From the NCBI GenBank assembly GCA_014654455.1, contig JACWCY010000003.1, positions 27,279 through 91,278 of the forward strand: a DNA stretch of 64,000 nucleotides. The letters run 5' to 3'. This DNA comes from Pelagibacterales bacterium SAG-MED01. Lineage in GTDB: Bacteria; Pseudomonadota; Alphaproteobacteria; Pelagibacterales; Pelagibacteraceae. The notes below the pieces were generated by a model. That model was given only the letters and a program-made list of their open reading frames with translations, had not been told where the DNA came from and did no database searches. This document shows, piece by piece, positions 1-64,000 of this stretch (its first letter is position 1; every line of letters begins with the position of its first letter). Position numbers and translations under genes: made by a program.

Positions 1-108
1 TTTGATGTAACATTTAAAAGAATGTGGGAATTTTACTTGTGCTATTGCGAGGCTGGATTTAAATCAAAAAATATCGATTTAATACAATTTTCAATTCAAA
101 ATAAATAA
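1..108 (+). CDS. cfa: C-terminal end of a cyclopropane-fatty-acyl-phospholipid synthase family SAM methyltransferase (5'-truncated by the window edge)
   Basis: Frame 1 reads FDVTFKRMWEFYLCYCEAGFKSKNIDLIQFSIQNK*. The RMWEFYLxYCEAGF motif is the Cfa-family C-terminus. Not in the ORF track. Confidence 0.85.
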   Translation, partial: FDVTFKRMWEFYLCYCEAGFKSKNIDLIQFSIQNK

Positions 109-123
109 GGGGAGGGCAATACT

Positions 124-672
124 ATGCGCGACATAAAATTATTCAGATCAATTTTATTGATAATTTCCTTAATCTTAATTACAAGTTGTTCAAAAAATAG
201 CTCTATGAAACCAATTGATTTCAAAGATAAAGAACCAAGATTGATTATTGAAGAATATTTGTCAGGAAATATTAAGGCCTGGGGTGTCCTTCAAAACAGA
301 TCTGGAAAAGTTACTAGACAATTTTCTGCTGATTTAAATGGAAAATGGGATGGAAAACAATTGATATTAGATGAAAAATTTAATTGGGATGATGGTGAAA
401 TTCAAACTAGACAATGGCAAATAACTAAAATTGATGAAAATAGCTATGAAGGTACTGCAGGGGATGTTGTGGGAAAAGCAAAAGGTTATTCATATGGACC
501 AGCATTTAAGTTTGAATATGTTCTTTTAGTTCCTGTTAAAGGCAAAGAAATGAAAATCACTTTTGATGACTGGATATTCAAACAAGATGATCGTGTTGCA
601 ATAAATAGAGCGACCATGACTAAGTTTGGTTTTAAAGTTGCTGAATTAACGGTAGTATTTGTAAAAGATTAA
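124..672 (+). CDS. DUF3833-family lipoprotein
   Basis: Signal peptide with lipobox-like LITSC; GKVTRQF, DEKFNWDDGEIQTRQW and FDDWIF motifs; GGAG RBS upstream. Confidence 0.75.
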   Translation: MRDIKLFRSILLIISLILITSCSKNSSMKPIDFKDKEPRLIIEEYLSGNIKAWGVLQNRSGKVTRQFSADLNGKWDGKQLILDEKFNWDDGEIQTRQWQITKIDENSYEGTAGDVVGKAKGYSYGPAFKFEYVLLVPVKGKEMKITFDDWIFKQDDRVAINRATMTKFGFKVAELTVVFVKD

Positions 673-1430
673 TTATTTTTTTGATATTTTGTCATTTTAC
701 CAATCAGCCCAAAATAAATTTTACTAGGTAAAAAACTCAATATTTTTAATATAAGAGTTAGAGATTTAGGAAAATGAATTTCAAAAACACCTTTATTCAT
801 TAGCCCATCATAAATTTTTTCAGCTGCATATTCTGTAGTTTTAAGGAAAGGCATTTTAAAATCATTTTTATCTGTCATTGGCGTTTTTATAAATCCAGGT
901 GATACCAAACAAACACGTACATTGGATCTCTTAAAATCAAAGTATAAACTTTCAGCTAAATTATTCAGAGCAGATTTTGAAGGCCCATAACCAGTTGAAT
1001 TTGGCAATCCTCTATAACCAGCTATTGACGAAACAATGGTGATAATACCTTCTTTTTTATTTTTAAAATATTCCTCCACAGCTTTAATGCTATTTAATGT
1101 ACCAAAAAAGTTCACTTTAAACACATCTTCTATTTGTTCAACATCAATATCCTTCTCTTTTTTTGGATTCCAGGTTCCAGTTGAAAAAAAACAAATATCA
1201 ACATTTTGGAATTTATTTCTTATTTGTTCAAAAACTTCTTTACACTTTAACTTATCAGTAACATCGAGTGGAAATCCTTCAATATTTTCGTTGTTATTGG
1301 AAATTTCTTTAAGTAGATTTTCTCTTCTTGCAGAAATTGCAACATTCCACCCTTTATTAGCAAATTTAATAGCCAAAGCTTTACCAATACCTGTGCTTCC
1401 ACCTGTTATCCAAATAGTTTTTTTATTCAT
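669..1430 (-). CDS. Short-chain dehydrogenase/reductase
   Basis: TGGSTGIG Rossmann motif and YGPSK (YxxxK) catalytic motif. Confidence 0.9.
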   Translation of the reverse strand: MNKKTIWITGGSTGIGKALAIKFANKGWNVAISARRENLLKEISNNNENIEGFPLDVTDKLKCKEVFEQIRNKFQNVDICFFSTGTWNPKKEKDIDVEQIEDVFKVNFFGTLNSIKAVEEYFKNKKEGIITIVSSIAGYRGLPNSTGYGPSKSALNNLAESLYFDFKRSNVRVCLVSPGFIKTPMTDKNDFKMPFLKTTEYAAEKIYDGLMNKGVFEIHFPKSLTLILKILSFLPSKIYFGLIGKMTKYQKNN

Positions 1431-1442
1431 TCTATAGTGATG

Positions 1443-1448
1443 TATAAT
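1443..1448 (+). promoter_or_regulatory. Perfect -10 box (TATAAT) 6 nt before ATG 1455; probable leaderless tspO promoter
   Basis: TATAAT at 1443-1448, ATG at 1455, no SD between them. Confidence 0.45.
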
Positions 1449-1454
1449 ACTTAT

Positions 1455-1922
1455 ATGTTAAAAAATAAATTTATATCATTTATTTTATTTTTTATAATTA
1501 CATATTCTGCTTCATTTATTGGAGGAATGGCGACAATAAGTTTTAAAGAACCATGGTATTCAAAGCTTGTAAAATCAAATTATAATCCACCAGACTGGGT
1601 TTTTGCACCAGTTTGGACCACCTTATATCTAATGATGACATTAGCTATTTGGTTTTATTGGCACAGTAAAAACAGAGACATGAATACAATCTATATCTAT
1701 TTTATACACATCGTTTTCAATACAACTTGGAGTATTGTTTTTTTTGGGTTACATCAAATTTTATTAGCTTTAATTGTACTTTTAATTTTAATTATTTTGA
1801 TAATTATTCTTATTCTAAGATTTAAACGTGTCAATTATGTAAGTTCTTATTTAATGATTCCCTATTTACTTTGGAGTTGCTATGCACTATTTCTCAATTT
1901 TAACTTATTTATTTTAAATTAA
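1455..1922 (+). CDS. tspO: TspO/MBR tryptophan-rich sensory protein
   Basis: WYSKLVKSNYNPPDWVFAPVWTTLY and PYLLWSCYALFLN motifs. Start set at ATG 1455 rather than 1437. Confidence 0.9.
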   Translation: MLKNKFISFILFFIITYSASFIGGMATISFKEPWYSKLVKSNYNPPDWVFAPVWTTLYLMMTLAIWFYWHSKNRDMNTIYIYFIHIVFNTTWSIVFFGLHQILLALIVLLILIILIIILILRFKRVNYVSSYLMIPYLLWSCYALFLNFNLFILN

Positions 1923-1923
1923 T

Positions 1924-3027
1924 ATGGATGATGTTGTAATAGTTGGTGGTGGGATTATTGGTACAGCAACAGCTTATTTTTTATCAAAAGAGGGTAGAAA
2001 AGTAAAAGTTATTGAGAGAGATCCGACATATAAAACAGCTTCTTTTCCTTTGTCATTAGGAGGTTTTAGAAGACAATTTTTTCAAACAGAAAATATTTTA
2101 CTTGGTAAATTTGCAAGAGAATTTATTTTTCAAATACCAGAATTACTTAAAACAGAAAAAAATCCAAAACCAACAGCAAGTATGGTGACTAATGGGTATT
2201 TATTAATGTTTGGACCTGAACACGCAGAAGAACAATATAAAGCTTTAGAAAATCACAAAGCATGTGAGGCTGGAACAAAAAATATTAAAGGATCTGATTT
2301 AACAAAATTTTTTCCTTATATAAATAATGAAGGTATTGAAACTGCAACATTTACAGATAATCAAAGTGAAGGATGGATTGATCCTTTCATGTTTCATAGC
2401 GCATTAAAAAGTAAAGCAATTGAACTTGGTGCTGAATTCACCAAAGGAGAAGTAAAATCGCTTTCTGAAATAAAAGCTAAAACAATTATTTCTGCAGCTG
2501 GATGTTGGACAAAAGAATTATTAGAAGACATTCCAGTTGAACCTCAAAAGCACACTGTATTTAGGGTGAAGTGCCCAAAGCATATTCCTGAAATGCCTTT
2601 AACTGGAGATTTAACAACAGGAGTATATTGGCGACCAGAGGGAAAAGAATATTTAGCAGGGTCTCCTAAGTCTGTTTTTGATGCAGATGATCTAGAACCT
2701 GCATGGGAGGACTTTGAAGAACTTGTTTGGCCTGCATTAGCTCAAAGAATACCTGCCATGGAAGAGCTGAAGTTAACTGGAGGATGGGCTGGTTATTATG
2801 ATTGTAATAAACTTGATAATAACGCTGTTGTTGGAAAACACCCAAAATTTGAAAATGTTTATTTAGCCACAGGTTTTACTGGTAGAGGTTTGATGCAAGC
2901 CCCAGGAATTGGTAGAGCCTTAACAGAATTGATCACAACAGGTGCTTATCAATCAATTGATATTTCAAATATGGCTGTTGAGAGAGTATTGGGAAAAGAA
3001 GCAAGACCAGAACCTTACGTACTGTAG
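1924..3027 (+). CDS. FAD-dependent oxidoreductase, DAO/sarcosine-oxidase-beta (FOXRED1-like) family; substrate unknown
   Basis: VVIVGGGIIG FAD motif, GWIDP, WAGYYD, GFTGRGLMQAPGIG. Confidence 0.8.
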   Translation: MDDVVIVGGGIIGTATAYFLSKEGRKVKVIERDPTYKTASFPLSLGGFRRQFFQTENILLGKFAREFIFQIPELLKTEKNPKPTASMVTNGYLLMFGPEHAEEQYKALENHKACEAGTKNIKGSDLTKFFPYINNEGIETATFTDNQSEGWIDPFMFHSALKSKAIELGAEFTKGEVKSLSEIKAKTIISAAGCWTKELLEDIPVEPQKHTVFRVKCPKHIPEMPLTGDLTTGVYWRPEGKEYLAGSPKSVFDADDLEPAWEDFEELVWPALAQRIPAMEELKLTGGWAGYYDCNKLDNNAVVGKHPKFENVYLATGFTGRGLMQAPGIGRALTELITTGAYQSIDISNMAVERVLGKEARPEPYVL

Positions 3028-4476
3028 TCAAGTTCCACAAAAAGTTTGGTAATTTTTCTTTAAATTAGATGGAGTTTGGTAATCAAGAATATTTTTTTGG
3101 TGTGAGTAGGGATCTTTTAAAATTTCTACTAATTGAATAATAGGTTTTAAATTATCTTTTTCAGCTGCTTCAAGAACCTCTTCAACTTTATGATTTCTTG
3201 GAATAATAAGAGGATTAACAGTTTTCATTAATTTTAAATATTTTTCAGGAGTATTATTGTTCATTTTTAGTCTTTCATTCCATCTTTTTTTCCAATTTTG
3301 AAAATCTTCATCTTCATAATTTTTATCCTCTTTAATTTTTTCGTTCATTAAATGGCAAAAAGTATTTGTGTAATCAACTTTTTTTTGATGCATCCAAGTA
3401 AGCAAATCTAGGATTAAAAACTTATCTTTTTCATCAACTCCAAATAATCCTAGTTTATCTCTCATCATATTGAGCCATTTTTCTTCATATTTTTTTTCAA
3501 AAGAATTTATAATTTTGGTTGCTAATTGAATTGCTTTCTCTTGATCTTTGTCAATCAAAGGTAATAAACATTCAGCAAGTCTAGATAGATTCCATTTTGT
3601 GATAATAGGTTGATTGCAATAAGCATATCTACCCATTTGATCTATAGAACTAAATACAGTTTTTGGATCATATGTATCCATAAATGCACAAGGTCCATAA
3701 TCGATTGTTTCACCTGAAATACTCATATTATCAGTATTCATTACACCATGAATGAAACCGACTCTCATCCAGTTGACAACCAGATTAATTTGTTTTTCTA
3801 AAACAATATTCAAAAGTTCCTCAGCTTTATATTTGGAATCTTTTATATTTGGATAATGTCTATGAATTACATAATTTAATAATTCTTCAAGTTCACTTTT
3901 TTTTTGTCTAGCAGCAATATATTGAAAAGTTCCAACTCTTATATGACTTGAAGCTATCCTAGTTAGAATTGCACCTGGTAGAGAGGTTTCTCTGATTACA
4001 TCCTCACCTGTTTTAACAACTGCTAAACTTCTTGTAGTGGGAATTCTTAGTCCATTCATAGCTTCGCTAATTATATATTCTCTTAACATTGGACCTAATG
4101 CTGCTCTACCATCACCATTTCTTGAAAATGCTGTTTTTCCAGAACCTTTAAGTTGAATATCATATCTTTTATTATCTTTTGATAAGTGTTCTCCAATTAA
4201 AACAGCTCGACCATCCCCTAGCATAGTAAAATGACCAAATTGATGGCCCGCATATGCTTGAGCAAGACTATTACATCCCTCTGGTAAAGAATTTCCTGAG
4301 AATAATTCAGATAACTTTTGATTTTCCGAATTTGAAAAATTTAGATTAAGATTTTCTGCAAGCTTTTTATTAAGTAAAACTAATTCAGGTTTTTTAACTG
4401 GGACAGGTTTTATATCTTCTTTAAAAGCTTTTGATAATTTGTAATAAGTATTATCAAAACACCATCCAATGGTCAT
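3028..4476 (-). CDS. selO: Protein adenylyltransferase SelO (YdiU) family
   Basis: AYAGHQFG, LGDGRA, QLKGSGKTAFSRNGDGRA, GFIHGVMNTDNM, IDYGPCAF and a C-terminal QTFCGT. Confidence 0.93.
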   Translation of the reverse strand: MTIGWCFDNTYYKLSKAFKEDIKPVPVKKPELVLLNKKLAENLNLNFSNSENQKLSELFSGNSLPEGCNSLAQAYAGHQFGHFTMLGDGRAVLIGEHLSKDNKRYDIQLKGSGKTAFSRNGDGRAALGPMLREYIISEAMNGLRIPTTRSLAVVKTGEDVIRETSLPGAILTRIASSHIRVGTFQYIAARQKKSELEELLNYVIHRHYPNIKDSKYKAEELLNIVLEKQINLVVNWMRVGFIHGVMNTDNMSISGETIDYGPCAFMDTYDPKTVFSSIDQMGRYAYCNQPIITKWNLSRLAECLLPLIDKDQEKAIQLATKIINSFEKKYEEKWLNMMRDKLGLFGVDEKDKFLILDLLTWMHQKKVDYTNTFCHLMNEKIKEDKNYEDEDFQNWKKRWNERLKMNNNTPEKYLKLMKTVNPLIIPRNHKVEEVLEAAEKDNLKPIIQLVEILKDPYSHQKNILDYQTPSNLKKNYQTFCGT

Positions 4477-4481
4477 TTGAT

Positions 4482-7250
4482 TTAACTTACTTCAGCCTGA
4501 TGGTCTTTTGGTTTTACTTCAGTTTTGAATTGATTTGAGATTTTTTGTACTTCTACTGATGAAACTTTGTATTCAGCACACATTGTTTCTTCATCTTTTC
4601 CATGACCAGTTACCATATTAACCATATGTTCAGGGAAATGAAATGTTGTAAAAACTATACCCTCTTTTACTTTATCAGTAACCTCTACTTTTAAGGCAAC
4701 CTCACCTCTTCCTGAATACAATCTTCCAATATCACCGGTATTTAAATCTCTATTTGCTGCGTCTTTAGGATGTATTAACAAAACATCTTCATCAACGATA
4801 TTAATATTATTTGTTCTTCTTGTCATCGTAGCAGCATTATAGTGCTGTAAAACTCTACTTGTTGTTAAAATTAATGGATAATCTTTATGATTAGTTTCAA
4901 TTTCTGTAGATTCTTTCCAGTCAAAGTTTTTTAATCTACCTTTTCCTAACTTAAATTCTTCAGTATGTAATATTTGAGTATCAGTTCCATCCTCTTTGAC
5001 AGGCCATTGTAGTCCCATTTTTCCTAATCTTTCTCGGGTAATTCCCTTGAAAAAAGGAACAATATCTGCAATTTCAGCTAATACCTGATCTGCATCATAC
5101 GTAGGTTGATCAAATCCAAGTTTTTGCATCATATCTGTTACTATAACACCATCTGGTTTCGTGCCTGGTAATGGAGGAACAGCTCTATTAACTCTTTGAA
5201 CTCTTCTTTCAGTATTTGTAAATGTACCATCTTTTTCTAAAAAGGTAGTTCCTGGTAAGACTACTGTTGCAAGTTTAGCTGTTTCACTCATAAAAATTTC
5301 TTGAACAACTAATAGTTCTAAAGAATTCATAGCATCAACTACGTGAGCACTATTAGGATCTGTTTGCACAATATCCTCACCAATAATCCAAATTCCTTTT
5401 AAATCTTTTTTAATAGCTGCATCAAACATTTGAGGTATTTTTAGTCCAGCTTTAGTTGGGTGTGTAACACCATATTTATTACTGTAAAATTTTTGATTTT
5501 TTTCATCTGCAACTTCAAAGTATCCCGCACCTTGGTGAGGCTGACAACCCATATCAGCAGCACCTTGAACATTGTTTTGACCTCTTAAAGGGTTTACACC
5601 AACTCCTTTTCTTCCAATATTACCAGTGATCATGGCTAAGTCTGCAATTAACATAACAGTTTTTGATCCCTGTTCATGTTCAGTTACTCCTAGACCATGA
5701 AATTCCATTGAATTTTTAGCAGTAGCATAAGCTATTGCAGCTTCTTTAACTAATTGCTTATCGACTCCTGCAACTTTTGCTAATTCATCGATATCTTGTC
5801 TTTCAATTTCTTTCAAAAAATTATCAAAACCTTCTGTACGATCTCTTATAAAATCAACGTTATATAATTTAGATTTAACTATAAAATATAACATCATATT
5901 AAGGACAGCTACGTTGGTACCAGGTCTCAATTTAATATGGTAATCTGCTAGTTGTGCAACTTCAGTTGTAATAGGATCTAAAACAATCAGTTTTTTACCT
6001 TTCATCACTTGTTGTTTTATTTTTGCACCTGTAACTGGATGAGCGTTTGTTGGGTTTGCTCCAATAATTAAAAATAAATCTGCATGATAAATATCTTCCG
6101 TAGAATTTGTTGCTGCACCTGTTCCAAAAGTTTGTTGCATTCCCCAAGCAGTGGGTGAATGACAAATTCTCGCACAACAGTCAACACTGTTTGTACCGAC
6201 AGCTGCTCTAATCATTTTTTGAAAAACATAGTTTTCTTCATTAGTGCATCTAGCAGATGAAATACCTGCAAATGCATCAGGACCATGATCTTTAATAATT
6301 CTTTGCATCTCTTTTTTAATAAAATCGTATGCTTGATCCCAAGTTGCTTCTTCAAATTTTCCATTTCTTTTAATTAATGGTGTTTTAAGTCTGTCAGGAT
6401 GATCATAAAAACCAAATGCATACCTTCCTTTAATACAGGTATGTCCCGCATTAACCTCTGTTTCTTTGGGCGTATCTATAGCAACAACTTTATTATCTTT
6501 AATTGAAGTTTCTAAATTACAACCCACACCACAGTATGAACAAGTGGTTCTTACTTTTTTATCTACTGAAGCAGACTTTGATTGAAATACATCAGAAATA
6601 GCATCAGTTGGACAAGTATGTGCGCAGGCTCCACAAGAAACACAAGATGAGTCTCCAAAAGTCATGTCATTATCTGTTGTGATTTTTGACTCAAATCCTC
6701 TTCCAGACATGGTTAAGACAAATGATCCTTGAATTTCATCACAGGCTCTAACACATCTTCCACAATTAATACAATTATCTAAATTCATTCTCATATAATC
6801 ATGAGAAGTATCTCTTGGAATGCCTTTGTGTTGCTTTGGATTTTTGTATCTGTGTCCAGAAATGCCTAAGTCATTAGCAACAGTTTGAAGTTCACAATTA
6901 TTATTCACTTCACATGAGTCACATTCCATAGGATGGTCAGTTAAGACCAATTCCACTATATTTTTTCTAAGATTATGGAGATTATCATTTGTTGTGAAAA
7001 TATGTTGATTTTCAACTATTGGAGTATGACAAGACGCAACCACTTTCGTTGGCCCATCTTTTTCCAATGCTACTTCAACAGAACAAACTCTACAAGCACC
7101 ATAGGGTGCTAAATTAGGATCATCACACAATGATGGTACTTTTTTTTCACCAACATAGCTTTTAACAAATTTTAATATTGATGTATGGCTAGCCCCTATC
7201 TCATACGGCTTACCATCAATATAAGCAATTTTTCTTTTTTCAGAACTCAT
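4482..7250 (-). CDS. fdhF: Formate dehydrogenase alpha subunit (cytoplasmic, Mo-bisPGD, Cys-ligated; FdsA/FdhF type)
   Basis: N-terminal 2Fe-2S (GACRVC), HxxxCxxC, two 4Fe-4S ferredoxin motifs, CSYCGVGC, active-site DCCARICH (Cys, not Sec) and PLRGQNNVQG. No Tat signal. Confidence 0.93.
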   Translation of the reverse strand: MSSEKRKIAYIDGKPYEIGASHTSILKFVKSYVGEKKVPSLCDDPNLAPYGACRVCSVEVALEKDGPTKVVASCHTPIVENQHIFTTNDNLHNLRKNIVELVLTDHPMECDSCEVNNNCELQTVANDLGISGHRYKNPKQHKGIPRDTSHDYMRMNLDNCINCGRCVRACDEIQGSFVLTMSGRGFESKITTDNDMTFGDSSCVSCGACAHTCPTDAISDVFQSKSASVDKKVRTTCSYCGVGCNLETSIKDNKVVAIDTPKETEVNAGHTCIKGRYAFGFYDHPDRLKTPLIKRNGKFEEATWDQAYDFIKKEMQRIIKDHGPDAFAGISSARCTNEENYVFQKMIRAAVGTNSVDCCARICHSPTAWGMQQTFGTGAATNSTEDIYHADLFLIIGANPTNAHPVTGAKIKQQVMKGKKLIVLDPITTEVAQLADYHIKLRPGTNVAVLNMMLYFIVKSKLYNVDFIRDRTEGFDNFLKEIERQDIDELAKVAGVDKQLVKEAAIAYATAKNSMEFHGLGVTEHEQGSKTVMLIADLAMITGNIGRKGVGVNPLRGQNNVQGAADMGCQPHQGAGYFEVADEKNQKFYSNKYGVTHPTKAGLKIPQMFDAAIKKDLKGIWIIGEDIVQTDPNSAHVVDAMNSLELLVVQEIFMSETAKLATVVLPGTTFLEKDGTFTNTERRVQRVNRAVPPLPGTKPDGVIVTDMMQKLGFDQPTYDADQVLAEIADIVPFFKGITRERLGKMGLQWPVKEDGTDTQILHTEEFKLGKGRLKNFDWKESTEIETNHKDYPLILTTSRVLQHYNAATMTRRTNNINIVDEDVLLIHPKDAANRDLNTGDIGRLYSGRGEVALKVEVTDKVKEGIVFTTFHFPEHMVNMVTGHGKDEETMCAEYKVSSVEVQKISNQFKTEVKPKDHQAEVS

Positions 7251-8905
7251 TAGTTATCTTTTACCATATCACCTTTCATTTCATCACCAAAATATTTTAA
7301 GATGTTCATTATGGGAGTTGGTATTGCACCACATAGCGCACATAAACAACCCTTTTTCATTGTTACTAATAATTCATTAAGCAATTTAAGAGGAATTTTT
7401 GCAGTTTTTTTCTTAACCTGCTCAAACATCTCTTTTCCTCTATAAGATCCTAACCTGCCTGGAAAACATTTACCGCAAGACTCCTCAGCAGAAAATTCAA
7501 ATAAATGGTGAATGTATTCAGTCATTGGAAAATTTTTAGGAATACTTACAACACTGGCATGACCTAGCATAAAACCTTTTGAGGTAAATTCCTGAAAGTC
7601 TAAATTAAGATTATCAATTTCACTAAGAGGAACAACACCACCTAGAGGACCACCAACTTGAAATGCTTTTAAGGGTTCTTTGTATCCACCACCAATTTCA
7701 TTAAATATTTTTTTCATTGGTGTTCCCATATCTATTTCATAAACACCTGGATTATTAAAAAAACTGTCTAAACAAACTAACTTTGTTCCCGCAGATTTTT
7801 TATTTCCAATTGATGAGAATTTTTCAGCACCATTAATTAAAATACCCGTTGCTGCTGCTAAAGTTTCAACATTGTTAACTACAGTTGGCTTTTTATAAAG
7901 TCCCTCAGTAACCGGAAATGGAGGTCTAACATCTACCTCAGCACGCCTACCTTCAATTGATGCTATCAAAGCTGTTTCTTCACCACAAATATAAGCGCCT
8001 TGACCAATACAAATTCCAAGATCAAAAGAAAATTTAGTACCTAAAATATTTTCACCCAACAAGTTTAATTTTTTAAGTTCATTAATACATCCATTAATTG
8101 CTTCTATAGATTTTGGATATTCACCTCTAATATATAATACTCCTTCATCACTTCCTATTACCAAACCACATATTACCATTCCAAAAATAACTTTTAATGG
8201 CTGGTCCTCTAAAAGGTATCTGTCAGAAAATGCACCTGAGTCTCCTTCATCAGCGTTACATATAACATATTTTTTATCACCTTTTGCTTTACTACAGAAA
8301 TCCCATTTCATTCCAGCTGGAAAGCCTGCACCACCTCTTCCTGTTAGATTGGAGTCTAGTAATGACTTAACAATTTCTTTTTTATCTACTTTTAGGAATC
8401 TATTTAATTGATCTTTAAATTGTTCTGTTGAAGAAAGTTTATCATCCATTAAAAAGCTTGTAGTTGCATAACTTTTTGAAAAAAATTTTTCTTGTTTGAT
8501 ATCTTCTCCTTTTAAAATTTGATCAATTTTTTCAATATCTTTTCCTGCATAGTTTTCACCATCATAATGGAAAGCATGATTTTCGTAACAGTGCCCCAAA
8601 CAAAACATTTCACCTACTTTATCATCTCCAAGTTTTGATTTTAAAGTTTCTTTTAATTTGTCTTGAGTACCAGCACACATGCAGGCGCTGCCATTACAAA
8701 CAAAAGCTTTTTTTTCTCTATGTGAAGGTCTTAAAAACTCATAAAAGCTTTCTGCTCCATGAATAGTTGAAACACCTAAATTATATTCTTTCGCGATTTC
8801 TTTAATATCTTTTGGTGAGTTATTAAGGACATTTTCAGACATTTTTTTAAAAAGGTTGTCTTTCAATCCAACTCTACCTGATAAATTACTTATATTTTTT
8901 GACAC
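7250..8905 (-). CDS. Formate dehydrogenase beta/diaphorase subunit: NuoE-like 2Fe-2S domain fused to a NuoF-like FMN/NADH domain
   Basis: VCNGSAC...CLGHC (NuoE-like), RGGAGFPAGMKW, CNADEGD, GAYICGEETALI, PTVVNNVETL. The stop overlaps the alpha start. Confidence 0.88.
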   Translation of the reverse strand: MSKNISNLSGRVGLKDNLFKKMSENVLNNSPKDIKEIAKEYNLGVSTIHGAESFYEFLRPSHREKKAFVCNGSACMCAGTQDKLKETLKSKLGDDKVGEMFCLGHCYENHAFHYDGENYAGKDIEKIDQILKGEDIKQEKFFSKSYATTSFLMDDKLSSTEQFKDQLNRFLKVDKKEIVKSLLDSNLTGRGGAGFPAGMKWDFCSKAKGDKKYVICNADEGDSGAFSDRYLLEDQPLKVIFGMVICGLVIGSDEGVLYIRGEYPKSIEAINGCINELKKLNLLGENILGTKFSFDLGICIGQGAYICGEETALIASIEGRRAEVDVRPPFPVTEGLYKKPTVVNNVETLAAATGILINGAEKFSSIGNKKSAGTKLVCLDSFFNNPGVYEIDMGTPMKKIFNEIGGGYKEPLKAFQVGGPLGGVVPLSEIDNLNLDFQEFTSKGFMLGHASVVSIPKNFPMTEYIHHLFEFSAEESCGKCFPGRLGSYRGKEMFEQVKKKTAKIPLKLLNELLVTMKKGCLCALCGAIPTPIMNILKYFGDEMKGDMVKDN

Positions 8906-8921
8906 TAGTCTCCCCGCAATA

Positions 8922-9761
8922 TTAATTTACAATAACTTTTTGGTTATTTGTGTAAATGTTAAAACTATCCTCTTTTACGAAACCTATCAAGGTCATGTCA
9001 AATCTATTCGCTAGGTCTATTGCTAGACTAGTTGGCGCACCTACACCAATCATTAAGCCAATATTTGTCATTAAAACTTTCTGCACAAGTTCAAAATTAA
9101 GCCGACCTGAGCAAGTCACAAATTGATTTTTAGCCTCAATTTGGTTTTTATTTAAGGCATTTCCAATCATTTTATCTAAAGCATTATGCCTTCCAACATC
9201 TTCTCTAAGGGATATCAATTTTCCATCAGACGAAAATAATCCACTCGCATGAATTCCACCTGTTTTTGAAAACTCAGATTGATTTTGTCTTAATATTGAT
9301 GGTGATTTAATTATAATTTCTTTTGTTAATTTAGGCTCAGCCTTAAAAGTTTTTTCTTTTTTAATAATTTCTAAGGCATCAAGTGATGATTTTCCACAAA
9401 CTCCACATGATGAATTTGTTAAGAAGTCTCTTTTAATTTTAGAAATATTTATATTTTTGGAGTTATTAAGAGTGATTAATATTTTGTTTTGAATTTTATA
9501 TCGTCCAACTTTTTCACCAATACTTTGTATATTATCTACTTCATTTAAATTTTGAATTATTTGTTCATTAAATAAAAAACCTTTTACCAAGTCCTCATCA
9601 TGACCTGGTGTTCTCATTGTTATTGAAAGGCTGCTTGTCACCCATTCATTTTGATCTTTATATTTTATTGAGATTTCTAAAGGCTCCTCTATTGAAATAA
9701 GATCATCAATCTTTTCAAATTTATTTTTTTTAAATTTGATTACCTTATACTTAGAATTCAT
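8922..9761 (-). CDS. fdhD: Formate dehydrogenase accessory sulfurtransferase
   Basis: EEPLEI, MRTPG, SSCGVCGK, TGGIHASGLF, EDVGRHNALDK. Confidence 0.95.
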   Translation of the reverse strand: MNSKYKVIKFKKNKFEKIDDLISIEEPLEISIKYKDQNEWVTSSLSITMRTPGHDEDLVKGFLFNEQIIQNLNEVDNIQSIGEKVGRYKIQNKILITLNNSKNINISKIKRDFLTNSSCGVCGKSSLDALEIIKKEKTFKAEPKLTKEIIIKSPSILRQNQSEFSKTGGIHASGLFSSDGKLISLREDVGRHNALDKMIGNALNKNQIEAKNQFVTCSGRLNFELVQKVLMTNIGLMIGVGAPTSLAIDLANRFDMTLIGFVKEDSFNIYTNNQKVIVN

Positions 9762-9765
9762 CCAA

Positions 9766-10242
9766 TCATTTTAACGGATAATTCTTTTTAAGTAAAAATT
9801 TATTAATTAAAATAGCTAAAGAAATAATGATAATACATCCAAATATAATTGGACTTAGTAAATAATCATAAGAAACACTTCCAATAATTACCATTATAGG
9901 ATTTCCACCTGCTGGAGGATGGACAATATTAAGTAATATCATTAAAAAAATTCCAACTCCAACTGCTAAAGCTATATTAATGAATATTGGTAATGGTACA
10001 AGAGCTACAAAAACTACACCTACAAGCGCAGTAACTAAATGACCGAAAAAAACATTTTTTGGTTGGGCAAATGGACTTTCAGGAAAACCAAATAATAGAA
10101 CCATCGAAGACCCAAAAGATCCAGCTATGAATAAACCTAGAGTACTTTTGTAAGTTAAAATAGTAAGAACACCTATAGTGAAAGCTGAAAATATTCCAGC
10201 TAGAAGAGCTTTTTTAAGAATTTCTTTATTAATATTTACCAT
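9766..10242 (-). CDS. HPP-family membrane protein
   Basis: FGSSMVLLFGFPESPFAQPKNV and VHPPAG motifs. Start set at ATG 10242, which overlaps the upstream stop (TAATG). Confidence 0.88.
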   Translation of the reverse strand: MVNINKEILKKALLAGIFSAFTIGVLTILTYKSTLGLFIAGSFGSSMVLLFGFPESPFAQPKNVFFGHLVTALVGVVFVALVPLPIFINIALAVGVGIFLMILLNIVHPPAGGNPIMVIIGSVSYDYLLSPIIFGCIIIISLAILINKFLLKKNYPLK

Positions 10243-10640
10243 TATATTTTTAGAGCTTTTAAAACAGTTCTTAAAGGGAGAAGCAAGCATTCTTTTCTAG
10301 TTATATTTTTTTTGTCAAATAATTCTAAAAATTCTTTCCAATTTTTCTCAATTACAATTTTTGTATTATCAAATTTATTTTCACAAGAGGTAATAAATTT
10401 TTTTATTTCTTTGATATCTTTATTCTTTATTTTTTGTGACAGAAGACTTACTGAAGCTTGACAATAGACACACGATTTACACTGATAGCCCATATCTAAA
10501 ACTGTATCATTTTTTACCACTAAACTGATTTCCATCTCATCACCGCAAATTGGATTTTTATTTTTGGACTGGTGAGTGAAATTATCAATAACTTTATTAT
10601 TTTCGGTGTTAGACGCAATTTCTAAAATTCTTAAATCCAT
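10242..10640 (-). CDS. IscU/SufU (NifU N-terminal)-like Fe-S scaffold protein
   Basis: NPICGD, SCVYCQAS and RKECLLLP cysteine pattern. Confidence 0.75.
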   Translation of the reverse strand: MDLRILEIASNTENNKVIDNFTHQSKNKNPICGDEMEISLVVKNDTVLDMGYQCKSCVYCQASVSLLSQKIKNKDIKEIKKFITSCENKFDNTKIVIEKNWKEFLELFDKKNITRKECLLLPLRTVLKALKI

Positions 10641-10683
10641 ATTAATTCTTTAATTCAAAATTTAATGTTTTATATTTTAATAT

Positions 10684-11292
10684 ATGGATCTTAACAATAT
10701 TTTAGGTGTAGTGCTAGCGGGCGGAAAGTCCCAAAGATTTGGTCAAGATAAGTCTCAAGTGAAATTAAAAGGCAAAATATTGATAGATTATATTCTTTCT
10801 GAAATAATTGATGAATTTAATGAGACTTTAATAGTCACAAACAAAACAATTAATTTTATGGAGTCTGAAAAAATTACAATAATAAAAGATTTTAAAGAAG
10901 GACTAGGACCATTAGGAGGAGTTTTATCTGCAATGAAATGGATTAAAAAAAATGATAAAAAATATAGTTGGATATCTACATTCCCCTCTGACACTCCTTT
11001 TTTTACAAAAAAAGAATTAAAAAATTTTTACAAAAGTATTCAAATTGAAAAAAATAAATTATTCTTTATTAAAAATAACAAAACAAGGCATAATATTTTT
11101 GGGTTATGGTCTTTAGAATTGATGGATCAGTTAGAATCTGATTTATTAAAAGGTGAGAGAAAGGTAGAATTTTGGGCTAATTCGATTGGGGTAAGTACAA
11201 TTAATGTAGAGTGTCAAAATTTTGATCCCTTTTTTAATATCAATACTAAAGAAGATTTAGAAAAAGCTAAAGAAATATTAAATAATGATTAG
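10684..11292 (+). CDS. mobA: Molybdenum cofactor guanylyltransferase
   Basis: VVLAGGKSQRFGQDK, GPLGG, PSDTPF, FFNINTKEDL. Confidence 0.92.
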   Translation: MDLNNILGVVLAGGKSQRFGQDKSQVKLKGKILIDYILSEIIDEFNETLIVTNKTINFMESEKITIIKDFKEGLGPLGGVLSAMKWIKKNDKKYSWISTFPSDTPFFTKKELKNFYKSIQIEKNKLFFIKNNKTRHNIFGLWSLELMDQLESDLLKGERKVEFWANSIGVSTINVECQNFDPFFNINTKEDLEKAKEILNND

Positions 11293-12535
11293 TTATAAGC
11301 AATCTAGAAATAAACTAAAAAGATCAAAAATTATAATTAAAGATGAAATTATTAAAAGCTCTAATTGTTTAAATAGAGTTTCAGCTTCTAATATATTTAG
11401 TAAATCCAACAACCCTGCTGCAGATAATGCTGCATTCGATGGTTTTGCAATAAATTCGAAAGATACAAAAAATTTAAACAAAGAAAAAGGTCAACCATTT
11501 AAAATTTTGAAAACAATTGCTGCAGGAGATAAACCTTGGATTAAAAAATTAAAAAAATTTCAAACAGTAGAAATTATGACAGGTGGAATAATTCCAAAAG
11601 GATTTGATACAATAATACCAATAGAACAAATAGTTTTTTATCCCAATAAAAAAAAAGCCTTAAATATTTTAATTAATAATAAAGTTAAAAAATATCAACA
11701 TGTAAGATTTAAAGGATCAGATTTTAAAAGAAATGATTTACTAATAAAAAAAGGAACTATTTTACAATCTGATCATATTTTAGCTTTAAAAACTTTAGGA
11801 ATAACAAATATTAAAGTAAAAAAAATACCTAAAATATTATTTTTTTCTACAGGTAATGAAATAACTGATCAAAAAAAAATTCCGGACTGGAAAGTTAGAA
11901 ATTCGAATAGTTATTATATTCAATCATTAAAAGAAAATTTTAAATTTGATTTTATAAATGGTGGAATTTTAAGAGACAAGGATGAGTTAATTTTTAAAAA
12001 AAAAATAAAAAAGATGTTAAATTCAAACATTGATATCATTATTACCTCTGGAGCAGTATCAGCTGGAAAGTTTGATTATGTTCCAAGTATTATAAAAAAA
12101 TTCAAACTAACAAGTTATTTTAAGGGAGTTGCTATAAGACCAGGAAAGCCAGTTCTATTTGCAAAGATTAAATCTAGACAAAAGGCAATTTTTGGCCTAC
12201 CTGGAAATCCTATTTCATCAGCAGCATGTTTTAGATTCTTTGTTTATCCTTATTTACGAGATTTATTGGGCTTAAAAGAAGAAAAACCTATTAAAGCAAT
12301 TTTAAAAAATAATTTTGTAAAAAAAATAAATTTCACCCGTTTCGTTAAAAGTAGAATTAATACAACTAAAAATGGTAATGTAGAAGTTGAAATCCTAAAA
12401 GGTCAAGAGTCTTTTAAAATTCAGTCATTTATTAAATCAAATATTTGGACTTTATTACCTTCTGGAAAATCAAAATTCAAAAAGGGAGAAATTGTAGATT
12501 GTTTTTTTCCACATCATCCAAATAAAACTTTTTAA
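11285..12535 (+). CDS. moeA: Molybdopterin molybdotransferase
   Basis: AAFDGFA, IMTGG, STGNEI, TSGAVSAGKFD, IRPGKP, GLPGNPIS. Confidence 0.93.
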   Translation: MISYKQSRNKLKRSKIIIKDEIIKSSNCLNRVSASNIFSKSNNPAADNAAFDGFAINSKDTKNLNKEKGQPFKILKTIAAGDKPWIKKLKKFQTVEIMTGGIIPKGFDTIIPIEQIVFYPNKKKALNILINNKVKKYQHVRFKGSDFKRNDLLIKKGTILQSDHILALKTLGITNIKVKKIPKILFFSTGNEITDQKKIPDWKVRNSNSYYIQSLKENFKFDFINGGILRDKDELIFKKKIKKMLNSNIDIIITSGAVSAGKFDYVPSIIKKFKLTSYFKGVAIRPGKPVLFAKIKSRQKAIFGLPGNPISSAACFRFFVYPYLRDLLGLKEEKPIKAILKNNFVKKINFTRFVKSRINTTKNGNVEVEILKGQESFKIQSFIKSNIWTLLPSGKSKFKKGEIVDCFFPHHPNKTF

Positions 12536-12589
12536 GCGAAGATCTATTTTTTGTTGTAGTTCAAAGTAATTTTAATTAAACATTGATTT

Positions 12590-13495
12590 ATGATCGAATT
12601 GAAAAATGAAAAAATTGCAATCCCAGTAGTTTTGTTTGCGGGCCTTCTCTGGTCTTTTGGTCCACTAGTTGTGAGATACATGGATAATCCACATATGGTG
12701 CCATGGCAATATATCTTTGGTCGAGGATTAACAATATTTATACTTTTAAATCTATATTTATATTTTGAAGAGGGAGTGAATTTTTACAAAAATTATAAAA
12801 AAATAGGTAGATCTGGAATAATAGGAGGTTGTGGTCTTGGTATTGCTATGATTTCATTTATTTATTCTATTACAAATACTAGCGCAGCTATTACATTATT
12901 ATGTTTGGCTGCAATGCCATTTTTTACAGCTATTTTGGCTTATTTATTTTTAAAAGAAAAAATTTCACTAAATGTTTGGGTATCAATATTTTTAGCCACA
13001 ATTGGTATTATCATTATGGCTGCTGGTAACACTGAAAAAAATTCTTTCATAGGATTTCTTTTTGGAATTACATCTTCAATAGGATTTTCAGTATTTTCAG
13101 TAACTCTTAGATGGAGAAAAGAAACACCTAAATTCACAACAGTTGCAGTTGCAGGCCTATTCTGTTTTGTATTTGCTACTCTGATGATTTTAATTACACA
13201 ACAGTCTTTTTTTTCAACAAGTTATAATAGCTCTATGTTTTCATTGCATGGTACTCTAGTTTGTTTGGGGTTAATTTTATATTCAATTGGCTCAAAAGCT
13301 ATTCCAGCTGCTGAATTAACCTTGTTATCTTTGACAGAGGTTATTGGAGGAATTTTTTGGGTTTGGTTACCATTATTTGGAATTAACGAAATTCCATCAA
13401 CTTATACTATAATTGGTGGATTTTTTCTTTTTGTATCTCTAATTTACTATAGTCTCATTATGAGATGGAATAAGAGACATATTGCATTAAATTAA
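12590..13495 (+). CDS. DMT/EamA-family transporter
   Basis: About 10 hydrophobic segments; FLKEKIS and LSLTEVIGGIFWVWL EamA-like motifs. Confidence 0.85.
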   Translation: MIELKNEKIAIPVVLFAGLLWSFGPLVVRYMDNPHMVPWQYIFGRGLTIFILLNLYLYFEEGVNFYKNYKKIGRSGIIGGCGLGIAMISFIYSITNTSAAITLLCLAAMPFFTAILAYLFLKEKISLNVWVSIFLATIGIIIMAAGNTEKNSFIGFLFGITSSIGFSVFSVTLRWRKETPKFTTVAVAGLFCFVFATLMILITQQSFFSTSYNSSMFSLHGTLVCLGLILYSIGSKAIPAAELTLLSLTEVIGGIFWVWLPLFGINEIPSTYTIIGGFFLFVSLIYYSLIMRWNKRHIALN

Positions 13496-13505
13496 AGTTA
13501 AATCT

Positions 13506-14717
13506 ATGGAACGACCAGATTTTTTTACACTTAAAAATGGTGAAAAAGCAAAACTTCCTTTTTCAAATAAGGAATATAATCAGAGATTAAATAAATTAAG
13601 AGACTCAATGGATAGAAATAATCTCGATATGGTTATTTTAACTTCATTGCATAATGTAGCGTATTATACAGGTTTTATATATTGTTCTTTTGGTCGACCA
13701 TATGCTTGCATTGTAACTAAAAATAAAATTTCAACTATTTCTGCTAATATTGATGCTAGCCAACCTTGGAGAAGATCTCATTGTGATAATGTTATTTATA
13801 CAGATTGGAAAAGAGATAATTTTTTAAAAGCAATTGTTTCTATTATTGGAAGAGATGAACCTCCTAAAAATATAGGATTAGAAAATGATCATATTACTTT
13901 AGATATGAAAGAAAAAATTGGTTCTATTTTTAATTTTTCTATTTTTACTGATATTTCAAAAGATTTAATGAAACTTCGAATGATAAAATCAAAAGAAGAA
14001 ATAGAAATTATTAAAAATGGTGCAAGAATTGCTGATTTAGGAGGAGAAGAAATTGTAAAAAATATCAAAGCAGGTGCAACAGAATTAGAAATAGCTATTG
14101 CTGGAAGAGATAGAATGGAAAGAGAAATAGCAAAAACTTATCCTGATGCAGAATATATGGATACATGGGTTTGGTTTCAGTCAGGAATTAATACTGATGG
14201 TGCACATAATCCAAAAACAAATCGTAAATTAGTTAAAGGTGATATTTTATCATTAAATACTTTTCCGATGATTTCAGGATACTATACTGCTTTGGAAAGA
14301 ACTCTTTTTTTGGAGACGGTTGATGACAATTCTTTAAAGGCTTGGGAAGCAAATGTAAAAGTTCACAAAAGAGGATTAGAGCTTATTAAACCAGGAGTTA
14401 AGTGTTCAGATATTTGCAATGAATTAAATGAACTTTTTGCTGAACTTGGATATTTACAATATAGAACTTTTGGGTACGGACATTCATTTGGAGTGCTATC
14501 TCATTTTTATGGTAGAGAGGCTGGTTTAGAATTAAGAGAAGATATTGATACAATACTTGAAGAAAACATGGTTGTATCAATGGAGCCAATGATTTTAATT
14601 CCAGAAGGAAAATCAGGAGCTGGAGGGTATCGTGAACATGATATTCTCGTAATTGGAGACAAAGGTGCAGAAAATATAAGTAAATTTCCTTTTGGGCCAG
14701 AGCATAATATTATTTAA
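13506..14717 (+). CDS. Creatinase (creatine amidinohydrolase, M24 fold)
   Basis: Creatinase-specific motifs CSFGRPY, QPWRRS, YTDWKRDN, WFQSGINTDGAHNP, YYTALERT, GYGHSFGVLSHFYGRE, GAGGYREHDIL, FPFGPEHNII. Confidence 0.9.
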   Translation: MERPDFFTLKNGEKAKLPFSNKEYNQRLNKLRDSMDRNNLDMVILTSLHNVAYYTGFIYCSFGRPYACIVTKNKISTISANIDASQPWRRSHCDNVIYTDWKRDNFLKAIVSIIGRDEPPKNIGLENDHITLDMKEKIGSIFNFSIFTDISKDLMKLRMIKSKEEIEIIKNGARIADLGGEEIVKNIKAGATELEIAIAGRDRMEREIAKTYPDAEYMDTWVWFQSGINTDGAHNPKTNRKLVKGDILSLNTFPMISGYYTALERTLFLETVDDNSLKAWEANVKVHKRGLELIKPGVKCSDICNELNELFAELGYLQYRTFGYGHSFGVLSHFYGREAGLELREDIDTILEENMVVSMEPMILIPEGKSGAGGYREHDILVIGDKGAENISKFPFGPEHNII

Positions 14718-14724
14718 GGTTTAA

Positions 14725-15840
14725 ATGAAAAAAAATAAAATGATAGTTAATAGTTGGAATGAATGGGATCCTCTTAAACATGTTATAGTTGGAAGAGCAG
14801 ATGGCACATGTATACCTGCACCAGAACCAGCTCTCGATGCCAAGGTACCTGAAGACTCTGATATGAGAGGTAAATTTGGTCCAAGAACAAAAGATGCTGT
14901 AGATAAAGCTAATCAATTATTAGATGATTTTTCTAAAATGTTAGAAAGACGTGGAATTAAAGTAGATAGACCTTTACCGATAGATTTTAACCAAAAAACA
15001 TCTACTCCAGATTGGGACTCAGAAACCATGTTTGGCTGTATGCCTCCAAGGGATGTTTTACTTACAGTAGGAAATGAAATTTTAGAAGCTACAATGAGTT
15101 ATAGATGTAGATGGTTTGAATATCTTTGCTACAGACCTCTTTTAAAAGAATATTATAACTCAGATCCAAATATGAAGCATGAGGCTGCTCCAAAACCTAG
15201 ATTAACAGATGCTGATTATCGTAAAGATTATTTGTCAGATCAAATTGGTATTCAAAAAAGATTGCAATGGACTGAAGATAAATTTTTTGTAACTACAGAA
15301 GAAGAGCCTTTGTTTGATGCTGCCGATGTTTTAAGATTTGGTAAAGACCTAGTTGTTCAACACGGCTTTACAACAAATTTAAAAGGTATCGACTGGCTTA
15401 AGAGACATTACAAAGATCACAGAGTTCATACTGTAAATTTTCCTGGTGATCCTTACCCAATTCATATTGATGCAACTTTTACACCTATTAGAGAAGGTTT
15501 AATCATAAATAATCCTCAAAGAAAATTGCCAAATGAGCAGAGAAAATTATTTGAAAAAAATGGCTGGGAAATAATTGATGCTGCACAACCGGCTCATAAC
15601 GAGCCTCCACCACTGTGTTATTCATCTGTTTGGCTTTCCATGAATGTTTTAGTGCTTGATCCTAAAACAGTGTGTGTTGAGAAAAGTGAAAAATATCAAG
15701 CAGAACAATTAGATAAACTAGGAATGGAAGTAATTCCTGTAGAGTTGAGAGATGCATATGCTTTTGGAGGTGGTTTGCATTGTTGTACTGCTGACGTTTA
15801 TAGAGAAGGTGAATTAAAAGATTACTTTCCTAAGCAATAA
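14725..15840 (+). CDS. Amidinotransferase, L-arginine:glycine amidinotransferase (AGAT/GATM)-like
   Basis: NEWDPL..VIVGRA, PPRD, catalytic FDAAD / HID / GGGLHC, and SSxWLSMN. Confidence 0.88.
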   Translation: MKKNKMIVNSWNEWDPLKHVIVGRADGTCIPAPEPALDAKVPEDSDMRGKFGPRTKDAVDKANQLLDDFSKMLERRGIKVDRPLPIDFNQKTSTPDWDSETMFGCMPPRDVLLTVGNEILEATMSYRCRWFEYLCYRPLLKEYYNSDPNMKHEAAPKPRLTDADYRKDYLSDQIGIQKRLQWTEDKFFVTTEEEPLFDAADVLRFGKDLVVQHGFTTNLKGIDWLKRHYKDHRVHTVNFPGDPYPIHIDATFTPIREGLIINNPQRKLPNEQRKLFEKNGWEIIDAAQPAHNEPPPLCYSSVWLSMNVLVLDPKTVCVEKSEKYQAEQLDKLGMEVIPVELRDAYAFGGGLHCCTADVYREGELKDYFPKQ

Positions 15841-15845
15841 TTTAT

Positions 15846-16073
15846 TTAGCTTGGGTTTTGTTTTAAAAATTCAATATATTCTAAGACAATATTATATTTT
15901 TCATCAGGTATATCTTTGTAACTAGCATTAAATTTTTCTCTGACACACAACGCAACATGTGCGTAAGGATTACGGCCTTTGGGATGATTTGGATGTTCAG
16001 GTAGCTGACCTGCCAAATAATCGCCAGCTTCCTGAATAATTTTCCATAGTTTACCTGCATTTTCTTTATTCAT
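15846..16073 (-). CDS. Small conserved-looking hypothetical protein (75 aa); C-terminus resembles the ORF6C domain
   Basis: Non-low-complexity ORF; start overlaps the upstream stop at 16073; contains HPNHPKGRNPYAH. Confidence 0.6.
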   Translation of the reverse strand: MNKENAGKLWKIIQEAGDYLAGQLPEHPNHPKGRNPYAHVALCVREKFNASYKDIPDEKYNIVLEYIEFLKQNPS

Positions 16074-16900
16074 TAATAAGATCCTTTTTTTGATGATCCT
16101 TTATAAAAAATATCTTGAAGATTATGATTTTCTCTCTTTTTTATTTTTAAATCATTTTCATTAAGTAAAGATTTAGGTCTTCCAATTTTTTCATGAAAAT
16201 CAAATTCATCAACACCTCTTGCTAATTGAACACTATTTTTACCTAAAATTTGCTTAACATTAGTTCCAATATAACTTTGAATTACAAAACCTATTCTTCG
16301 ATCATTACTTTTGTTTAAATCTGAACCGTGGACTACAGTAGGGTGATGAAGAGACATTTGCCCTGCATTTAAAATTAATGGTGTAGTTTTTTCTTTTGGT
16401 ACATTTTTGACAGTTTGACCCCTAGTTAATAAATTACCTTCATTAAACTTTTGATCATGTTCTTTAAGATTATCTTTATGTGACCCTGACCACATTCTCA
16501 TGCATCCATTTTTTTCATTGGAATCAGTTATAGCAACCCAAGCAGTTACCCAGTTATGTGGCTCTAAACCTATATACTTTGCATCTTGGTGATAGCTAAC
16601 AAATCCTTTTTCATTTGGATTTTTAATAAACAAAGTAGTTCCGCAAACAAGTATATTTTTACCAATTAAACTTTCAACAGCATCTAAAATTTTTGAATTA
16701 TGTGTTACTTCATCTAGTAAAGGTGAGATTAAATGAGCATTATATCTTCCAGATTTTTCTAATTCATCAGGAATTCTACTTTCAATCAATTCAATTTCAT
16801 TTCTTATTTTTTTTGTTTTTGCATCAGAGAAAATGTTTATTGGAGAAACAAATCCCTCATCCTCATACTGTTTGAGTTGATTTGAAGAAAGATAAGACAT
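16073..16900 (-). CDS. Fe(II)/2-oxoglutarate dioxygenase, PhyH family
   Basis: HQD...VHGS facial triad, NGCM..GSH and a terminal RR motif. Confidence 0.88.
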   Translation of the reverse strand: MSYLSSNQLKQYEDEGFVSPINIFSDAKTKKIRNEIELIESRIPDELEKSGRYNAHLISPLLDEVTHNSKILDAVESLIGKNILVCGTTLFIKNPNEKGFVSYHQDAKYIGLEPHNWVTAWVAITDSNEKNGCMRMWSGSHKDNLKEHDQKFNEGNLLTRGQTVKNVPKEKTTPLILNAGQMSLHHPTVVHGSDLNKSNDRRIGFVIQSYIGTNVKQILGKNSVQLARGVDEFDFHEKIGRPKSLLNENDLKIKKRENHNLQDIFYKGSSKKGSY

Positions 16901-16916
16901 AATATTAAAATATTAT
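16899..16916. promoter_or_regulatory. Palindromic 16-bp head-to-head spacer (ATAATATT-AA-AATATTAT); probable bidirectional leaderless promoter
   Basis: 8-bp inverted repeat spans the gap between divergent ATGs at 16900 and 16917; TAAAAT at 16906-16911. Confidence 0.4.
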
Positions 16917-17702
16917 ATGAGCATATCTATTTCTTCAATAAATTATTGCCCAGTCAAATCTATTTCTTTTCAAACTATTAAAAGTTGTGAAATTAGAAAA
17001 AATATTGGAATAATTGGAGACAGAATTTTTGCATTTTCCAAAGGATTAGATTTAAATCAATCACAGTTATTTGAAAAAAAGATTGAAGAGAGGAGAGGAA
17101 AATGGAACAAACTTCTTACTCTTAAAAACTCACCTTCTTTAAACAAATATAATTTTTTGTTTGGTAATGATAAATTAACGCTTGTTCAAAATAATAATGA
17201 AATTTTAACAATAAATAGTAATAAAACTGATGAATATGGATTGCTTTCAAACAAAATTCTAGAATTAGAAAACTCTTTTCAACAACCTTTGTTTTTGATG
17301 AAAAATAAAGATATTCCTTTTTTTGATACATCTATATCAAATAAGACACTTTTAACTCATTCAATATCTCTCATAAACATTAAAAGTATTGAGGATTTTA
17401 AAAATAAAACTAACCAAGAAATTGAGACCCAAAGATTTAGGGGCAATCTATATGTTGATGGAGTTGATGCTTGGGAAGAAAGAAATTGGATTGGAAATAT
17501 TATTAAGATAAACAATATTTCATTCAAAGTTGAAAAAAATATACCAAGATGTGTGGCAATCAACTTAAAACCAAATACTGATGATAATAGTTTGAATTTA
17601 CTTCAATCTTTAAAAAAAAATTATAATCATTTTGATATGGGAGTTTATTTAACAGCATTAGACGATGGATTAATTAATATCGGTGATAATATTTCATTAT
17701 AA
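16917..17702 (+). CDS. MOSC-domain protein (MOSC N-terminal beta-barrel plus MOSC)
   Basis: YCPVKS, GDRIFA, RFRGNLYVDG..AWEE, PRCVAIN (Moco-ligating Cys), MGVY. Confidence 0.85.
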   Translation: MSISISSINYCPVKSISFQTIKSCEIRKNIGIIGDRIFAFSKGLDLNQSQLFEKKIEERRGKWNKLLTLKNSPSLNKYNFLFGNDKLTLVQNNNEILTINSNKTDEYGLLSNKILELENSFQQPLFLMKNKDIPFFDTSISNKTLLTHSISLINIKSIEDFKNKTNQEIETQRFRGNLYVDGVDAWEERNWIGNIIKINNISFKVEKNIPRCVAINLKPNTDDNSLNLLQSLKKNYNHFDMGVYLTALDDGLINIGDNISL

Positions 17703-17799
17703 AATTTTATAATCAACTCCAGATTGAAATTTTTCAGCTATACTTTTTAAATCATTTTTGGTTTAATTATTTTTTTAATTAAAAAATAGGGGAGAATAA

Positions 17800-18645
17800 A
17801 TGAGTAAACTATTTAAATCGTTAACAGTTTTACTTGTGCTTCTTTTTTCAATTTCTTCTGTAAGCGCGAAAACTCTTACAGAAAGACTTGCAGATGGACA
17901 CAAACTAAGACTAGGTTTTGGAACGGCAGTGCCATGGGCTTACGCTGGAGACAGTGGTGAGGCTTTAGGTTTTGTAAACATGATAGCATTAACAGTGCTA
18001 GAGGAGATGGGCATTACCGAACATGAAACAAAAGTTTTTGAATGGTCAGGACTAATACCTGGATTAAATGCAGATCGTGCAGATATGATTACTGGTGGTA
18101 TGTACATTCTTAAAAGCAGGTGTGAAAACATGGACTTTTCAGATCCTATTGGTGTTTTTGGAGATGCAATGCTAGTTCCAAAAGGAAATCCAAAAAATAT
18201 TAACAATTATGCTGATGTTATTTCAACTGGTGCAAAATTAGTAACTGGTACTGGATTTAATACAGTAGAGGCTGCTAAAAAATATGGTGTACCGGATAGC
18301 CAAATGCTTTTAGTTGAAGGCGAAGTTGGAATTTTGGCTGCAATGAAAGCAGGAAGAGCCGACGTTGCTGTGCAAACATTCTTTGGTGCTAAAGAGCATG
18401 AGAAAAAAACTAATGGTAAATTTGAGGTGACTGATCCTAAATTGATGCCTAAAGAAACATTAAACGTTGTAGGTATTGGATTTAGAAAAGGTGATGACAA
18501 GTTTCGAGAAGCATTTAATGCTGCTCTAGCTAAAGTTATGGCTAACCCAGGAACTATGCTGAAAAGAGCTGGAGAGTATGGGTATGATAAAGCTCAACTT
18601 CCTCCACCAGATATGAGTACTGCTTGGGCTTGTTCAACTAAATAA
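17800..18645 (+). CDS. ABC transporter substrate-binding protein, EhuB (ectoine/hydroxyectoine)-like; ligand uncertain
   Basis: Signal peptide; LIPGL, RC..MDFSDP, LVPKGNPKNI, GFRKGD motifs; C-terminal Cys; GGGGAG RBS. Confidence 0.8.
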   Translation: MSKLFKSLTVLLVLLFSISSVSAKTLTERLADGHKLRLGFGTAVPWAYAGDSGEALGFVNMIALTVLEEMGITEHETKVFEWSGLIPGLNADRADMITGGMYILKSRCENMDFSDPIGVFGDAMLVPKGNPKNINNYADVISTGAKLVTGTGFNTVEAAKKYGVPDSQMLLVEGEVGILAAMKAGRADVAVQTFFGAKEHEKKTNGKFEVTDPKLMPKETLNVVGIGFRKGDDKFREAFNAALAKVMANPGTMLKRAGEYGYDKAQLPPPDMSTAWACSTK

Positions 18646-18665
18646 TATTTATATTAAATTTTAAT

Positions 18666-18699
18666 CAGGCGACTTTTATTAAGTCGCCTGGTTTTTTTT
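18666..18699 (+). terminator. Intrinsic terminator/stabilising hairpin after the SBP gene
   Basis: Perfect 10-bp stem CAGGCGACTT/AAGTCGCCTG with a 5-nt loop, followed by G and 8 T. Confidence 0.85.
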
Positions 18700-18713
18700 A
18701 TAAAGGTACGTAA

Positions 18714-19385
18714 GTGAGTTATATAGAATTTTTATCTGAACATGGGGCAACTTTGCTTTTAGGTACAGTTATGACACTAAAAGTTTTAGTTTGTTCTATT
18801 ATTTTGTATGTCATCATCTCGATGATATTTGGCTTGATGAGATTGTCTAAAAATTCAATTATTCAAGCCACAGCTACCATATATATAGAATTTTTTAGAG
18901 GAACTTCTTTATTAGTTCAATTATTTTGGGTTTACTACGTGCTTCCATTTTTTGGAATTTCTCTTGAGGCATTCACAGCTGGTGTAGTTGCACTCGGGTT
19001 AAATTTTGGTGCTTATGGAGCTGAAATAGTAAGAGGAGGTGTTTTGGCAGTACCCAAAGGTCAATGGGAAGCAGCATTTGCATTAAATTTTAGTCCTTCT
19101 AAGAGAATGAAGAATATAATTATCCCTCAAATTTTTCCAATCATTTTACCACCAGCTGCAAATTTAACTGTAGAACTTTTAAAAGCGACAGCATTAGTTG
19201 CACTAGTAACAGTTGTTGATTTAACTTTTGAAGCAAGACAAATAAATTCGATTACATGGTTATCGGTTCAATGTTTTGGAACAGCATTATTAATCTATTA
19301 TTTTATATCAAGATTTCTTTTAGTACCTTTTTTAAGATGGCTTGAGGTATTGGCTGCACGAAAAGTTGGAAAGGGTGGAGCTTAG
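18714..19385 (+). CDS. ehuC: Amino-acid ABC permease, EhuC-like (GTG start)
   Basis: FRGTSLLVQLFW and AYGAEIVRGG EAA loop. Confidence 0.75.
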   Translation: MSYIEFLSEHGATLLLGTVMTLKVLVCSIILYVIISMIFGLMRLSKNSIIQATATIYIEFFRGTSLLVQLFWVYYVLPFFGISLEAFTAGVVALGLNFGAYGAEIVRGGVLAVPKGQWEAAFALNFSPSKRMKNIIIPQIFPIILPPAANLTVELLKATALVALVTVVDLTFEARQINSITWLSVQCFGTALLIYYFISRFLLVPFLRWLEVLAARKVGKGGA

Positions 19386-19388
19386 TTT

Positions 19389-20066
19389 ATGGAAATGGGA
19401 TGGCGATGGGATTTTGCCTATGAAATTTTACCTCAAATGTTATTAGCAACTTTTAATACTATAGTTGCAGCTGGAGTAGGGTATACAATCGCTTTGGTGG
19501 TAGGCTTATTTTTTTTATTAGGTCAAAGAACTCCGTCAAAAATAATTAATGTGATTAATAGAGAAATAGTTGAGTTTGTGAGATCTACTCCACTTTTAAT
19601 ACAACTATTTTTCGTATACTTTGTGCTTCCTCAATTTGGTATTACTTTATCAGCTTGGGTTTGTGGAATGATTACAATTGGACTACACTTTGGGACTTAT
19701 CTTTCTGAGGTTTATAGAGGAGCATTGGAGGGTGTATCAAAAACTCAATGGGAAGCTTGTAGAGCCTTGAACTTTTCAACAATTTATACTTATCGTAGAA
19801 TTGTTTTACCTCAAGCATTTCCGATCGCAATACCAGGTATGGGAAATTACTTAGTAGGTATTTTTAAAGACACTCCATTACTTTCAACTATTGGTGTAGC
19901 AGAATTATTTCATGCAGCAACTGCAGTTGGAGGGTATAATTATAGATATTTAGAACCATATACAATGGTTGGTATAATTTTTTTAATTCTTTCAGTTCCT
20001 GCAGCAATGGGTATAAGAAAATTAGAAAAAAAAGTTAATTCAGCACAAGGAAAAATTAATCAATAA
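19389..20066 (+). CDS. ehuD: Amino-acid ABC permease, EhuD-like
   Basis: WRWDFAYEILP, RSTPLLIQL, YLSEVYRG, FKDTPLLS, YRYLEP. Confidence 0.8.
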   Translation: MEMGWRWDFAYEILPQMLLATFNTIVAAGVGYTIALVVGLFFLLGQRTPSKIINVINREIVEFVRSTPLLIQLFFVYFVLPQFGITLSAWVCGMITIGLHFGTYLSEVYRGALEGVSKTQWEACRALNFSTIYTYRRIVLPQAFPIAIPGMGNYLVGIFKDTPLLSTIGVAELFHAATAVGGYNYRYLEPYTMVGIIFLILSVPAAMGIRKLEKKVNSAQGKINQ

Positions 20067-20857
20067 TGAAAACTAAAAACGATAAAGAAATTATAGTAAA
20101 ATTTTCAGATGTAACTAAACAATATAGCGATTTAGTAGTTTTAGATAAATTAAACTTAGAAATAAAAAAAAATGAGATGGTTTCAATTATTGGACCATCG
20201 GGATCTGGCAAAACTACAGTTCTTAGAGTTCTTATGACTCTAGAAAAAATTAATCAAGGAATAATTCACCTTGATGGAGAACCACTAACACATATGAAAG
20301 AAGGAGAAAAACTCATTCCTGCAAGTGAAAAATATCTTCGAGAAAAACGTTCAAAAATAGGAATGGTTTTTCAACAATTTAATTTATTCCCCCATATGAC
20401 TGCTTTACAAAATTGTATTGAGGCACCTATTGAAGTGCTTGGTATGAAAAAAGAAGAAGCAGAAGCAAGAGCTCTAGAGTTATTAGAACTAGTAGGTTTG
20501 ACTGATAAAAAAAATGAACATCCTTCAAGACTTTCTGGTGGACAACAACAAAGAGTAGCTATAGCAAGAGCTCTTGCAATGAGACCTAAGGTAATGCTCT
20601 TAGATGAAATAACATCTGCATTAGACCCTGAAGTTGTTGGAGAAGTTTTAAATGTAATTAGATCTTTAAATAAAGAGCATAATTTAACAATGATAATGGT
20701 TACTCATCAAATGGGATTTGCTAGAGAAATTTCAGATAGGGTGTGTTTTTTTAATGAAGGAAAAATTTATGAGCAGGGGCCACCAGAACAATTATTTGGA
20801 GATCCACAGAACGAGAGAACTAAGCAATTTTTACACGCTGTTCTGGACGCTAATTAG
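20066..20857 (+). CDS. ehuA: ABC ATP-binding protein, EhuA-like
   Basis: GPSGSGKT, VLRVLMTLE, LSGGQQQRV, LLDE. Confidence 0.85.
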   Translation: MKTKNDKEIIVKFSDVTKQYSDLVVLDKLNLEIKKNEMVSIIGPSGSGKTTVLRVLMTLEKINQGIIHLDGEPLTHMKEGEKLIPASEKYLREKRSKIGMVFQQFNLFPHMTALQNCIEAPIEVLGMKKEEAEARALELLELVGLTDKKNEHPSRLSGGQQQRVAIARALAMRPKVMLLDEITSALDPEVVGEVLNVIRSLNKEHNLTMIMVTHQMGFAREISDRVCFFNEGKIYEQGPPEQLFGDPQNERTKQFLHAVLDAN

Positions 20858-20864
20858 TTTGAAT

Positions 20865-21674
20865 TTAATTTTTTTTTCTTTGATCTATTTCAAAAGCATC
20901 TAATTTTGAAAATAATTCATCTTGAAGAGATGTATCGTGTTCTTCAGCTATTGCTTTTTTTAATTGCTCTCGTCTTTTAAGTCTTTCTTCTTTAAAAATT
21001 TCTTCTTGTAATTTTACTTTTTGGTCCTCGTCAAACTTCTTTTCCCATTCTCTTATTCTTTGAGCTTCTTTATCTTTTTGTATAGCTTCTTCATCTTCTT
21101 TTAATTTTTGTTCTTTTTGTTTTTTTCTAAATTCTTTTAAATCTTTTTTCTTTTGATCTTCTTCTCTAACTTTTAAATCAATATCTCTTTTTTCTTGTAC
21201 TTCGTGAGTAACTTTTAAATCAGATTCTTTCTTTTTTAAATCTTTGTCTAACTTTTTAAGATCTTCTTCTTTTCTTTTTAAGTCAATCTCTTTAATTTCA
21301 AGTTGTTTATCTTTTAACTTAAGATTTTCTTCAATACTAAATTGTTCTCTCTCTTTATTTTTTTGATCTTTTTCTTTTAAGCGTAAATCATCGTCTTTTT
21401 GAATTAATTGTAGATCTTTTTTTCTTAAATGTTCATCCTTTTTTTTTATTTGATCTTCTCTTTTTTTAAATTCTTCATCTCTAATCTTTAAATCTTTTTC
21501 TTTAGATATAATTTTAATTTGTTCTTTTTTTATTAATTCTTCTTTCAGCTTAATTTCTTTTTTTTCATTAATTTTTTGTTTTTTTTTAAAATCATCAAAA
21601 ACTTTATTTAATATAAGACTAATTTTCTTAGTTTTTTTTGGCTGTTTTTTCAGTGATGCTTTTTTTTTAGTCAT
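20865..21674 (-). CDS. Lys/Glu-rich heptad-repeat coiled-coil protein of unknown function
   Basis: Long open frame with about 17 consecutive heptads. Start set at ATG 21674; the ORF track uses TTG 21698. Confidence 0.65.
   Translation of the reverse strand: MTKKKASLKKQPKKTKKISLILNKVFDDFKKKQKINEKKEIKLKEELIKKEQIKIISKEKDLKIRDEEFKKREDQIKKKDEHLRKKDLQLIQKDDDLRLKEKDQKNKEREQFSIEENLKLKDKQLEIKEIDLKRKEEDLKKLDKDLKKKESDLKVTHEVQEKRDIDLKVREEDQKKKDLKEFRKKQKEQKLKEDEEAIQKDKEAQRIREWEKKFDEDQKVKLQEEIFKEERLKRREQLKKAIAEEHDTSLQDELFSKLDAFEIDQRKKN
21172..21284 (-). repeat. Degenerate 21-bp tandem repeat encoding xxxxDLK heptads
   Basis: TTTAAATC/TTTAAGTC-like units on + near 21172, 21214, 21235, 21256 and 21277 (spacings of 42 or 21 bp). 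Confidence 0.65.
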
Positions 21675-21848
21675 TTTTTTTTGATTATATTTCAACAAAG
21701 TTTTGTTAATAATTCAACATTTCCTTTTTAATAATTGAAAGATTGGTGACTAATTTGAGTTTCAACCTATGAGTGATTATTTGGAATAAAATTATTATAA
21801 ATCAATATTTTTTTTGCATTCAATAATTCAAATCATTATTAAAGTTTT

Positions 21849-22484
21849 ATGAAAAAATTTAAAAAATTAATAATTGCTTGTGATGGTGAGTCTGCAAGTG
21901 GCAAAAGTACTGCAGCAAAACTAATTTCAAAAAAATATAATTTATTGTTAATAAACTCAGGGTTATTATATAGGTATAGTAGTAAGTTAATAATAAAAAA
22001 TAATCCAAAAAATATTACTCAATTCCTTAAAAAAAAATTTAAAAATATATCTTACAGAAATATATCTAAGCAAAATTTACACTCAGAAGAAATAAGTAAT
22101 CATGTTGCATTTCTAGCTAAAAATAAAAAAGTAAGAAAGATAATCAATCAATTTCAATTAAAAATTATTAAATCTAATAAAAAAATTTGCGTTGAAGGAA
22201 GAGATATAGCCAGTAAAATTTTAGCTAAAAATCCTAAGTATGATTTAGCATTTTATTTTAAATGCAATCTAAATGTAGCTAGTTATAGAAGGTGGCTAGA
22301 TATTAAAAAGAAAGTTTCTTTAACAAATGTCAAAAAATCTCTTAATAAAAGAACACAAATGGATAAAAAAAGAAAAAATAGTCCTTTAATAAAAGTTAAG
22401 GATGCTATTTTAATTAGATCAGACAAATTAACTAAAAACCAAGTTTTATCTAAAATGTCTAAATATATAGAGAGATTAAATTAA
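21849..22484 (+). CDS. cmk: Cytidylate kinase
   Basis: IACDGESASGKST P-loop, INSGLLYR, VEGRDI. Confidence 0.85.
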   Translation: MKKFKKLIIACDGESASGKSTAAKLISKKYNLLLINSGLLYRYSSKLIIKNNPKNITQFLKKKFKNISYRNISKQNLHSEEISNHVAFLAKNKKVRKIINQFQLKIIKSNKKICVEGRDIASKILAKNPKYDLAFYFKCNLNVASYRRWLDIKKKVSLTNVKKSLNKRTQMDKKRKNSPLIKVKDAILIRSDKLTKNQVLSKMSKYIERLN

Positions 22485-22485
22485 A

Positions 22486-23781
22486 TTACTTATCTTCCTC
22501 TTTAATAGGCTCTTGTATTGGTTCTGTTGTAGGGTTAAGCTCAATACCAGCTGGAGTTATAGTTTGAGGCATTGCAACAAATTGGGAGTCTGGATTTTCT
22601 ACTGTTTGTCTTACCCTCATTCTGTAAATTCCAAAAACACCAATCAAAGCATGAAAGAAAAATAAAAATATAAAAAATCCATTAGAACCAACTACATCCA
22701 TAAATATTGAACACAAAAAAGGACCACTCATTGCACCTAGACCAAATACAAACTGAAGACCTGCACCTGCTGCAACAAATTTCTCTTTAGAGATATAGTC
22801 ATTAGTATGTGCTAAAATTTGAGAAAACATTGGTAAACTACAAAAAGAAAAAAGAATTAAAAAAATATAAAACCAAGTCTTACTTGTAGCAAGTCCATCT
22901 GGTAAATACATTTGTCTAGAAACTAAAATTGCAAGAAGAGCAAATAATGATGCTCCAAAAGTAGAAATAACTATTACTTTTCTTCTATCATACATATCAG
23001 ATATTTTTCCAATAGGAAATTGAGAAACAGCACCTGAGATTGCTAAAAGAAATGTTACAATTGATATTTCAAGTATAGAAAAATTCATTGAAGTTGCATA
23101 AACTGCTAGCAAAGTAAATAAAGCTGCTTGAATAGTTCCATAAAAAAAAGAACTTACCATTCCAAAAGGAGATGCTTCGTAAAGATCTTTTAGTGTCATT
23201 GCTTTAATTCTTTTAAAGGTAGGTGGTTTTTTTTTAGTTAACAATATAGGAATTAGAGCAGCTGAAGTAATAACCGAAACTAAAATAAAAGGTTGAAAAT
23301 TTTGAGGACTACTAAAATTAAGAAGAAACATACCAATACCCATAGATCCATATAATATGACCATATATATTGATAATACACTTCCTCTATTTTTGTTAGT
23401 TGACCTATCATTCAACCAGCTTTCAGCTACAGTATAAATGCAAACCATACTTATCCCAGTTAGAACTCTTAATAAAAACCAAATAAACGGATTTATTAAT
23501 ATAGAGTGCATTAAAATAACTAAAGATGCTAAAGATGCAAAAGCGGCAAAAACTCTTATGTGACCAACCCGAGAAATTATATTTGGAATTGTTGCTGCAC
23601 CTATAAAATATCCAACAAAATATCCGGACATCATAAATCCAGTTGCAGTTAAACTAAATTCTTCTTGAACAGCTCTTACTCCAAGAAGTGATCCTTGAAA
23701 ACCATAAGCCATCATCAAGAAACCCATTCCTAAAAATAGAGCCCAAGAATTTTTTAATACTTTGTTCATATGAGACGACAT
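22486..23781 (-). CDS. MFS transporter (YcaD-like)
   Basis: 12-TM pattern; RVGHIRVF, ESWLN, SDMYDRRKV. The start may be ATG 23769. Confidence 0.85.
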   Translation of the reverse strand: MSSHMNKVLKNSWALFLGMGFLMMAYGFQGSLLGVRAVQEEFSLTATGFMMSGYFVGYFIGAATIPNIISRVGHIRVFAAFASLASLVILMHSILINPFIWFLLRVLTGISMVCIYTVAESWLNDRSTNKNRGSVLSIYMVILYGSMGIGMFLLNFSSPQNFQPFILVSVITSAALIPILLTKKKPPTFKRIKAMTLKDLYEASPFGMVSSFFYGTIQAALFTLLAVYATSMNFSILEISIVTFLLAISGAVSQFPIGKISDMYDRRKVIVISTFGASLFALLAILVSRQMYLPDGLATSKTWFYIFLILFSFCSLPMFSQILAHTNDYISKEKFVAAGAGLQFVFGLGAMSGPFLCSIFMDVVGSNGFFIFLFFFHALIGVFGIYRMRVRQTVENPDSQFVAMPQTITPAGIELNPTTEPIQEPIKEEDK

Positions 23782-23825
23782 CTATTTCTGATTTGTGGCC
23801 AAATCAAGTTATTTTACATGTCGTT

Positions 23826-24704
23826 TTAAGATTTTTTAAGCTTAAGAAATGAGTGAGCAGCGATAGTTAAAATGATAACCACACCTCCTTGCAGAGTCTC
23901 TATACTCGGCTGTTCTTTGATTATAAGCCAAACCCAGATTGGTCCAATAATGGTCTCTAATAGAAAAAATAGATTAACTTCCGCTGCTGGTATAAATCTT
24001 GGTGCTATAGTTACTAATACAAAAGGTATTGCCACACAAAGAATACACATTAAAGGAACAATGATTAAATCATTATTTTCAAGCACAAAACTTTCAATAA
24101 AAAATAATGCAAATGTAGCAACAAACAACTTACCAACAACAGCAGCAGGAACCAAATTTTTAGATTTAGCTGATCTAATAGTTACTGCTCCCACAGCAAG
24201 ACCAATTGCAGTAATAAATCCTAGTATATCACCATAAAAATTACCTAATTTGATAGAATCAGAAAATATATAGATTATTGCTAAAAAAGTAATAATTATA
24301 GAGATCCATGTTTTTTTATCAGGAGGTTCTTTTAAAAAGATTGCACCAAGTATAGCCGAGAGCATTGGAGCTGTAGCTATCATTACCAAGGTATTAGCTA
24401 CATTGGTGTTCTGAATTGAAACTACAAACGTGATATTTGTTATGCTAAAGGTGCTTATATAAACAAGTCCATGATAACCACTCGAAAACAACATTTTAAA
24501 AAAATTTAATTTGTAAATAATAAGCATTCCAAAAAAAACAGTAAAAAATGGAATAATGCCTCTATAAAAAACTAAACCCCAAGTATCAACGTTTGAAAGT
24601 CTTATAAATAACGAGTCTGGAGTGATAAAAATTACAGCTACAAAGGCTAATAAAGAGCCTTTTTGTTGATCAGTTAAATTATTCATGCTTTTAGTTCTTT
24701 CCAA
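23826..24704 (-). CDS. DMT/EamA-family transporter
   Basis: About 10 TM segments; FLKE and LLETIIGPIWVW motifs. Confidence 0.85.
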   Translation of the reverse strand: MERTKSMNNLTDQQKGSLLAFVAVIFITPDSLFIRLSNVDTWGLVFYRGIIPFFTVFFGMLIIYKLNFFKMLFSSGYHGLVYISTFSITNITFVVSIQNTNVANTLVMIATAPMLSAILGAIFLKEPPDKKTWISIIITFLAIIYIFSDSIKLGNFYGDILGFITAIGLAVGAVTIRSAKSKNLVPAAVVGKLFVATFALFFIESFVLENNDLIIVPLMCILCVAIPFVLVTIAPRFIPAAEVNLFFLLETIIGPIWVWLIIKEQPSIETLQGGVVIILTIAAHSFLKLKKS

Positions 24705-25609
24705 AAGGTTTTAGCAAGATTTATTTTTGATAAATCATAAAAAGTTTTTAATCCGGTTGGAGATGTAATATTAATATCACCATTAAGTTTTTGATCAATA
24801 AAATCAATTCCTGCAAAAAAAATATTTTCTTTTTTTAAATCTATGGCAATTAATTTAGATATTTTTTTTTCAACTTTTGTTAATTTAGTATTAATTGGTG
24901 TAGCACCTTTGCTTAAATTGCTTAAAAATGAATTTTTTTTTGGAACTCTAGATATTACCCCACACACTTTACCATTAATTATAAAAACTCTTTTATCCCC
25001 TATACTTATTCTAGGTAAAAATTTTTGACACATTATGTAGTCATGTTTTTTTATAATTTTTTTAATTAATTTAAAATCAAATTTAGTTAATAAATAAATG
25101 TTATTACCACTAAAACTGTTAACAGGTTTCAAAATTACCTTTTTATGATTTTTAAAAAATTTTTTTATTTCACTTATATTTTGGGAGAAGAGAGTACTTG
25201 GCATAAATTTTTGATATTTAGCAGAATAAATTTTTTCAGAAATATTTCTAATTGAAGTAGGATTATTTATAATTTTTACCTTATCTTTGATAGTATCTAA
25301 GATATAAGTTGTTGAAATATACTCCATATTAAAAGGAGGATCTTGACGAACCAAAATGAACTTACATTTTTGGAGATCTAACTTTTGTTTTTTAAGTATT
25401 TTAAAGGACTTCTTTTTTGAATAATCAAATTTAATAAAAAAACCTAAAGCCATTACTTTGGAATTGACTATTGATAAATTTTTTGGATCATAATAAAAAA
25501 TTCTATATTTTTTTTTTTGAGCTTCTTTTGCAAGAAAAATACTAGTATCTGTTTTTGGATTAAGTGTAGTAGGATGGTTTCCTTGTATAGCTACAATTTT
25601 ATTTATCAT
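24683..25609 (-). CDS. gshB: Glutathione synthetase (ATP-grasp), divergent
   Basis: DTS, RQDPPF, NNP..IRN..EK, GDKRV, INITSPTG. Start set at ATG 25609. Confidence 0.85.
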   Translation of the reverse strand: MINKIVAIQGNHPTTLNPKTDTSIFLAKEAQKKKYRIFYYDPKNLSIVNSKVMALGFFIKFDYSKKKSFKILKKQKLDLQKCKFILVRQDPPFNMEYISTTYILDTIKDKVKIINNPTSIRNISEKIYSAKYQKFMPSTLFSQNISEIKKFFKNHKKVILKPVNSFSGNNIYLLTKFDFKLIKKIIKKHDYIMCQKFLPRISIGDKRVFIINGKVCGVISRVPKKNSFLSNLSKGATPINTKLTKVEKKISKLIAIDLKKENIFFAGIDFIDQKLNGDINITSPTGLKTFYDLSKINLAKTFWKELKA

Positions 25610-26894
25610 ATAATTCATTTAAATCTTCATTTTTAGAAAATTTACTAATCATATGATCTGCGTTTGTTGTTTTATTATCAATAACTTTTTGTAAGTGATT
25701 TAAAAATAAAGTTTCATTTTTTCTATTTTTATTAAGCACATCTCTATTCTCTAGTCCTTTTCTAGATAAATTTAATAATGTTGACGCCCAGTAAAGTAGA
25801 TCTTTACCCATTAATTGAGTATTAAATCCTTTCTGAGGAGCCTCGAGATAAGCATTAATTATTTTGTTACTATCCCATTTTGAAATTAATTCATAAACCT
25901 CTTCAAGATTTCCATATAACATCCCTATATTAAAAGCAGGACCTGCACACAGACAATCCCATCCACATGTATCCATAGATCTAAGTTCTATATATTTTTT
26001 TAATCTATTTTCTGTAAAGATTGTACTTAAGTGAGTAGTTAAATCTTTTTCTAATGGCAATCTATTATTTATTTCATTAATTTTTCCATCCATAAAATCT
26101 TTGAAAATATATTTTTTCCCAGAAATATAATTTTCATCATCTTGAATAAATAAAATTGGAAAGTTCATTATAAATTCGGCATATTTTTCAAAATTTAATT
26201 CTTCAAAAAATAATTTTGGAAGTCCACCTCTTGAAGTGTTTTGCCAAACTTTTGATCGATATGATAAATAATTACTATTTTTTTTTTCAACAATCGAAGA
26301 GTTAGCAAACAAAGCTATTGAAATTGGAGTAATCGAATTAACAATTTTAAATTTTTTAATAAAATCTTTTTCTGAGTCATAATCTATATTTAATTGCGTA
26401 CCACAAGTCCGATACATCATATCCAGACTTAACTCTCCTCCTAAAGGCATATATTTAGTCATAAGTTTATATCGTTGTTTTGGGTTATTAGGAATTTCGT
26501 TTAGTTTTGAAATTGGATCAAATCCAGCGCTTACAATACTGATATTTGATTTTTTTGTAACCTGTCTCAACTCAAATAAATAATCTTGAGATTCAGCACA
26601 AGCTTCGTGAATATTGTTTAATTTATCACCAGATAATTCTATTTGGTTCCCTGGCTCGAGGGTTATGTTTTTACCACCTTTATTTAAACCAACAATATTT
26701 TCTTTTTCAAATATTGGGTTCCACCCAAATTCTAATAGAGCAGAAAACATTTTTTTTATTTTTGAATAATTTATCCTTTTATTATTATATTTGTTGAATA
26801 AAAATTTTTCATGTTCAATACCAATTTTAAAATTTTTTGGATTTTTTATCCCTGTCTTGAAATATTTAATAATTTGTTCTTTAGCGGTGATCAT
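25599..26894 (-). CDS. gshA: Glutamate-cysteine ligase (alphaproteobacterial/plant type)
   Basis: IGIEHEKF, TLEPGNQIELSG, MMYRTCGTQLNID, ALFANS, HLSTIFTENRLKKYIELR. Confidence 0.92.
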   Translation of the reverse strand: MITAKEQIIKYFKTGIKNPKNFKIGIEHEKFLFNKYNNKRINYSKIKKMFSALLEFGWNPIFEKENIVGLNKGGKNITLEPGNQIELSGDKLNNIHEACAESQDYLFELRQVTKKSNISIVSAGFDPISKLNEIPNNPKQRYKLMTKYMPLGGELSLDMMYRTCGTQLNIDYDSEKDFIKKFKIVNSITPISIALFANSSIVEKKNSNYLSYRSKVWQNTSRGGLPKLFFEELNFEKYAEFIMNFPILFIQDDENYISGKKYIFKDFMDGKINEINNRLPLEKDLTTHLSTIFTENRLKKYIELRSMDTCGWDCLCAGPAFNIGMLYGNLEEVYELISKWDSNKIINAYLEAPQKGFNTQLMGKDLLYWASTLLNLSRKGLENRDVLNKNRKNETLFLNHLQKVIDNKTTNADHMISKFSKNEDLNELYDK

Positions 26895-26924
26895 TTATAC
26901 TTAGATAATACTTTATTGGTAAAT

Positions 26925-27482
26925 TTAAAGTAAAGAATATGGTTTTCTAGAAAATATTCTTTTAACCATAGGGGCAAATTTATCTAAATCCATACTTTTG
27001 TAATTTGGATCAAATGAGGCTTGATCCCATTTTTCACAGAAGTTAATTGCATCATTAAAATATTCGTGGTCTTTGTATTTATCTCTTTGATTTTTTTTTT
27101 TTCCTAAATGATGAGCGTAATAATACATTTGAAACTCTCCATGTTTTTTAATAATCCAATGGGTCTTTTTGGTAACATATGGTTTAAGAACTGCTGCTGC
27201 GTACTCAGAATGGTTCAAGGGAGCTAATTCGTCACCAATATCATGTAACAAAGCAGCAACCACCATTTCTTCATCTGCTTTATCATTAAATGCTCTTGTC
27301 GCAGTTTGAAGTGAATGTTCTAGTCTTGTAATTTTATATCCCTCTAAAGTTGAAGTAAGACCTTTCATAAATTTTAATATTCTATCAGCAGTTCCATTAA
27401 TATAGTCTTGCTCATACTCATCTAGTAAAAGATATTCTTCTTTGGTTCCTGCTTTCATTTCTGTAAAGTTTACAGTCTTCAT
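26925..27482 (-). CDS. HD-domain metalloprotein (PhnZ/TmpB/MIOX-like diiron group)
   Basis: EHSLQTA, ALLHDIG, NHSE, KHGEF and WDQ provide H-HD-H-H-D ligands. Confidence 0.75.
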   Translation of the reverse strand: MKTVNFTEMKAGTKEEYLLLDEYEQDYINGTADRILKFMKGLTSTLEGYKITRLEHSLQTATRAFNDKADEEMVVAALLHDIGDELAPLNHSEYAAAVLKPYVTKKTHWIIKKHGEFQMYYYAHHLGKKKNQRDKYKDHEYFNDAINFCEKWDQASFDPNYKSMDLDKFAPMVKRIFSRKPYSLL

Positions 27483-28964
27483 CTAATTATTTGATGCAGT
27501 GCTTAGTAAAGATAATTGGGTAACTTTATTATCACCAAGTTCATCGATGGGTTTAACAGGATAATCTCCAGTGAAGTAATGATCTGTCAATTGAGGGTAG
27601 CTATCATTTCTTTGATCAAAACCTATTGCTTTATACATTCCATTTATGGATAAAAATTTTAAAGATTTGGCACCAATATATTCACATATTTCTTCATTAG
27701 TTTTATTAGCTGCAAGTAGTTCTTTTTTAGTTGGAGTGTCTACCCCATAGAAATCAGGATATTTTATTTCAGGACAGGCAATTTTGACATGCACTTCTTT
27801 AGCACCAGCATCATATAACATCTTTACGATTTTATGAGAAGTGGTACCTCTTACCAGAGAGTCATCAACTAAAATTATTTTTTTATTTTTAATTGCAGAT
27901 TGATTGGCATTTAATTTTAGTTTAACACCTAAACTTCTAATTTTTTGACTAGGTTCAATAAATGTTCTACCAACATAATGATTTCGAACAAGTCCTAACT
28001 CAAAATTTTTACCAAGATATTGTGCAAAACCTAAAGCAGCTGCGTTACCAGAGTCTGGTACTGGAACAACAATATCTGCATCTACATCATTTTCTTTAGC
28101 AAGTTCTGCACCTAGACTCTTTCGATGTTCATAGGCAGTTTTACCATTTAAAATACTATCTGGTCTTGCAAAATAGATATATTCAAAAACACAAGGTCTA
28201 ACTTTTTTTGGTGGAAAAGGTTTAATACTTTGTAGTTTATTATTTTCAATTAATACAATCTCACCATTCTCAACTTCCCGAATAAATTTTGCACCAATTA
28301 TATCTAAAGCACATGTTTCAGATGATAAAACATAACTATCTTTTAATTTTCCTATGACCAAAGGTCTAATACCGAAAGGATCTCTCACACCTATCAAAGA
28401 TGTTTGAGTAAGCATTACTAAAGCATAACCACCTTGTATTTGAAAAATAGCATCTAAGATTTTGTCTATTGTTTTAACTCTTTTTGATTTTGCAATTAAT
28501 TGAACAATAGTTTCTGTATCAGAGGTAGTGTAAAATATTGCACCATCTTTAACTAATCTGTTTCTTAAAAAAATTGAATTTGTTAAGTTTCCATTGTGAG
28601 CTACACCAATACCCCCAGCATTTGTATCAGCAAAAAAAGGTTGAATATTTCTTAAAGTGTTTTCTCCACTAGTACTATATCGATTGTGTCCTATAGCGTA
28701 GTCTCCTTGAAGTTTTTTGAGTACTTTTTCTTTATTAAAATTATCTCCAACTAATCCAAATCTTTTTTCAGAAAAATATTGTTTTCCATTAAAAGAAACA
28801 ATACCACAACCTTCTTGGCCTCTGTGTTGAAGAGCATGGAGACCAAGTGCTGTTAACGCTGAAGCATCTTTAGTATTGCTTATACCAAATATACCGCATT
28901 CTTCCTTTAATTTAGGATTAAAGCTCTTCAATTTTTTCTTTTGATTCTTGATATTTTTTTTCAT
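27483..28964 (-). CDS. purF: Amidophosphoribosyltransferase
   Basis: EECGIFG, LQHRGQE, GHNRYST, VDDSLVRGTT. The true start may be TTG 28931. Confidence 0.97.
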   Translation of the reverse strand: MKKNIKNQKKKLKSFNPKLKEECGIFGISNTKDASALTALGLHALQHRGQEGCGIVSFNGKQYFSEKRFGLVGDNFNKEKVLKKLQGDYAIGHNRYSTSGENTLRNIQPFFADTNAGGIGVAHNGNLTNSIFLRNRLVKDGAIFYTTSDTETIVQLIAKSKRVKTIDKILDAIFQIQGGYALVMLTQTSLIGVRDPFGIRPLVIGKLKDSYVLSSETCALDIIGAKFIREVENGEIVLIENNKLQSIKPFPPKKVRPCVFEYIYFARPDSILNGKTAYEHRKSLGAELAKENDVDADIVVPVPDSGNAAALGFAQYLGKNFELGLVRNHYVGRTFIEPSQKIRSLGVKLKLNANQSAIKNKKIILVDDSLVRGTTSHKIVKMLYDAGAKEVHVKIACPEIKYPDFYGVDTPTKKELLAANKTNEEICEYIGAKSLKFLSINGMYKAIGFDQRNDSYPQLTDHYFTGDYPVKPIDELGDNKVTQLSLLSTASNN

Positions 28965-29463
28965 TAGGAAACTCTTTTAATAAGTAATTACTACCTTTTT
29001 CTAAATATGGAAAGATGAATGATTTGTTAATATTTGTTGGCCATTTGTCATAGTTATAGACTATATGTACACCTGAAAAGATACATATAGATATAATATA
29101 GGCCCTAATAAATCCAAAAAAGAATCCAAATATAGTATCTAAACTTCCAATTCCTGTATATCTAATAGCTTTACTCAATCCTTTGTTAATCATTAATACA
29201 AGAAATATCACAATGATGAATATCGAAATTCCAAGACAAATGTCGAGAACATAATCATTATCTATAATATCTTTAAAATAAGGTTTTATTCTAGGAAAGA
29301 TTAACAAAGTTAATACATAGGCCAATAACCACTTAGCCATTGATAAAATACTTAAAACAAATCCTTTTTTGTAGCATTTAACTAATGAAAGAATAGTAAT
29401 TACTAAATAAATAATATCAATTAATGAAGTAGCGTTATAAAAATTTGTTACTAAATCGAACAT
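28918..29463 (-). CDS. cvpA: CvpA (colicin V production) family membrane protein
   Basis: KGFVLSILS, LDTIFGFFFGFIRA; usual position upstream of purF. Confidence 0.85.
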   Translation of the reverse strand: MFDLVTNFYNATSLIDIIYLVITILSLVKCYKKGFVLSILSMAKWLLAYVLTLLIFPRIKPYFKDIIDNDYVLDICLGISIFIIVIFLVLMINKGLSKAIRYTGIGSLDTIFGFFFGFIRAYIISICIFSGVHIVYNYDKWPTNINKSFIFPYLEKGSNYLLKEFPNEKKYQESKEKIEEL

Positions 29464-29467
29464 TTAG

Positions 29468-31855
29468 TTATTTTTTAAATGGTTTAATTAATAATATTAA
29501 AGATGGAAGTAAAGTTAGCACAGAAATCATTGCTAACAACATTGCTAGTCCAGTAAAAATTCCAAAATAAATTGTAGGAATAAATTTAGATAAAACTAAT
29601 ATTGAAAAACCAAATACAATTGTAATTGAGGTATTTAAAATTGCCTTACCTACTGTTGAATGACATACGATGATAGTTTTATGGTAATCATTAGAATTAT
29701 TAAACTCCTCTTTAAATCTATAAATATAGTGAATGCTATTATCAACAGCTATTCCAATCGTAATTGCAGCAATAGTAATTGTCATCATATCCAATGGGAT
29801 ACCAAGCAATCCAATAATTCCTAAGATAAAAAAAGCAGCAATAAAATTTGGAACCACACCAATAATAGATAATTTGATATTTTTAAAAAGTATTATAAAC
29901 ATTGAAAATATACCAATCATTACTAAACCTAAAGTAAGAATTTGCGATTTAAAAAGACTTTGAAGTAAGTTATTAAATAAAATTAAAACACCAGCTAATT
30001 TAAATTCATTTTCTTTTAAACCTACTTTATTTTTTAAGTCATATTTAATTTTTTTAATCAATTCATTTCTTCTTAAATTTTCTTGTGAGTCAATTATTCG
30101 AAGATTTATTCGCGCTTCGTTATCTTTAATTGAGATGTATGGGTCGATTATTTCTGTTTTAATACTTTCAGGTATTTTAGAGTACAGAACACCCATTTCC
30201 AAAGAACCTAATGGTTTATTATTATTCAACAAAGTCGCAACCTCGATTATTGATGAAAATGATAAAACTTTCCCAACCTGAGGTAAACTATCTAGATAGT
30301 TGTGTACTGACGAAATTTTATCAATTTTATCTTTTGTGAACCAGTATTTATCATCATTTTGATTCTCTTCATCTCCCCAATCTTCAAATTCATCTTCATC
30401 ATCAGCTTGTTTGTCTTCTTTTTTTGGAAATTTTAAAATAACCTCAAGAGGTGTTGTTCCTCCTAATTCTTCATCTATTAGTTTCATTCCTTTATAAATT
30501 TCAGTTTTTTTACTGAAATAATTTATAAAGCTATTTTCTACTTCAAGTCGACTAATACCAATGAAACTTAATATTATAACTATACCTGTTATAGTAAAAA
30601 TTATTTTATTATTATTTTGAGATATTTTTGCCAAAAAAGATGTTATTTTAGAGTTTTCATTTTTATTTAATGCAATATTGTCTTCTTGTACAAAATTGAT
30701 TAGGGTTGGTAGTAGAGTAAAAGTTATTACAAAAGAAGTTATCAATCCTAAAGTCATCATCCATCCAAAATCTATAATTGGTTTTATTTCGCTAAAAATT
30801 AAAGATAAAAACGCTATGATCGTTGTCAAAACAGTATACAAAATTGGCCAAAACATTTTATTTGTAGTCAAAATAATTAACTCTAAAATACTTTTATTAG
30901 GGAAATTTTCTTTAAGTTGTAAAAATCTAGTACTCATATGAATATTCATTGCCATAGTTAAAATAAGCATGAGTGCAATAAAGTTTGAGGAGATGACTGT
31001 TACTTTCCATCCTAACAGTCCAAGAACACCCATCATGATTATCACTGAAAAAAAACAACTACTGATAGGAACTATAATCCATATCAACTTTCTAAATACA
31101 AACCATAATGTTGCAATAATAAATAACAAAACTCCTATACCAAAAACAATAATATCACTTTTAATAAATGACATCATGTCATCTGCAATCATAGGTATCC
31201 CACCAAGGTGTATTTTTCCAACGTTGTCGTAACTTTCAATAACATCCCTAATTTCAAGAATATTTTGATGATTTTGTTTTTTGACTAGATCTTTGTAATT
31301 TTCAATTTCTTTTTTTGACTTATTTGCAAAATCTTTTAACTTTTCATTTTTTTTGATATTAACAATTATACCACTTGTTTTTCCATCCTCACTAATTACA
31401 AAATTTCTAAATACTGGACTGCTAACAATTTCTTCAAAACCTCTTTCTCGATCAATATCCTCATCTTTAAGGGTTTTAAAGTTTTTAAGACGCTCTTGAA
31501 GTGGTGCATCGGAACTATTTAATAAAGGAATGTCTAAAAGTGTAATTACACTATGAACCCAGCTTAAACTTTGAATTTTATATTTAAGGCTCAAAAGATT
31601 ATTAATAGAATTATCAGTGACCATTCCTTCATTCGGAGTGTAAGTTAAAATCAGGAATTCTTTAGAGCCGTATCGTTTGGATATTTCTTGAAGATATTTA
31701 AGATCAGGATCACCTTCTATTAACAAAGTTTCTGATGAAGCGTCTAATCTAAAATCTTTTGAATGATAACTAAAGCTTAATAAAACAATAACCAAAAGTA
31801 TAAAAATTGATTTTGGATTTTTGAGTATTATATTTTGATAAAATTGGGCAAACAT
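29468..31855 (-). CDS. MMPL/RND-family transporter
   Basis: Two TM/periplasmic halves; LDASSE, GIAVDNSIH..RF, GFSILVLS. Confidence 0.85.
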   Translation of the reverse strand: MFAQFYQNIILKNPKSIFILLVIVLLSFSYHSKDFRLDASSETLLIEGDPDLKYLQEISKRYGSKEFLILTYTPNEGMVTDNSINNLLSLKYKIQSLSWVHSVITLLDIPLLNSSDAPLQERLKNFKTLKDEDIDRERGFEEIVSSPVFRNFVISEDGKTSGIIVNIKKNEKLKDFANKSKKEIENYKDLVKKQNHQNILEIRDVIESYDNVGKIHLGGIPMIADDMMSFIKSDIIVFGIGVLLFIIATLWFVFRKLIWIIVPISSCFFSVIIMMGVLGLLGWKVTVISSNFIALMLILTMAMNIHMSTRFLQLKENFPNKSILELIILTTNKMFWPILYTVLTTIIAFLSLIFSEIKPIIDFGWMMTLGLITSFVITFTLLPTLINFVQEDNIALNKNENSKITSFLAKISQNNNKIIFTITGIVIILSFIGISRLEVENSFINYFSKKTEIYKGMKLIDEELGGTTPLEVILKFPKKEDKQADDEDEFEDWGDEENQNDDKYWFTKDKIDKISSVHNYLDSLPQVGKVLSFSSIIEVATLLNNNKPLGSLEMGVLYSKIPESIKTEIIDPYISIKDNEARINLRIIDSQENLRRNELIKKIKYDLKNKVGLKENEFKLAGVLILFNNLLQSLFKSQILTLGLVMIGIFSMFIILFKNIKLSIIGVVPNFIAAFFILGIIGLLGIPLDMMTITIAAITIGIAVDNSIHYIYRFKEEFNNSNDYHKTIIVCHSTVGKAILNTSITIVFGFSILVLSKFIPTIYFGIFTGLAMLLAMISVLTLLPSLILLIKPFKK

Positions 31856-31877
31856 TTAAACTCTTTTATATGGGAAT

Positions 31878-33296
31878 TTAGCTGTTTTGAGTATCCTTAA
31901 ATTTAGTAAACATTGCTTCAAATTCTAGCATCACATTTCCAGTTGGACCGTGCCTTTGTTTACCAATAATTATTTCAGCTAAATTGGAAACTTCATTCAT
32001 TTTAGCTTGCCATTCAGCATGCTCTACTGTTGCAGGTCTTGGTTCAAGTCTCTCCAAATAATAAGCTTCTCTATAAACAAACATAACTACGTCGGCATCT
32101 TGTTCTATTGATCCCGACTCTCTTAAATCAGATAACTGGGGTTTTTTTTGATCTCTTTGTTCAACTGCTCTTGATAATTGTGAGAGAGCAACAACAGGTA
32201 CAGATAATTCTTTAGCAACAGCTTTTAAACCTTGAGTTATTTCAGAAATTTCCTGAACTCTGCCATCTTTATTGTTGAATGTTCCTTTCATTAATTGAAT
32301 ATAATCAACAACAATCATATCAAGTCCAAACAATCTTTTAATACGTCTTGCTCTATTACTTAAAGCAGCAATACTTATTGCTGGTGTTTCATCTATATAT
32401 AATGGAAGTTCAGATATATTTTTTGATGTTTCTATAAATTTATCAAATTGTTCATCAGAAATTTTTCCACGTCTTATGTCATTAGATTTAATTCTTGACT
32501 GCTCTGCTAAAATTCTTGTTGACAACTGTTCAGATGACATCTCTAATGAAAAAAAAGCTATAGAAGATTTTTTACTATTATCTTGCAATTTTTGAGCAGC
32601 ATTAAAGGCTATATTAGTAGCTAAAGCAGTTTTACCCATTGAAGGACGACCGGCAATAATTATTAAATCAGATTGATGAAGTCCACCAAGTCTATCGTCT
32701 AAGTCTCTTAATCCTGTTGGGACTCCTACTATTCCTTCGTCATTTTTGTAAGCCGCTGATGCCATTTCTATAGTTTGTTTCATAGCATCGTCAAATTTGA
32801 TTAATGAGGAATTAAATGATCCTTTTTCTGCAAGATCAAATAGTAATCTTTCAGAATTTTCAATAATATTTTGACCATTAGTATTTAGATCATTTAATTT
32901 TGCTGTGTCTATTGTTTGTTCAGAAATTTTTATAAGCTCTCGTCTTACAAACATATCATATATAATTCTAGAGTACTCCTTTGCTTGTCTTGTTGAAGTA
33001 GAAAATTTTGTAATCTTGACTAGATATTCTGGAACATTCAAATCATCTTTTTCATCTTCAAAATAATTTTTTAATGTAATAGGATTTGCAAGCAAACCTT
33101 TATATATTAAACTTTCGATTGCACTAAATATTTTTTGATGCATAGGGTCATAAAAGTTAACATTAGATATAATAGTATTTATCTCATCAAAAATTTCATT
33201 AGTGACTAATATTGAACCGATTACAGATTGTTCCGCTTCTATGTTATTAGGAAGTTCTTTAAATTTTTCCTTTACAATACTTAGATTGTTTTCCAT
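31878..33296 (-). CDS. dnaB: Replicative DNA helicase
   Basis: EAEQSVIG, AGRPSMGKT, DYIQL, LSQLSR, LRESGSIEQDAD. No intein. Confidence 0.98.
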   Translation of the reverse strand: MENNLSIVKEKFKELPNNIEAEQSVIGSILVTNEIFDEINTIISNVNFYDPMHQKIFSAIESLIYKGLLANPITLKNYFEDEKDDLNVPEYLVKITKFSTSTRQAKEYSRIIYDMFVRRELIKISEQTIDTAKLNDLNTNGQNIIENSERLLFDLAEKGSFNSSLIKFDDAMKQTIEMASAAYKNDEGIVGVPTGLRDLDDRLGGLHQSDLIIIAGRPSMGKTALATNIAFNAAQKLQDNSKKSSIAFFSLEMSSEQLSTRILAEQSRIKSNDIRRGKISDEQFDKFIETSKNISELPLYIDETPAISIAALSNRARRIKRLFGLDMIVVDYIQLMKGTFNNKDGRVQEISEITQGLKAVAKELSVPVVALSQLSRAVEQRDQKKPQLSDLRESGSIEQDADVVMFVYREAYYLERLEPRPATVEHAEWQAKMNEVSNLAEIIIGKQRHGPTGNVMLEFEAMFTKFKDTQNS

Positions 33297-33363
33297 TTTT
33301 AAACTTTACAATACAATTAACTTTAAAAAATTTAAAAAAAAGGCTGGGGAAAAAATTGTATAA

Positions 33364-33822
33364 TTATTGAATAGTTTCTTCAGAGTTAACAACAATTGTA
33401 ATTTCAGCATCAACTTCTGAGTGTAAAGAAATTTTTACTTTAAAATTACCTATGGCTTTAATTTCTTTAATAGGTTGTATCATAGATGGTTTTACTTCTA
33501 ATTTATCTATTGCTTGAATCAATTTTGAAATTTCAGTTGGCTTTACTGAACCATACAACTCATCATTTTCTGTACTAAGTTTTTTAATTTTATATTCTTT
33601 ATTATTAATTTGATCATAAATTTTTTTGGCCTGTAATTTTTTTTCGTTATCTTTTTTTGATAAAGTAGATTTTAATTTTTCGACTTCAGCTATGTTTTCT
33701 TTTGAAGCATACAATGCTTTTTTATTAGCTATTAAAAAGTTTCTTGCAAAACCTCTTTTAACATCAATTATCTCACCAATTGAACCTATCCTTTTTAAAT
33801 TTTCTAATAAAATAACTTTCAT
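33364..33822 (-). CDS. rplI: 50S ribosomal protein L9
   Basis: MKVILLE, VKRGFARNFLI, LYGSV. Confidence 0.97.
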   Translation of the reverse strand: MKVILLENLKRIGSIGEIIDVKRGFARNFLIANKKALYASKENIAEVEKLKSTLSKKDNEKKLQAKKIYDQINNKEYKIKKLSTENDELYGSVKPTEISKLIQAIDKLEVKPSMIQPIKEIKAIGNFKVKISLHSEVDAEITIVVNSEETIQ

Positions 33823-33823
33823 T

Positions 33824-34096
33824 TTATATTAGCGCTAAATTTCGAGCTCTTTTAATTGATAATGACAATTCTCTTTGTTTTTTTTGACTTACATTAGTAA
33901 TTCTTGACGGTAATATTTTACCGTTTTCTGACATATACTTTTTTAAAAGTTTAATATTTTTATAGTCAATTTTTGGCGCTCCTTTAATTGAAAGTGGGCA
34001 ACTTTTTTTAAACTTATATTTATTTGGTTGAAAAATACTTAGTTTAGCGAAATTGCTTTGTTTTGATCTCTTATTTCCACTTTGTCTTTTAGGCAT
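33824..34096 (-). CDS. rpsR: 30S ribosomal protein S18
   Basis: [18 protein letters not shown]....IKRAR. Confidence 0.97.
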
Positions 34097-34098
34097 AA

Positions 34099-34452
34099 TT
34101 AATTTTTATTAATTTCTTTTTTATCATTTACATCTTTTTTAGAAAAGTAGTTTATATCAAGATCAAATTTTTTTACTTTTACAGTTAAATATCTCAATAG
34201 TTTCTTATCCAAGGATTCATTTTTCTCTAATTCACTAATTACGTTGCCCTTACCTTTTATCTTTAAATGAATATAACTTCCTTTTCTATTTTTTTTAATT
34301 AAATAAGATAAGTGTAGTAGTCCCCAGTTTTCTGTTTTAACAACTTCACCATCATTTTTTTCGACAATTTTTGAATACTTTTCAATTAATTGTTTAATTT
34401 CGCTAGGTGAAGCATCTTGCCTTGCTATAATTGTGTGTTCGTATAAATTCAT
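34099..34452 (-). CDS. rpsF: 30S ribosomal protein S6
   Basis: YEHTII, ENWG...L.Y.IKK, LLRYL. Confidence 0.95.
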
Positions 34453-34538
34453 TTAAGTTCTTTAATAAAAAGTGTGGATATACTATTATAAATCCTTAAA
34501 TACAATAGTAAAAAGGACATAAAATAATAATTTTTTAG

Positions 34539-35465
34539 ATGTTTTCAGTAATTTTTCCAGGTCAAGGTTCTCAAATAGTGGGTATGGGAAAAGAGTTTTT
34601 TGACAAATTTGAGTTTGTAAAAAAATTATTTAAAGAAGCCGATGAAACGCTCAAGTTTCCTTTATCTAAGCTAATATTAGAAGGCCCAAAAGAAGAATTA
34701 GATCTGACAGCTAATACCCAGCCAGCGATATTTCTTGTTAGCTACTCAATTTTTAATGTTATTAAAAATGAATTTAATATAAACTTAAGTAAAGCAAAAT
34801 ATTTTGCAGGGCATTCTCTAGGAGAATATTCTGCATTATCATGTGCAGGATATCTTAGTTTTTTTGATACATTAAAAATTTTAAGAATTAGAGGTAGCGC
34901 AATGCAAAACTCCGTTCCAAAAGGCCAGGGTGGAATGATAGCTGTTTTAGGTTCAACAGTAGAGGTTATAGAAAAATTACTAAAAGAGAATGATCAAAAA
35001 TTTAAAGCTCAAATTGCAAATGATAATTCAGAGGGTCAAATAGTTTTGAGTGGAAAAGTAAAAGATCTAGATAATTTAATTTTGGTTTTGAAACAAAATT
35101 CAATAAAAAATATTAAATTACCTGTAAGTGCCCCATTTCATTGCAGTTTAATGACCAATGCAACAAAAATAATGTCTAGTGAAATAAAAAAATTAGATTT
35201 TGTAAAATCTGAAAATAAATTGATTTCAAATGTTACTGCAGAAGAAATTTCAAGTGTAGAAGAACTAAAAAATCTATTAATTGAACAAATTGAAAGTAGA
35301 GTAAGATGGAGAGAGAGTGTAATTAATATGATTAAAAATGATGTAAATCATTTTATTGAAATTGGCCCAGGAAAAGTTTTATCTGGGTTAGTAAAAAGAA
35401 TTAACAAAGAAGTAAAAATAGATACAATAAATAATCAAGAAGATATAGAAAATATAAAATTATGA
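34539..35465 (+). CDS. fabD: Malonyl-CoA:ACP transacylase
   Basis: FPGQGSQ, GHSLGEY, SAPFHC. Confidence 0.97.
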   Translation: MFSVIFPGQGSQIVGMGKEFFDKFEFVKKLFKEADETLKFPLSKLILEGPKEELDLTANTQPAIFLVSYSIFNVIKNEFNINLSKAKYFAGHSLGEYSALSCAGYLSFFDTLKILRIRGSAMQNSVPKGQGGMIAVLGSTVEVIEKLLKENDQKFKAQIANDNSEGQIVLSGKVKDLDNLILVLKQNSIKNIKLPVSAPFHCSLMTNATKIMSSEIKKLDFVKSENKLISNVTAEEISSVEELKNLLIEQIESRVRWRESVINMIKNDVNHFIEIGPGKVLSGLVKRINKEVKIDTINNQEDIENIKL

Positions 35466-36199
35466 ATGATTTAAAAGGTAAAAATATTTTAGTCACAGGT
35501 GCTTCAGGAGGAATAGGCAACGCTATAATTGAAAAGTTAAGTGAAACTGGAGCAAATATACTGGCTTCAGGTACAAAAATAGACAAATTAAAAGAACTTA
35601 AAAAAAATTTTGATAAAATTAAAATATTAAATTTTGACATTTCTCAAAGTAATAAAATTGAGGAATTTATAGAAAATGCTACTAAAGAATTAGGAGGTAA
35701 CTTAGATTGTACCATTAATAATGCTGGTATTACTCAAGACAATTTAGCTATTAGAATGAGTTTAGATGAGTGGCAAAAAGTTATTGATATAAATTTAACT
35801 TCTACTTTTTTAATAAGTAAATTTGCAATTAAAAAAATGCTTAAGAATAAATCAGGAAAAATTATAAATATTACTTCAGTAGTTGGACACACAGGTAATT
35901 TGGGGCAAGCAAATTATACAGCTTCGAAAGCTGGAATTATTGCAATGTCTAAAAGTCTTGCAATTGAGTATGCAAAAAAAAATATAAATGTTAATTGTAT
36001 TTCTCCAGGTTTCATCAAGACCACAATGACAGATAAAATAGACGATAAATTTAAAGAGGTTATTATATCAAAAATTCCATCTGGACGCCTTGGAGAGCCA
36101 AATGATATCGCAAATGCTGTCGTTTTTTTAAGCTCAGATCAATCAAACTATATAAATGGAGAAACCTTACATGTTAATGGAGGCATGTATATGGCTTGA
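35462..36199 (+). CDS. fabG: 3-oxoacyl-ACP reductase
   Basis: TGASGGIG, NNAGITQD, YTASK, ETLHVNGGM. Confidence 0.96.
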   Translation: MNDLKGKNILVTGASGGIGNAIIEKLSETGANILASGTKIDKLKELKKNFDKIKILNFDISQSNKIEEFIENATKELGGNLDCTINNAGITQDNLAIRMSLDEWQKVIDINLTSTFLISKFAIKKMLKNKSGKIINITSVVGHTGNLGQANYTASKAGIIAMSKSLAIEYAKKNINVNCISPGFIKTTMTDKIDDKFKEVIISKIPSGRLGEPNDIANAVVFLSSDQSNYINGETLHVNGGMYMA

Positions 36200-36245
36200 C
36201 AAAAAATGTTTTTAAACTATTAAGAATTTAAACAAAAGGATCAAT

Positions 36246-36485
36246 ATGTCAGAAGATGTTTCAAGCAAAGTAAAAAAAATAGTAGCAGATCACCTAGGGA
36301 TTGACGAAGCTAAAGTAACTGAAGAATCAAGCTTCATCGATGATTTAGGAGCAGATAGTTTAGATACAGTAGAATTAGTTATGGCTTTTGAAGAAGAATT
36401 TGGCTCAGAAATTTCGGATAGTGAAGCTGAAAAAATTCTAACTGTTGGTGATGCGGTTAAATTTATTGAAGGAAAAGCAAATTAA
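36246..36485 (+). CDS. acpP: Acyl carrier protein
   Basis: [12 protein letters not shown]. Confidence 0.98.
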
Positions 36486-36493
36486 TTAATTTG

Positions 36494-37126
36494 ATGCCCA
36501 CAGATAATGATGGGGTAATGATAGTTTTATCTTCTCCTTCAGGAGCTGGTAAGACAACTTTAGTAAGATTGTTATCCAACCTAGATAACTTTGAAGTTTC
36601 AACCTCACACACAACAAGACAGCCAAGACCAAATGAAATACCTAATAAAGATTATTATTTTGTTAATGAAAAAGAATTTCAAAGATTAATTAATAATCAA
36701 GAATTTTTAGAGTATGCAAAAGTCTTTAATAACTTTTATGGAACAACTAGAACACCTGTAATTGATAAATTAAATAAAGGTAGAAATATATTATTTGATA
36801 TTGATTGGCAGGGGGCAGATCAAATTAAGAATAAAAAACTTGATTATAAATTAGTTACTTTTTTTATTCTACCACCTAGCAAGGAAGTTTTATTTGAAAG
36901 ATTATCAAATAGAGACATGAAAGACAAATTGATTGCAGAAGAAAGAATGAAACAATTTAGTCACGATGTATTACATTGGATTAATTATGATTATGTAGTT
37001 GTAAATGAAAATTTAGAAGATTGTTATTCAAAGATTAATAATCTTATTCAAGCAGAAATAAACAATGGATCTAAAGATTATGATCCTGAATATATTAGAA
37101 AACACGTAGAAAAATTAACTTCTTAA
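36494..37126 (+). CDS. gmk: Guanylate kinase
   Basis: [27 protein letters not shown]. Start set at ATG 36494. Confidence 0.96.
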
Positions 37127-37903
37127 TTTTTCATATTCATCAGTTAATTTATAATAAGTATCAAAATCTAAATTTTGGGGCCTTAAGTTTAAATCAATAT
37201 TAAGTTTATTTAAAATTTTAGTATTCCCAGGAAATATTTGATTAAAAGGTTTTTTTATCATTTTTCTACGATGGTTAAAAAAAATTCTAGTAATTTTTTC
37301 TAAATTATTTACATTTTTAAGTTGAAAAAATTTTTTTTTTGGAGAAAAAAATAAAAGAGAACTATCGATTTTAGGTTTTGGAGAAAAACTATTTGAATTT
37401 ATATCTATAATTTTTCTGATTTCTAATTTCCAATTAGCTAAAATTGTTAATCTGCCATAATTTGATGAATTGTATTTAGATATAATCCTCTCCGCAACTT
37501 CTTTTTGAAACATTAATATTAAATTACTAAACCATATTTTTTTATTATCTAAATTTAGAATCCATTTACATAAAATTTCTGTAGATATATTATATGGCAA
37601 ATTTCCAAAAACAATTAGTTGTTCGTCACAAAGAGAGTTTTCATTAAATTTTAAAATATCATTATTAATAATAGTAATTTTATTATTAAATTTTTTTTCT
37701 AATGATAATGAAAGTTCATTATCTTTTTCGATTACATAAAATTTTTTAGGTTTTTTTTTAAGCAAAGATGAAGTTAAATTTCCTGTGCCAGGCCCAACCT
37801 CAAGAATTGATTTATCTTTGATATCTAGAACATCAGTTATAGTATTAATAACATTCTCATCAATCAAAAAGTTTTGCCCTAAACTTTTTTTTGCTTTGAT
37901 CAT
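37115..37903 (-). CDS. rsmA: 16S rRNA m6(2)A dimethyltransferase
   Basis: [35 protein letters not shown]. Confidence 0.96.
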
Positions 37904-38841
37904 TTTAAGTCTAAAAACTTTAAAGCTCTAATTAAACTAGTAGGGTTAGATGAGTTTTTATTCATCATTTTTTCATTTGGACCGTGGTCTGGTGAGACTC
38001 TGTAAAAAGGTAAACCTAGTGTTATATTTATAGCATCATATTCTTTTAATGTTTTAATTGGTGTTAGTACTTGATCATGATACATACCTATTATTACGTT
38101 ATATTTTTTTCTATTTTGTCTTAAAAAAATTGTATCTGCCGGAAATGGACCGTAAATATTATATCCCTTTTTTTTTAAATTCTTAATTGCTGGAGCTACT
38201 ATTTTGTCATCTTCATTGGTTTCAAGTATACTTTCACAATGGGGATTTAAACCTGTAACGGCTATTTTTGGCTTAAAACCAATATCTTTTATAAAAAAAT
38301 TATTAATCAATTTTGCTTTATCTTTAATTAAATTTTGGTTAATTTTTTTTGAAACTATTTTTAGTGGTAAATGAGTGGTTATAGGACAAACTGATAAATC
38401 TTTATTGTAAATTAACATTGCCATCTTATTAACGTGAAACTTTTTTGAGATATATTCAGTTATACCTAAATATTTTCTATCAAGAAATTTAGATTTATTT
38501 ATTGGTCCATTTATAAATTTATTAGATAATTTTGATTTTAAAATTTTGAATGCAACATCAAAACAATTTTTTATGTACGTTTTTGAATTATTGATATTGT
38601 AATCAATATTGACTAAATTTATTGTTTTATTGTTAAGTTTTTGTTTTTTAAGATCTATCAGATTAATTATCTTAATTTTTTTTTTAAAACCAAATTTTTT
38701 CATTTGAGATTTAAGTATTTTTATCGATGAAATTAAAACCAAAGAACTTTTAAATTTATTAGATTTTAATGTTTTAAAAAAAATTTCAAAAAAAATACTA
38801 TTAGGTTGTCCAGCAACTATTATTATTGGTTTAATTTTCAT
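37900..38841 (-). CDS. pdxA: 4-hydroxythreonine-4-phosphate dehydrogenase
   Basis: GLNPHCE, GPFPADT, MYHDQ, RVSPDHG. Start set at ATG 38841. Confidence 0.92.
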   Translation of the reverse strand: MKIKPIIIVAGQPNSIFFEIFFKTLKSNKFKSSLVLISSIKILKSQMKKFGFKKKIKIINLIDLKKQKLNNKTINLVNIDYNINNSKTYIKNCFDVAFKILKSKLSNKFINGPINKSKFLDRKYLGITEYISKKFHVNKMAMLIYNKDLSVCPITTHLPLKIVSKKINQNLIKDKAKLINNFFIKDIGFKPKIAVTGLNPHCESILETNEDDKIVAPAIKNLKKKGYNIYGPFPADTIFLRQNRKKYNVIIGMYHDQVLTPIKTLKEYDAINITLGLPFYRVSPDHGPNEKMMNKNSSNPTSLIRALKFLDLK

Positions 38842-39763
38842 TAATAGAGTAATTAATCTTTGTTTTATCAAAATAAATTCTTGAAAATTGATTCAATTGC
38901 TTATTTGTTTCAATATTAATCATTTTACTTAATTCTTCTTTCTTATTTATAGAAATCTTTTTTGATCTAATTTTCTCTATTTTTAAAATTAAAAAGTTAT
39001 TTCCCATTTGAATGACATCAGTAAACTGACCTTCACTCAATAACTTTAGATTATTAAAAATTAAATTAGATAAATTATATTCTTCTATCCATCCGATATT
39101 ACCACCTAATTTTGAACTATTAGATATACTATAAATATTGGCAGTATTATTAAATCCTATTTCAGAAATACTGGATTTGATTTTTTTAACTAATGTATCA
39201 AAATCTTCATCCTTTTTTTTTTCAAAGACTATTTCAGACAACAAATATTCATTTTTTTCTTTATTTTTAATATTTTGAATTTTCTTTATTAGCGAGTCTT
39301 TGTCAATTTTAACTTGATTACCATATCTTAAATAAACTAGTTCATTCCACATTAATTCAATCTCTAATTTTTTTTTTATATCATTAGAGGTGTAGTCTAT
39401 TTTACTTAATAGAGATTTTTCAAAATCACTTTCATTGTTAAAATTTAATTTTGTATATAAATTTTTATAATAATCATTTACCAATGGGTTTTCTTCTTTA
39501 ATTTCTAAAAAAATTTCTATTTCACTTTTTTTTATAATTTCATTTATCAAAGAATTTTTACTTATATTGAATATTTCTTTTTTACTAAGCTCTACTAGCT
39601 TAGGGTTTAAAATCTTTAAATATTCAATTTCTTTTTTAATATCATAATTTGTTATTATTTTATCATTGACAGTAGCATATATAAAAACTTTTTCTGATAA
39701 AACAGAAGTATTCATCAAGACTAGTACAATCAATGAATAACAAATCTTTTTAAACATCATCAA
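38831..39763 (-). CDS. surA: SurA-like periplasmic chaperone/PPIase
   Basis: Signal peptide, VND.IIT.YD, YS.S.SSKLGGNIGW; lies between lptD and pdxA. Confidence 0.8.
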   Translation of the reverse strand: MMMFKKICYSLIVLVLMNTSVLSEKVFIYATVNDKIITNYDIKKEIEYLKILNPKLVELSKKEIFNISKNSLINEIIKKSEIEIFLEIKEENPLVNDYYKNLYTKLNFNNESDFEKSLLSKIDYTSNDIKKKLEIELMWNELVYLRYGNQVKIDKDSLIKKIQNIKNKEKNEYLLSEIVFEKKKDEDFDTLVKKIKSSISEIGFNNTANIYSISNSSKLGGNIGWIEEYNLSNLIFNNLKLLSEGQFTDVIQMGNNFLILKIEKIRSKKISINKKEELSKMINIETNKQLNQFSRIYFDKTKINYSINEN

Positions 39764-42144
39764 TTTTTAAGGTTAGGGGTATTTGCTTGACCAAATGGAA
39801 TAATAGTTAATTTTAAGAAAATATTTTCTTCTGGCTTTATATCTCTGTCATCATAATAATTTTTATTATACTCAATTGAAGCTGCTAAACAGTCGTTTTT
39901 ATATTGATACATTAAATTATAATATTCTGTTAAATCTTTTGTTTTATTTTCTCTCGTCGAAAACACAATATTATTATACTTATCCAAAGCGTATTTAGTT
40001 GTATTGAGTAAATATGAATTTTTATTCAAAGTGTTATTTTCGTTTAAATAGTCAAAAGATGTAACAAAATTATTTAAACTCAGTTCAGTTATTAAGTTTT
40101 CATAAACTGTATCTTTCATGTTGTTTTTAGTTGAAGCATTATATTTCATTTTAATAAAATCATTTGGATTATACGTAATTTCACCAAATAAATTTGATGT
40201 TTTGGCTCCTAATTGGTTACTTTGTGAAAGATCATCATTTTCTTCTAATCTAAGATTATTGGCAATTTTCAAACCAAAATAATCTCTGGAATTGTTTTTA
40301 TCAAAAATTGTAAAATCATTTCCATATGATAATGAAATTCCTCCTTCAACTGTATCGTTTCGAGATAATCTTTGTAGGTCATAAATATTAGTCACATCTA
40401 TTTTTGTTTCTTTTTTTCTCATGTCTTTAGTATTATTTGGACTTATTTTAAGTGAAAGTTTTGGTTTTAAAATATTTTGAAAATTACCATTATTTTTAAT
40501 TAATGGTAATGATGAATTATATTGAAATAATCCAGACAAATAAAAATTTTCATCTTCTTTAAAATCCTTTGAATTTTGAGTATCAGAGTTTACATTCTTT
40601 AAAATAAAATCATAATTATTATAAAATCCATAATTTGTTATTCTAGGATTTGAATTAAAAATTAAATCATTAATATTAGTTTTTTCTAAAATATTTGTTT
40701 TATAGTTTCTAACTATATTATTAGATTGAAAAGAAAAGTTTCCATTTAAACTAGTGTTATTTTTAATATCTTTAGTTAAGCTTAGTCTTGGTAAAATAAA
40801 CTCATATTTATCGCTATTGTTTTTTTTATTAAGATCTTCATAAACAATAAAATCTGTATTAATTGACATTTCATCAGAATTTAAACTAAGCGCTACCGAA
40901 TTTTCTAATACATCGTAATCTTCAATAATTGGGGAAGTTAATTTGCTTGTTTTTAAATAAGTATCATTGGATGTTTTTTCAATATTTAATTTAATATCAC
41001 TATTTTCAAAATAATTAAAATTCATTGACTTATTATATTTATAAAAAAAATGACTTTTCGAATTTTTATCTTTTTCATTAAATAAACTAAAATCACTAAA
41101 ATGATTACTGTTTTGTGTCACTTTTCTATACTCAGTTTGTAATAGCAATTTATCCTCTGCATAAAGCCGAGGTGTGAATGTCATATCTTTATTTGAACTC
41201 ATGGCATAAAAATAAGGTACACTTAAATAGCTTTTTGAATTTGTTGAACTATTTAAAGCTGGTATTAAGAATCCAGATTTTCTATCAACTGTGGGATCAG
41301 GATGAAAAAATTTTGGAAAATAAAAAACTGGTACATCATAAACTTTTAACCAGGCATTTTTATAATTGATAATTTTTTTCTTTTTATCATGTTGAATTTT
41401 TTCTGCAGATAATTGCCATGGAGGGCACTTATCAGTTTTTTTACAAGTTGTAAAAACTCCTTTTGAAATTTCTGTCGAATAATTTTCATATGTAATACTT
41501 TTTCCTTTAAGCCTAGGTTCATTATCTTTGTTAAAAGATTTATTGCTTAGATCTACAGAAATATTTTTACCAAATAATTTACTAGAAAGAGTGTTTATAT
41601 AGGCCAGCTCAACATAAAAATTATTATGATCAAAATCTTTAAAATTTGCATTTTTTACTTTTAAAATATTCTTATTAAGATCATAGTTAAATTCCTGAGT
41701 ATTAAACACATTATTAAATTGATCTTTTAAAACTGAATTTGTTTTTGACTTCAAAATTCTTTTATTCCAATTGTAATCAACTAATTTTGTTTCTATAGTT
41801 AATTTATTTTTAATATCAAAAATTTTTACATTATTTTTTGCTTTAAATTGAAATTTTTTTTGGTCAAATTGAATTTCATTAAATATAATTTTTAAATTAT
41901 CTGATTTAATAAAAGCAATACCTTTATATGCTTTCAATAGATCTGAATTTTTAAAGTATTCAAAGTTACTTGCTTCAATTTCTAAATTATTATCTGCTGA
42001 GAAAGCCTTCCCATCCTCTGCATAAATCTCATTACCATTATTTTTAATTTCAATTTCTTTTGTCTTGAATATAAATGGATCTGCAAATGAAAATCCACCT
42101 AAATAAAGGAACAATATTAAAAGAATTGATAACTTATTTTTCAT
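39760..42144 (-). CDS. lptD: LPS-assembly protein LptD
   Basis: FTTC....CPPW, FFHPDPTVDRKSGFL, YKNDCL; synteny. Confidence 0.9.
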   Translation of the reverse strand: MKNKLSILLILFLYLGGFSFADPFIFKTKEIEIKNNGNEIYAEDGKAFSADNNLEIEASNFEYFKNSDLLKAYKGIAFIKSDNLKIIFNEIQFDQKKFQFKAKNNVKIFDIKNKLTIETKLVDYNWNKRILKSKTNSVLKDQFNNVFNTQEFNYDLNKNILKVKNANFKDFDHNNFYVELAYINTLSSKLFGKNISVDLSNKSFNKDNEPRLKGKSITYENYSTEISKGVFTTCKKTDKCPPWQLSAEKIQHDKKKKIINYKNAWLKVYDVPVFYFPKFFHPDPTVDRKSGFLIPALNSSTNSKSYLSVPYFYAMSSNKDMTFTPRLYAEDKLLLQTEYRKVTQNSNHFSDFSLFNEKDKNSKSHFFYKYNKSMNFNYFENSDIKLNIEKTSNDTYLKTSKLTSPIIEDYDVLENSVALSLNSDEMSINTDFIVYEDLNKKNNSDKYEFILPRLSLTKDIKNNTSLNGNFSFQSNNIVRNYKTNILEKTNINDLIFNSNPRITNYGFYNNYDFILKNVNSDTQNSKDFKEDENFYLSGLFQYNSSLPLIKNNGNFQNILKPKLSLKISPNNTKDMRKKETKIDVTNIYDLQRLSRNDTVEGGISLSYGNDFTIFDKNNSRDYFGLKIANNLRLEENDDLSQSNQLGAKTSNLFGEITYNPNDFIKMKYNASTKNNMKDTVYENLITELSLNNFVTSFDYLNENNTLNKNSYLLNTTKYALDKYNNIVFSTRENKTKDLTEYYNLMYQYKNDCLAASIEYNKNYYDDRDIKPEENIFLKLTIIPFGQANTPNLKN

Positions 42145-43213
42145 TAATCCTAATTAAACCTATAATTGCAAATATAGAAATAAAAAGAATTGGCAAGAAA
42201 ATTGATGCTATAATTGGTATTTTTCCATTGTTACCTAATGAGCTAAACATAAAATTAATGTAATAAATTATTACAGACATTAAAATCCCTAAAATTACAT
42301 GAAAAAACAGAGATTTATCTCTTTTCATATTAAACATAATTATAGCCGACAAAATTGTAAGAACGCTGTAAAGGATAGGTGTTGAAAAAAGTTTCATTAA
42401 ATGAATTTTAATTTCATCAGACGAATAACCTAATTTTTCAAAATCTTTTTTTAGATCAAAAAGTTCTAAAAGATTTAATGTTGAGATATTTGAAAATAAA
42501 CTATTTATTTTTTTTTTGTCAAAGTTAGTATTTATTTCAAGATCCTCATTATTTGTGGTTGAAATATTCTCTAACGTTATCGTTGGATTTTTAATAATCC
42601 ATTTTTTTTGATTTATATTAATTTTTTTTGACTCAATTGTACTTTGTAAATTAAAGTTCTTATCAAATTTATTAATGAAAACATCAATTAAATAATTATC
42701 TTTAATATTATTAGCTTTGATAATAAGTATATTTTCATTAATTTCATCCTTTAACCATAAACCACTATCAGTAACAACAGCTAGATATTTATTATCATTA
42801 GAAAAATTATTTTTGATATCAGTATAAAAGAACTTTAATTTTGACGCAGCATTATAATAAATAAAAACAGTAAAAATTCCAATCAAAAAAGATGAAAAAA
42901 ATAAAATTTTGATTACTTTAAAATTACTTAATCCATTACTCTTTAATAAATTAAGTTCTTCTTTTTTAAAAAGATCATAAAATAAAAATTGAGTTGATAT
43001 TAAAAAAATAAATGGAAATATTTCAAATAAAGTTATAGGTGCGTTAAGAAGAGTTAATAAATATGGAAAAAAGAAATTAACATTTAAATTTTTAAAAAAT
43101 GAAATTTCTTCTAAAATACTTAAAATAACTATTAAACAAAAAAAAATTAAACTAATAGATAAGATTTTATTCAAAAAATTTTTTACAATATATTTTTCGT
43201 ATGTTTTAAACAT
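42134..43213 (-). CDS. lptG: LPS export ABC permease LptG
   Basis: LptF/G topology, GLWL; second of the pair. Confidence 0.8.
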   Translation of the reverse strand: MFKTYEKYIVKNFLNKILSISLIFFCLIVILSILEEISFFKNLNVNFFFPYLLTLLNAPITLFEIFPFIFLISTQFLFYDLFKKEELNLLKSNGLSNFKVIKILFFSSFLIGIFTVFIYYNAASKLKFFYTDIKNNFSNDNKYLAVVTDSGLWLKDEINENILIIKANNIKDNYLIDVFINKFDKNFNLQSTIESKKININQKKWIIKNPTITLENISTTNNEDLEINTNFDKKKINSLFSNISTLNLLELFDLKKDFEKLGYSSDEIKIHLMKLFSTPILYSVLTILSAIIMFNMKRDKSLFFHVILGILMSVIIYYINFMFSSLGNNGKIPIIASIFLPILFISIFAIIGLIRINEK

Positions 43214-44321
43214 TTTTTATCCTTAAATTAAATAAAAAATAAATTACTGCAAAACCAATCCAAGGTGTGATTAGATATAATAAGGTAGCTAAATTAGAAG
43301 CTGTAGAATATCTCAAAGATGCTTCTGAAAGAATCAAAACAAAGAATGTTATTAAAAATATTATTTTTTTATTTTTTTCGTAATTGATATTATTTTTTGA
43401 GGTAATAACTAAAAAGCAGCATAGTATAGCTATTATTGGAAGATAGAGCGGTTTATAAAATCTTTTAAAAAGTTCTTGAGTAATTTCATTTGTGATAGAC
43501 TTTTTACAACTAAGCTGTCTATCTTCAGGGATTATTTCATTATTTTTTAATCTTATAACACATTTAAAAAGATCTTTTGAAGGTATCTCTTGTATTTTAG
43601 GCATCAAGATAGTGTTTGTGGAATATTCTGCTAAATTAAAATCTATTTGATCAAATTCAAAAACATTTATTTTAGATTTTTCTAAATTAAGTATCTTCCC
43701 ATTAAATAATCTAAATATTTTTTTATTATTTGTATCTATTAGAAGTCCATTATTTGCATAAATCATTCTCGAATTACTTTTAGAAGAGTCATCTATAAAA
43801 ATATTTGAATAAGTTCCATCAATTTCTTTTTTATCAATGAAAATTGTTAATCCATCTACTGCATTAATAAATTTACCTTCTTTTATTAAAGAAGTAAAAA
43901 AATCAATGTTTGAATTTTTTAAAAATTCACGAGCTTTGTACTGAGATAATGGAGAAAAAAAACCTCCAATTAAAATTTGTAAAAAAGTTAAAAATATCGA
44001 TAATAAAACAATTTTATTGGCAAAATTGATTTTACTTATTCCAGTGGTCCAAAAAATCAGTAATTCGTTCCTTATTTCATAATCTGTAATTATATAAAAA
44101 AGAGATATAAAAAAAATAAAAGGAATTATACGATGAATAATTTTAGGGAAATTTAATAAAATAAAGGAGAAATATGTTTTTAATCCATGCCCATCTTGAG
44201 TAACAAAATCAAAGTAATTTACTGCTTGCAATGTCCATACTATTAAACCAATAGTAAAACACATTATTAGGAAAAAAACCGATGTATCTTTAGCAAATTT
44301 TCGAAATATTAATTTTTTCAT
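43206..44321 (-). CDS. lptF: LPS export ABC permease LptF
   Basis: NELLIFWTTG, IKEGKF; first of the pair. Confidence 0.8.
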   Translation of the reverse strand: MKKLIFRKFAKDTSVFFLIMCFTIGLIVWTLQAVNYFDFVTQDGHGLKTYFSFILLNFPKIIHRIIPFIFFISLFYIITDYEIRNELLIFWTTGISKINFANKIVLLSIFLTFLQILIGGFFSPLSQYKAREFLKNSNIDFFTSLIKEGKFINAVDGLTIFIDKKEIDGTYSNIFIDDSSKSNSRMIYANNGLLIDTNNKKIFRLFNGKILNLEKSKINVFEFDQIDFNLAEYSTNTILMPKIQEIPSKDLFKCVIRLKNNEIIPEDRQLSCKKSITNEITQELFKRFYKPLYLPIIAILCCFLVITSKNNINYEKNKKIIFLITFFVLILSEASLRYSTASNLATLLYLITPWIGFAVIYFLFNLRIKNV

Positions 44322-44381
44322 TGAAAATATTTAATATCTTAATATATAGCATTCATTTAAAACTCATTGTATTTAAAATTT

Positions 44382-45839
44382 ATGTCTATTCAAATTAATT
44401 ATAAAAGTAGCAGTTTAAAAACAGTATCTGGCAATCTTATCTTATTTGTCGATGAAAATTTCACCATAGGTGCTTTAAAAAAATATATTTCAAAAACTGA
44501 ATTTTCTTATATATCCGAATTATTAAAAACTAGTGATTTAAAAAAAAACTTACTTTTGTTTGAAATTAATTCACAAAAAACAATATTTTTAGTTTCCATC
44601 AAAAAAGACTCAAAAACCTCAGATATAGAAAGTTTAGGAGCAAAATTTCATACTTATATAAACTATGAAAAGAAAAATGAATATTTTGTTAATTCAGACT
44701 CATTAAATAGCAAAATAGAAAATTTTGTGGGTTATTTCTTACATGGATTAAAATTAAAATCATATGAATTTAATCTTTATAAATCAAAAAAAAATAAAAG
44801 ACTTGTCACTGTAAATGTATTCGGAAATAAAAATAAAATATCTACAAAAAATCAATTAAGATTTAAGGCTTTGGAAGAAGGAACCTTTTTTGCAAGAGAC
44901 CTTGTATCAGAACCAGGAAATATTTTACACCCCGATGAATATGCAAAAAGATTAAATTTTTTGAAGAAGTATGGTTTAAGAATAAATATTTATGATGAAA
45001 AAAAATTAAAAAAGTTAGGATTGAATGCATTGCTTGGTGTTGGTCAAGGAAGTATCAGGGGCTCATATCTTGTAACAATAGAATGGAATGGATTAAAAAA
45101 TAGCTCTAAACCTTTGGCATTTGTTGGTAAGGGCGTGTGTTTTGATACTGGTGGTATTTCACTAAAACCTGCAAAGTTTATGGAAGATATGACTTATGAC
45201 ATGGCTGGTTCAGCAGTAGTTGCAGGTTTAATGAAAAATTTAGCATTAAGAAAAGCAAAAGTTAATGCTGTTGGTGTAGTAGGACTTGTAGAAAATATGC
45301 CAGGAGGCAATGCACAAAGACCAGGGGATATTGTAAAATCTTACAGTGGTAAAACAATTGAGATACTCAATACTGATGCAGAAGGTAGATTAGTTTTGGC
45401 AGACGCTCTTACTTTTACAGAGAAAAAATTTAAACCTAAGTTTATGATTGATTTAGCAACCTTAACAGGAGCTATTATAGTTTCTTTAGGTTCTGAATAT
45501 GCAGGACTTTTTTCAAATAACGACAAATTATCAAATCAATTATTGAATGCGGGTGAAAAAGTTGAGGAAAAATTATGGAGAATGCCTTTACATAAAAATT
45601 TTGATAAACTTATAGACTCCAAGAATGCTGATATGCAAAACATTAATTATGTAGGTGGAGCAGGATCAACAACAGCTGCACAGTTTTTACAAAGATTTAT
45701 TTTAAATAAAACACCTTGGGCTCATTTAGATATAGCCGGTATGGCTTTTTCAAAATATGGTGGTGCATTGAATTCAGGAGGAGCAACTGGTTATGGAGTA
45801 AGATTATTAAATAAACTAATAGAGGATGATTATGAGTAA
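44382..45839 (+). CDS. pepA: Leucyl aminopeptidase
   Basis: GKGVCFDTGGISLK, DMAG, NTDAEGRL, ATLTGA, HLDIAG. Start set at ATG 44382. Confidence 0.96.
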   Translation: MSIQINYKSSSLKTVSGNLILFVDENFTIGALKKYISKTEFSYISELLKTSDLKKNLLLFEINSQKTIFLVSIKKDSKTSDIESLGAKFHTYINYEKKNEYFVNSDSLNSKIENFVGYFLHGLKLKSYEFNLYKSKKNKRLVTVNVFGNKNKISTKNQLRFKALEEGTFFARDLVSEPGNILHPDEYAKRLNFLKKYGLRINIYDEKKLKKLGLNALLGVGQGSIRGSYLVTIEWNGLKNSSKPLAFVGKGVCFDTGGISLKPAKFMEDMTYDMAGSAVVAGLMKNLALRKAKVNAVGVVGLVENMPGGNAQRPGDIVKSYSGKTIEILNTDAEGRLVLADALTFTEKKFKPKFMIDLATLTGAIIVSLGSEYAGLFSNNDKLSNQLLNAGEKVEEKLWRMPLHKNFDKLIDSKNADMQNINYVGGAGSTTAAQFLQRFILNKTPWAHLDIAGMAFSKYGGALNSGGATGYGVRLLNKLIEDDYE

Positions 45840-46242
45840 TACAGAACAAACACTATCAATTATTAAGCCAGATGCAGTAGAAAGAAATTTAGACAATGAA
45901 ATTAAGGAAATGTTTAAAAATAAGGGTTTTTCAATTTTAAAAGAAAAAAAAATTCAGATAGAAAAATCTGAAGCAGAAAAGTTTTATAAGATTCATGAAA
46001 CGAAGCCTTTTTATAATGATCTATGTGCATATTTATCATCTGGCCCAATTGTTGTAATGATATTAGAAAAAGAAAATGCAGTATTAGGAAATAGAGAATT
46101 GATGGGTGCAACAAACCCAAAAGACGCAAATGAAGGAACAATTAGAAAAAAATATGGTATTTCAATAGATAAAAATTCTGTTCATGGTTCTGACAGTGTT
46201 GAAAATGCTAAAATAGAAATTGATTTTTTTTTTAAGGACTAG
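45832..46242 (+). CDS. ndk: Nucleoside diphosphate kinase
   Basis: IIKPDAV, MGATNP, NSVHGSD. Start set at ATG 45832. Confidence 0.97.
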   Translation: MSNTEQTLSIIKPDAVERNLDNEIKEMFKNKGFSILKEKKIQIEKSEAEKFYKIHETKPFYNDLCAYLSSGPIVVMILEKENAVLGNRELMGATNPKDANEGTIRKKYGISIDKNSVHGSDSVENAKIEIDFFFKD

Positions 46243-46817
46243 TTAAAAATCTTAATAATAGACTGAGGATATATTTTGTGTTCTTGCCTAAGAACTTTTT
46301 TTGCTAAAGAGTTGGAATTATCACTATTAGTTATTTTAACTTTTTTTTGTATGATTATTTTTCCAGAATCTAGCTTTTCTGTAACATAATGAACTGAACA
46401 TCCCGCAAATTTATCTTTATTTTTGATTGCTCTTTGATGAGTATTAAGTCCTTTATATTTTGGTAACAATGAGGGGTGTATATTAATAATTTTTCCTTTG
46501 AAATTTTTTATAAAATCTTTAGATAAAATTTTCATAAAACCAGCTAAACAAATAAATTTTATCTTATCTTTATTAAGTTGAATTAAAATTTTTCTTTCAG
46601 CATTTCTAACATTGTTAAAATTGAAAATTTTTTTTTTTATCTTAAATTGATCGGCATATTTAAGGCCTTTGGATTTCCTTGAATTAGATACAACTAAATC
46701 AATTGAAATTGGAGATCTTTTATTTTTTGAAAATTTAATTAAACTATTTAAATTACTTCCAGTTCCAGATATAAAAACAGCTGTTTTAATTTTTTTAGAA
46801 CCAATTAATTTTATCAT
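46239..46817 (-). CDS. purN: Phosphoribosylglycinamide formyltransferase
   Basis: ISGTGSN, LAGFMKIL, NIHPSLLP, LDSG. Confidence 0.96.
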   Translation of the reverse strand: MIKLIGSKKIKTAVFISGTGSNLNSLIKFSKNKRSPISIDLVVSNSRKSKGLKYADQFKIKKKIFNFNNVRNAERKILIQLNKDKIKFICLAGFMKILSKDFIKNFKGKIINIHPSLLPKYKGLNTHQRAIKNKDKFAGCSVHYVTEKLDSGKIIIQKKVKITNSDNSNSLAKKVLRQEHKIYPQSIIKIFN

Positions 46818-47823
46818 TTAATTTTACTTTATTGGGCCCTTTAGAAATTTTGCCAATAATATAAGGTTTATAATCTTTAGAAAAAAACTTATTTATTTTT
46901 GCTAAATTGTTAGGATTTATTATTAAACAAAATCCAACTCCACAATTAAATGTTTTTAACATTTCCTTATCTGTAATTTTGTTTTTTTTTAACCACTTAA
47001 ATATTTCTAAAGGATTAATTTTGTTTAGATTAATTTCAGCACATAGTTTATCTGGGATTATTCTTTTTATATTATCTGGTAAACCACCACCTGTAATATT
47101 AGCACACCCATTAATCAAATTCCTATCAATTAAATTAAGTATTTCATTAACATATATTTTTGTAGGTTTAATTAATTCTTTTTTTAAAAAATTATTTTTA
47201 TTGATATTGATTTTTTTTGTTTTTATTAAGTGTCTTACCAATGAATATCCATTTGAATGAAGACCACTGGAAGGAATGGCTAAAATAAGATTTTTATGTT
47301 TAATTTTTTTTTTGTCTAATATTTTTTTTTTATCAACAATACCAACTGCAAAACCTGCTATATCAAACTTTCCTCTCTCATAAGTACCAGGCATTTCAGC
47401 TGTTTCACCACCAACTAAATCACAATTTGAAATTTGACAGCCTTTAATTATACCTTTCATAATTGATTTTAATTTTTGTAAATCTATTTTATTAATAGAA
47501 ATATAATCTAAAAAAAAAAGAGGTTTTGCCCCCTGTACAATTAAGTCATTTACACTCATTGCAACAAGATCAATTCCAATAGTGCTATATTTTTTTATTA
47601 AGTTTGCGATTTCAATTTTAGTACCAACACCGTCTGTACAGGCAACTATTTTGGGATTTTTTATATCACTAGGAATATTCGTTATTGAGCCAAACCCTCC
47701 TATGTTATTAAACTTTTTTTTGCCTCTTTTTTTTGATGAAATTTTTGCTATGAAATTTACAAATTTATCAGCAGCACTGATATCAACTCCACTTTTTTTA
47801 TATGTAAATAAGTTTTTTTTCAT
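46795..47823 (-). CDS. purM: AIR synthase
   Basis: YKKSGVDI, TDGVGTK, GGETAEMP, SGLHSNG, TFNCGVG. Confidence 0.97.
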   Translation of the reverse strand: MKKNLFTYKKSGVDISAADKFVNFIAKISSKKRGKKKFNNIGGFGSITNIPSDIKNPKIVACTDGVGTKIEIANLIKKYSTIGIDLVAMSVNDLIVQGAKPLFFLDYISINKIDLQKLKSIMKGIIKGCQISNCDLVGGETAEMPGTYERGKFDIAGFAVGIVDKKKILDKKKIKHKNLILAIPSSGLHSNGYSLVRHLIKTKKININKNNFLKKELIKPTKIYVNEILNLIDRNLINGCANITGGGLPDNIKRIIPDKLCAEINLNKINPLEIFKWLKKNKITDKEMLKTFNCGVGFCLIINPNNLAKINKFFSKDYKPYIIGKISKGPNKVKLNDKINWF

Positions 47824-47835
47824 TACAATATGATA
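47824..47835. promoter_or_regulatory. Overlapping divergent -10 elements between purM and the DUF2066-like gene
   Basis: TACAAT on + (47824-47829) 5 nt before ATG 47835; TATCAT on - 6 nt before the purM ATG; gap only 11 bp. Confidence 0.5.
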
Positions 47836-48914
47836 TGATGATAAATAATAAAAAAATTCATTTTAAAATCTTATATAATTTTTTTATATTTCTATCTTCA
47901 ATTATATTTTTTTTTTCCACAACCAAAGTCTTTAGCAAGGCTTTTAATGTTAACGATATAGATATATCGAGGCCATTTGAGATAAATTTTGATAAAAATG
48001 AGGTTATTGATGATGGTTTTAAAAAAGCTTTTTTTCAATTAATTTCATCAATACTAAATTCAACTGATCAAGAGAAAGTCAATAAAATAAAATTAAACCA
48101 AATTAAAGGGATGGTGGAGTCTTTTTCAATTAAAGAGGAAAAATTTATAAATGAAATTTATCATTTAAGCTTAGGTGTATCATTTAATAAAAAAAAAATT
48201 TTTAAATATTTAGAGAAAGAAAATATATTTCCATCTATACCTATTAAAAATAAATTCTTATTCATTCCAGTTGTAATAGATGAGCAAAAAAGAGATTTAT
48301 TAATATTTGATAATAATAAAATTTTTGATACGTGGAATGAAGATAAAGAAAAATATGAACTAATTGAATATATTTTACCTACAGAAGATTTAGAAGATAT
48401 AAATCTAATTAAAAAAAGGTATGACTCTATAGAACAATATAATTTTAAAGAAATAATAGATAAATATTATTTAGACGACTCCATAATTTCTTTAATATTT
48501 AAAAATGAAAAGGAAGTTAGAGTATTATCAAGAATTACAGTAAATGAGAAAGTAGTCATAAAAAATCAGTCATTTTCCAATATAGATATGAATAATACTG
48601 AACAAATAAAAAATATAATTAATAATTTGAAAATAATTTATGAAGACTATTGGAAGAATTATAATAAAATAAATACTTCAATTAAGTTGTCATTAACTAT
48701 AAAGGTTAAAACTCTAAGCAATCTTAAAATTTCTAATTTTGAAAAAATTTTAAGTGAAACTGATTTAATTTATGATTTTACTGTTTCTAAATTTGATAAA
48801 GACTTCATATATTATCAAGTTATTTTTAATGGTACGCCTAATTTTTTTTTGAAGACTATGAAAGATAATAATTTTAACTTTGACACTCAGAATAAAATTT
48901 GGGTTTTAAAATGA
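47835..48914 (+). CDS. Exported protein, DUF2066-like
   Basis: N-terminal signal/TM segment; usual position between purM and hdaA. The family call rests mostly on synteny. Confidence 0.55.
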   Translation: MMINNKKIHFKILYNFFIFLSSIIFFFSTTKVFSKAFNVNDIDISRPFEINFDKNEVIDDGFKKAFFQLISSILNSTDQEKVNKIKLNQIKGMVESFSIKEEKFINEIYHLSLGVSFNKKKIFKYLEKENIFPSIPIKNKFLFIPVVIDEQKRDLLIFDNNKIFDTWNEDKEKYELIEYILPTEDLEDINLIKKRYDSIEQYNFKEIIDKYYLDDSIISLIFKNEKEVRVLSRITVNEKVVIKNQSFSNIDMNNTEQIKNIINNLKIIYEDYWKNYNKINTSIKLSLTIKVKTLSNLKISNFEKILSETDLIYDFTVSKFDKDFIYYQVIFNGTPNFFLKTMKDNNFNFDTQNKIWVLK

Positions 48915-49573
48915 GAGATTTAAATCAACAAATAATTAAATTTGATTATGATCAAAATTTTAAAGACGATGATTTTTATGTTTCTAAAAGTAATCAACAT
49001 ATTTTCAATTTTTTAAAAATTTGGCCCAATTGGGAAAAAAAATTTATAAATATAAGTGGTGAGAATTTCTCTGGAAAAACTCATTTAATCAATATTTTTT
49101 TAAAAAAATTTAAAGGTGTTAAGTTTGAAGCAAATTTATTAAATAATAAAAATTTAAAAGAAATTAAGATTTACGAAAACATAGTTGTAGAGAATATAGA
49201 TAAAGATATTGATGAAAAATTATTTTATACGTTGTTTAATATTATTGACCAAGATAACAAATACTTAGTTTTGACCTCTATTGAACCAATAGTAAATATT
49301 AAATTTAGATTAGATGACTTAAAATCTAGATTTAAAAACTTTCTTTTATTCAATATAGAAAAGCCAGATGATGAACTAATGTTTGCTTTAATATTAAAAA
49401 ATCTATCTGATCGTCAAATTTCACTAGACAAAAAGTTAATTAATTACATAATTAAAAGAATTGAGAGATCATATAGTAATATATTTGATTTTATATATAA
49501 AATTGACAAATTAAGTTTAAAAAAAAAAAAATCGATAGATTTTAAAATAATAAAAGAAGCTTTAGGAGAATAA
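48911..49573 (+). CDS. hdaA: DnaA-like ATPase / regulatory inactivator HdaA
   Basis: F.VSKSN, GENFSGKTHL, DLKSR, PDDEL, IERS. Start set at ATG 48911. Confidence 0.8.
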   Translation: MRDLNQQIIKFDYDQNFKDDDFYVSKSNQHIFNFLKIWPNWEKKFINISGENFSGKTHLINIFLKKFKGVKFEANLLNNKNLKEIKIYENIVVENIDKDIDEKLFYTLFNIIDQDNKYLVLTSIEPIVNIKFRLDDLKSRFKNFLLFNIEKPDDELMFALILKNLSDRQISLDKKLINYIIKRIERSYSNIFDFIYKIDKLSLKKKKSIDFKIIKEALGE

Positions 49574-51358
49574 TTGAATAAATATAGAACTCATAATTGT
49601 AATGAATTAAGAAAAAAAGATATTGGTAGTGAAATCTCTTTATCTGGATGGATAAATAAAAAACGTGATCATGGAAATCTTTTGTTTATTGATTTAAGAG
49701 ATAACTACGGAATAACCCAATGCATTATAGATAAAGATAATCTTAGTTTTTCTGAACTAGAAAAAACTCAACTTGAAACAGTTATAAAAGTTATTGGAAA
49801 AGTTGTAAATAGAAGTAATGAAACAATAAATAGAGATATTGAAACTGGTGAAATAGAAGTTTCAATCAATAAATTTATAATTCTTGGATCATGTAAAGAA
49901 TTGCCAATGCCTATTTTTAGTGATCAAGAATATGCTGAGGAAATAAGATTAAAATATAGGTATTTAGACTTAAGAAGAAAAAAAATACATGAAAATATTA
50001 TTTTAAGATCAAAAGTAATTTCTTTCATAAGAAGTGAAATGAATGACTTGGGTTTTTTGGAGTTTCAAACACCTATATTGACCTCATCAAGTCCTGAAGG
50101 TGCAAGAGATTTTCTTGTACCAAGTAGACTGAATCCAGGAAAGTTTTATGCACTACCTCAAGCACCTCAACAATTTAAACAGCTTATAATGGTTTCAGGC
50201 TTCGATAAATATTTTCAAATTGCACCTTGTTTTAGAGATGAAGATGCAAGAGCAGATCGTAGTCCAGGTGAATTTTACCAATTGGATTTGGAAATGTCAT
50301 TTGTTGAACAAGAAGATGTTTTTAAAGTAGTTGAAAGATTATTAACAAATATATTTAAGAAATTTTCAACTAAAAAATTAATGTTTAATGCATTTCCTAA
50401 AATATCTTATTCAGAAGCTTTACTGAAATATGGAAGTGATAAACCTGATTTAAGGAATCCATTAGTTATCAATGATATTACTGAAATTTTTTCAAGAGAA
50501 GATGTGACTTTTGAAATATTTAAGAAGCTTATAAAAACTGGATCTAAAGTGAGATGTATAGTAACAAAAAAAACAAAAGATAAACCCAGGAGTTTCTTTG
50601 ACAATATTGACAAATGGGCCAAGGATCAAGGAGCTTCAGGATTAGCTTATTTCACAATAGAAAAAGAAAAAGAGATTTCAGCAAAAGGCCCAGTGGGTAA
50701 ATTTTTTTCGAAAGAAGCAATTAAAGAAATTATGAATATAACGCAAGCTGAAGTAGGAGATAGTATTTTTTTAGCCTGTAATAAATTAAAAGAATTAGAA
50801 AAAATTACTTCTTTAGCAAGAGATAAGATTGCACAAGACCTAAATCTAATTGATGAAAATATTTTCGCTTTTTGTTGGGTGGTAGACTACCCAATGTTTG
50901 AAAGAGATGAGCAGACTAATAAAATAGAGTTTAGTCATAATCCTTTTTCTATGCCACAGGGGGATATCGAAAAATTAAATTTTGAAAAACCGCTTGATAT
51001 TTTAGCATATCAGTATGATATTGTTTGTAATGGTGTAGAACTTTCTTCTGGTGCTATTAGGAATCACGTTCCTGAATTAATGTACAAACTTTTTTCAATA
51101 GCTGGATATGACAAAAACCAAGTTAATGAAAAATTTAGCGGTATGATAAATGCCCTAAGTTATGGCGCACCCCCCCATGGTGGAATAGCACCTGGAATTG
51201 ATAGAATAATTATGCTTCTAGCAAACGAAAAAAATATTAGAGAAATTACAATGTTTCCAATGAACCAAAATGCTCAAGATTTAATGATGAATGCTCCATC
51301 AGAAATTACCGAAAATCAATTAAAAGAACTAAATCTTTCTCTTAAATTAAAGAAATAA
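49574..51358 (+). CDS. aspS: Aspartate-tRNA ligase (TTG start)
   Basis: RDHG.L.FIDLRD, PEGARDF, LPQAPQ, CFRDED, PPHGGIAPGIDR. Confidence 0.97.
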   Translation: MNKYRTHNCNELRKKDIGSEISLSGWINKKRDHGNLLFIDLRDNYGITQCIIDKDNLSFSELEKTQLETVIKVIGKVVNRSNETINRDIETGEIEVSINKFIILGSCKELPMPIFSDQEYAEEIRLKYRYLDLRRKKIHENIILRSKVISFIRSEMNDLGFLEFQTPILTSSSPEGARDFLVPSRLNPGKFYALPQAPQQFKQLIMVSGFDKYFQIAPCFRDEDARADRSPGEFYQLDLEMSFVEQEDVFKVVERLLTNIFKKFSTKKLMFNAFPKISYSEALLKYGSDKPDLRNPLVINDITEIFSREDVTFEIFKKLIKTGSKVRCIVTKKTKDKPRSFFDNIDKWAKDQGASGLAYFTIEKEKEISAKGPVGKFFSKEAIKEIMNITQAEVGDSIFLACNKLKELEKITSLARDKIAQDLNLIDENIFAFCWVVDYPMFERDEQTNKIEFSHNPFSMPQGDIEKLNFEKPLDILAYQYDIVCNGVELSSGAIRNHVPELMYKLFSIAGYDKNQVNEKFSGMINALSYGAPPHGGIAPGIDRIIMLLANEKNIREITMFPMNQNAQDLMMNAPSEITENQLKELNLSLKLKK

Positions 51359-51359
51359 T

Positions 51360-52184
51360 CTATTTTTTTCCTTTGAGATTTATTTTAACGTCAGATAAAT
51401 CTACTAAATTTTTTTTATAGTTGTTTCTCACAAATCCTTTACTTGTAATATCTTTTACAATCTTCAATAACTGATTTTGATCCTCTGAATTTTGTTCGTC
51501 TAAATTTAAGTTTTCAGAATTTCCTATAGCTGGAGTATGAGCAAGATCTTCCCTATTTTGATATGAAATGGCTAGCTCTCTAAATATATAGTCTAAAATA
51601 GATGATGCACTGATAATTCTATCATTTCCATAAACTTTACCTGATGGTTCAAATTTTGTTCCAACAAATGCACTTATAAATTCATCTAATGGTACGCCAT
51701 ATTGAAGTCCTAGAGACACCGCGATAGCAAAATTGTTCATTAGTGCTTTAACTAATTCACCTTCTTTGCTTGTATCAATAAATATTTCTCCAATTTTTCC
51801 ATCCTCATATTCTCCAGTATGTAAATAAACTTTATGATCTCCTATAGTTGCTTTTTGAATATAACCCTTCCTTCTATCAGGCATACCAAATCTCTTTCCA
51901 TTATTATTCGAGTTAGAATTTTTGGATTTTAATATATTTTCTAAATTGTTAGTAACAGGCTTATTATCATTAGAGACTACATCAATATTTTTATTCTCAA
52001 TAATTTTATTATTCTTAGGATCAAGATTTTTAGTTTTTCTGTTATCAAGTTTAACATCTAAGACTTCAAATTTACCATCATCTCTTTTTTCAAGATTTTT
52101 AAGTTCTATTTCATTAATATCATCTAAGTAATGATTTACTTTAAATGTACAAGTGTAATATGTTTCAACCAAGTATTTTGCCAT
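51360..52184 (-). CDS. Stand-alone TSCPD domain, homologous to the C-terminus of class II (NrdJ) ribonucleotide reductase; not a complete RNR
   Basis: [77 protein letters not shown]. Confidence 0.8.
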
Positions 52185-52300
52185 TTGACCCCATTTTTAA
52201 AAAATTAATTTGAATTATGATTAGAATTATTTATATACAAATTCAAATTATAGTCTAATTTAATTTATACAATTTTAAATTGAAACTTTATTAATTTTTA

Positions 52301-52660
52301 ATGTTGACACTTTTAAAAAAATTTTTCACTTGGTGGAATCAAGACACTTTTGGGACAAGAATTACTACTATTATATCTGGAAAATTAGTTGGTAAAGACT
52401 CATATGGTAATAAATATTATGAGAGTAAAAAAGGTAAAAGGTGGGTTATTTATTCTGGTGAGATTGATGCATCAAAAATTCCAGTTGAATGGTATTCATG
52501 GATTCATTTTACCAATAATAAAATAGAAAAAACACATGATTTAAAAAAATATGATTGGCAAAAGCCTCATCTTCCTAATTTAACTGGCACTGAAAAAGCA
52601 TATTATCCTAACAAAAATAAAAATGTTATTGAAAAAAAATATAAAAGTTGGAAAAATTAA
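52301..52660 (+). CDS. NADH:ubiquinone oxidoreductase NDUFA12-family protein
   Basis: TWWN..TFGT, VGKD..GNKYYE, RWVIY, DASKIP.EW..W.H, HLPNLTGT..AY. Confidence 0.9.
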   Translation: MLTLLKKFFTWWNQDTFGTRITTIISGKLVGKDSYGNKYYESKKGKRWVIYSGEIDASKIPVEWYSWIHFTNNKIEKTHDLKKYDWQKPHLPNLTGTEKAYYPNKNKNVIEKKYKSWKN

Positions 52661-53030
52661 ACAAAGTTTATTTTTTTTAAATTTAATTGTTTTTTTATTA
52701 TTTTCCCCAAAAGTAAATTTTGCTAATGAGCTCGAAGGAAATAATACGGATATTAAAGTTTTAGATAAAATAAGTTCAAAAAATATCTTGATTCAGTTGA
52801 AAAATGGTGAAGAAATTAAACATAAAGATCTTTTGATAAAAAGTACAAGATGTATTAATTCAGAATTTGATGATAATCCAGAAATTACAGCATATCTACA
52901 AGTAAAGGATTTAACTAATAAAAATAAAGATAATGTTTTTGTATTTAATGATTGGATGTTTTCATCAAGTCCATCAATTAAACCATTTGATCATCCTGTT
53001 TATGATATTTGGCTCGTTGGTTGTTATTAA
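52623..53030 (+). CDS. DUF2155-family protein (start uncertain)
   Basis: LDKIS, NPEITAY, F.DWMF.SSPS..PFDHPVYDIW. Confidence 0.85.
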   Translation: MLLKKNIKVGKIKQSLFFLNLIVFLLFSPKVNFANELEGNNTDIKVLDKISSKNILIQLKNGEEIKHKDLLIKSTRCINSEFDDNPEITAYLQVKDLTNKNKDNVFVFNDWMFSSSPSIKPFDHPVYDIWLVGCY

Positions 53031-54364
53031 TCAATTTTTTCATTATCTAACCAACTTACATTAAAATCGGAATTAATAAATTTCTTATGATTTAATAATT
53101 TCTTGTGTAAAGGTATTGTTGTTGTAATACCTTCAATAACAAATTCATCTAAAGATCTATTCATTCTTTGAATAGCTTCAACTCTATTTCTGCCATGACA
53201 AATAAGTTTACAGACCATACTGTCGTAATAAGGTGTAACTTTATATCCTTGAAATATCGCTCCATCTACTCTTGTTCTAAAACCTGAGGGCTGGTGGCAC
53301 ATGCCAATAGTTCCTGGAGAAGGTTGAAAGTTTTTATTTGGGTCTTCAGCATTAATTCTACATTCTATCGCATGGCCACGAGGATTAATATCAGACTGCT
53401 TTAAAGCAGTTTCTCCTGAAAAAGCTATCCAAATTTGTTCTTTTATTATATCAATACCAGTAACCATCTCAGTAACAGGATGCTCAACTTGGACTCTTGT
53501 ATTCATTTCTAAGAAATAAAATTTTTCATCTTCATAAATAAATTCTACTGTCCCGGCTCCCTGATATCCAATTTTACTTACCATTTTTACTGTTTTATCA
53601 AAAAGATCTTTTCTTATCTCCTCATTAAGAACTGGACTTGGAGTTTCTTCGATTAATTTTTGATGTCTTCTTTGAACAGAACAATCTCTTTCATGCAAAT
53701 GTACTGTTCTGTTTTTTCCAGCTAAAATTTGAACTTCAATGTGTCTAGGGTTTTGAAAAAATTTTTCTATGTAAACCTCATCATTACCAAAATATTTCAT
53801 AGCTTCAGATTTAGCTGTAGAAAAAAGTGTTTCAAATTCCTCTTCTTTTTGAACAATTTTCATTCCTTTTCCACCACCACCACCTGATGCTTTAATCAAA
53901 ACTGGAAATCCTATTTTCTTACAAAGATTTTTGGCTTCAGAAACACTTTTTACTCCACCATCAGATCCTTCTATAACTGGTAAACCATTTTCCTTAGCAA
54001 TTTTTTTTGCTTGAATTTTATCTCCCATCATTTTGATATGTTTTGATGAAGCACCAATAAAATTTATATTATTTTCTTCCAATATTTTTGCAAAGTTTGC
54101 ATTTTCTGATAAAAAACCATATCCAGGGTGCACTGCTTCAGCATTAGTTAGATCAACGGCAGATAAAATTGCTGGAATATTTAAATAACTATTTGCTGGT
54201 TGATGTGATCCTATACAGATACTTTCATCTGCTAATTTAACATGCATACTTTCTCTATCTACATCAGAATGTACTGCTACTGTAGAAATTCCCCACTCTT
54301 TACATGCCCTAATTACTCTGACTGCAATTTCCCCACGGTTTGCAATTAAGATTTTTTTAAACAT
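53027..54364 (-). CDS. accC: Acetyl-CoA carboxylase biotin carboxylase
   Basis: ANRGEIA, HPGYGFLSEN, ERDCSVQRRHQK, EMNTR. Confidence 0.98.
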   Translation of the reverse strand: MFKKILIANRGEIAVRVIRACKEWGISTVAVHSDVDRESMHVKLADESICIGSHQPANSYLNIPAILSAVDLTNAEAVHPGYGFLSENANFAKILEENNINFIGASSKHIKMMGDKIQAKKIAKENGLPVIEGSDGGVKSVSEAKNLCKKIGFPVLIKASGGGGGKGMKIVQKEEEFETLFSTAKSEAMKYFGNDEVYIEKFFQNPRHIEVQILAGKNRTVHLHERDCSVQRRHQKLIEETPSPVLNEEIRKDLFDKTVKMVSKIGYQGAGTVEFIYEDEKFYFLEMNTRVQVEHPVTEMVTGIDIIKEQIWIAFSGETALKQSDINPRGHAIECRINAEDPNKNFQPSPGTIGMCHQPSGFRTRVDGAIFQGYKVTPYYDSMVCKLICHGRNRVEAIQRMNRSLDEFVIEGITTTIPLHKKLLNHKKFINSDFNVSWLDNEKID

Positions 54365-54795
54365 TACTCTAAAATGATTATTGTTTGTCCAAATTCAACT
54401 GGTTGGCCATCCTCAACACATATTTCTTTTACCACTCCGTCAGCAGATGAAGGTACATGATTCATTGTTTTCATAGCCTCAACTATCATTATTGTATCAC
54501 CTTTTTTAATTTTTTTTCCAACTTCAACAAACTTTTTTGCACCTGGTTCTGGCGCATGGTAAGCTGTTCCAATTATAGGAGAGGTAACTTCAATACCTGA
54601 TTTAACATTATTAATTATTTTTGGTAATTCTGCAGAGGGATTTGTATTATTAATTTGATCTGGATGATTTGAAACTGCAATTTTATTTTTAGAAACTTTT
54701 ATCTTAGTATCTTTTTCAGTGTATTCTAATTCAGTTAAATTAAATTCATCTAAATAGTCACTTAATTCTTTAATTACTTTTTTATCAATTTTCAT
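54364..54795 (-). CDS. accB: Biotin carboxyl carrier protein
   Basis: EAMKTMN biotinylation motif. Confidence 0.97.
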   Translation of the reverse strand: MKIDKKVIKELSDYLDEFNLTELEYTEKDTKIKVSKNKIAVSNHPDQINNTNPSAELPKIINNVKSGIEVTSPIIGTAYHAPEPGAKKFVEVGKKIKKGDTIMIVEAMKTMNHVPSSADGVVKEICVEDGQPVEFGQTIIILE

Positions 54796-55231
54796 TTTTT
54801 AAAAGCTTTTGCATTGAAATTATGGCTAAAATATAACCATCACTACCTAAACCAAAAATACCTCCTGTGACTATGTCACTTATAAGAGATTTATGTCTAA
54901 ATTCCTCCCTTTTGTATATATTTGATATGTGTATTTCAATTATTGGTTTTTTAAACACACTCAAGGCATCTCTTATTGCAACTGAAGTGTGAGTGAATGC
55001 AGCTGCATTAATGATAATACCATCAAAATTTTTTCTTGAATCTTGAATTAAATTTACTATTTCACCCTCAACATTAGATTGAGTAAATTCAATATTTAAA
55101 CCTAATTCTTTTGACTTAATAAGGCAATTTTCTTTTAATTTATCGAAAGTAATAGTTCCATATTGCGATTGTTCTCTTTCACCTAATAGATTAAGATTTG
55201 GACCATTAATAATAATAATTTTATTATTCAT
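54785..55231 (-). CDS. aroQ: Type II 3-dehydroquinate dehydratase
   Basis: NGPNLNLLG.RE, QSN.EG, NAAAFTHTS, EIHISN..KRE.FRH.S. Confidence 0.97.
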   Translation of the reverse strand: MNNKIIIINGPNLNLLGEREQSQYGTITFDKLKENCLIKSKELGLNIEFTQSNVEGEIVNLIQDSRKNFDGIIINAAAFTHTSVAIRDALSVFKKPIIEIHISNIYKREEFRHKSLISDIVTGGIFGLGSDGYILAIISMQKLLKNEN

Positions 55232-55247
55232 TTAACTCTTATATACG

Positions 55248-55466
55248 ATGAAAAAAATAAAAAAAATAAAAATCAGATTAAATGGAAAAGAGAAGCAAAT
55301 ATCTGAAAATTCTAAAATCCTTAAGTTAATAAATGATTTAAAAATACCTATTAAAAAAGTAGCAATTGAATTAAATCAAGAAATATTAGATAAAAAAAAA
55401 CTAAATAATATAAAACTTAAAAAAAATGATAAAATTGAAATAGTTCATTTTATTGGTGGGGGTTAA
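55248..55466 (+). CDS. thiS: Thiamine biosynthesis sulfur carrier
   Basis: VAIELN and a C-terminal IEIVHFIGGG. Confidence 0.93.
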   Translation: MKKIKKIKIRLNGKEKQISENSKILKLINDLKIPIKKVAIELNQEILDKKKLNNIKLKKNDKIEIVHFIGGG

Positions 55467-55468
55467 AA

Positions 55469-56242
55469 TTGAAAAACGACAAATTTATTGTAGCAAAGAA
55501 AAAGTATAATTCTAGATTAATTGTTGGAACTGGAAAGTACAAAAATATGACTGAATGTGCAAAAGCAATTAAATTATCAGGTGCAGATATAGTTACAGTG
55601 GCTGTCAGAAGAGTCAATATTAGTGATAAGAAAAAACCTCTTTTAATGGATTATATTGATCCAAAAAAAATAACTTACTTACCAAATACTGCTGGTTGTT
55701 TTAATTCAGATGAAGCACTTAGAACGCTCAGGTTAGCAAGAGAGATTGGTGGTTGGAAATTAGTTAAACTTGAAGTTTTAGGTGATAAAAAAAATCTATT
55801 TCCTGAAATGATTGAAACTTTAAAATCTACTGAAATTCTCTCCAAGGAAGGTTTTAAAGTAATGGTTTACTGTAACGATGATCCTCTTATGGCAAAGAGA
55901 TTAGAAAACGCAGGCGCTTGTGCAATAATGCCCCTAGCAGCACCTATTGGTTCGGGACTTGGTATACTTAATAAAGTAAATATTAAAATAATTAGATATC
56001 AAACTAAATTACCTCTAATAATTGATGCTGGTTTAGGTCAAGCTTCTGATGCTACAATTGCTATGGAACTAGGTTGTGATGGTGTTTTAGTAAATACTGC
56101 TATTGCTAAAGCAAAAAAACCTTATGATATGGCATTAGCCTTTAAGAATGCAGTTATTGCAGGTAGACAATCTTATCTGTCAGGTAGAATAGAAAAAACT
56201 TTAATAGGTAGTCCGTCTTCACCAGCCGAGGGTATTATTTAG
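55469..56242 (+). CDS. thiG: Thiazole synthase (TTG start)
   Basis: SRLIVGTGKY, LPNTAGC, KLEV, MPLAAPIGSG, DAGLG. Confidence 0.97.
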   Translation: MKNDKFIVAKKKYNSRLIVGTGKYKNMTECAKAIKLSGADIVTVAVRRVNISDKKKPLLMDYIDPKKITYLPNTAGCFNSDEALRTLRLAREIGGWKLVKLEVLGDKKNLFPEMIETLKSTEILSKEGFKVMVYCNDDPLMAKRLENAGACAIMPLAAPIGSGLGILNKVNIKIIRYQTKLPLIIDAGLGQASDATIAMELGCDGVLVNTAIAKAKKPYDMALAFKNAVIAGRQSYLSGRIEKTLIGSPSSPAEGII

Positions 56243-58019
56243 CCTTTTTAAAAAATTTTTTTTTTCTATAAGTTTTTTTTACAAATTTCTTTTTAATCTT
56301 AATATCTATCACATTATTTTCTTTTTTCTGTTGTTCTAAATTTTTTAATTTTTCAAAATGCTCAACTAGTTCTATTGTTTTTTTAGATTTATTTTTAATA
56401 TCTATTATAAATTCCGGTATAATTAGAGAGCTTTCTGATATTATATCAATTTTCATTTTATTTTTTTTTTCAAAATAAGTTAAATCTTCTACAAAATTTT
56501 CCTTTAAAAAATCTGATATTTTTTTACAAACTTTTAAATTAACAAATTTTGCTTTATTTAAAACAGCTTTTAACTCAACTAATTTTAATAATTTTTGTGC
56601 AAAAGACTCATCAGTTAAAGTTACTTTCCACTTAACAGCACTTTCCCGAAGTCTTTGTCTAGACATCTCTAATAAACCAAAATTACTAATTCTACCGATT
56701 TGAATTCTAGCTCTATCAGATCTACATTTTTCTTTTAATCTTTTTTCAACTAATCTTCTATTCCCAAAACTCAACATATCAATAAAATCAATAATAATTA
56801 AACCTGACAAATCTCTAATTTTAATTTGTCTAGCTATTTCATCTGCTGCTTCAAGATTAGTATCCAAAGCAGTATTTTCTACATTTTTTTGTTTGATTGA
56901 ACTTCCTGAGTTTATATCAATTGAGACCAAAGCCTCAGTTGGATTAATTACTAAATATCCTCCAGAGCTAAGCTTGATTTCTGACTCAAATATTTGATTT
57001 AATTTTTGCTCAATTCCTTCCTCTATAAATAAAGGTGTTTTACCTCTATATTTTTTTATTTTTTTTACATGAGAAGGCATCATCATTTTCATAAAATTTT
57101 GAGCTTTTTTGTAACCTTCGTTACCTTCAACAATTACACTTTTAGTGTTTTCATCATACATGTCTCTTAAAGTTCTTTTTATAATTTCACTTTCTTGATG
57201 AATTAAAGATGGAGCTATAGAATTTAGAGCAATATCTTTAATTTGGTTCCATGAATTTATAAGTGTACTCAAATCATGATTTATCTCATTCCTTGTTTTA
57301 TTACTACCTGCAGTTCTAACAATTAAACCCATCTCTTTTGGAATTTCTATTTCGTTTAAAATTGATCTAATTTTTTTTCTATCAGCAGGATTGAAAATTT
57401 TTCTTGATATGCCTCCTCCTTTAGGAGTATTAGGCATCAAAACAATATATTTTCCTGCAATAGAAATAAAAGTACTTAAGGCTGCTCCCTTTTGGCCTCT
57501 TTCATCTTTAATAACTTGAACAAGGATAACTTGGTTAGGTTTTATTACTTCTTGAATTTTATATCTTTTAGTTCTGGGTTTTTGTGTATTAATTTTTTCT
57601 TTTTCTATCAAATTTTCTTTATTTTCTTGCTCTTCTTTTTCTATAGGTTCTATAGGATCATTAATTTCAAGCTTACCTTCAGCAAGACTTTTTTCTTCTT
57701 TAGCCTCAACTTCTTTTGATAATTCCTCCCTCGCTAATTCTTCCTCTTTTTTTATAATTTCTAAATCACTCTTCGGAATTTGATAATAGTCAGATTGAAT
57801 ATCATTGAATGATAAAAAACCATGTCGTTCTCTTCCAAAATCAATAAATGCAGCTTGTAAAGAAGGTTCAATTCTACTAACTTTACCAAGGTAGATATTA
57901 TTTTTTATTAGATTATTTTTTAAACCCTCGTATTCGTAGTCTTCAATACTATTATCTGATTTAAGTACAATCCTAGTTTCATTTGGATGCGAAGCATCAA
58001 TGTATAAATTTTTGTCCAT
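56235..58019 (-). CDS. rne: Ribonuclease E/G family (compact, no long C-terminal scaffold)
   Basis: NIYLGKVSRIEPSLQAAF, KDERGQKGA, IDINSG, DLSGLIIIDFIDM, FGLLEMSRQR. Confidence 0.93.
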   Translation of the reverse strand: MDKNLYIDASHPNETRIVLKSDNSIEDYEYEGLKNNLIKNNIYLGKVSRIEPSLQAAFIDFGRERHGFLSFNDIQSDYYQIPKSDLEIIKKEEELAREELSKEVEAKEEKSLAEGKLEINDPIEPIEKEEQENKENLIEKEKINTQKPRTKRYKIQEVIKPNQVILVQVIKDERGQKGAALSTFISIAGKYIVLMPNTPKGGGISRKIFNPADRKKIRSILNEIEIPKEMGLIVRTAGSNKTRNEINHDLSTLINSWNQIKDIALNSIAPSLIHQESEIIKRTLRDMYDENTKSVIVEGNEGYKKAQNFMKMMMPSHVKKIKKYRGKTPLFIEEGIEQKLNQIFESEIKLSSGGYLVINPTEALVSIDINSGSSIKQKNVENTALDTNLEAADEIARQIKIRDLSGLIIIDFIDMLSFGNRRLVEKRLKEKCRSDRARIQIGRISNFGLLEMSRQRLRESAVKWKVTLTDESFAQKLLKLVELKAVLNKAKFVNLKVCKKISDFLKENFVEDLTYFEKKNKMKIDIISESSLIIPEFIIDIKNKSKKTIELVEHFEKLKNLEQQKKENNVIDIKIKKKFVKKTYRKKKFFKKAK

Positions 58020-58115
58020 AATTTGTTGTTTAATTGTTTCATTTGATAATTAATAAAATTTTGTTTAATTCTAATGCCATATCTTTACCAAATTCCTATA
58101 TATAATGGAATCAAA

Positions 58116-60452
58116 ATGAACGGATTTATTAAAAATACTTTAATTATAACCTCAAGTTTTTTATTATTATTATCAATTATAGTATTTGCTGTTTTGTGGA
58201 GCTTTTCTAACAATATTCCAGATTATAAGTTTTTAAAAAGTTATAAACCGCCTGTTTCAAGCAAAGTTTATTCTGGTAAAGGCGATTTGGTAGCTGATTT
58301 TTCATCTGAAAAAAGAATATTTGTACCTTTTAGCTCAATACCTAAAAACGTTATTAATTCTTTTTTATCAGCAGAGGATAAGAATTTCTTTTCACACCCT
58401 GGGGTTGATGCGAAAGGAGTTCTAAGAGCAGTGATAAACAACACTAAAAATTTAATGACCTCAAAAAGACTTGAGGGAGCTTCAACTATTACACAACAGG
58501 TGGCTAAAAATTTTCTATTAACAAATGAAGTAAGTCTTAATCGAAAAATTAAAGAAGCGATTCTAGCTTTTAGAATTGAGAGAGCGCTATCTAAAGAAAG
58601 AATACTTGAATTATACTTAAATCAAATTTATCTAGGTAGCGGATCTTACGGTGTAGCTGCAGCAAGTTTAGAGTATTTTGATAAATCTATAAAAGAATTA
58701 AACTACTCAGAGGCTGCACTTTTAGCCGCTTTGCCAAAAGCACCAAGCAAATATAATCCTTATAAAAATATTAAATTAGCAAAATTTAGGAGAGATTTAG
58801 TTTTACAAAATTTATATGAAAATGATTTTTTAGATTTTGATAAATACCAAAATCTTAAAAAACAAGATATAAATTTGAAAAAAACTAAAAAAGTTTTTTT
58901 AGAAGATGCTCAATATTATATTGAAGATGTTAGAAAAAATATTATAGAAAAACTAACCTACGAAAAAGTTTATAAGCAAGGTTTCAATGTTAATACTCCA
59001 ATAAATTTAGAATTACAAAAATTTGCAACCGAGTCATTAAGAAATGGTTTGATTAAATATGACAAAAGAAAAGGGTGGAGAGGACCAATAATAAATAAAA
59101 AATATAACAATTTATGGTCAAAAAATTTAGAAAAATATGAGTTAGAAAAATCTATTGGATGGGAGATTGCAATTGTAAAAAAATTAAATCAATTTTCTGC
59201 AATTATTGAAACAAAAGATAAGTTTGAGGGTATTATCGAGTATCAAAATATTTCATGGACAAAAAAAGAATTTGAAGAGTTATTAAATTTAGGTGACATT
59301 ATTTATGTAAAGAAAATTGATAATTCCAAGTATAGTTTAATGCAGGTTCCTATAATTAATGGAGGCATAGTTGTGATGGATCCTTACACTGGAAGAGTTT
59401 TGGCTTTGAGTGGGGGTTTTAGTTTTAAAAGTAGTGAGTTTAATAGAGCAACCCAAGCTTCAAGACAACCAGGGTCAGCTTTTAAACCTTTTGTTTATGC
59501 ACTAGCTTTAGAAAATAATTATACTCCAACTTCTTTAGTTTTAGACGCGCCATTAGTACTAGATCAAGGTTCAGATTTAAAATTATGGAAACCAGAAAAT
59601 TATGGAAAAAAATTTTATGGTCCATCTACATTAAGAGTTGGACTTGAAAAATCAAGAAACCTTATGACAGTTAGGATTGCACAAAATCTAGGTATCAAAA
59701 CGCTAGCTGATTTTTCAGAACAACTTGGTATTTACGAAAACCCTGAAGAATTACTATCAATTTCTCTTGGCTCCGCAGAAACCACTTTATTAAAATTAAC
59801 TTCTGCATATTCTGCTTTTGTCAATGGTGGCAAACTAGTTAAGCCTATAATAATTGATAGAATTCAAGATAGTGAAGGAAATACTGTAATTAATAATGAA
59901 AATAGAAAATGTATCAACTGTGACCAAATTTCATTTACTAGTAAAGATTATCCACAAATAAAAGATAATTATAAGCAAATATTTTCTCCTCAAACTGCTT
60001 ATCAAGTCACTTCATTATTAGAGGGAGTAGTAAAGAGAGGAACAGGAAAAAAATTAAAAAAACTAAAATTAAATTTAGCGGGAAAAACTGGTACAACGAA
60101 TGAAAACACAGATGCATGGTTTATTGGCTTTACATCTAATTTAGTAATAGGGGTTTACGTTGGTATGGATAACCCTAAATCATTAGGTAAATATGAAACT
60201 GGATCAAAGACTGCTTTGCCAATCTTTGAAAGTTTTGTAAAAAAAGCCATAAAAAAATCTGATGCAAGACCATTTAAAGTTGCTAATGGAATAACCATGA
60301 TGATTGTTGATTCTTTAACAGGTCAAAAAGCTAAATTTTCTTCAAAGAACACAATAATGGAAGGATATAAAAGTAAAAATGTTGTAGGAGGAAAGGTATT
60401 ATATTCAAATAGTAATAGATTAGACTCAAATAATATATTAAAGTTTTATTAA
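58116..60452 (+). CDS. mrcA: Penicillin-binding protein 1A (class A PBP)
   Basis: AEDKNF, GASTITQQVAK, RQPGSAFK (SxxK), SRN, GKTGT. Start set at ATG 58116. Confidence 0.93.
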   Translation: MNGFIKNTLIITSSFLLLLSIIVFAVLWSFSNNIPDYKFLKSYKPPVSSKVYSGKGDLVADFSSEKRIFVPFSSIPKNVINSFLSAEDKNFFSHPGVDAKGVLRAVINNTKNLMTSKRLEGASTITQQVAKNFLLTNEVSLNRKIKEAILAFRIERALSKERILELYLNQIYLGSGSYGVAAASLEYFDKSIKELNYSEAALLAALPKAPSKYNPYKNIKLAKFRRDLVLQNLYENDFLDFDKYQNLKKQDINLKKTKKVFLEDAQYYIEDVRKNIIEKLTYEKVYKQGFNVNTPINLELQKFATESLRNGLIKYDKRKGWRGPIINKKYNNLWSKNLEKYELEKSIGWEIAIVKKLNQFSAIIETKDKFEGIIEYQNISWTKKEFEELLNLGDIIYVKKIDNSKYSLMQVPIINGGIVVMDPYTGRVLALSGGFSFKSSEFNRATQASRQPGSAFKPFVYALALENNYTPTSLVLDAPLVLDQGSDLKLWKPENYGKKFYGPSTLRVGLEKSRNLMTVRIAQNLGIKTLADFSEQLGIYENPEELLSISLGSAETTLLKLTSAYSAFVNGGKLVKPIIIDRIQDSEGNTVINNENRKCINCDQISFTSKDYPQIKDNYKQIFSPQTAYQVTSLLEGVVKRGTGKKLKKLKLNLAGKTGTTNENTDAWFIGFTSNLVIGVYVGMDNPKSLGKYETGSKTALPIFESFVKKAIKKSDARPFKVANGITMMIVDSLTGQKAKFSSKNTIMEGYKSKNVVGGKVLYSNSNRLDSNNILKFY

Positions 60453-61547
60453 TGGACGACAAATTTTTAAATTTAAAGAATGAAATAGAAAAAATTAATA
60501 ATAGAGTTAAGGAGTATCTTTGAAAAAAATGATATTTATTCAAAATTAGAGAAACATAATAAAAAAATGCTTGATGCTAATTTTTGGCAAAATAAAGCAA
60601 ATTCTAAAAATATACTAAAAGAAAAAAATTTATTTGAAGATTTAACAAGTTCTTTTCAAAAGTCAGATGAAAAACTTAGAGATTTACATGATTTGTATCA
60701 ATTAGCTTCAGAAGAAAATAACCATGCAATTCAAAATGAAGCATTAGAAAGTATTAAATCCTTAAGGGGCCTAGTTAAAAAAAATGAAATTAAGTGTTTT
60801 TTGTCAAATGAAGCAGACTCACTTGATTGTTATATTGAGATCCACGCAGGTGCTGGAGGTACAGAAAGTCAAGATTGGGCAGATATGCTTAGACGAATGT
60901 ACATGAAGTGGTCTGATTATAAAAAATTTAAATCTAGTCTGATTAGTGAACACAAAGGTGATGAAGCTGGTATAAAATCCTCAACAATTAAAATCGAAGG
61001 TGACTATGTATTTGGATGGCTAAAAAAAGAATCTGGCATTCATCGTTTGGTAAGAATTTCACCATTTGACTCAGGTGCAAGAAGACACACCAGTTTTGCA
61101 AGTATTTGGGTTTATCCTGTAGTTGATGAAAGTATTAATATAGAAATAATTGATAAAGATTTAAGAATTGACACTTATCGATCAAGTGGTGCAGGTGGTC
61201 AACATGTTAACACTACAGATAGTGCTGTTAGAATTACACACTTACCTTCAAAAATTGTTGTGCAATGCCAAAATGAAAGATCTCAACATAAAAATAAAGA
61301 AACATGCATGAATATGCTAAAGGCTAGACTTTATGATTTTGAAATTAAAAAAAAAGAAAAAGAAACACAAAATACAGATGCAGTTAAATCAGAAATTGGC
61401 TGGGGGCATCAGATAAGATCATACGTTTTACAACCATATAGATTAGTAAAAGATAATAGAACTAATTTTGAAAGTTCAAGTCCAGACAAAGTTCTTGATG
61501 GTGAAATTGATGACTTTTTAGAACAATCCCTGTATCAAATTAAATGA
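60452..61547 (+). CDS. prfB: Peptide chain release factor 2, expressed via a +1 programmed frameshift
   Basis: ORF0 MDDKFLNLKNEIEKINNRVKEYL* (60452-60523). The +1 frame from GAA 60522 is open into the ORF-track protein, which carries SPF and GGQ. Confidence 0.95.
60509..60524 (+). promoter_or_regulatory. prfB frameshift cassette: internal SD AAGGAG, 3 nt, then CTT TGA A
   Basis: AAGGAG-TAT-CTT-TGA-A read directly from the sequence. Confidence 0.93.
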
Positions 61548-63733
61548 AAAAAATAATTTTAAGATTTATATTTTTAATTACATCTATCTTAATATTAATT
61601 GTTGGATACTTGACTTTTATTGGGGTCGAGACAAAAAAATTTAATAATCAAATATCAAGTAAAATAAAAAATATAAATGAAAATTTAGAGATTGAGTTAA
61701 ATGATGTAAAAATAATATTAGATCCACTAAAACTTAGAATTAATGTAAAAACTGTAGGTCCAATATTAAAAAATAAGGATAAATTTATTGAATTAGAAAG
61801 TATTAAAACTCAAATTTCAATAAATTCATTTATAAATGATGAATTCTTATTAACAAACTTGATTATTTCTACGAAGTCTTTGGAAATAAAAAACTTAATT
61901 TCATTTGTAAGATCTTTAAAAAAAAGCACAGAACTTTATATTTTTGAGAGATTTTTAAAGAAAGGATATTTAATTGCTGATATTAAACTTGAATTTAATT
62001 CTAATGGAAAAATTAAAGATAATTTTGTCATAAAAGGCATAGTAAAAGATACTCAAGTCGATTTATTTAAAAAATATAACTTTAAAAAATTAAGTCTTAT
62101 ATTTAATGTAGAAAAACAAAGTTATAAATTTAAAGATATCAAATTATCTTTTAATGACATTCCACTTACTTCAAATAATTTATTTATCAAAGGTGTTAAT
62201 GATTATTTTTATGTGAAAGGTGAAATCAAAAATAAAGATATAAAACTAGATAAAGACAAAATTGAATTATTTACCAAGTTTTTTGTTGATCAAATTAATA
62301 TCAAAGATTTAAATTTTAACTCAGATAATAATTTTTCTTTTAACATTGATAAAAAATTTAAAATTAAAGATTTCCAAATTTCATCAGAAATCAGACTAAA
62401 TGATTTTTTACTTTTAAATAACTTAGAATTAGAAAAAATATTTCCAAAAGCTAAACAAGAAATTAGTTTTTCTGATCATTTATTAAAAGTTAATTATACT
62501 AAAAAATTACTTAATATAGAAGGAATTGGTAAAGTTTTATTACAAGATGAACATGATGTAATTAGTTATTCAATAAATAAAAATGGTGAATCATATAAGT
62601 TTCAAACATCTTTAGAAGTTAGTAACAATCCATTTATAGTTGACTTGCTAAATTTTGAAAAAGACAAAAATTCTAAAATGATAATTAAAATTAATGGTGA
62701 ACATTTTTTGAGAAAGAAAACAAAATTAAATAAAATTTATTTGACCGAAAAAGAAAATGAAATAAAATTAAATAATTTAGTACTAAATAAAACTTTTAAG
62801 GTCGAAAGCTTAAAAAGTATTAATTTTGATTATTTTGATAAAAATAACAAAAAAAATAAATTTAGCATAACAAAAAAAAAGAGTGATTACTTTGTTAATG
62901 GATCCTCTTTTAATGCTGATAATCTTATAGAAAATATAGTAAGTGATAACGAAAACAAATCAAATATTTTCAATAAAAACTTTAATGTTTTTTTTAAAAT
63001 TGATCATATTTATCTTGATGATGAACATGAGGTTAAAAATTTAAACGGTAATTTATATTTAAAAGACAATGAAATTTTAAATGCTAATTTAAAAGCATTA
63101 TTTTCAAAAAATCAAAGATTGAATTTTACAATTAATTCAGATCAAGAGGGTAAAATAACAACTCTTTTTTTAAGCAAGGCAGAACCAATTATAAAAAAGT
63201 ATAAATTTATAAAAGGATATGAGGGTGGTTCTTTAGATTTTTACTCTTCAAAAAAAGGAAATAAATCTATTTCAACTTTAAAGATATATGATTTTAAACT
63301 CAAAGAATTGCCTGCTTTAACAAAATTGCTAACATTGGCTTCCTTACAAGGAATTGCAGATATTTTATCAGGTGAAGGTATTAGATTTGACGAATTTGAA
63401 ATGAATTTTGAAAATGAAGGGAGTTTAATGACGATAAAAGAAATTTATGCCATTGGACCAGCTATTTCAATTTTAATGGATGGTTATGTTGAAAAAAATA
63501 AAACTGTAAGTCTTAGAGGAACTTTGGTGCCAGCAACAACAATAAATAAAGCTATAGGATCCATTCCTGTGCTTGGTAAGATACTTGTGGGATCTAAGTC
63601 TGGCGAAGGTGTTTTTGGGGTAAGTTTTAAAATTAAAGGACCACCGAAAGATCTTCAAACTACTGTTAATCCAATCAAAACTTTGACACCTAGGTTTATT
63701 ACTAGAACTTTAGAAAAAATTAAGAAAAATTAA
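61544..63733 (+). CDS. AsmA-like/YhdP (DUF3971-type) envelope protein
   Basis: N-terminal TM anchor; C-terminal GI.FD, A.GPAISI..DG, LRGTLVPA..IN..IG.IP.LG, GEGVFG. Confidence 0.65.
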   Translation: MKKIILRFIFLITSILILIVGYLTFIGVETKKFNNQISSKIKNINENLEIELNDVKIILDPLKLRINVKTVGPILKNKDKFIELESIKTQISINSFINDEFLLTNLIISTKSLEIKNLISFVRSLKKSTELYIFERFLKKGYLIADIKLEFNSNGKIKDNFVIKGIVKDTQVDLFKKYNFKKLSLIFNVEKQSYKFKDIKLSFNDIPLTSNNLFIKGVNDYFYVKGEIKNKDIKLDKDKIELFTKFFVDQINIKDLNFNSDNNFSFNIDKKFKIKDFQISSEIRLNDFLLLNNLELEKIFPKAKQEISFSDHLLKVNYTKKLLNIEGIGKVLLQDEHDVISYSINKNGESYKFQTSLEVSNNPFIVDLLNFEKDKNSKMIIKINGEHFLRKKTKLNKIYLTEKENEIKLNNLVLNKTFKVESLKSINFDYFDKNNKKNKFSITKKKSDYFVNGSSFNADNLIENIVSDNENKSNIFNKNFNVFFKIDHIYLDDEHEVKNLNGNLYLKDNEILNANLKALFSKNQRLNFTINSDQEGKITTLFLSKAEPIIKKYKFIKGYEGGSLDFYSSKKGNKSISTLKIYDFKLKELPALTKLLTLASLQGIADILSGEGIRFDEFEMNFENEGSLMTIKEIYAIGPAISILMDGYVEKNKTVSLRGTLVPATTINKAIGSIPVLGKILVGSKSGEGVFGVSFKIKGPPKDLQTTVNPIKTLTPRFITRTLEKIKKN

Positions 63734-64000
63734 TCAATTTCAATTTTAATATGTCTTTTTTTTCCAATAGAAAGTTTAAGATAGTTTTTTTCAAACAGTT
63801 TATCTTGAATAATTAACTTCTCATTTAATATTACTTTATCATTTATTTTAACAGCTCTTCCTTTAATCAATCTTCTTATTTCACTCTTTGAATTTTCTAA
63901 TTTAGATAAAATCACAAGATCAATAATATTTATTTTTTCATTGAGTCTTTTTGATTTAACTTTGATAGAAGGCAAATTTGATCCAAGCAATTTTCCTGAA
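63730..64000 (-). CDS. tyrS: Tyrosine-tRNA ligase, C-terminal S4 domain (continues beyond the window)
   Basis: SKSEIRRLIKGRAVKIND and LSIGKKRH. Confidence 0.85.
   Translation of the reverse strand, partial: SGKLLGSNLPSIKVKSKRLNEKINIIDLVILSKLENSKSEIRRLIKGRAVKINDKVILNEKLIIQDKLFEKNYLKLSIGKKRHIKIEID

What the first reader, a model, noticed from the sequence alone, without database searches (positions are those of the whole stretch)
12590..15840. DMT transporter - creatinase - AGAT-like amidinotransferase operon: candidate guanidino-compound salvage pathway
Seen: three co-directional genes separated by 10 and 7 bp. The creatinase has family-specific motifs, and the amidinotransferase keeps the Asp/His/Cys triad (FDAAD, HID, GGGLHC) plus the SSxWLSMN and NPxR elements of animal AGAT. 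No guanidinoacetate methyltransferase or urease lies in the window. Established: creatinase gives sarcosine plus urea; AGAT reversibly converts Arg + Gly to Orn + guanidinoacetate; SAR11 is a conditional glycine auxotroph. Inference: a synthase and a hydrolase of the same pathway in one operon argues against creatine biosynthesis. Option (a): the transferase runs in reverse, so guanidinoacetate or creatine + ornithine gives Arg + Gly or sarcosine. That would capture both amidino nitrogens without urease and supply glycine. Option (b): AGAT plus a guanidinoacetate-hydrolysing creatinase act together as a glycine-catalysed arginase. I know of neither as a described SAR11 route.
Basis: partly seen in the sequence, partly recalled or inferred. 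Interest (0 to 1): 0.85.

Follow-up and report, generated by a model that had tools for sequence, protein, structure and literature searches.

The report
SAR11 creatine and guanidino-acid salvage operon
The ocean's most abundant bacterium keeps a transporter, a true creatinase and an uncharacterised AGAT-like amidinotransferase in one transcribed operon, which most likely scavenges creatine-type compounds for glycine and arginine; the chemistry is untested.

Summary
Three co-directional genes (DMT/EamA transporter, creatinase, AGAT-like amidinotransferase; gaps of 10 and 7 bp) lie at 12590-15840 in a Pelagibacter (SAR11) genome.

- **Creatinase:** genuine (E=5e-157 to solved creatinases; 11/11 active-site residues kept).
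- **Transferase:** 45% identical to human AGAT. It keeps the catalytic and donor-binding residues but has its own invariant specificity flap (Tyr/Ile in place of Asn300/Met302).
- **Synteny:** creatinase sits directly upstream of the transferase in 68 of 72 SAR11 loci.
- **Transcription:** metatranscriptome contigs bridge both gene junctions.

New findings:
- The transporter-transferase pair persists in five loci that lack creatinase.
- 25 loci add a glycine-forming L-threonine aldolase as a fourth gene.
- An unrelated Roseobacter-type lineage independently places a creatinase next to the transferase, in convergent orientation.
- Elsewhere the transferase is a solo gene, 76-83% identical across genomes of 28-66% GC. 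NCBI names it "serine/threonine protein kinase".

Best reading (inferred, about 0.4): the transferase runs towards arginine, moving the amidino group of imported guanidinoacetate and/or creatine onto ornithine. This avoids urea, which cultured SAR11 cannot use. No publication on this pair was found.

The parts
12548..12559 (+). Conserved leader element TTTTTGTTGTAG within the 54-nt spacer (12536-12589) upstream of the transporter gene. Probably a promoter or operator.
   Evidence: In 42 distinct SAR11 leaders, ATTTTTGTTGTAG is at least 90% conserved amid divergent flanks, followed about 17 nt later by AATTA. It is unique in the window. No Rfam family matches. RNA contig depth rises from about 0-4 to 11-96 across 12591. 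Its function is inferred.
12590..13495 (+). DMT/EamA-family membrane transporter (301 aa). It is the constant partner of the amidinotransferase in SAR11. Its substrate and direction are unknown; import of guanidino acids is proposed.
   Evidence: Pfam EamA E=1.9e-18. TIGR00950 carboxylate/amino acid/amine transporter E=2e-15, below the family cut-off. It lies upstream of the transferase in every SAR11 locus with enough sequence, including five without creatinase. Its homologues are saturated by SAR11 sequences.
13506..14717 (+). Creatinase (creatine amidinohydrolase, 403 aa): creatine + H2O -> sarcosine + urea.
   Evidence: 1chm E=5.2e-157 over the full length. 57.4% identity to P. putida creatinase, with C60, F62, R64, H232, Y258, A260, E262, H324, R335, E358 and H376 all conserved. 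Present in 68 of 72 SAR11 loci.
14725..15840 (+). AGAT-like amidinotransferase (371 aa) of a distinct, very conserved marine clade. The catalytic machinery is intact and the specificity flap is altered.
   Evidence: Human AGAT E about 4e-86. 44.7% identity; D170, D254, H303, D305, R322, S355 and C407 are conserved; N300->Y244, M302->I246, K356->V, F405->L, W408->C. The DPYPIHID flap is invariant in about 115 of 120 family members and is specific to this clade among superfamily representatives.

Best explanation
This is a scavenging operon for creatine-type guanidino acids.

Proposed steps:
1. The DMT protein moves the substrate across the membrane. Import is proposed.
2. The creatinase hydrolyses creatine to sarcosine plus urea. 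Sarcosine then goes to glycine and a C1 unit through SAR11's known sarcosine and C1-oxidation enzymes.
3. The AGAT-like enzyme runs in the direction opposite to animal creatine synthesis. Its active-site cysteine takes the amidino group from an imported guanidino acid and passes it to ornithine. This makes arginine and releases the de-amidinated amine. Guanidinoacetate is the most conservative guess for the donor; other omega-guanidino acids are possible, and the amine released from guanidinoacetate is glycine.

What this achieves: both amidino nitrogens are captured without urease, part of the cost of arginine synthesis is saved, and the glycine that SAR11 needs is supplied.

Shown: gene identities, intact catalytic residues, conserved synteny, transcription across the junctions, and independent creatinase-transferase linkage in a second lineage.

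Inferred: the direction of the transferase reaction, its substrates, and the transporter's substrate and direction.
For: - Creatinase is genuine.
- The transferase keeps the Cys-His-Asp triad plus the guanidino-binding and carboxylate-binding residues, so an arginine/ornithine half-reaction is expected.
- AGAT reactions are written as equilibria, Arg+Gly <-> GAA+Orn (PMC9103764).
- Tight operon: 10 and 7 bp spacers, no terminator-like site between the genes, and RNA-library contigs bridging both junctions (X5 contig 14543-14763 with 0 mismatches; X7 contig 13322-13527).
- Synteny holds in 68 of 72 SAR11 loci. The three genes are more conserved than their flanks: 85, 87 and 92% identity versus 67% for moeA in the same 47 loci.
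- Glycine theme: an L-threonine aldolase (1v72 E=3.7e-106) sits 6 nt downstream in 25 loci.
- Independent linkage: a true creatinase (11/11 residues) lies convergent to the transferase, 59-164 nt away, in 7 of 71 Roseobacter-type loci. These form at least three nucleotide-distinct groups.
- HTCC1062 and HTCC7211 lack urease, and urea may be inhibitory (PMC8437039). No urea-utilisation genes were found in South Pacific Gyre SAR11 (PMC11366302).
- No GAMT in the window.
Against: - No biochemical data exist for this clade. Direction and substrates are inferred only from context.
- DMT/EamA proteins are often exporters (own knowledge), which would fit synthesis and export instead.
- In most non-SAR11 genomes the transferase is a solo gene in unrelated contexts. 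Its core role therefore does not need creatinase or this transporter.
- The specificity flap differs from every characterised arginine:glycine enzyme, so glycine/guanidinoacetate may not be the true pair.
- I found no evidence on guanidinoacetate concentrations in seawater.
- No glycine-responsive or nitrogen-responsive regulatory element was identified.
- RNA-library contigs can contain contaminating DNA (caveat printed).
Confidence: 0.4

Rival explanations
1. The transferase acts on creatine and sarcosine themselves: creatine + ornithine <-> sarcosine + arginine. It would then be a nitrogen-conserving alternative to the creatinase for the same substrate. Because the reaction is reversible, it would also make creatine from sarcosine.
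For: - Creatinase-transferase adjacency arose twice, in different arrangements. This points to creatine specifically.
- The N300/M302 positions are documented specificity determinants (PMC3684758). In this clade they are invariantly Tyr/Ile.
- The residues flanking the catalytic Cys are smaller (F405->L, W408->C).
- Field isotope tracing showed 13C3,15N1-creatine formed from sarcosine by 'an unidentified enzyme'. No label appeared in methionine or SAM, and SAR11 dominated the bhmt transcripts (PMC9321204).
Against: - To my knowledge, no amidinotransferase is known to use a secondary amine as acceptor or creatine as donor.
- Five SAR11 lineages keep the transporter and transferase without creatinase.
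- Most other carriers show no creatinase nearby.
- The pocket could not be modelled: the AF2 model had a mean pLDDT of only 63.5.
Confidence: 0.2
2. Forward, biosynthetic direction. Arginine plus glycine (or another amine) gives ornithine plus a guanidino compound, which is kept as a solute or exported by the DMT protein. Creatinase and threonine aldolase would serve to supply glycine.
For: - DMT/EamA proteins are commonly exporters (own knowledge).
- A solo transferase gene is enough for a one-step synthesis, which fits the many solo contexts.
- The glycine-forming neighbours could feed the acceptor.
- KEGG-based studies already read the gene as taurine -> taurocyamine (bioRxiv 10.1101/2024.12.10.627767).
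Against: - It would spend arginine nitrogen and scarce glycine in a nitrogen-limited organism that is a conditional glycine auxotroph.
- No GAMT or kinase is present to use the product.
- Pairing with a hydrolase of the methylated analogue is hard to rationalise.
- None of the searches aimed at guanidinoacetate or the amidinotransferase in SAR11/marine bacteria turned up a report of a SAR11 guanidino osmolyte.
Confidence: 0.15
3. The transferase and creatinase together form a catalytic cycle equal to an arginase: Arg -> Orn + urea, with glycine or sarcosine as the recycled carrier.
For: The two reactions are stoichiometrically complementary and the genes are co-transcribed. The sarcosine version needs no change in creatinase specificity.
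Against: - The creatinase active site is unchanged from the creatine-specific enzyme. The glycine version therefore lacks support.
- Urea is useless, and perhaps harmful, to urease-less SAR11 (PMC8437039).
- An arginase-family gene (speB1) is already assigned to SAR11.
- Two genes replacing one is unlikely in a streamlined genome.
- Creatinase is absent from five lineages that keep the transferase.
Confidence: 0.05
4. There is no shared pathway. The transferase has an unrelated conserved role, and its position next to creatinase in SAR11 is a by-product of genome compaction.
For: The transferase is solo in most lineages. Its extreme conservation suggests a self-contained function.
Against: A second, independently arranged creatinase adjacency exists. 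Synteny holds in 68 of 72 loci, and the operon is better conserved than its flanks. The transporter is always retained.
Confidence: 0.1

Closest known systems
Animal L-arginine:glycine amidinotransferase (AGAT/GATM, EC 2.1.4.1; PDB 1jdw)
   Same: Full-length homology (E about 4e-86, 44.7% identity). The Cys407-His303-Asp254 triad is identical, as are Asp170, Asp305, Arg322 and Ser355. A ping-pong, reversible transamidination is therefore expected.
   Different: The flap residues are Tyr/Ile instead of Asn300/Met302, and the residues around the catalytic Cys differ. There is no mitochondrial presequence region. It is not paired with GAMT, and in SAR11 it sits in a catabolic-looking operon. Substrates are untested.
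Cyanobacterial CyrA/AoaA arginine:glycine amidinotransferases (cylindrospermopsin pathway)
   Same: They are bacterial AGAT homologues with conserved catalytic residues and altered flap residues that control specificity (PMC3684758).
   Different: CyrA/AoaA have Phe/Ser at the flap positions and sit in a toxin biosynthetic cluster. The SAR11 clade has Tyr/Ile and no secondary-metabolite genes nearby.
Pseudomonas putida creatinase (PDB 1chm; CreA pathway creatine -> sarcosine + urea)
   Same: 57% identity and all 11 mapped active-site residues are the same. The same reaction is expected.
   Different: In SAR11 the gene is fused into an operon with an amidinotransferase and a DMT transporter, in an organism without urease (PMC8437039).
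SAR11 glycine betaine -> dimethylglycine -> sarcosine -> glycine demethylation and C1 oxidation network (Sun et al. 2011; PMC3686209; PMC9321204)
   Same: It feeds the same sarcosine/glycine/C1 pool. Formate dehydrogenase and its cofactor genes lie directly upstream in the window. Creatinase has been listed as core to SAR11 subgroup Ia.
   Different: Sun et al. 2011, checked directly, mentions neither creatine nor an amidino enzyme. The other two papers mention no amidinotransferase, and none of the four searches aimed at it or the pairing found a description of the pairing.

Membership tests
Creatinase (creatine amidinohydrolase, EC 3.5.3.3; M24 pita-bread family) | Creatinase_N domain followed by a Peptidase_M24 domain | tested here: met
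   PF01321 E=5.4e-15 (residues 27-160) and PF00557 E=3.2e-32 (residues 168-383).
Creatinase (creatine amidinohydrolase, EC 3.5.3.3; M24 pita-bread family) | Closer to solved creatinases than to prolidases, aminopeptidases P or ectoine hydrolases | tested here: met
   Creatinases score E=1e-146 to 1e-157, versus prolidases at about 1e-24 and DoeA at about 1e-10. No NCBIfam model reaches its cut-off, and the list holds no creatinase-named model.
Creatinase (creatine amidinohydrolase, EC 3.5.3.3; M24 pita-bread family) | Catalytic His232 and substrate-binding Glu262, Glu358, Arg64, Arg335, Phe62 (P. putida numbering; residue roles from my own knowledge of Coll et al. 1990) | tested here: met
   All 11 mapped residues are identical.
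Creatinase (creatine amidinohydrolase, EC 3.5.3.3; M24 pita-bread family) | Hydrolyses creatine to sarcosine and urea | not testable with these tools
   Needs an enzyme assay.
L-arginine:glycine amidinotransferase (EC 2.1.4.1) / amidinotransferase family | Full-length homology to the AGAT/StrB1 fold | tested here: met
   Residues 8-368 align to human AGAT (E about 4e-86). SxtG, HsvA and StrB1 are also matched.
L-arginine:glycine amidinotransferase (EC 2.1.4.1) / amidinotransferase family | Catalytic triad Cys407-His303-Asp254 | tested here: met
   C353, H247 and D198. The triad definition is cited in PMC3684758.
L-arginine:glycine amidinotransferase (EC 2.1.4.1) / amidinotransferase family | Donor-binding residues Asp170, Asp305, Arg322, Ser355 | tested here: met
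   D110, D249, R266 and S301 are conserved. The residue roles are from my own knowledge of Humm et al. 1997.
L-arginine:glycine amidinotransferase (EC 2.1.4.1) / amidinotransferase family | Specificity residues Asn300 and Met302 of animal AGAT (Phe/Ser in CyrA) | tested here: not met
   Tyr244 and Ile246. These are invariant in the marine clade and differ from other clades. I therefore file it as an amidinotransferase, not as a proven arginine:glycine enzyme.
L-arginine:glycine amidinotransferase (EC 2.1.4.1) / amidinotransferase family | Arginine as donor and glycine as acceptor in vitro | not testable with these tools
   Needs an enzyme assay.
Creatine biosynthesis pathway (AGAT + GAMT) | A guanidinoacetate N-methyltransferase partner | tested here: not met
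   None among the window ORFs. Whole-genome absence could not be tested. Microbial GAMT is reported as rare in the ocean (PMC11360552).
DMT/EamA transporter superfamily | Two EamA repeats (about 10 transmembrane helices) | tested here: inconclusive
   One EamA stretch (residues 10-143) passes Pfam. The second half is covered only by the TIGR00950 alignment 60-285, which is below its cut-off. The length and hydrophobic sequence are typical.
Bacterial operon (co-transcribed unit) | Same strand, short spacers, no internal terminator, transcripts spanning the junctions, conserved order | tested here: met
   Caveat: the RNA evidence comes from assembled metatranscriptome contigs without strand information, and DNA carry-over is possible.

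The most novel reading that the evidence does not exclude
The SAR11 enzyme, and its whole marine clade, is an arginine:sarcosine / creatine:ornithine amidinotransferase. That would be the first amidinotransferase working on an N-methylated amine. It would give SAR11 a urea-free way to harvest creatine nitrogen as arginine. By running reversibly, it would also be the 'unidentified enzyme' behind the sarcosine-to-creatine flux seen by isotope tracing in North Pacific communities (PMC9321204).
Probability: 0.2. Interest if true: 0.8.

Novelty: new variant of a known kind. Interest (0 to 1): 0.6.

Why it matters
SAR11 dominates surface-ocean bacterioplankton and is limited by nitrogen and by glycine supply. 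The 90%-identity cluster holding this transferase has 7,560 member sequences.

If the transferase moves amidino groups from dissolved guanidino acids onto ornithine, it defines an unrecognised route by which animal-derived and phytoplankton-derived creatine or guanidinoacetate nitrogen enters bacterial arginine without passing through urea. That would change how creatine-type dissolved organic nitrogen is budgeted.

It also offers a concrete, testable candidate for an unexplained field observation (creatine made from sarcosine).

Finally, it exposes a systematic annotation error. NCBI names this family "serine/threonine protein kinase" and names the creatinase "aminopeptidase P family protein", which hides the pathway in GenBank-based surveys.

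Tried and rejected
- **Structure prediction:** the transferase model came out poor (mean pLDDT 63.5; the flap and active-site loops were below 50). The alignment was shallow, so I did not use the model or run fold searches.
- **RNA families:** Rfam at gathering threshold over the whole window, and at E<=1 around the leader, found no riboswitch.
- **Promoter/terminator scan:** promoter-like sites were no more frequent than in shuffles and none stood out in the leader. There was no terminator-like site inside the operon.
- **Viral contigs:** no viral copy of the transferase.
- **Transporter homologues:** the search was saturated by near-identical SAR11 sequences and gave no functional clue.
- **Omics supplements:** none are held for the SAR11 nitrogen-limitation study, so regulation under N limitation could not be checked.
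- **Read laying:** the first attempt was blocked by a sequence filter and was repeated on a shorter stretch.
- **Sun et al. 2011:** the paper does not mention creatine or amidino enzymes.
- **Considered and rejected:**
  - Secondary-metabolite amidinotransferase: there are no biosynthetic neighbours.
  - Recently transferred island: GC3 of the three genes is low and SAR11-like, 0.12-0.18.
  - Guanidinoacetate-specific creatinase: the active site is unchanged.


Full report

Yes. The window carries three co-directional ORFs at 12590-13495, 13506-14717 and 14725-15840, with spacers of 10 and 7 bp.

- The first ORF is an EamA/DMT transporter.
- The second has Creatinase_N plus Peptidase_M24 domains. 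It matches the three solved creatinases over its whole length (E=1e-146 to 5e-157). Prolidases, aminopeptidases P and ectoine hydrolases score only 1e-24 or worse.
- The third aligns end to end with human L-arginine:glycine amidinotransferase (E about 4e-86). It aligns more weakly with SxtG, HsvA and StrB1.

The window is from SAR11: the 80 closest genomic loci are all Pelagibacteraceae, at 91-95% protein identity. A Pfam scan of the remaining ORFs found no urease, arginase or GAMT-like protein.

**2. The enzymes in detail**

I mapped the literature-numbered active sites onto the window proteins.

- **Creatinase.** It is 57% identical to the P. putida enzyme. It retains C60, F62, R64, H232, Y258, A260, E262, H324, R335, E358 and H376. 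Nothing suggests a changed substrate.
- **Transferase.** It is 44.7% identical to human AGAT. It retains the Cys407-His303-Asp254 triad and Asp170, Asp305, Arg322 and Ser355. It is therefore almost certainly an active amidinotransferase with an arginine/ornithine-type half-reaction.
- **Where the transferase differs.** The two flap residues known to govern specificity are Tyr244 and Ile246. These positions are Asn300 and Met302 in human AGAT and Phe/Ser in CyrA/AoaA (PMC3684758). The residues flanking the catalytic cysteine are also smaller (F405->L, W408->C).
- **Flap conservation.** The motif DPYPIHID is essentially invariant in 120 family members. Among 150 representatives of the wider superfamily this position is hypervariable. 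Tyr-Pro-Ile marks only this marine clade.

For these reasons I call it an AGAT-like amidinotransferase, not a proven arginine:glycine enzyme.

**3. Is it an operon, and how conserved is it?**

- Creatinase lies immediately upstream of the transferase in 68 of the 72 SAR11 loci with enough sequence.
- In the same 47 loci, the three proteins are 85%, 87% and 92% identical to the window's. The adjacent MoeA is only 67% identical.
- No terminator-like site lies inside the cluster.
- Contigs assembled from marine metatranscriptomes cover all three genes and bridge both junctions. One contig spans 14543-14763 with no mismatch, and another spans 13322-13527. Depth rises sharply at the start of the transporter gene.
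- These contigs carry no strand information, and DNA carry-over cannot be excluded.
- The 53-55-nt leader contains an invariant ATTTTTGTTGTAG block, followed about 17 nt later by AATTA, amid otherwise divergent sequence. It is probably a promoter or operator. No riboswitch is present.

**4. New anatomy beyond the finding**

(a) Five SAR11 loci (L004, L058, L059, L076, L080) have the transporter followed directly by the transferase, with no creatinase. One metatranscriptome contig shows the same junction. The transporter-transferase pair is therefore the constant core.

(b) In 25 loci a fourth co-directional gene starts 6 nt after the transferase. It is an L-threonine aldolase (1v72 E=3.7e-106), an enzyme that makes glycine.

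(c) Outside SAR11 the transferase is 76-83% identical, even though the host loci have 49-66% GC. There it usually stands alone in unrelated neighbourhoods.

(d) There is one exception to (c). In 7 of 71 Roseobacter-type metagenomic loci a genuine creatinase (11/11 active-site residues) lies 59-164 nt downstream in convergent orientation. These loci fall into at least three nucleotide-distinct groups of 51-55% GC. In an eighth locus a creatinase lies 4.7 kb away. Two independent, differently arranged adjacencies make a functional link between the two enzymes much more credible than SAR11 genome compaction alone would.

**5. Mechanism**

Established chemistry: creatinase gives sarcosine plus urea, and AGAT-type transamidination is reversible (PMC9103764).

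Context from the literature:
- Cultured SAR11 lack urease, and urea build-up has been proposed to inhibit them (PMC8437039).
- In a South Pacific Gyre comparison that included SAR11, urea-utilisation genes were found only in other clades (PMC11366302).
- SAR11 needs glycine or a precursor, and it oxidises C1 units. Formate dehydrogenase and its cofactor genes lie just upstream in this window.

Best reading (confidence about 0.4): this is a scavenging operon.
- Creatine is hydrolysed to sarcosine for glycine and energy.
- The transferase runs toward arginine. It moves the amidino group of an imported guanidino acid onto ornithine and releases glycine. Guanidinoacetate is the conservative guess for the donor.

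The direction, the substrates and the role of the transporter are all inferences.

Option (b), a glycine-catalysed arginase, is disfavoured by the unchanged creatinase site, by the lineages that lack creatinase, by the uselessness of urea, and by an arginase-family gene already assigned to SAR11.

**6. The most interesting alternative**

North Pacific isotope tracing found that labelled glycine betaine yields 13C3,15N1-creatine. That means creatine was made from intact sarcosine. No label appeared in methionine or SAM, and SAR11 dominated the first demethylation step. The authors invoked "an unidentified enzyme" or a reversible creatinase (PMC9321204).

A reversible creatine:ornithine / arginine:sarcosine amidinotransferase encoded next to creatinase would explain this. 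The clade-specific flap and the recurrent creatinase linkage are compatible with it. No amidinotransferase is known to handle an N-methylated amine, so I give it about 0.2.

**7. Novelty**

Creatinase has been listed as a core gene of SAR11 subgroup Ia (PMC3686209). KEGG/IMG pipelines label the transferase "glycine amidinotransferase", and one preprint reads it as taurine -> taurocyamine. None of the four searches aimed at the amidinotransferase or the pairing found a paper that describes the pairing, the enzyme's properties or a salvage route. The library does not cover most subscription journals.

Both enzymes belong to known families. The combination, the distinct flap clade and the proposed direction make this a new variant of a known kind. 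My interest score is 0.6. The operon is abundant, conserved, transcribed and directly testable, and it has a plausible link to an open field observation. The biochemistry is entirely unproven.

Noticed in passing
window 14725-15840 and 13506-14717; clusters: NCBI records name this amidinotransferase family 'serine/threonine protein kinase' (Pelagibacter, Rhodobacter, Aliiroseovarius, Rhizobiales) and name the SAR11 creatinase 'aminopeptidase P family protein'. JGI/IMG names them 'glycine amidinotransferase' and 'creatinase'. This looks like a systematic misannotation.
   Followed up: partly
L081-L091 and L092-L171 versus window 14725-15840: The transferase is 76-83% identical between SAR11 and bacteria whose loci have 49-66% GC; the window's own stretch around the gene is 33.5% GC. 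That conservation is unusually high for a metabolic enzyme and is unexplained. It could reflect very strong constraint or gene flow.
   Followed up: partly
L068 9119-10171 (+), and 24 other SAR11 loci: An L-threonine aldolase gene sits 6 nt downstream of the transferase as a fourth operon gene. It is absent from this window.
   Followed up: yes
L004, L058, L059, L076, L080; RNA joint 13495->14736: These are natural SAR11 variants in which the transporter gene is followed directly by the transferase gene, with no creatinase. The same junction is seen in one metatranscriptome contig.
   Followed up: yes
L103, L104, L105, L107, L108, L110, L117 (and L115): In these Roseobacter-type metagenomic loci a true creatinase is convergent to the transferase. 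In L108 an aldehyde dehydrogenase and a PaaX-like regulator follow.
   Followed up: yes
window 15846-16073 (-): An unannotated 75-aa ORF has a start codon overlapping the stop of the PhyH-family gene, and it ends 5 nt from the transferase stop (convergent). It has no Pfam match.
   Followed up: partly
window 16073-20857: This stretch holds a PhyH-family dioxygenase (-), a MOSC-domain protein, and an ABC transporter whose binding protein resembles the ectoine-binding EhuB (160.6 bits, below the 190.9 cut-off). The set occurs downstream of the transferase in only about 6 of the SAR11 loci. Ectoine is a cyclic amidine, so a link to amidino/guanidino solutes is conceivable but untested.
   Followed up: no
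window 1924-12535: The upstream flank has a C1 theme: a DAO-family FAD oxidase weakly like ThiO or monomeric sarcosine oxidase (1924-3027), SelO, formate dehydrogenase alpha and beta subunits, FdhD, an HPP membrane protein, NifU-like, MobA and MoeA. I could not establish whether the oxidase is the N-limitation-induced 'sox' SAR11_1304 of PMC3870248.
   Followed up: partly
L092-L171, downstream of the transferase: In Roseobacter-type loci a short-chain dehydrogenase follows the transferase in 20 loci. By eye, 9-11 loci carry a class-III alcohol (formaldehyde) dehydrogenase-like gene and an esterase-D-like gene further downstream. Only the SDR was checked against Pfam.
   Followed up: partly
L087 14386-16499: In a 49% GC relative, an agmatinase-family ureohydrolase and a DoeA-like M24 hydrolase form a pair 5 kb downstream of the transferase, next to an ABC transporter ATPase.
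   Followed up: no
window 23826-24704 (-): A second EamA transporter, 31% identical to the operon's, lies beside the glutathione synthetase and glutamate-cysteine ligase genes. The same paralogue lies 3-4 kb downstream of the transferase in many other SAR11 loci.
   Followed up: no
clusters 1-3: The 90%-identity clusters returned for the transferase, the creatinase and the oxidase each contain members named after the neighbouring gene. For example, a 405-aa 'creatinase' sits in the transferase cluster. This suggests fused gene calls or a clustering artefact in the database.
   Followed up: no

Follow-up and report, generated by a model that had tools for sequence, protein, structure and literature searches.

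An Ehu-like ABC importer of SAR11 whose binding protein lacks the glutamate of EhuB and whose gene neighbours a candidate molybdenum reductase

The closest described relative of the locus discussed here is the ectoine/hydroxyectoine importer EhuABCD of Sinorhizobium meliloti, whose binding protein EhuB (2Q88/2Q89) is reported by Hanekop et al. (2007) to contact its ligand through Glu21, Phe24, Tyr60, Phe80, Arg85 and Thr133. I take Glu21 to occupy the position of Asp11 in the LAO and HisJ proteins, the residue that binds the cationic side chain, and the spacing D11-x-x-Y14 presumably corresponds to E21-x-x-F24. Guanidinium groups are likewise normally held by carboxylates, the aromatic cage is an established pattern of betaine-binding proteins such as ProX and OpuAC, and N-O or S-O bonds of small molecules are the targets of both the BisC (biotin/methionine sulfoxide reductase) and the mARC/YcbX families; I know of no dedicated ABC importer linked to either of these two families. 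No other bacterial group is as abundant in the surface ocean as SAR11, whose binding proteins decide which dissolved compounds it takes out of the water. The label 'ectoine/hydroxyectoine transporter' has been taken at face value in work on SAR11 osmolyte use and on the marine-freshwater transition (PMC6018831, PMC10030771). No orthologue of the binding protein considered below occurs among the 13 binding proteins characterised in HTCC1062 (PMC11485210), and no experimental characterisation of it was found in the literature searched.

The window, a stretch of 64,000 nucleotides from Pelagibacterales bacterium SAG-MED01, carries such a transporter together with the following features:

16073-16900, minus strand: PhyH-family Fe(II)/2-oxoglutarate dioxygenase (PF05721, 96.4 bits; best PDB match 6ZYK, 107 bits)
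16917-17702, plus strand: MOSC-domain protein, a candidate mARC/YcbX-like molybdenum reductase (PF03473, 50.8 bits), directly 5' of the SBP gene
17800-18645, plus strand: Ehu-like substrate-binding protein (SBP), 281 aa (PF00497; under the EhuB cut-off)
17923-17937, plus strand: T42-A43-V44-P45-W46 motif of the SBP, counterpart of EhuB N-E21-P-P-F24
18663-18693, plus strand: GC-rich hairpin (13 bp) with a T-run behind it, 3' of the SBP gene and 5' of the first permease gene
18714-19385, plus strand: EhuC-type permease (TIGR03004, 226.8 bits; cut-off 196.95)
19389-20066, plus strand: EhuD-type permease (TIGR03003, 260.3 bits; cut-off 205.2)
20066-20857, plus strand: EhuA-type ATPase (TIGR03005, 401.8 bits; cut-off 345.4)

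The complete ehuBCDA-like set described in an earlier sequence-only reading is indeed present as one co-directional unit (SBP_bac_3, two BPD_transp_1 and ABC_tran; PF00497, PF00528 twice, PF00005), and its domain set and operon organisation place it in the polar amino acid ABC importer family (TC 3.A.1.3). The permeases and the ATPase pass the Ehu cut-offs, but these parts do not set specificity, and the SBP, with a signal peptide spanning by eye about residues 1-23 (VSA/K), fails the NCBIfam EhuB model TIGR02995 with 160.6 bits against a cut-off of 190.9. The PhyH gene is divergent from the MOSC gene across a gap of 16 bp, and the possibility that it encodes the ectoine hydroxylase EctD was ruled out by a score of 28.5 bits against an equivalog cut-off of 336.5 (NCBIfam). 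The MOSC protein carries IPRCVAINLKPNT, with the conserved Mo-ligand cysteine (conserved Cys within the motif IPRCVAINL), and is by its sequence a candidate Moco enzyme. As the earlier reading had also stated, the 64-kb window is free of doe and eut genes: EutA, EutB, DoeA-like M24, M20, diaminopropionate-lyase-like, PALP and BisC queries were run by tblastn, and the sole match was a creatinase.

Within the SBP, phmmer aligned query residues 30-132 without a gap to residues 9-111 of the 2Q88 chain and thereby reproduced exactly an alignment that had been made by eye, in which N-E-P-P-F falls on T42-A43-V44-P45-W46, SEYG on FEWS and GLFMKPERC on GMYILKSRC. Glu21 is replaced by Ala43, with no acid at that position, Tyr60 by Trp82 and Phe80 by Tyr102, while Arg85 persists as Arg107; the SBP retains an aromatic cage (Trp46/Trp82/Tyr102) and the carboxylate-binding arginine. 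An AlphaFold model of the SBP (pLDDT 93.6), compared with known structures as the earlier reading had proposed, found EhuB with ectoine, 2Q88, as its best PDB match (TM 0.80/0.86, rmsd 2.4 A, 27% identity). Because the SBP has lost the acid that hydrogen-bonds the amidinium N-H of ectoine, its cargo is most likely not ectoine itself, and an EhuB-type ectoine binder is unlikely.

The substitution extends well beyond this genome, since 115 of 121 orthologues, drawn from SAR11, Rhodobacterales, Pelagibius and other bacteria, carry T-A-[IV]-P-W as a fixed motif, and position 43 is Ala, Ser or Val in all 121. Glu stands at this position in 76 of the 115 rows of the family tree (113 family representatives, the query and EhuB) and in all 66 Glu-type sequences of a 102-row alignment, yet it is replaced across the whole orthologous group, which falls in a well-supported clade separate from S. 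meliloti EhuB. Six orthologues, the window's SBP included, reach 152.6-162.6 bits on TIGR02995 and Glu-bearing relatives 185.8-216.7, a deficit of about 30 bits, and, judged from these sequences, the change from Glu to Ala is not drift. A second, independent Ala-type clade carries NAAPW (locus L091). The orthologous group also gained an invariant Glu175 and Glu199-His200 in domain 2; however, acids near position 177 are widespread across the family, Glu-type relatives included, so Glu175 is not clearly compensatory for Glu21. Other lineages without an acid at 43 more often have one at position 196 (37% versus 3%); in the query group that residue is Gly or Ser. Separately, the idea that the Ala-type group had gained hydrogen-bond donors was dropped, as the W/W/Y cage and a G-x-N-T motif are common to Glu-type relatives. 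Together with differing gene neighbourhoods, the group-wide replacement and the lower EhuB score bear out the view that the SBP is unlikely to be an EhuB-type ectoine binder.

These neighbourhoods were compared within SAR11 in the best 80 related loci, all of them from Pelagibacteraceae. The MOSC gene lies directly upstream of the SBP gene in every one of the 75 loci that reach that far, and PhyH is adjacent to the cassette in 65 of the 80, in two layouts. A 2Fe-2S ferredoxin and a TrxR-like (ferredoxin-reductase-like) gene occur upstream in 12 of the 80, their products being plausible electron donors, and in 11 the gene immediately upstream encodes a GST. The cassette is found in at least three unrelated flanking contexts; no eut or doe genes are among the recurrent gene clusters of the 80 loci, and the M24, M20 and PALP enzymes of other lineages are absent from them. 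A metagenome scan for related loci returned 19 contigs, mostly short.

Outside SAR11 the sample is small (eight arrangements and six controls), and a BisC-family S/N-oxide reductase adjoins the transporter in L081, L082, L086/87, L088, L096 and L101 (cytoplasmic, lacking a Tat signal; 861-965 bits on TIGR00509 in the three scanned), with a MOSC protein adjoining it in L083-85 and L097. One partner or the other is thus present in seven of the eight arrangements; in the remaining one, L100, the sequence is cut off 307 bp upstream. Two unrelated families of molybdenum reductase in the same position suggest non-orthologous displacement. No molybdoenzyme was found in the six control loci of other binding-site types, five Glu-type (L089, L090, L111-113) and one of the second Ala-type (L091), among which L111 is a canonical ehuBCDA-eutB-eutC-asnC-ssd-atf cluster with a Glu-type SBP and divergent M24/M20 genes. 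Neighbours elsewhere include DoeA2-/creatinase-like M24, DoeB2-/ArgE-like M20, EutA/B/C-like proteins and a diaminopropionate-ammonia-lyase family enzyme. Most Eut/Doe-like neighbours of the orthologous loci fall under equivalog cut-offs, and such sub-threshold relatives of ectoine catabolism beside the transporter would point to a cargo with an amidine/guanidine-type skeleton.

Furthermore, the SBP is common: it is carried by at least 80 SAR11 species-level genomes, forms metagenome clusters of up to 2,533 members and is strongly transcribed in marine metatranscriptomes. On metatranscriptome contigs, its gene reaches depths of 300-880 in runs X1 and X3 against less than 50 for the permease genes, and transcript depth falls about 10-fold past the hairpin at 18663-18693, the sole terminator-like site in 15800-21900 and likely a partial terminator giving excess SBP mRNA.

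The explanation that I favour tentatively, and would call possible rather than probable, is that the transporter takes up an ectoine-like or amidine/guanidine-type zwitterion with an N-O or S-O group, which is reduced after uptake. The locus would be a mobile accessory SAR11 cassette, in the order (PhyH dioxygenase), MOSC reductase, SBP, two permeases and ATPase, encoding a high-affinity Ehu-like ABC importer with a re-specified SBP, the arginine and cage being kept and the acid given up. Its cargo would probably be an ectoine-related zwitterion without such an N-H as that of ectoine's amidinium at its positive or polar end and, because a Mo-cofactor reductase sits beside the transporter, would most likely carry an N-O or S-O function, as in an N-hydroxy-amidine or -guanidine, an N-oxide, a sulfoxide or a sulfoxonium. 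I infer this chemical class, and also, from gene adjacency, that the reductase acts on the cargo; reduction of the N-O or S-O group would follow uptake at once, in the cytoplasm, with the product passing into amidine/guanidine-type catabolism or being used directly. More doubtful is the larger proposal that an undescribed 'import then reduce' pathway is common to SAR11 and roseobacters, in which a dedicated cytoplasmic molybdoenzyme, mARC-like MOSC in SAR11 and BisC-like elsewhere, would convert an imported zwitterion to a usable osmolyte or nutrient. This zwitterion would be an S-oxide/sulfoxonium or an N-oxygenated amidine/guanidine, with N-hydroxy-guanidino acids, N-hydroxy-amidino acids and DMSOP-like solutes as examples. 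I know of no natural N-oxygenated ectoine-like solute, and neither a link between hydroxyectoine and a molybdoenzyme nor a DMSOP reductase or transporter was found in the literature searched.

The transporter may of course still import ectoine or hydroxyectoine, held by the W/W/Y cage and Arg107 with Glu21 replaced (e.g., by Glu175 or Glu199) or dispensed with, and used in SAR11 mainly as an osmolyte. EhuB is after all the best match in both fold and sequence, the permeases and ATPase score as Ehu equivalogs, Glu175 and Glu199 are invariant and group-specific, and an AsnC-type regulator occurs in orthologous loci as it does in ectoine clusters. Two of these loci resemble hydroxyectoine catabolic clusters, L100 with a true EutB (449.6 bits, cut-off 413) and an EutC fragment right 3' of the ATPase, and L088 with a full Eut-like set (EutA/B/C-like, DoeA2-like M24, M20 and SSADH), and because of them the cargo could be (hydroxy)ectoine bound in another manner. 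I nevertheless consider this unlikely, given that a glutamate found in most of the tree is replaced in the whole orthologous group, that the EhuB score is consistently lower, that most Eut/Doe-like neighbours stay under their cut-offs with no homologue at all in the window, that Glu-type relatives too commonly have an acid near position 177, and that an S/N-oxide reductase has, to my knowledge, no role in ectoine catabolism.

Decidedly less probable is the import of a betaine with full N-methylation or of a sulfonium compound, examples being proline betaine, beta-alanine betaine, homarine, trigonelline and DMSP-type solutes; PhyH would then act as demethylase or hydroxylase, and MOSC would be unrelated to the cargo. 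A cage and a carboxylate-binding arginine without the acid is the pattern of betaine-binding proteins, PhyH is the frequent SAR11 neighbour noted above, and the betaine option of the sequence-only reading also gains from L091, where the NAAPW-type SBP gene has an AsnC regulator on one side and Rieske oxygenases on the other; the best family match of these oxygenases is the glycine-betaine monooxygenase GbcA, albeit at 149 bits against a cut-off of 670. However, such a cargo leaves unexplained the MOSC or BisC-family reductases beside the transporter in nearly every lineage as well as the M24, M20 and PALP enzymes in other lineages, and the literature already describes a multifunctional betaine/DMSP transporter in SAR11.

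The sequence-only reading had also suggested creatine, guanidinoacetate or another guanidino acid, imported for the EamA-creatinase-amidinotransferase operon of the window, where genes for a true creatinase (1CHM, E = 5e-157) and for an AGAT-like enzyme (1JDW, E = 5e-86) stand 2-4 kb upstream of the cassette on the same strand. An AGAT-like gene lies within 10 kb in 25 of the 80 SAR11 loci, at variable distance, and upstream on the same strand in 22; in L031, L063 and L064 a copy 76-77% identical is encoded on the other strand, and in L063 and L064 this copy is divergent and next to MOSC. These two independent layouts in which AGAT-like genes adjoin the cassette, and the M24 enzymes of other lineages, which are distant creatinase- or DoeA-like amidino/amidine hydrolases (the Boseongicola type distantly creatinase-like), leave the guanidino idea some residual support. 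As a supply line for creatinase it is very improbable, for the loss of an acid argues against a guanidinium ligand rather than for one, only 15 of the 80 loci have creatinase within 10 kb and AGAT is a direct neighbour in 6 of 72, other contexts lack both, orthologues outside SAR11 never adjoin a true creatinase, and creatinase is core to SAR11 subgroup Ia whereas this SBP was found only in HTCC7211 (Thompson et al. 2013; PMC3686209). A separate notion, that creatine-type Ehu-like binders keep the glutamate (Rhizobium lusitanum L112, with a Glu-type SBP, a 411-aa M24 and soxBDAG), was dropped, the M24 being 22% identical to creatinase.

If the ligand does differ from ectoine, inferences on SAR11 osmolytes and on the marine-freshwater transition need revisiting, and, were uptake followed by reduction as favoured above, the 'ectoine transporter' of SAR11 salinity-adaptation arguments would be a misannotation. 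An oxidised N- or S-compound reduced by the molybdoenzyme would represent an unrecognised flux of dissolved organic matter and would give MOSC/mARC-type enzymes a physiological role in bacteria.

Compared with known systems, the SBP shares the two-lobed periplasmic binding-protein fold of LAO and HisJ (TM about 0.7-0.85), with Ala43 at the Asp11 position, but the Asp161 that binds the alpha-ammonium group there is Thr193 here, which argues that it is not a standard alpha-amino-acid binder. The transporter resembles S. meliloti EhuABCD in its set of genes and the type of their order (SBP, two permeases, ATPase), in permeases and an ATPase that pass the Ehu cut-offs, in the SBP fold and in the positions of the arginine and three-residue cage, and it differs in Glu21 to Ala, in the cage (F/Y/F to W/W/Y), in Thr133-Glu134 becoming Asn154-Thr155, in an SBP under the EhuB cut-off, and in having MOSC and PhyH rather than eut/doe genes nearby. 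Glu-type Ehu clusters of the same W82 sub-clade, such as L111, come closer, with SBPs 45-50% identical, W82, R107 and a G-x-N/S motif, an AsnC regulator and M24, M20 and PALP partners; L111, however, has N-E-V-P-F, 216.7 bits on the EhuB model and no molybdoenzyme, whereas the query group has T-A-[IV]-P-W, 152-163 bits and a molybdoenzyme neighbour. That neighbour resembles mARC/YcbX where it is a MOSC protein with the conserved Cys, and BisC where it is a BisC-family Mo-bisMGD enzyme without a Tat signal.

The cassette studied here lies in a Pelagibacter/SAR11 genome (G+C of the window about 27%), and its parts and upstream neighbours are as follows.

12590-15840: EamA transporter, creatinase and AGAT-like amidinotransferase together, farther upstream
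16073-16900, minus strand: PhyH-family dioxygenase, divergent, upstream
16917-17702, plus strand: MOSC-domain gene, upstream of the binding-protein gene
17800-18645, plus strand: periplasmic binding protein (SBP), 281 aa, co-directional with the permeases and ATPase
18714-19385, plus strand: permease 1, above the EhuC equivalog cut-off (NCBIfam)
19389-20066, plus strand: permease 2, above the EhuD equivalog cut-off (NCBIfam)
20066-20857, plus strand: ATPase, above the EhuA equivalog cut-off (NCBIfam)

The creatinase is a true one (PDB match 1CHM, E = 5e-157) and the amidinotransferase is AGAT-like (PDB match 1JDW, E = 5e-86); G+C is 0.335-0.345 in the transporter (18001-20000) and the creatinase/AGAT genes (14001-16000) versus 0.25-0.29 in the flanks. 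Convergent with the ATPase gene is a Lys/Glu-rich coiled-coil ORF (20865-21698, minus strand), which found a tblastn match in one of 80 related SAR11 loci (L026, 68%) and is either strain-specific or else no conserved gene.

The SBP scores 160.6 bits on the NCBIfam model for EhuB, the ectoine/hydroxyectoine binding protein, and so falls below the cut-off of 190.9. EhuB of Sinorhizobium meliloti (2Q88) is its top phmmer match in the PDB, with the first lobe aligned without gaps. NEPPF of EhuB corresponds to T42-A43-V44-P45-W46, SEYG to FEWS and GLFMKPERC to GMYILKSRC, such that Glu21 becomes Ala43, the aromatic residues Phe24, Tyr60 and Phe80 become Trp46, Trp82 and Tyr102, Arg85 is kept as Arg107, and Thr133-Glu134 is replaced by Asn154-Thr155. 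A sequence-only reading had aligned the two proteins by eye with the same outcome (Glu to Ala, a W/W/Y cage, Arg kept), and the position on which it hinged indeed holds alanine rather than an acidic residue; in the structural comparison it had suggested, EhuB with ectoine is the best match of the AlphaFold model (pLDDT 93.6; TM 0.80/0.86). Hanekop et al. 2007 are reported to have found that EhuB contacts its ligand through Glu21, Phe24, Tyr60, Phe80, Arg85 and Thr133; reviews confirm the Kd values and PDB codes of EhuB. Position 43 is equivalent to both Glu21 and Asp11 of LAO/HisJ, the acid contacting the cationic N-H of the ligand. The alpha-ammonium Asp of amino-acid binders is also absent, with Thr193 in its place. 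As predicted from these residues, the site would combine a carboxylate clamp with an aromatic cage and lack the acid, and would therefore suit a ligand that is only weakly basic at its positive or polar end, or has no N-H donor there. Elsewhere in the protein, C108 and C278 (motifs SRC and W-A-C) are (nearly) invariant across the wider Ehu-like clade and probably form a disulfide that holds the C-terminal tail against lobe 1.

When 1.8 billion representatives were searched exhaustively with HMMER, the SBP fell in an isolated SAR11-type cluster, followed by a single representative at 66% identity and then by relatives at or below 40%. In a tree of 115 rows (113 representatives, the query and EhuB), 76 rows have Glu at position 43; the clade of the query (W82, Y102, R107) is well supported and S. 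meliloti EhuB sits on a separate branch. Proteins 66-69% identical to the SBP occur in Rhodobacterales (Actibacterium, Boseongicola, Pseudophaeobacter), Pelagibius, a Rhizobiales MAG and others; T-A-[IV]-P-W is present in 115 of the 121 orthologues (the remainder having T-S/V-I-P-W or T-A-I-P-F), and all 121 carry W82, Y102 and R107. Further group-specific columns are N42T, Y153F, P175E, G190A, Q192, T196G, N199E and L200H, and on the EhuB model six orthologues including the SBP of the window reach 152-163 bits, versus 186-217 for Glu-bearing relatives of the same clade. The exchange of Glu for Ala at position 43 is, as judged from these alignments, a fixed family trait. Among relatives outside the query group, and ignoring kinship, an acid (Asp/Glu) stands at the equivalent of position 196 in 37% of those without an acid at 43 and in only 3% of those with one, a hint that some lineages have moved the ligand-binding acid into domain 2; at this position the query group carries Gly or Ser.

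A scan for related loci using one genome per species yielded 275 relatives, and in the best 80, all Pelagibacteraceae, a MOSC gene lies directly 5' of the SBP gene in 75, while the other five loci end at the SBP start; 65 have PhyH next to the cassette, pointing away from MOSC or placed 5' of it on the same strand. The sequence-only reading had tentatively linked the transporter to the creatinase operon, but a creatinase lies within 10 kb in just 15 of the 80 loci and an AGAT-like gene in 25, at distances varying from 2 to 10 kb, and AGAT is a direct neighbour of the cassette in 6 of 72. The flanks of the cassette are of at least three kinds unrelated to one another: GFO-type oxidoreductases plus an MFS gene, GST plus a 177-aa gene, or a FadB-like plus a 319-aa gene. 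The conserved unit is therefore [PhyH]-MOSC-SBP-permease-permease-ATPase, and its island neighbours occasionally include the creatinase operon. A second AGAT-like copy, 76-77% identical to that of the window, lies on the minus strand, opposite to the cassette, in three loci (at -1025 in L063 and L064, where it holds the usual place of PhyH, divergent from MOSC, and at -3348 in L031), which is an independent instance of an amidinotransferase lying beside the cassette. In 12 of the 80 loci (L001-L005, L007, L009, L015, L017 and similar) the order is proteorhodopsin, 2Fe-2S ferredoxin (~112-122 aa), TrxR-like flavin reductase (~340 aa), GST and then the cassette, with GST immediately adjacent in 11. 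This stretch, some 4.5 to 1.7 kb ahead of the SBP start, would supply the MOSC enzyme with electron donors and looks like a split YcbX/mARC-type electron chain.

Outside SAR11, the orthologue loci are arranged as follows.

L081, L086/87, L096: divergent AsnC regulator, SBP, two permeases, ATPase, 490-aa cysteine-synthase-like PALP enzyme, BisC-family reductase; in L086/87 also an M24 and a diaminopropionate-ammonia-lyase family enzyme
L082, L101: BisC-family reductase and diaminopropionate-lyase-like enzyme upstream; L101 adds M20 and M24
L083-85, L097 (Boseongicola-type): MOSC protein where other loci have BisC
L088 (low-GC single-cell genome): BisC-family reductase, two DoeA2-like M24, ArgE-like M20, OCD-family gene, SSADH; EutA-like (205 bits, cut-off 318) and EutB-like (374, cut-off 413) matches
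L100: true EutB (449.6 bits, cut-off 413) and EutC fragment directly 3' of the ATPase

A molybdenum reductase lies within about 5 kb in seven of eight distinct arrangements; in the eighth, L100, the sequence ends 307 bp upstream. The BisC-like proteins (861-965 bits on TIGR00509, three scanned) have the THWG motif right at their start and no twin-arginine signal, and are thus cytoplasmic. The M24 enzymes are not themselves creatinase or ectoine hydrolase; they belong remotely to the non-peptidase branches of these two, with creatinase (99 bits) or DoeA (145 bits) as best PDB match. In L100 an EhuA-type ATPase and EutB are joined in frame in a single 590-aa ORF (2627-4399), either a genuine fusion or an assembly/frameshift error in the MAG contig, and the EutC ORF after it matches the first half of its model only. 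In Actibacterium pelagium (L081) the gene for a 123-aa EctC-like cupin (18933-19304; Pfam Ectoine_synth), accompanied by GFA and DUF1059 genes, sits some 2 kb 3' of the BisC-like gene and behind a LysR regulator.

None of six control loci, encoding related SBPs with other binding-site types, holds a molybdoenzyme, a contrast that is clean despite the small sample.

L111: canonical ehuBCDA-eutB-eutC-asnC-ssd-atf cluster with divergent M24/M20
L089, L112, L113: M24, amidase and sarcosine-oxidase-like genes
L090: no informative genes
L091 (7737-14479): AsnC regulator, SBP, Rieske oxygenase, class-IV aminotransferase, second Rieske protein

L091 represents a second, independent Ala-type clade (N-A-A-P-W, Defluviicoccus-like); its Rieske oxygenase best matches GbcA (149 bits, cut-off 670), making it a candidate betaine or N-methyl-amino-acid system. 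In L112 (40-8867, Rhizobium lusitanum) the genes around a Glu-type Ehu-like transporter encode an amidase, soxBDAG-like proteins, a DJ-1/AraC (GATR-type) regulator and a 411-aa M24 protein that shares only 22% identity with creatinase, making this an uncharacterised locus for an N-methyl or amidino compound.

The one gene class found with the transporter throughout is a molybdenum reductase of one of two families, MOSC and BisC-type, which are unrelated to each other and whose known chemistry is the reduction of N-O and S-O bonds; the other genes that recur beside it outside SAR11 encode proteins related to amidine/guanidine hydrolases, to deacylases and to PLP-dependent eliminases. As the most economical reading I tentatively infer, at somewhat below an even chance, that the cargo is an ectoine-like or guanidino-type zwitterion bearing an N-O (or S-O) group, which the SBP would help to import and the molybdenum reductase would then reduce. 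Classical mARC substrates include N-hydroxy-amidines and N-hydroxy-guanidines, whose basicity is much lower than that of the parent compounds, and this would fit the lost acid at position 43; I know of no natural marine solute of this N-O/S-O ectoine-like or guanidino type. That the protein binds (hydroxy)ectoine in another mode is a real if minority prospect, kept open by the Eut genes of L100, the Eut-like genes of L088, and Glu175 and Glu199, which are invariant in the query group and may reach the pocket; the window itself, as the sequence-only reading had remarked, offers no doe/eut genes, and tblastn of its 64 kb with Eut/Doe-like, M20, PALP and BisC queries matched only the creatinase. 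That the cargo is a sulfonium compound or a betaine methylated in full is improbable. Creatine or guanidinoacetate, the earlier suggestion, is more doubtful still, given the loose linkage of cassette and creatinase, the chemistry of guanidinium recognition and the differing distributions reported for early SAR11 isolates, with creatinase core to subgroup Ia and this SBP in HTCC7211 only (PMC3686209).

Whatever its cargo, the SBP gene is expressed in marine metatranscriptome assemblies. For X1 and X3, contig depth is 300-880 over the SBP gene, at most 17 over the permease genes and close to zero over MOSC; for X2 it is 76-238 over the SBP gene, 122 in one permease bin and 15-143 over MOSC. One contig covers the MOSC-SBP junction. 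The only terminator-like site of the region, a hairpin at 18663-18693, follows just 3' of the SBP gene, in what would be the usual layout for excess binding-protein production. The protein matters because it is abundant and expressed in the dominant heterotroph of the ocean, and the 'ectoine' label of its transporter has already entered ecological and evolutionary arguments. It has no characterised orthologue among the 13 binding proteins characterised in HTCC1062 (PMC11485210), and the cassette has cultured carriers in Ca. Pelagibacter HIMB1485, HIMB1493 and HIMB1746 (loci L065-L067) and in HTCC7211. The transporter is a variant of a familiar type and not a new type.
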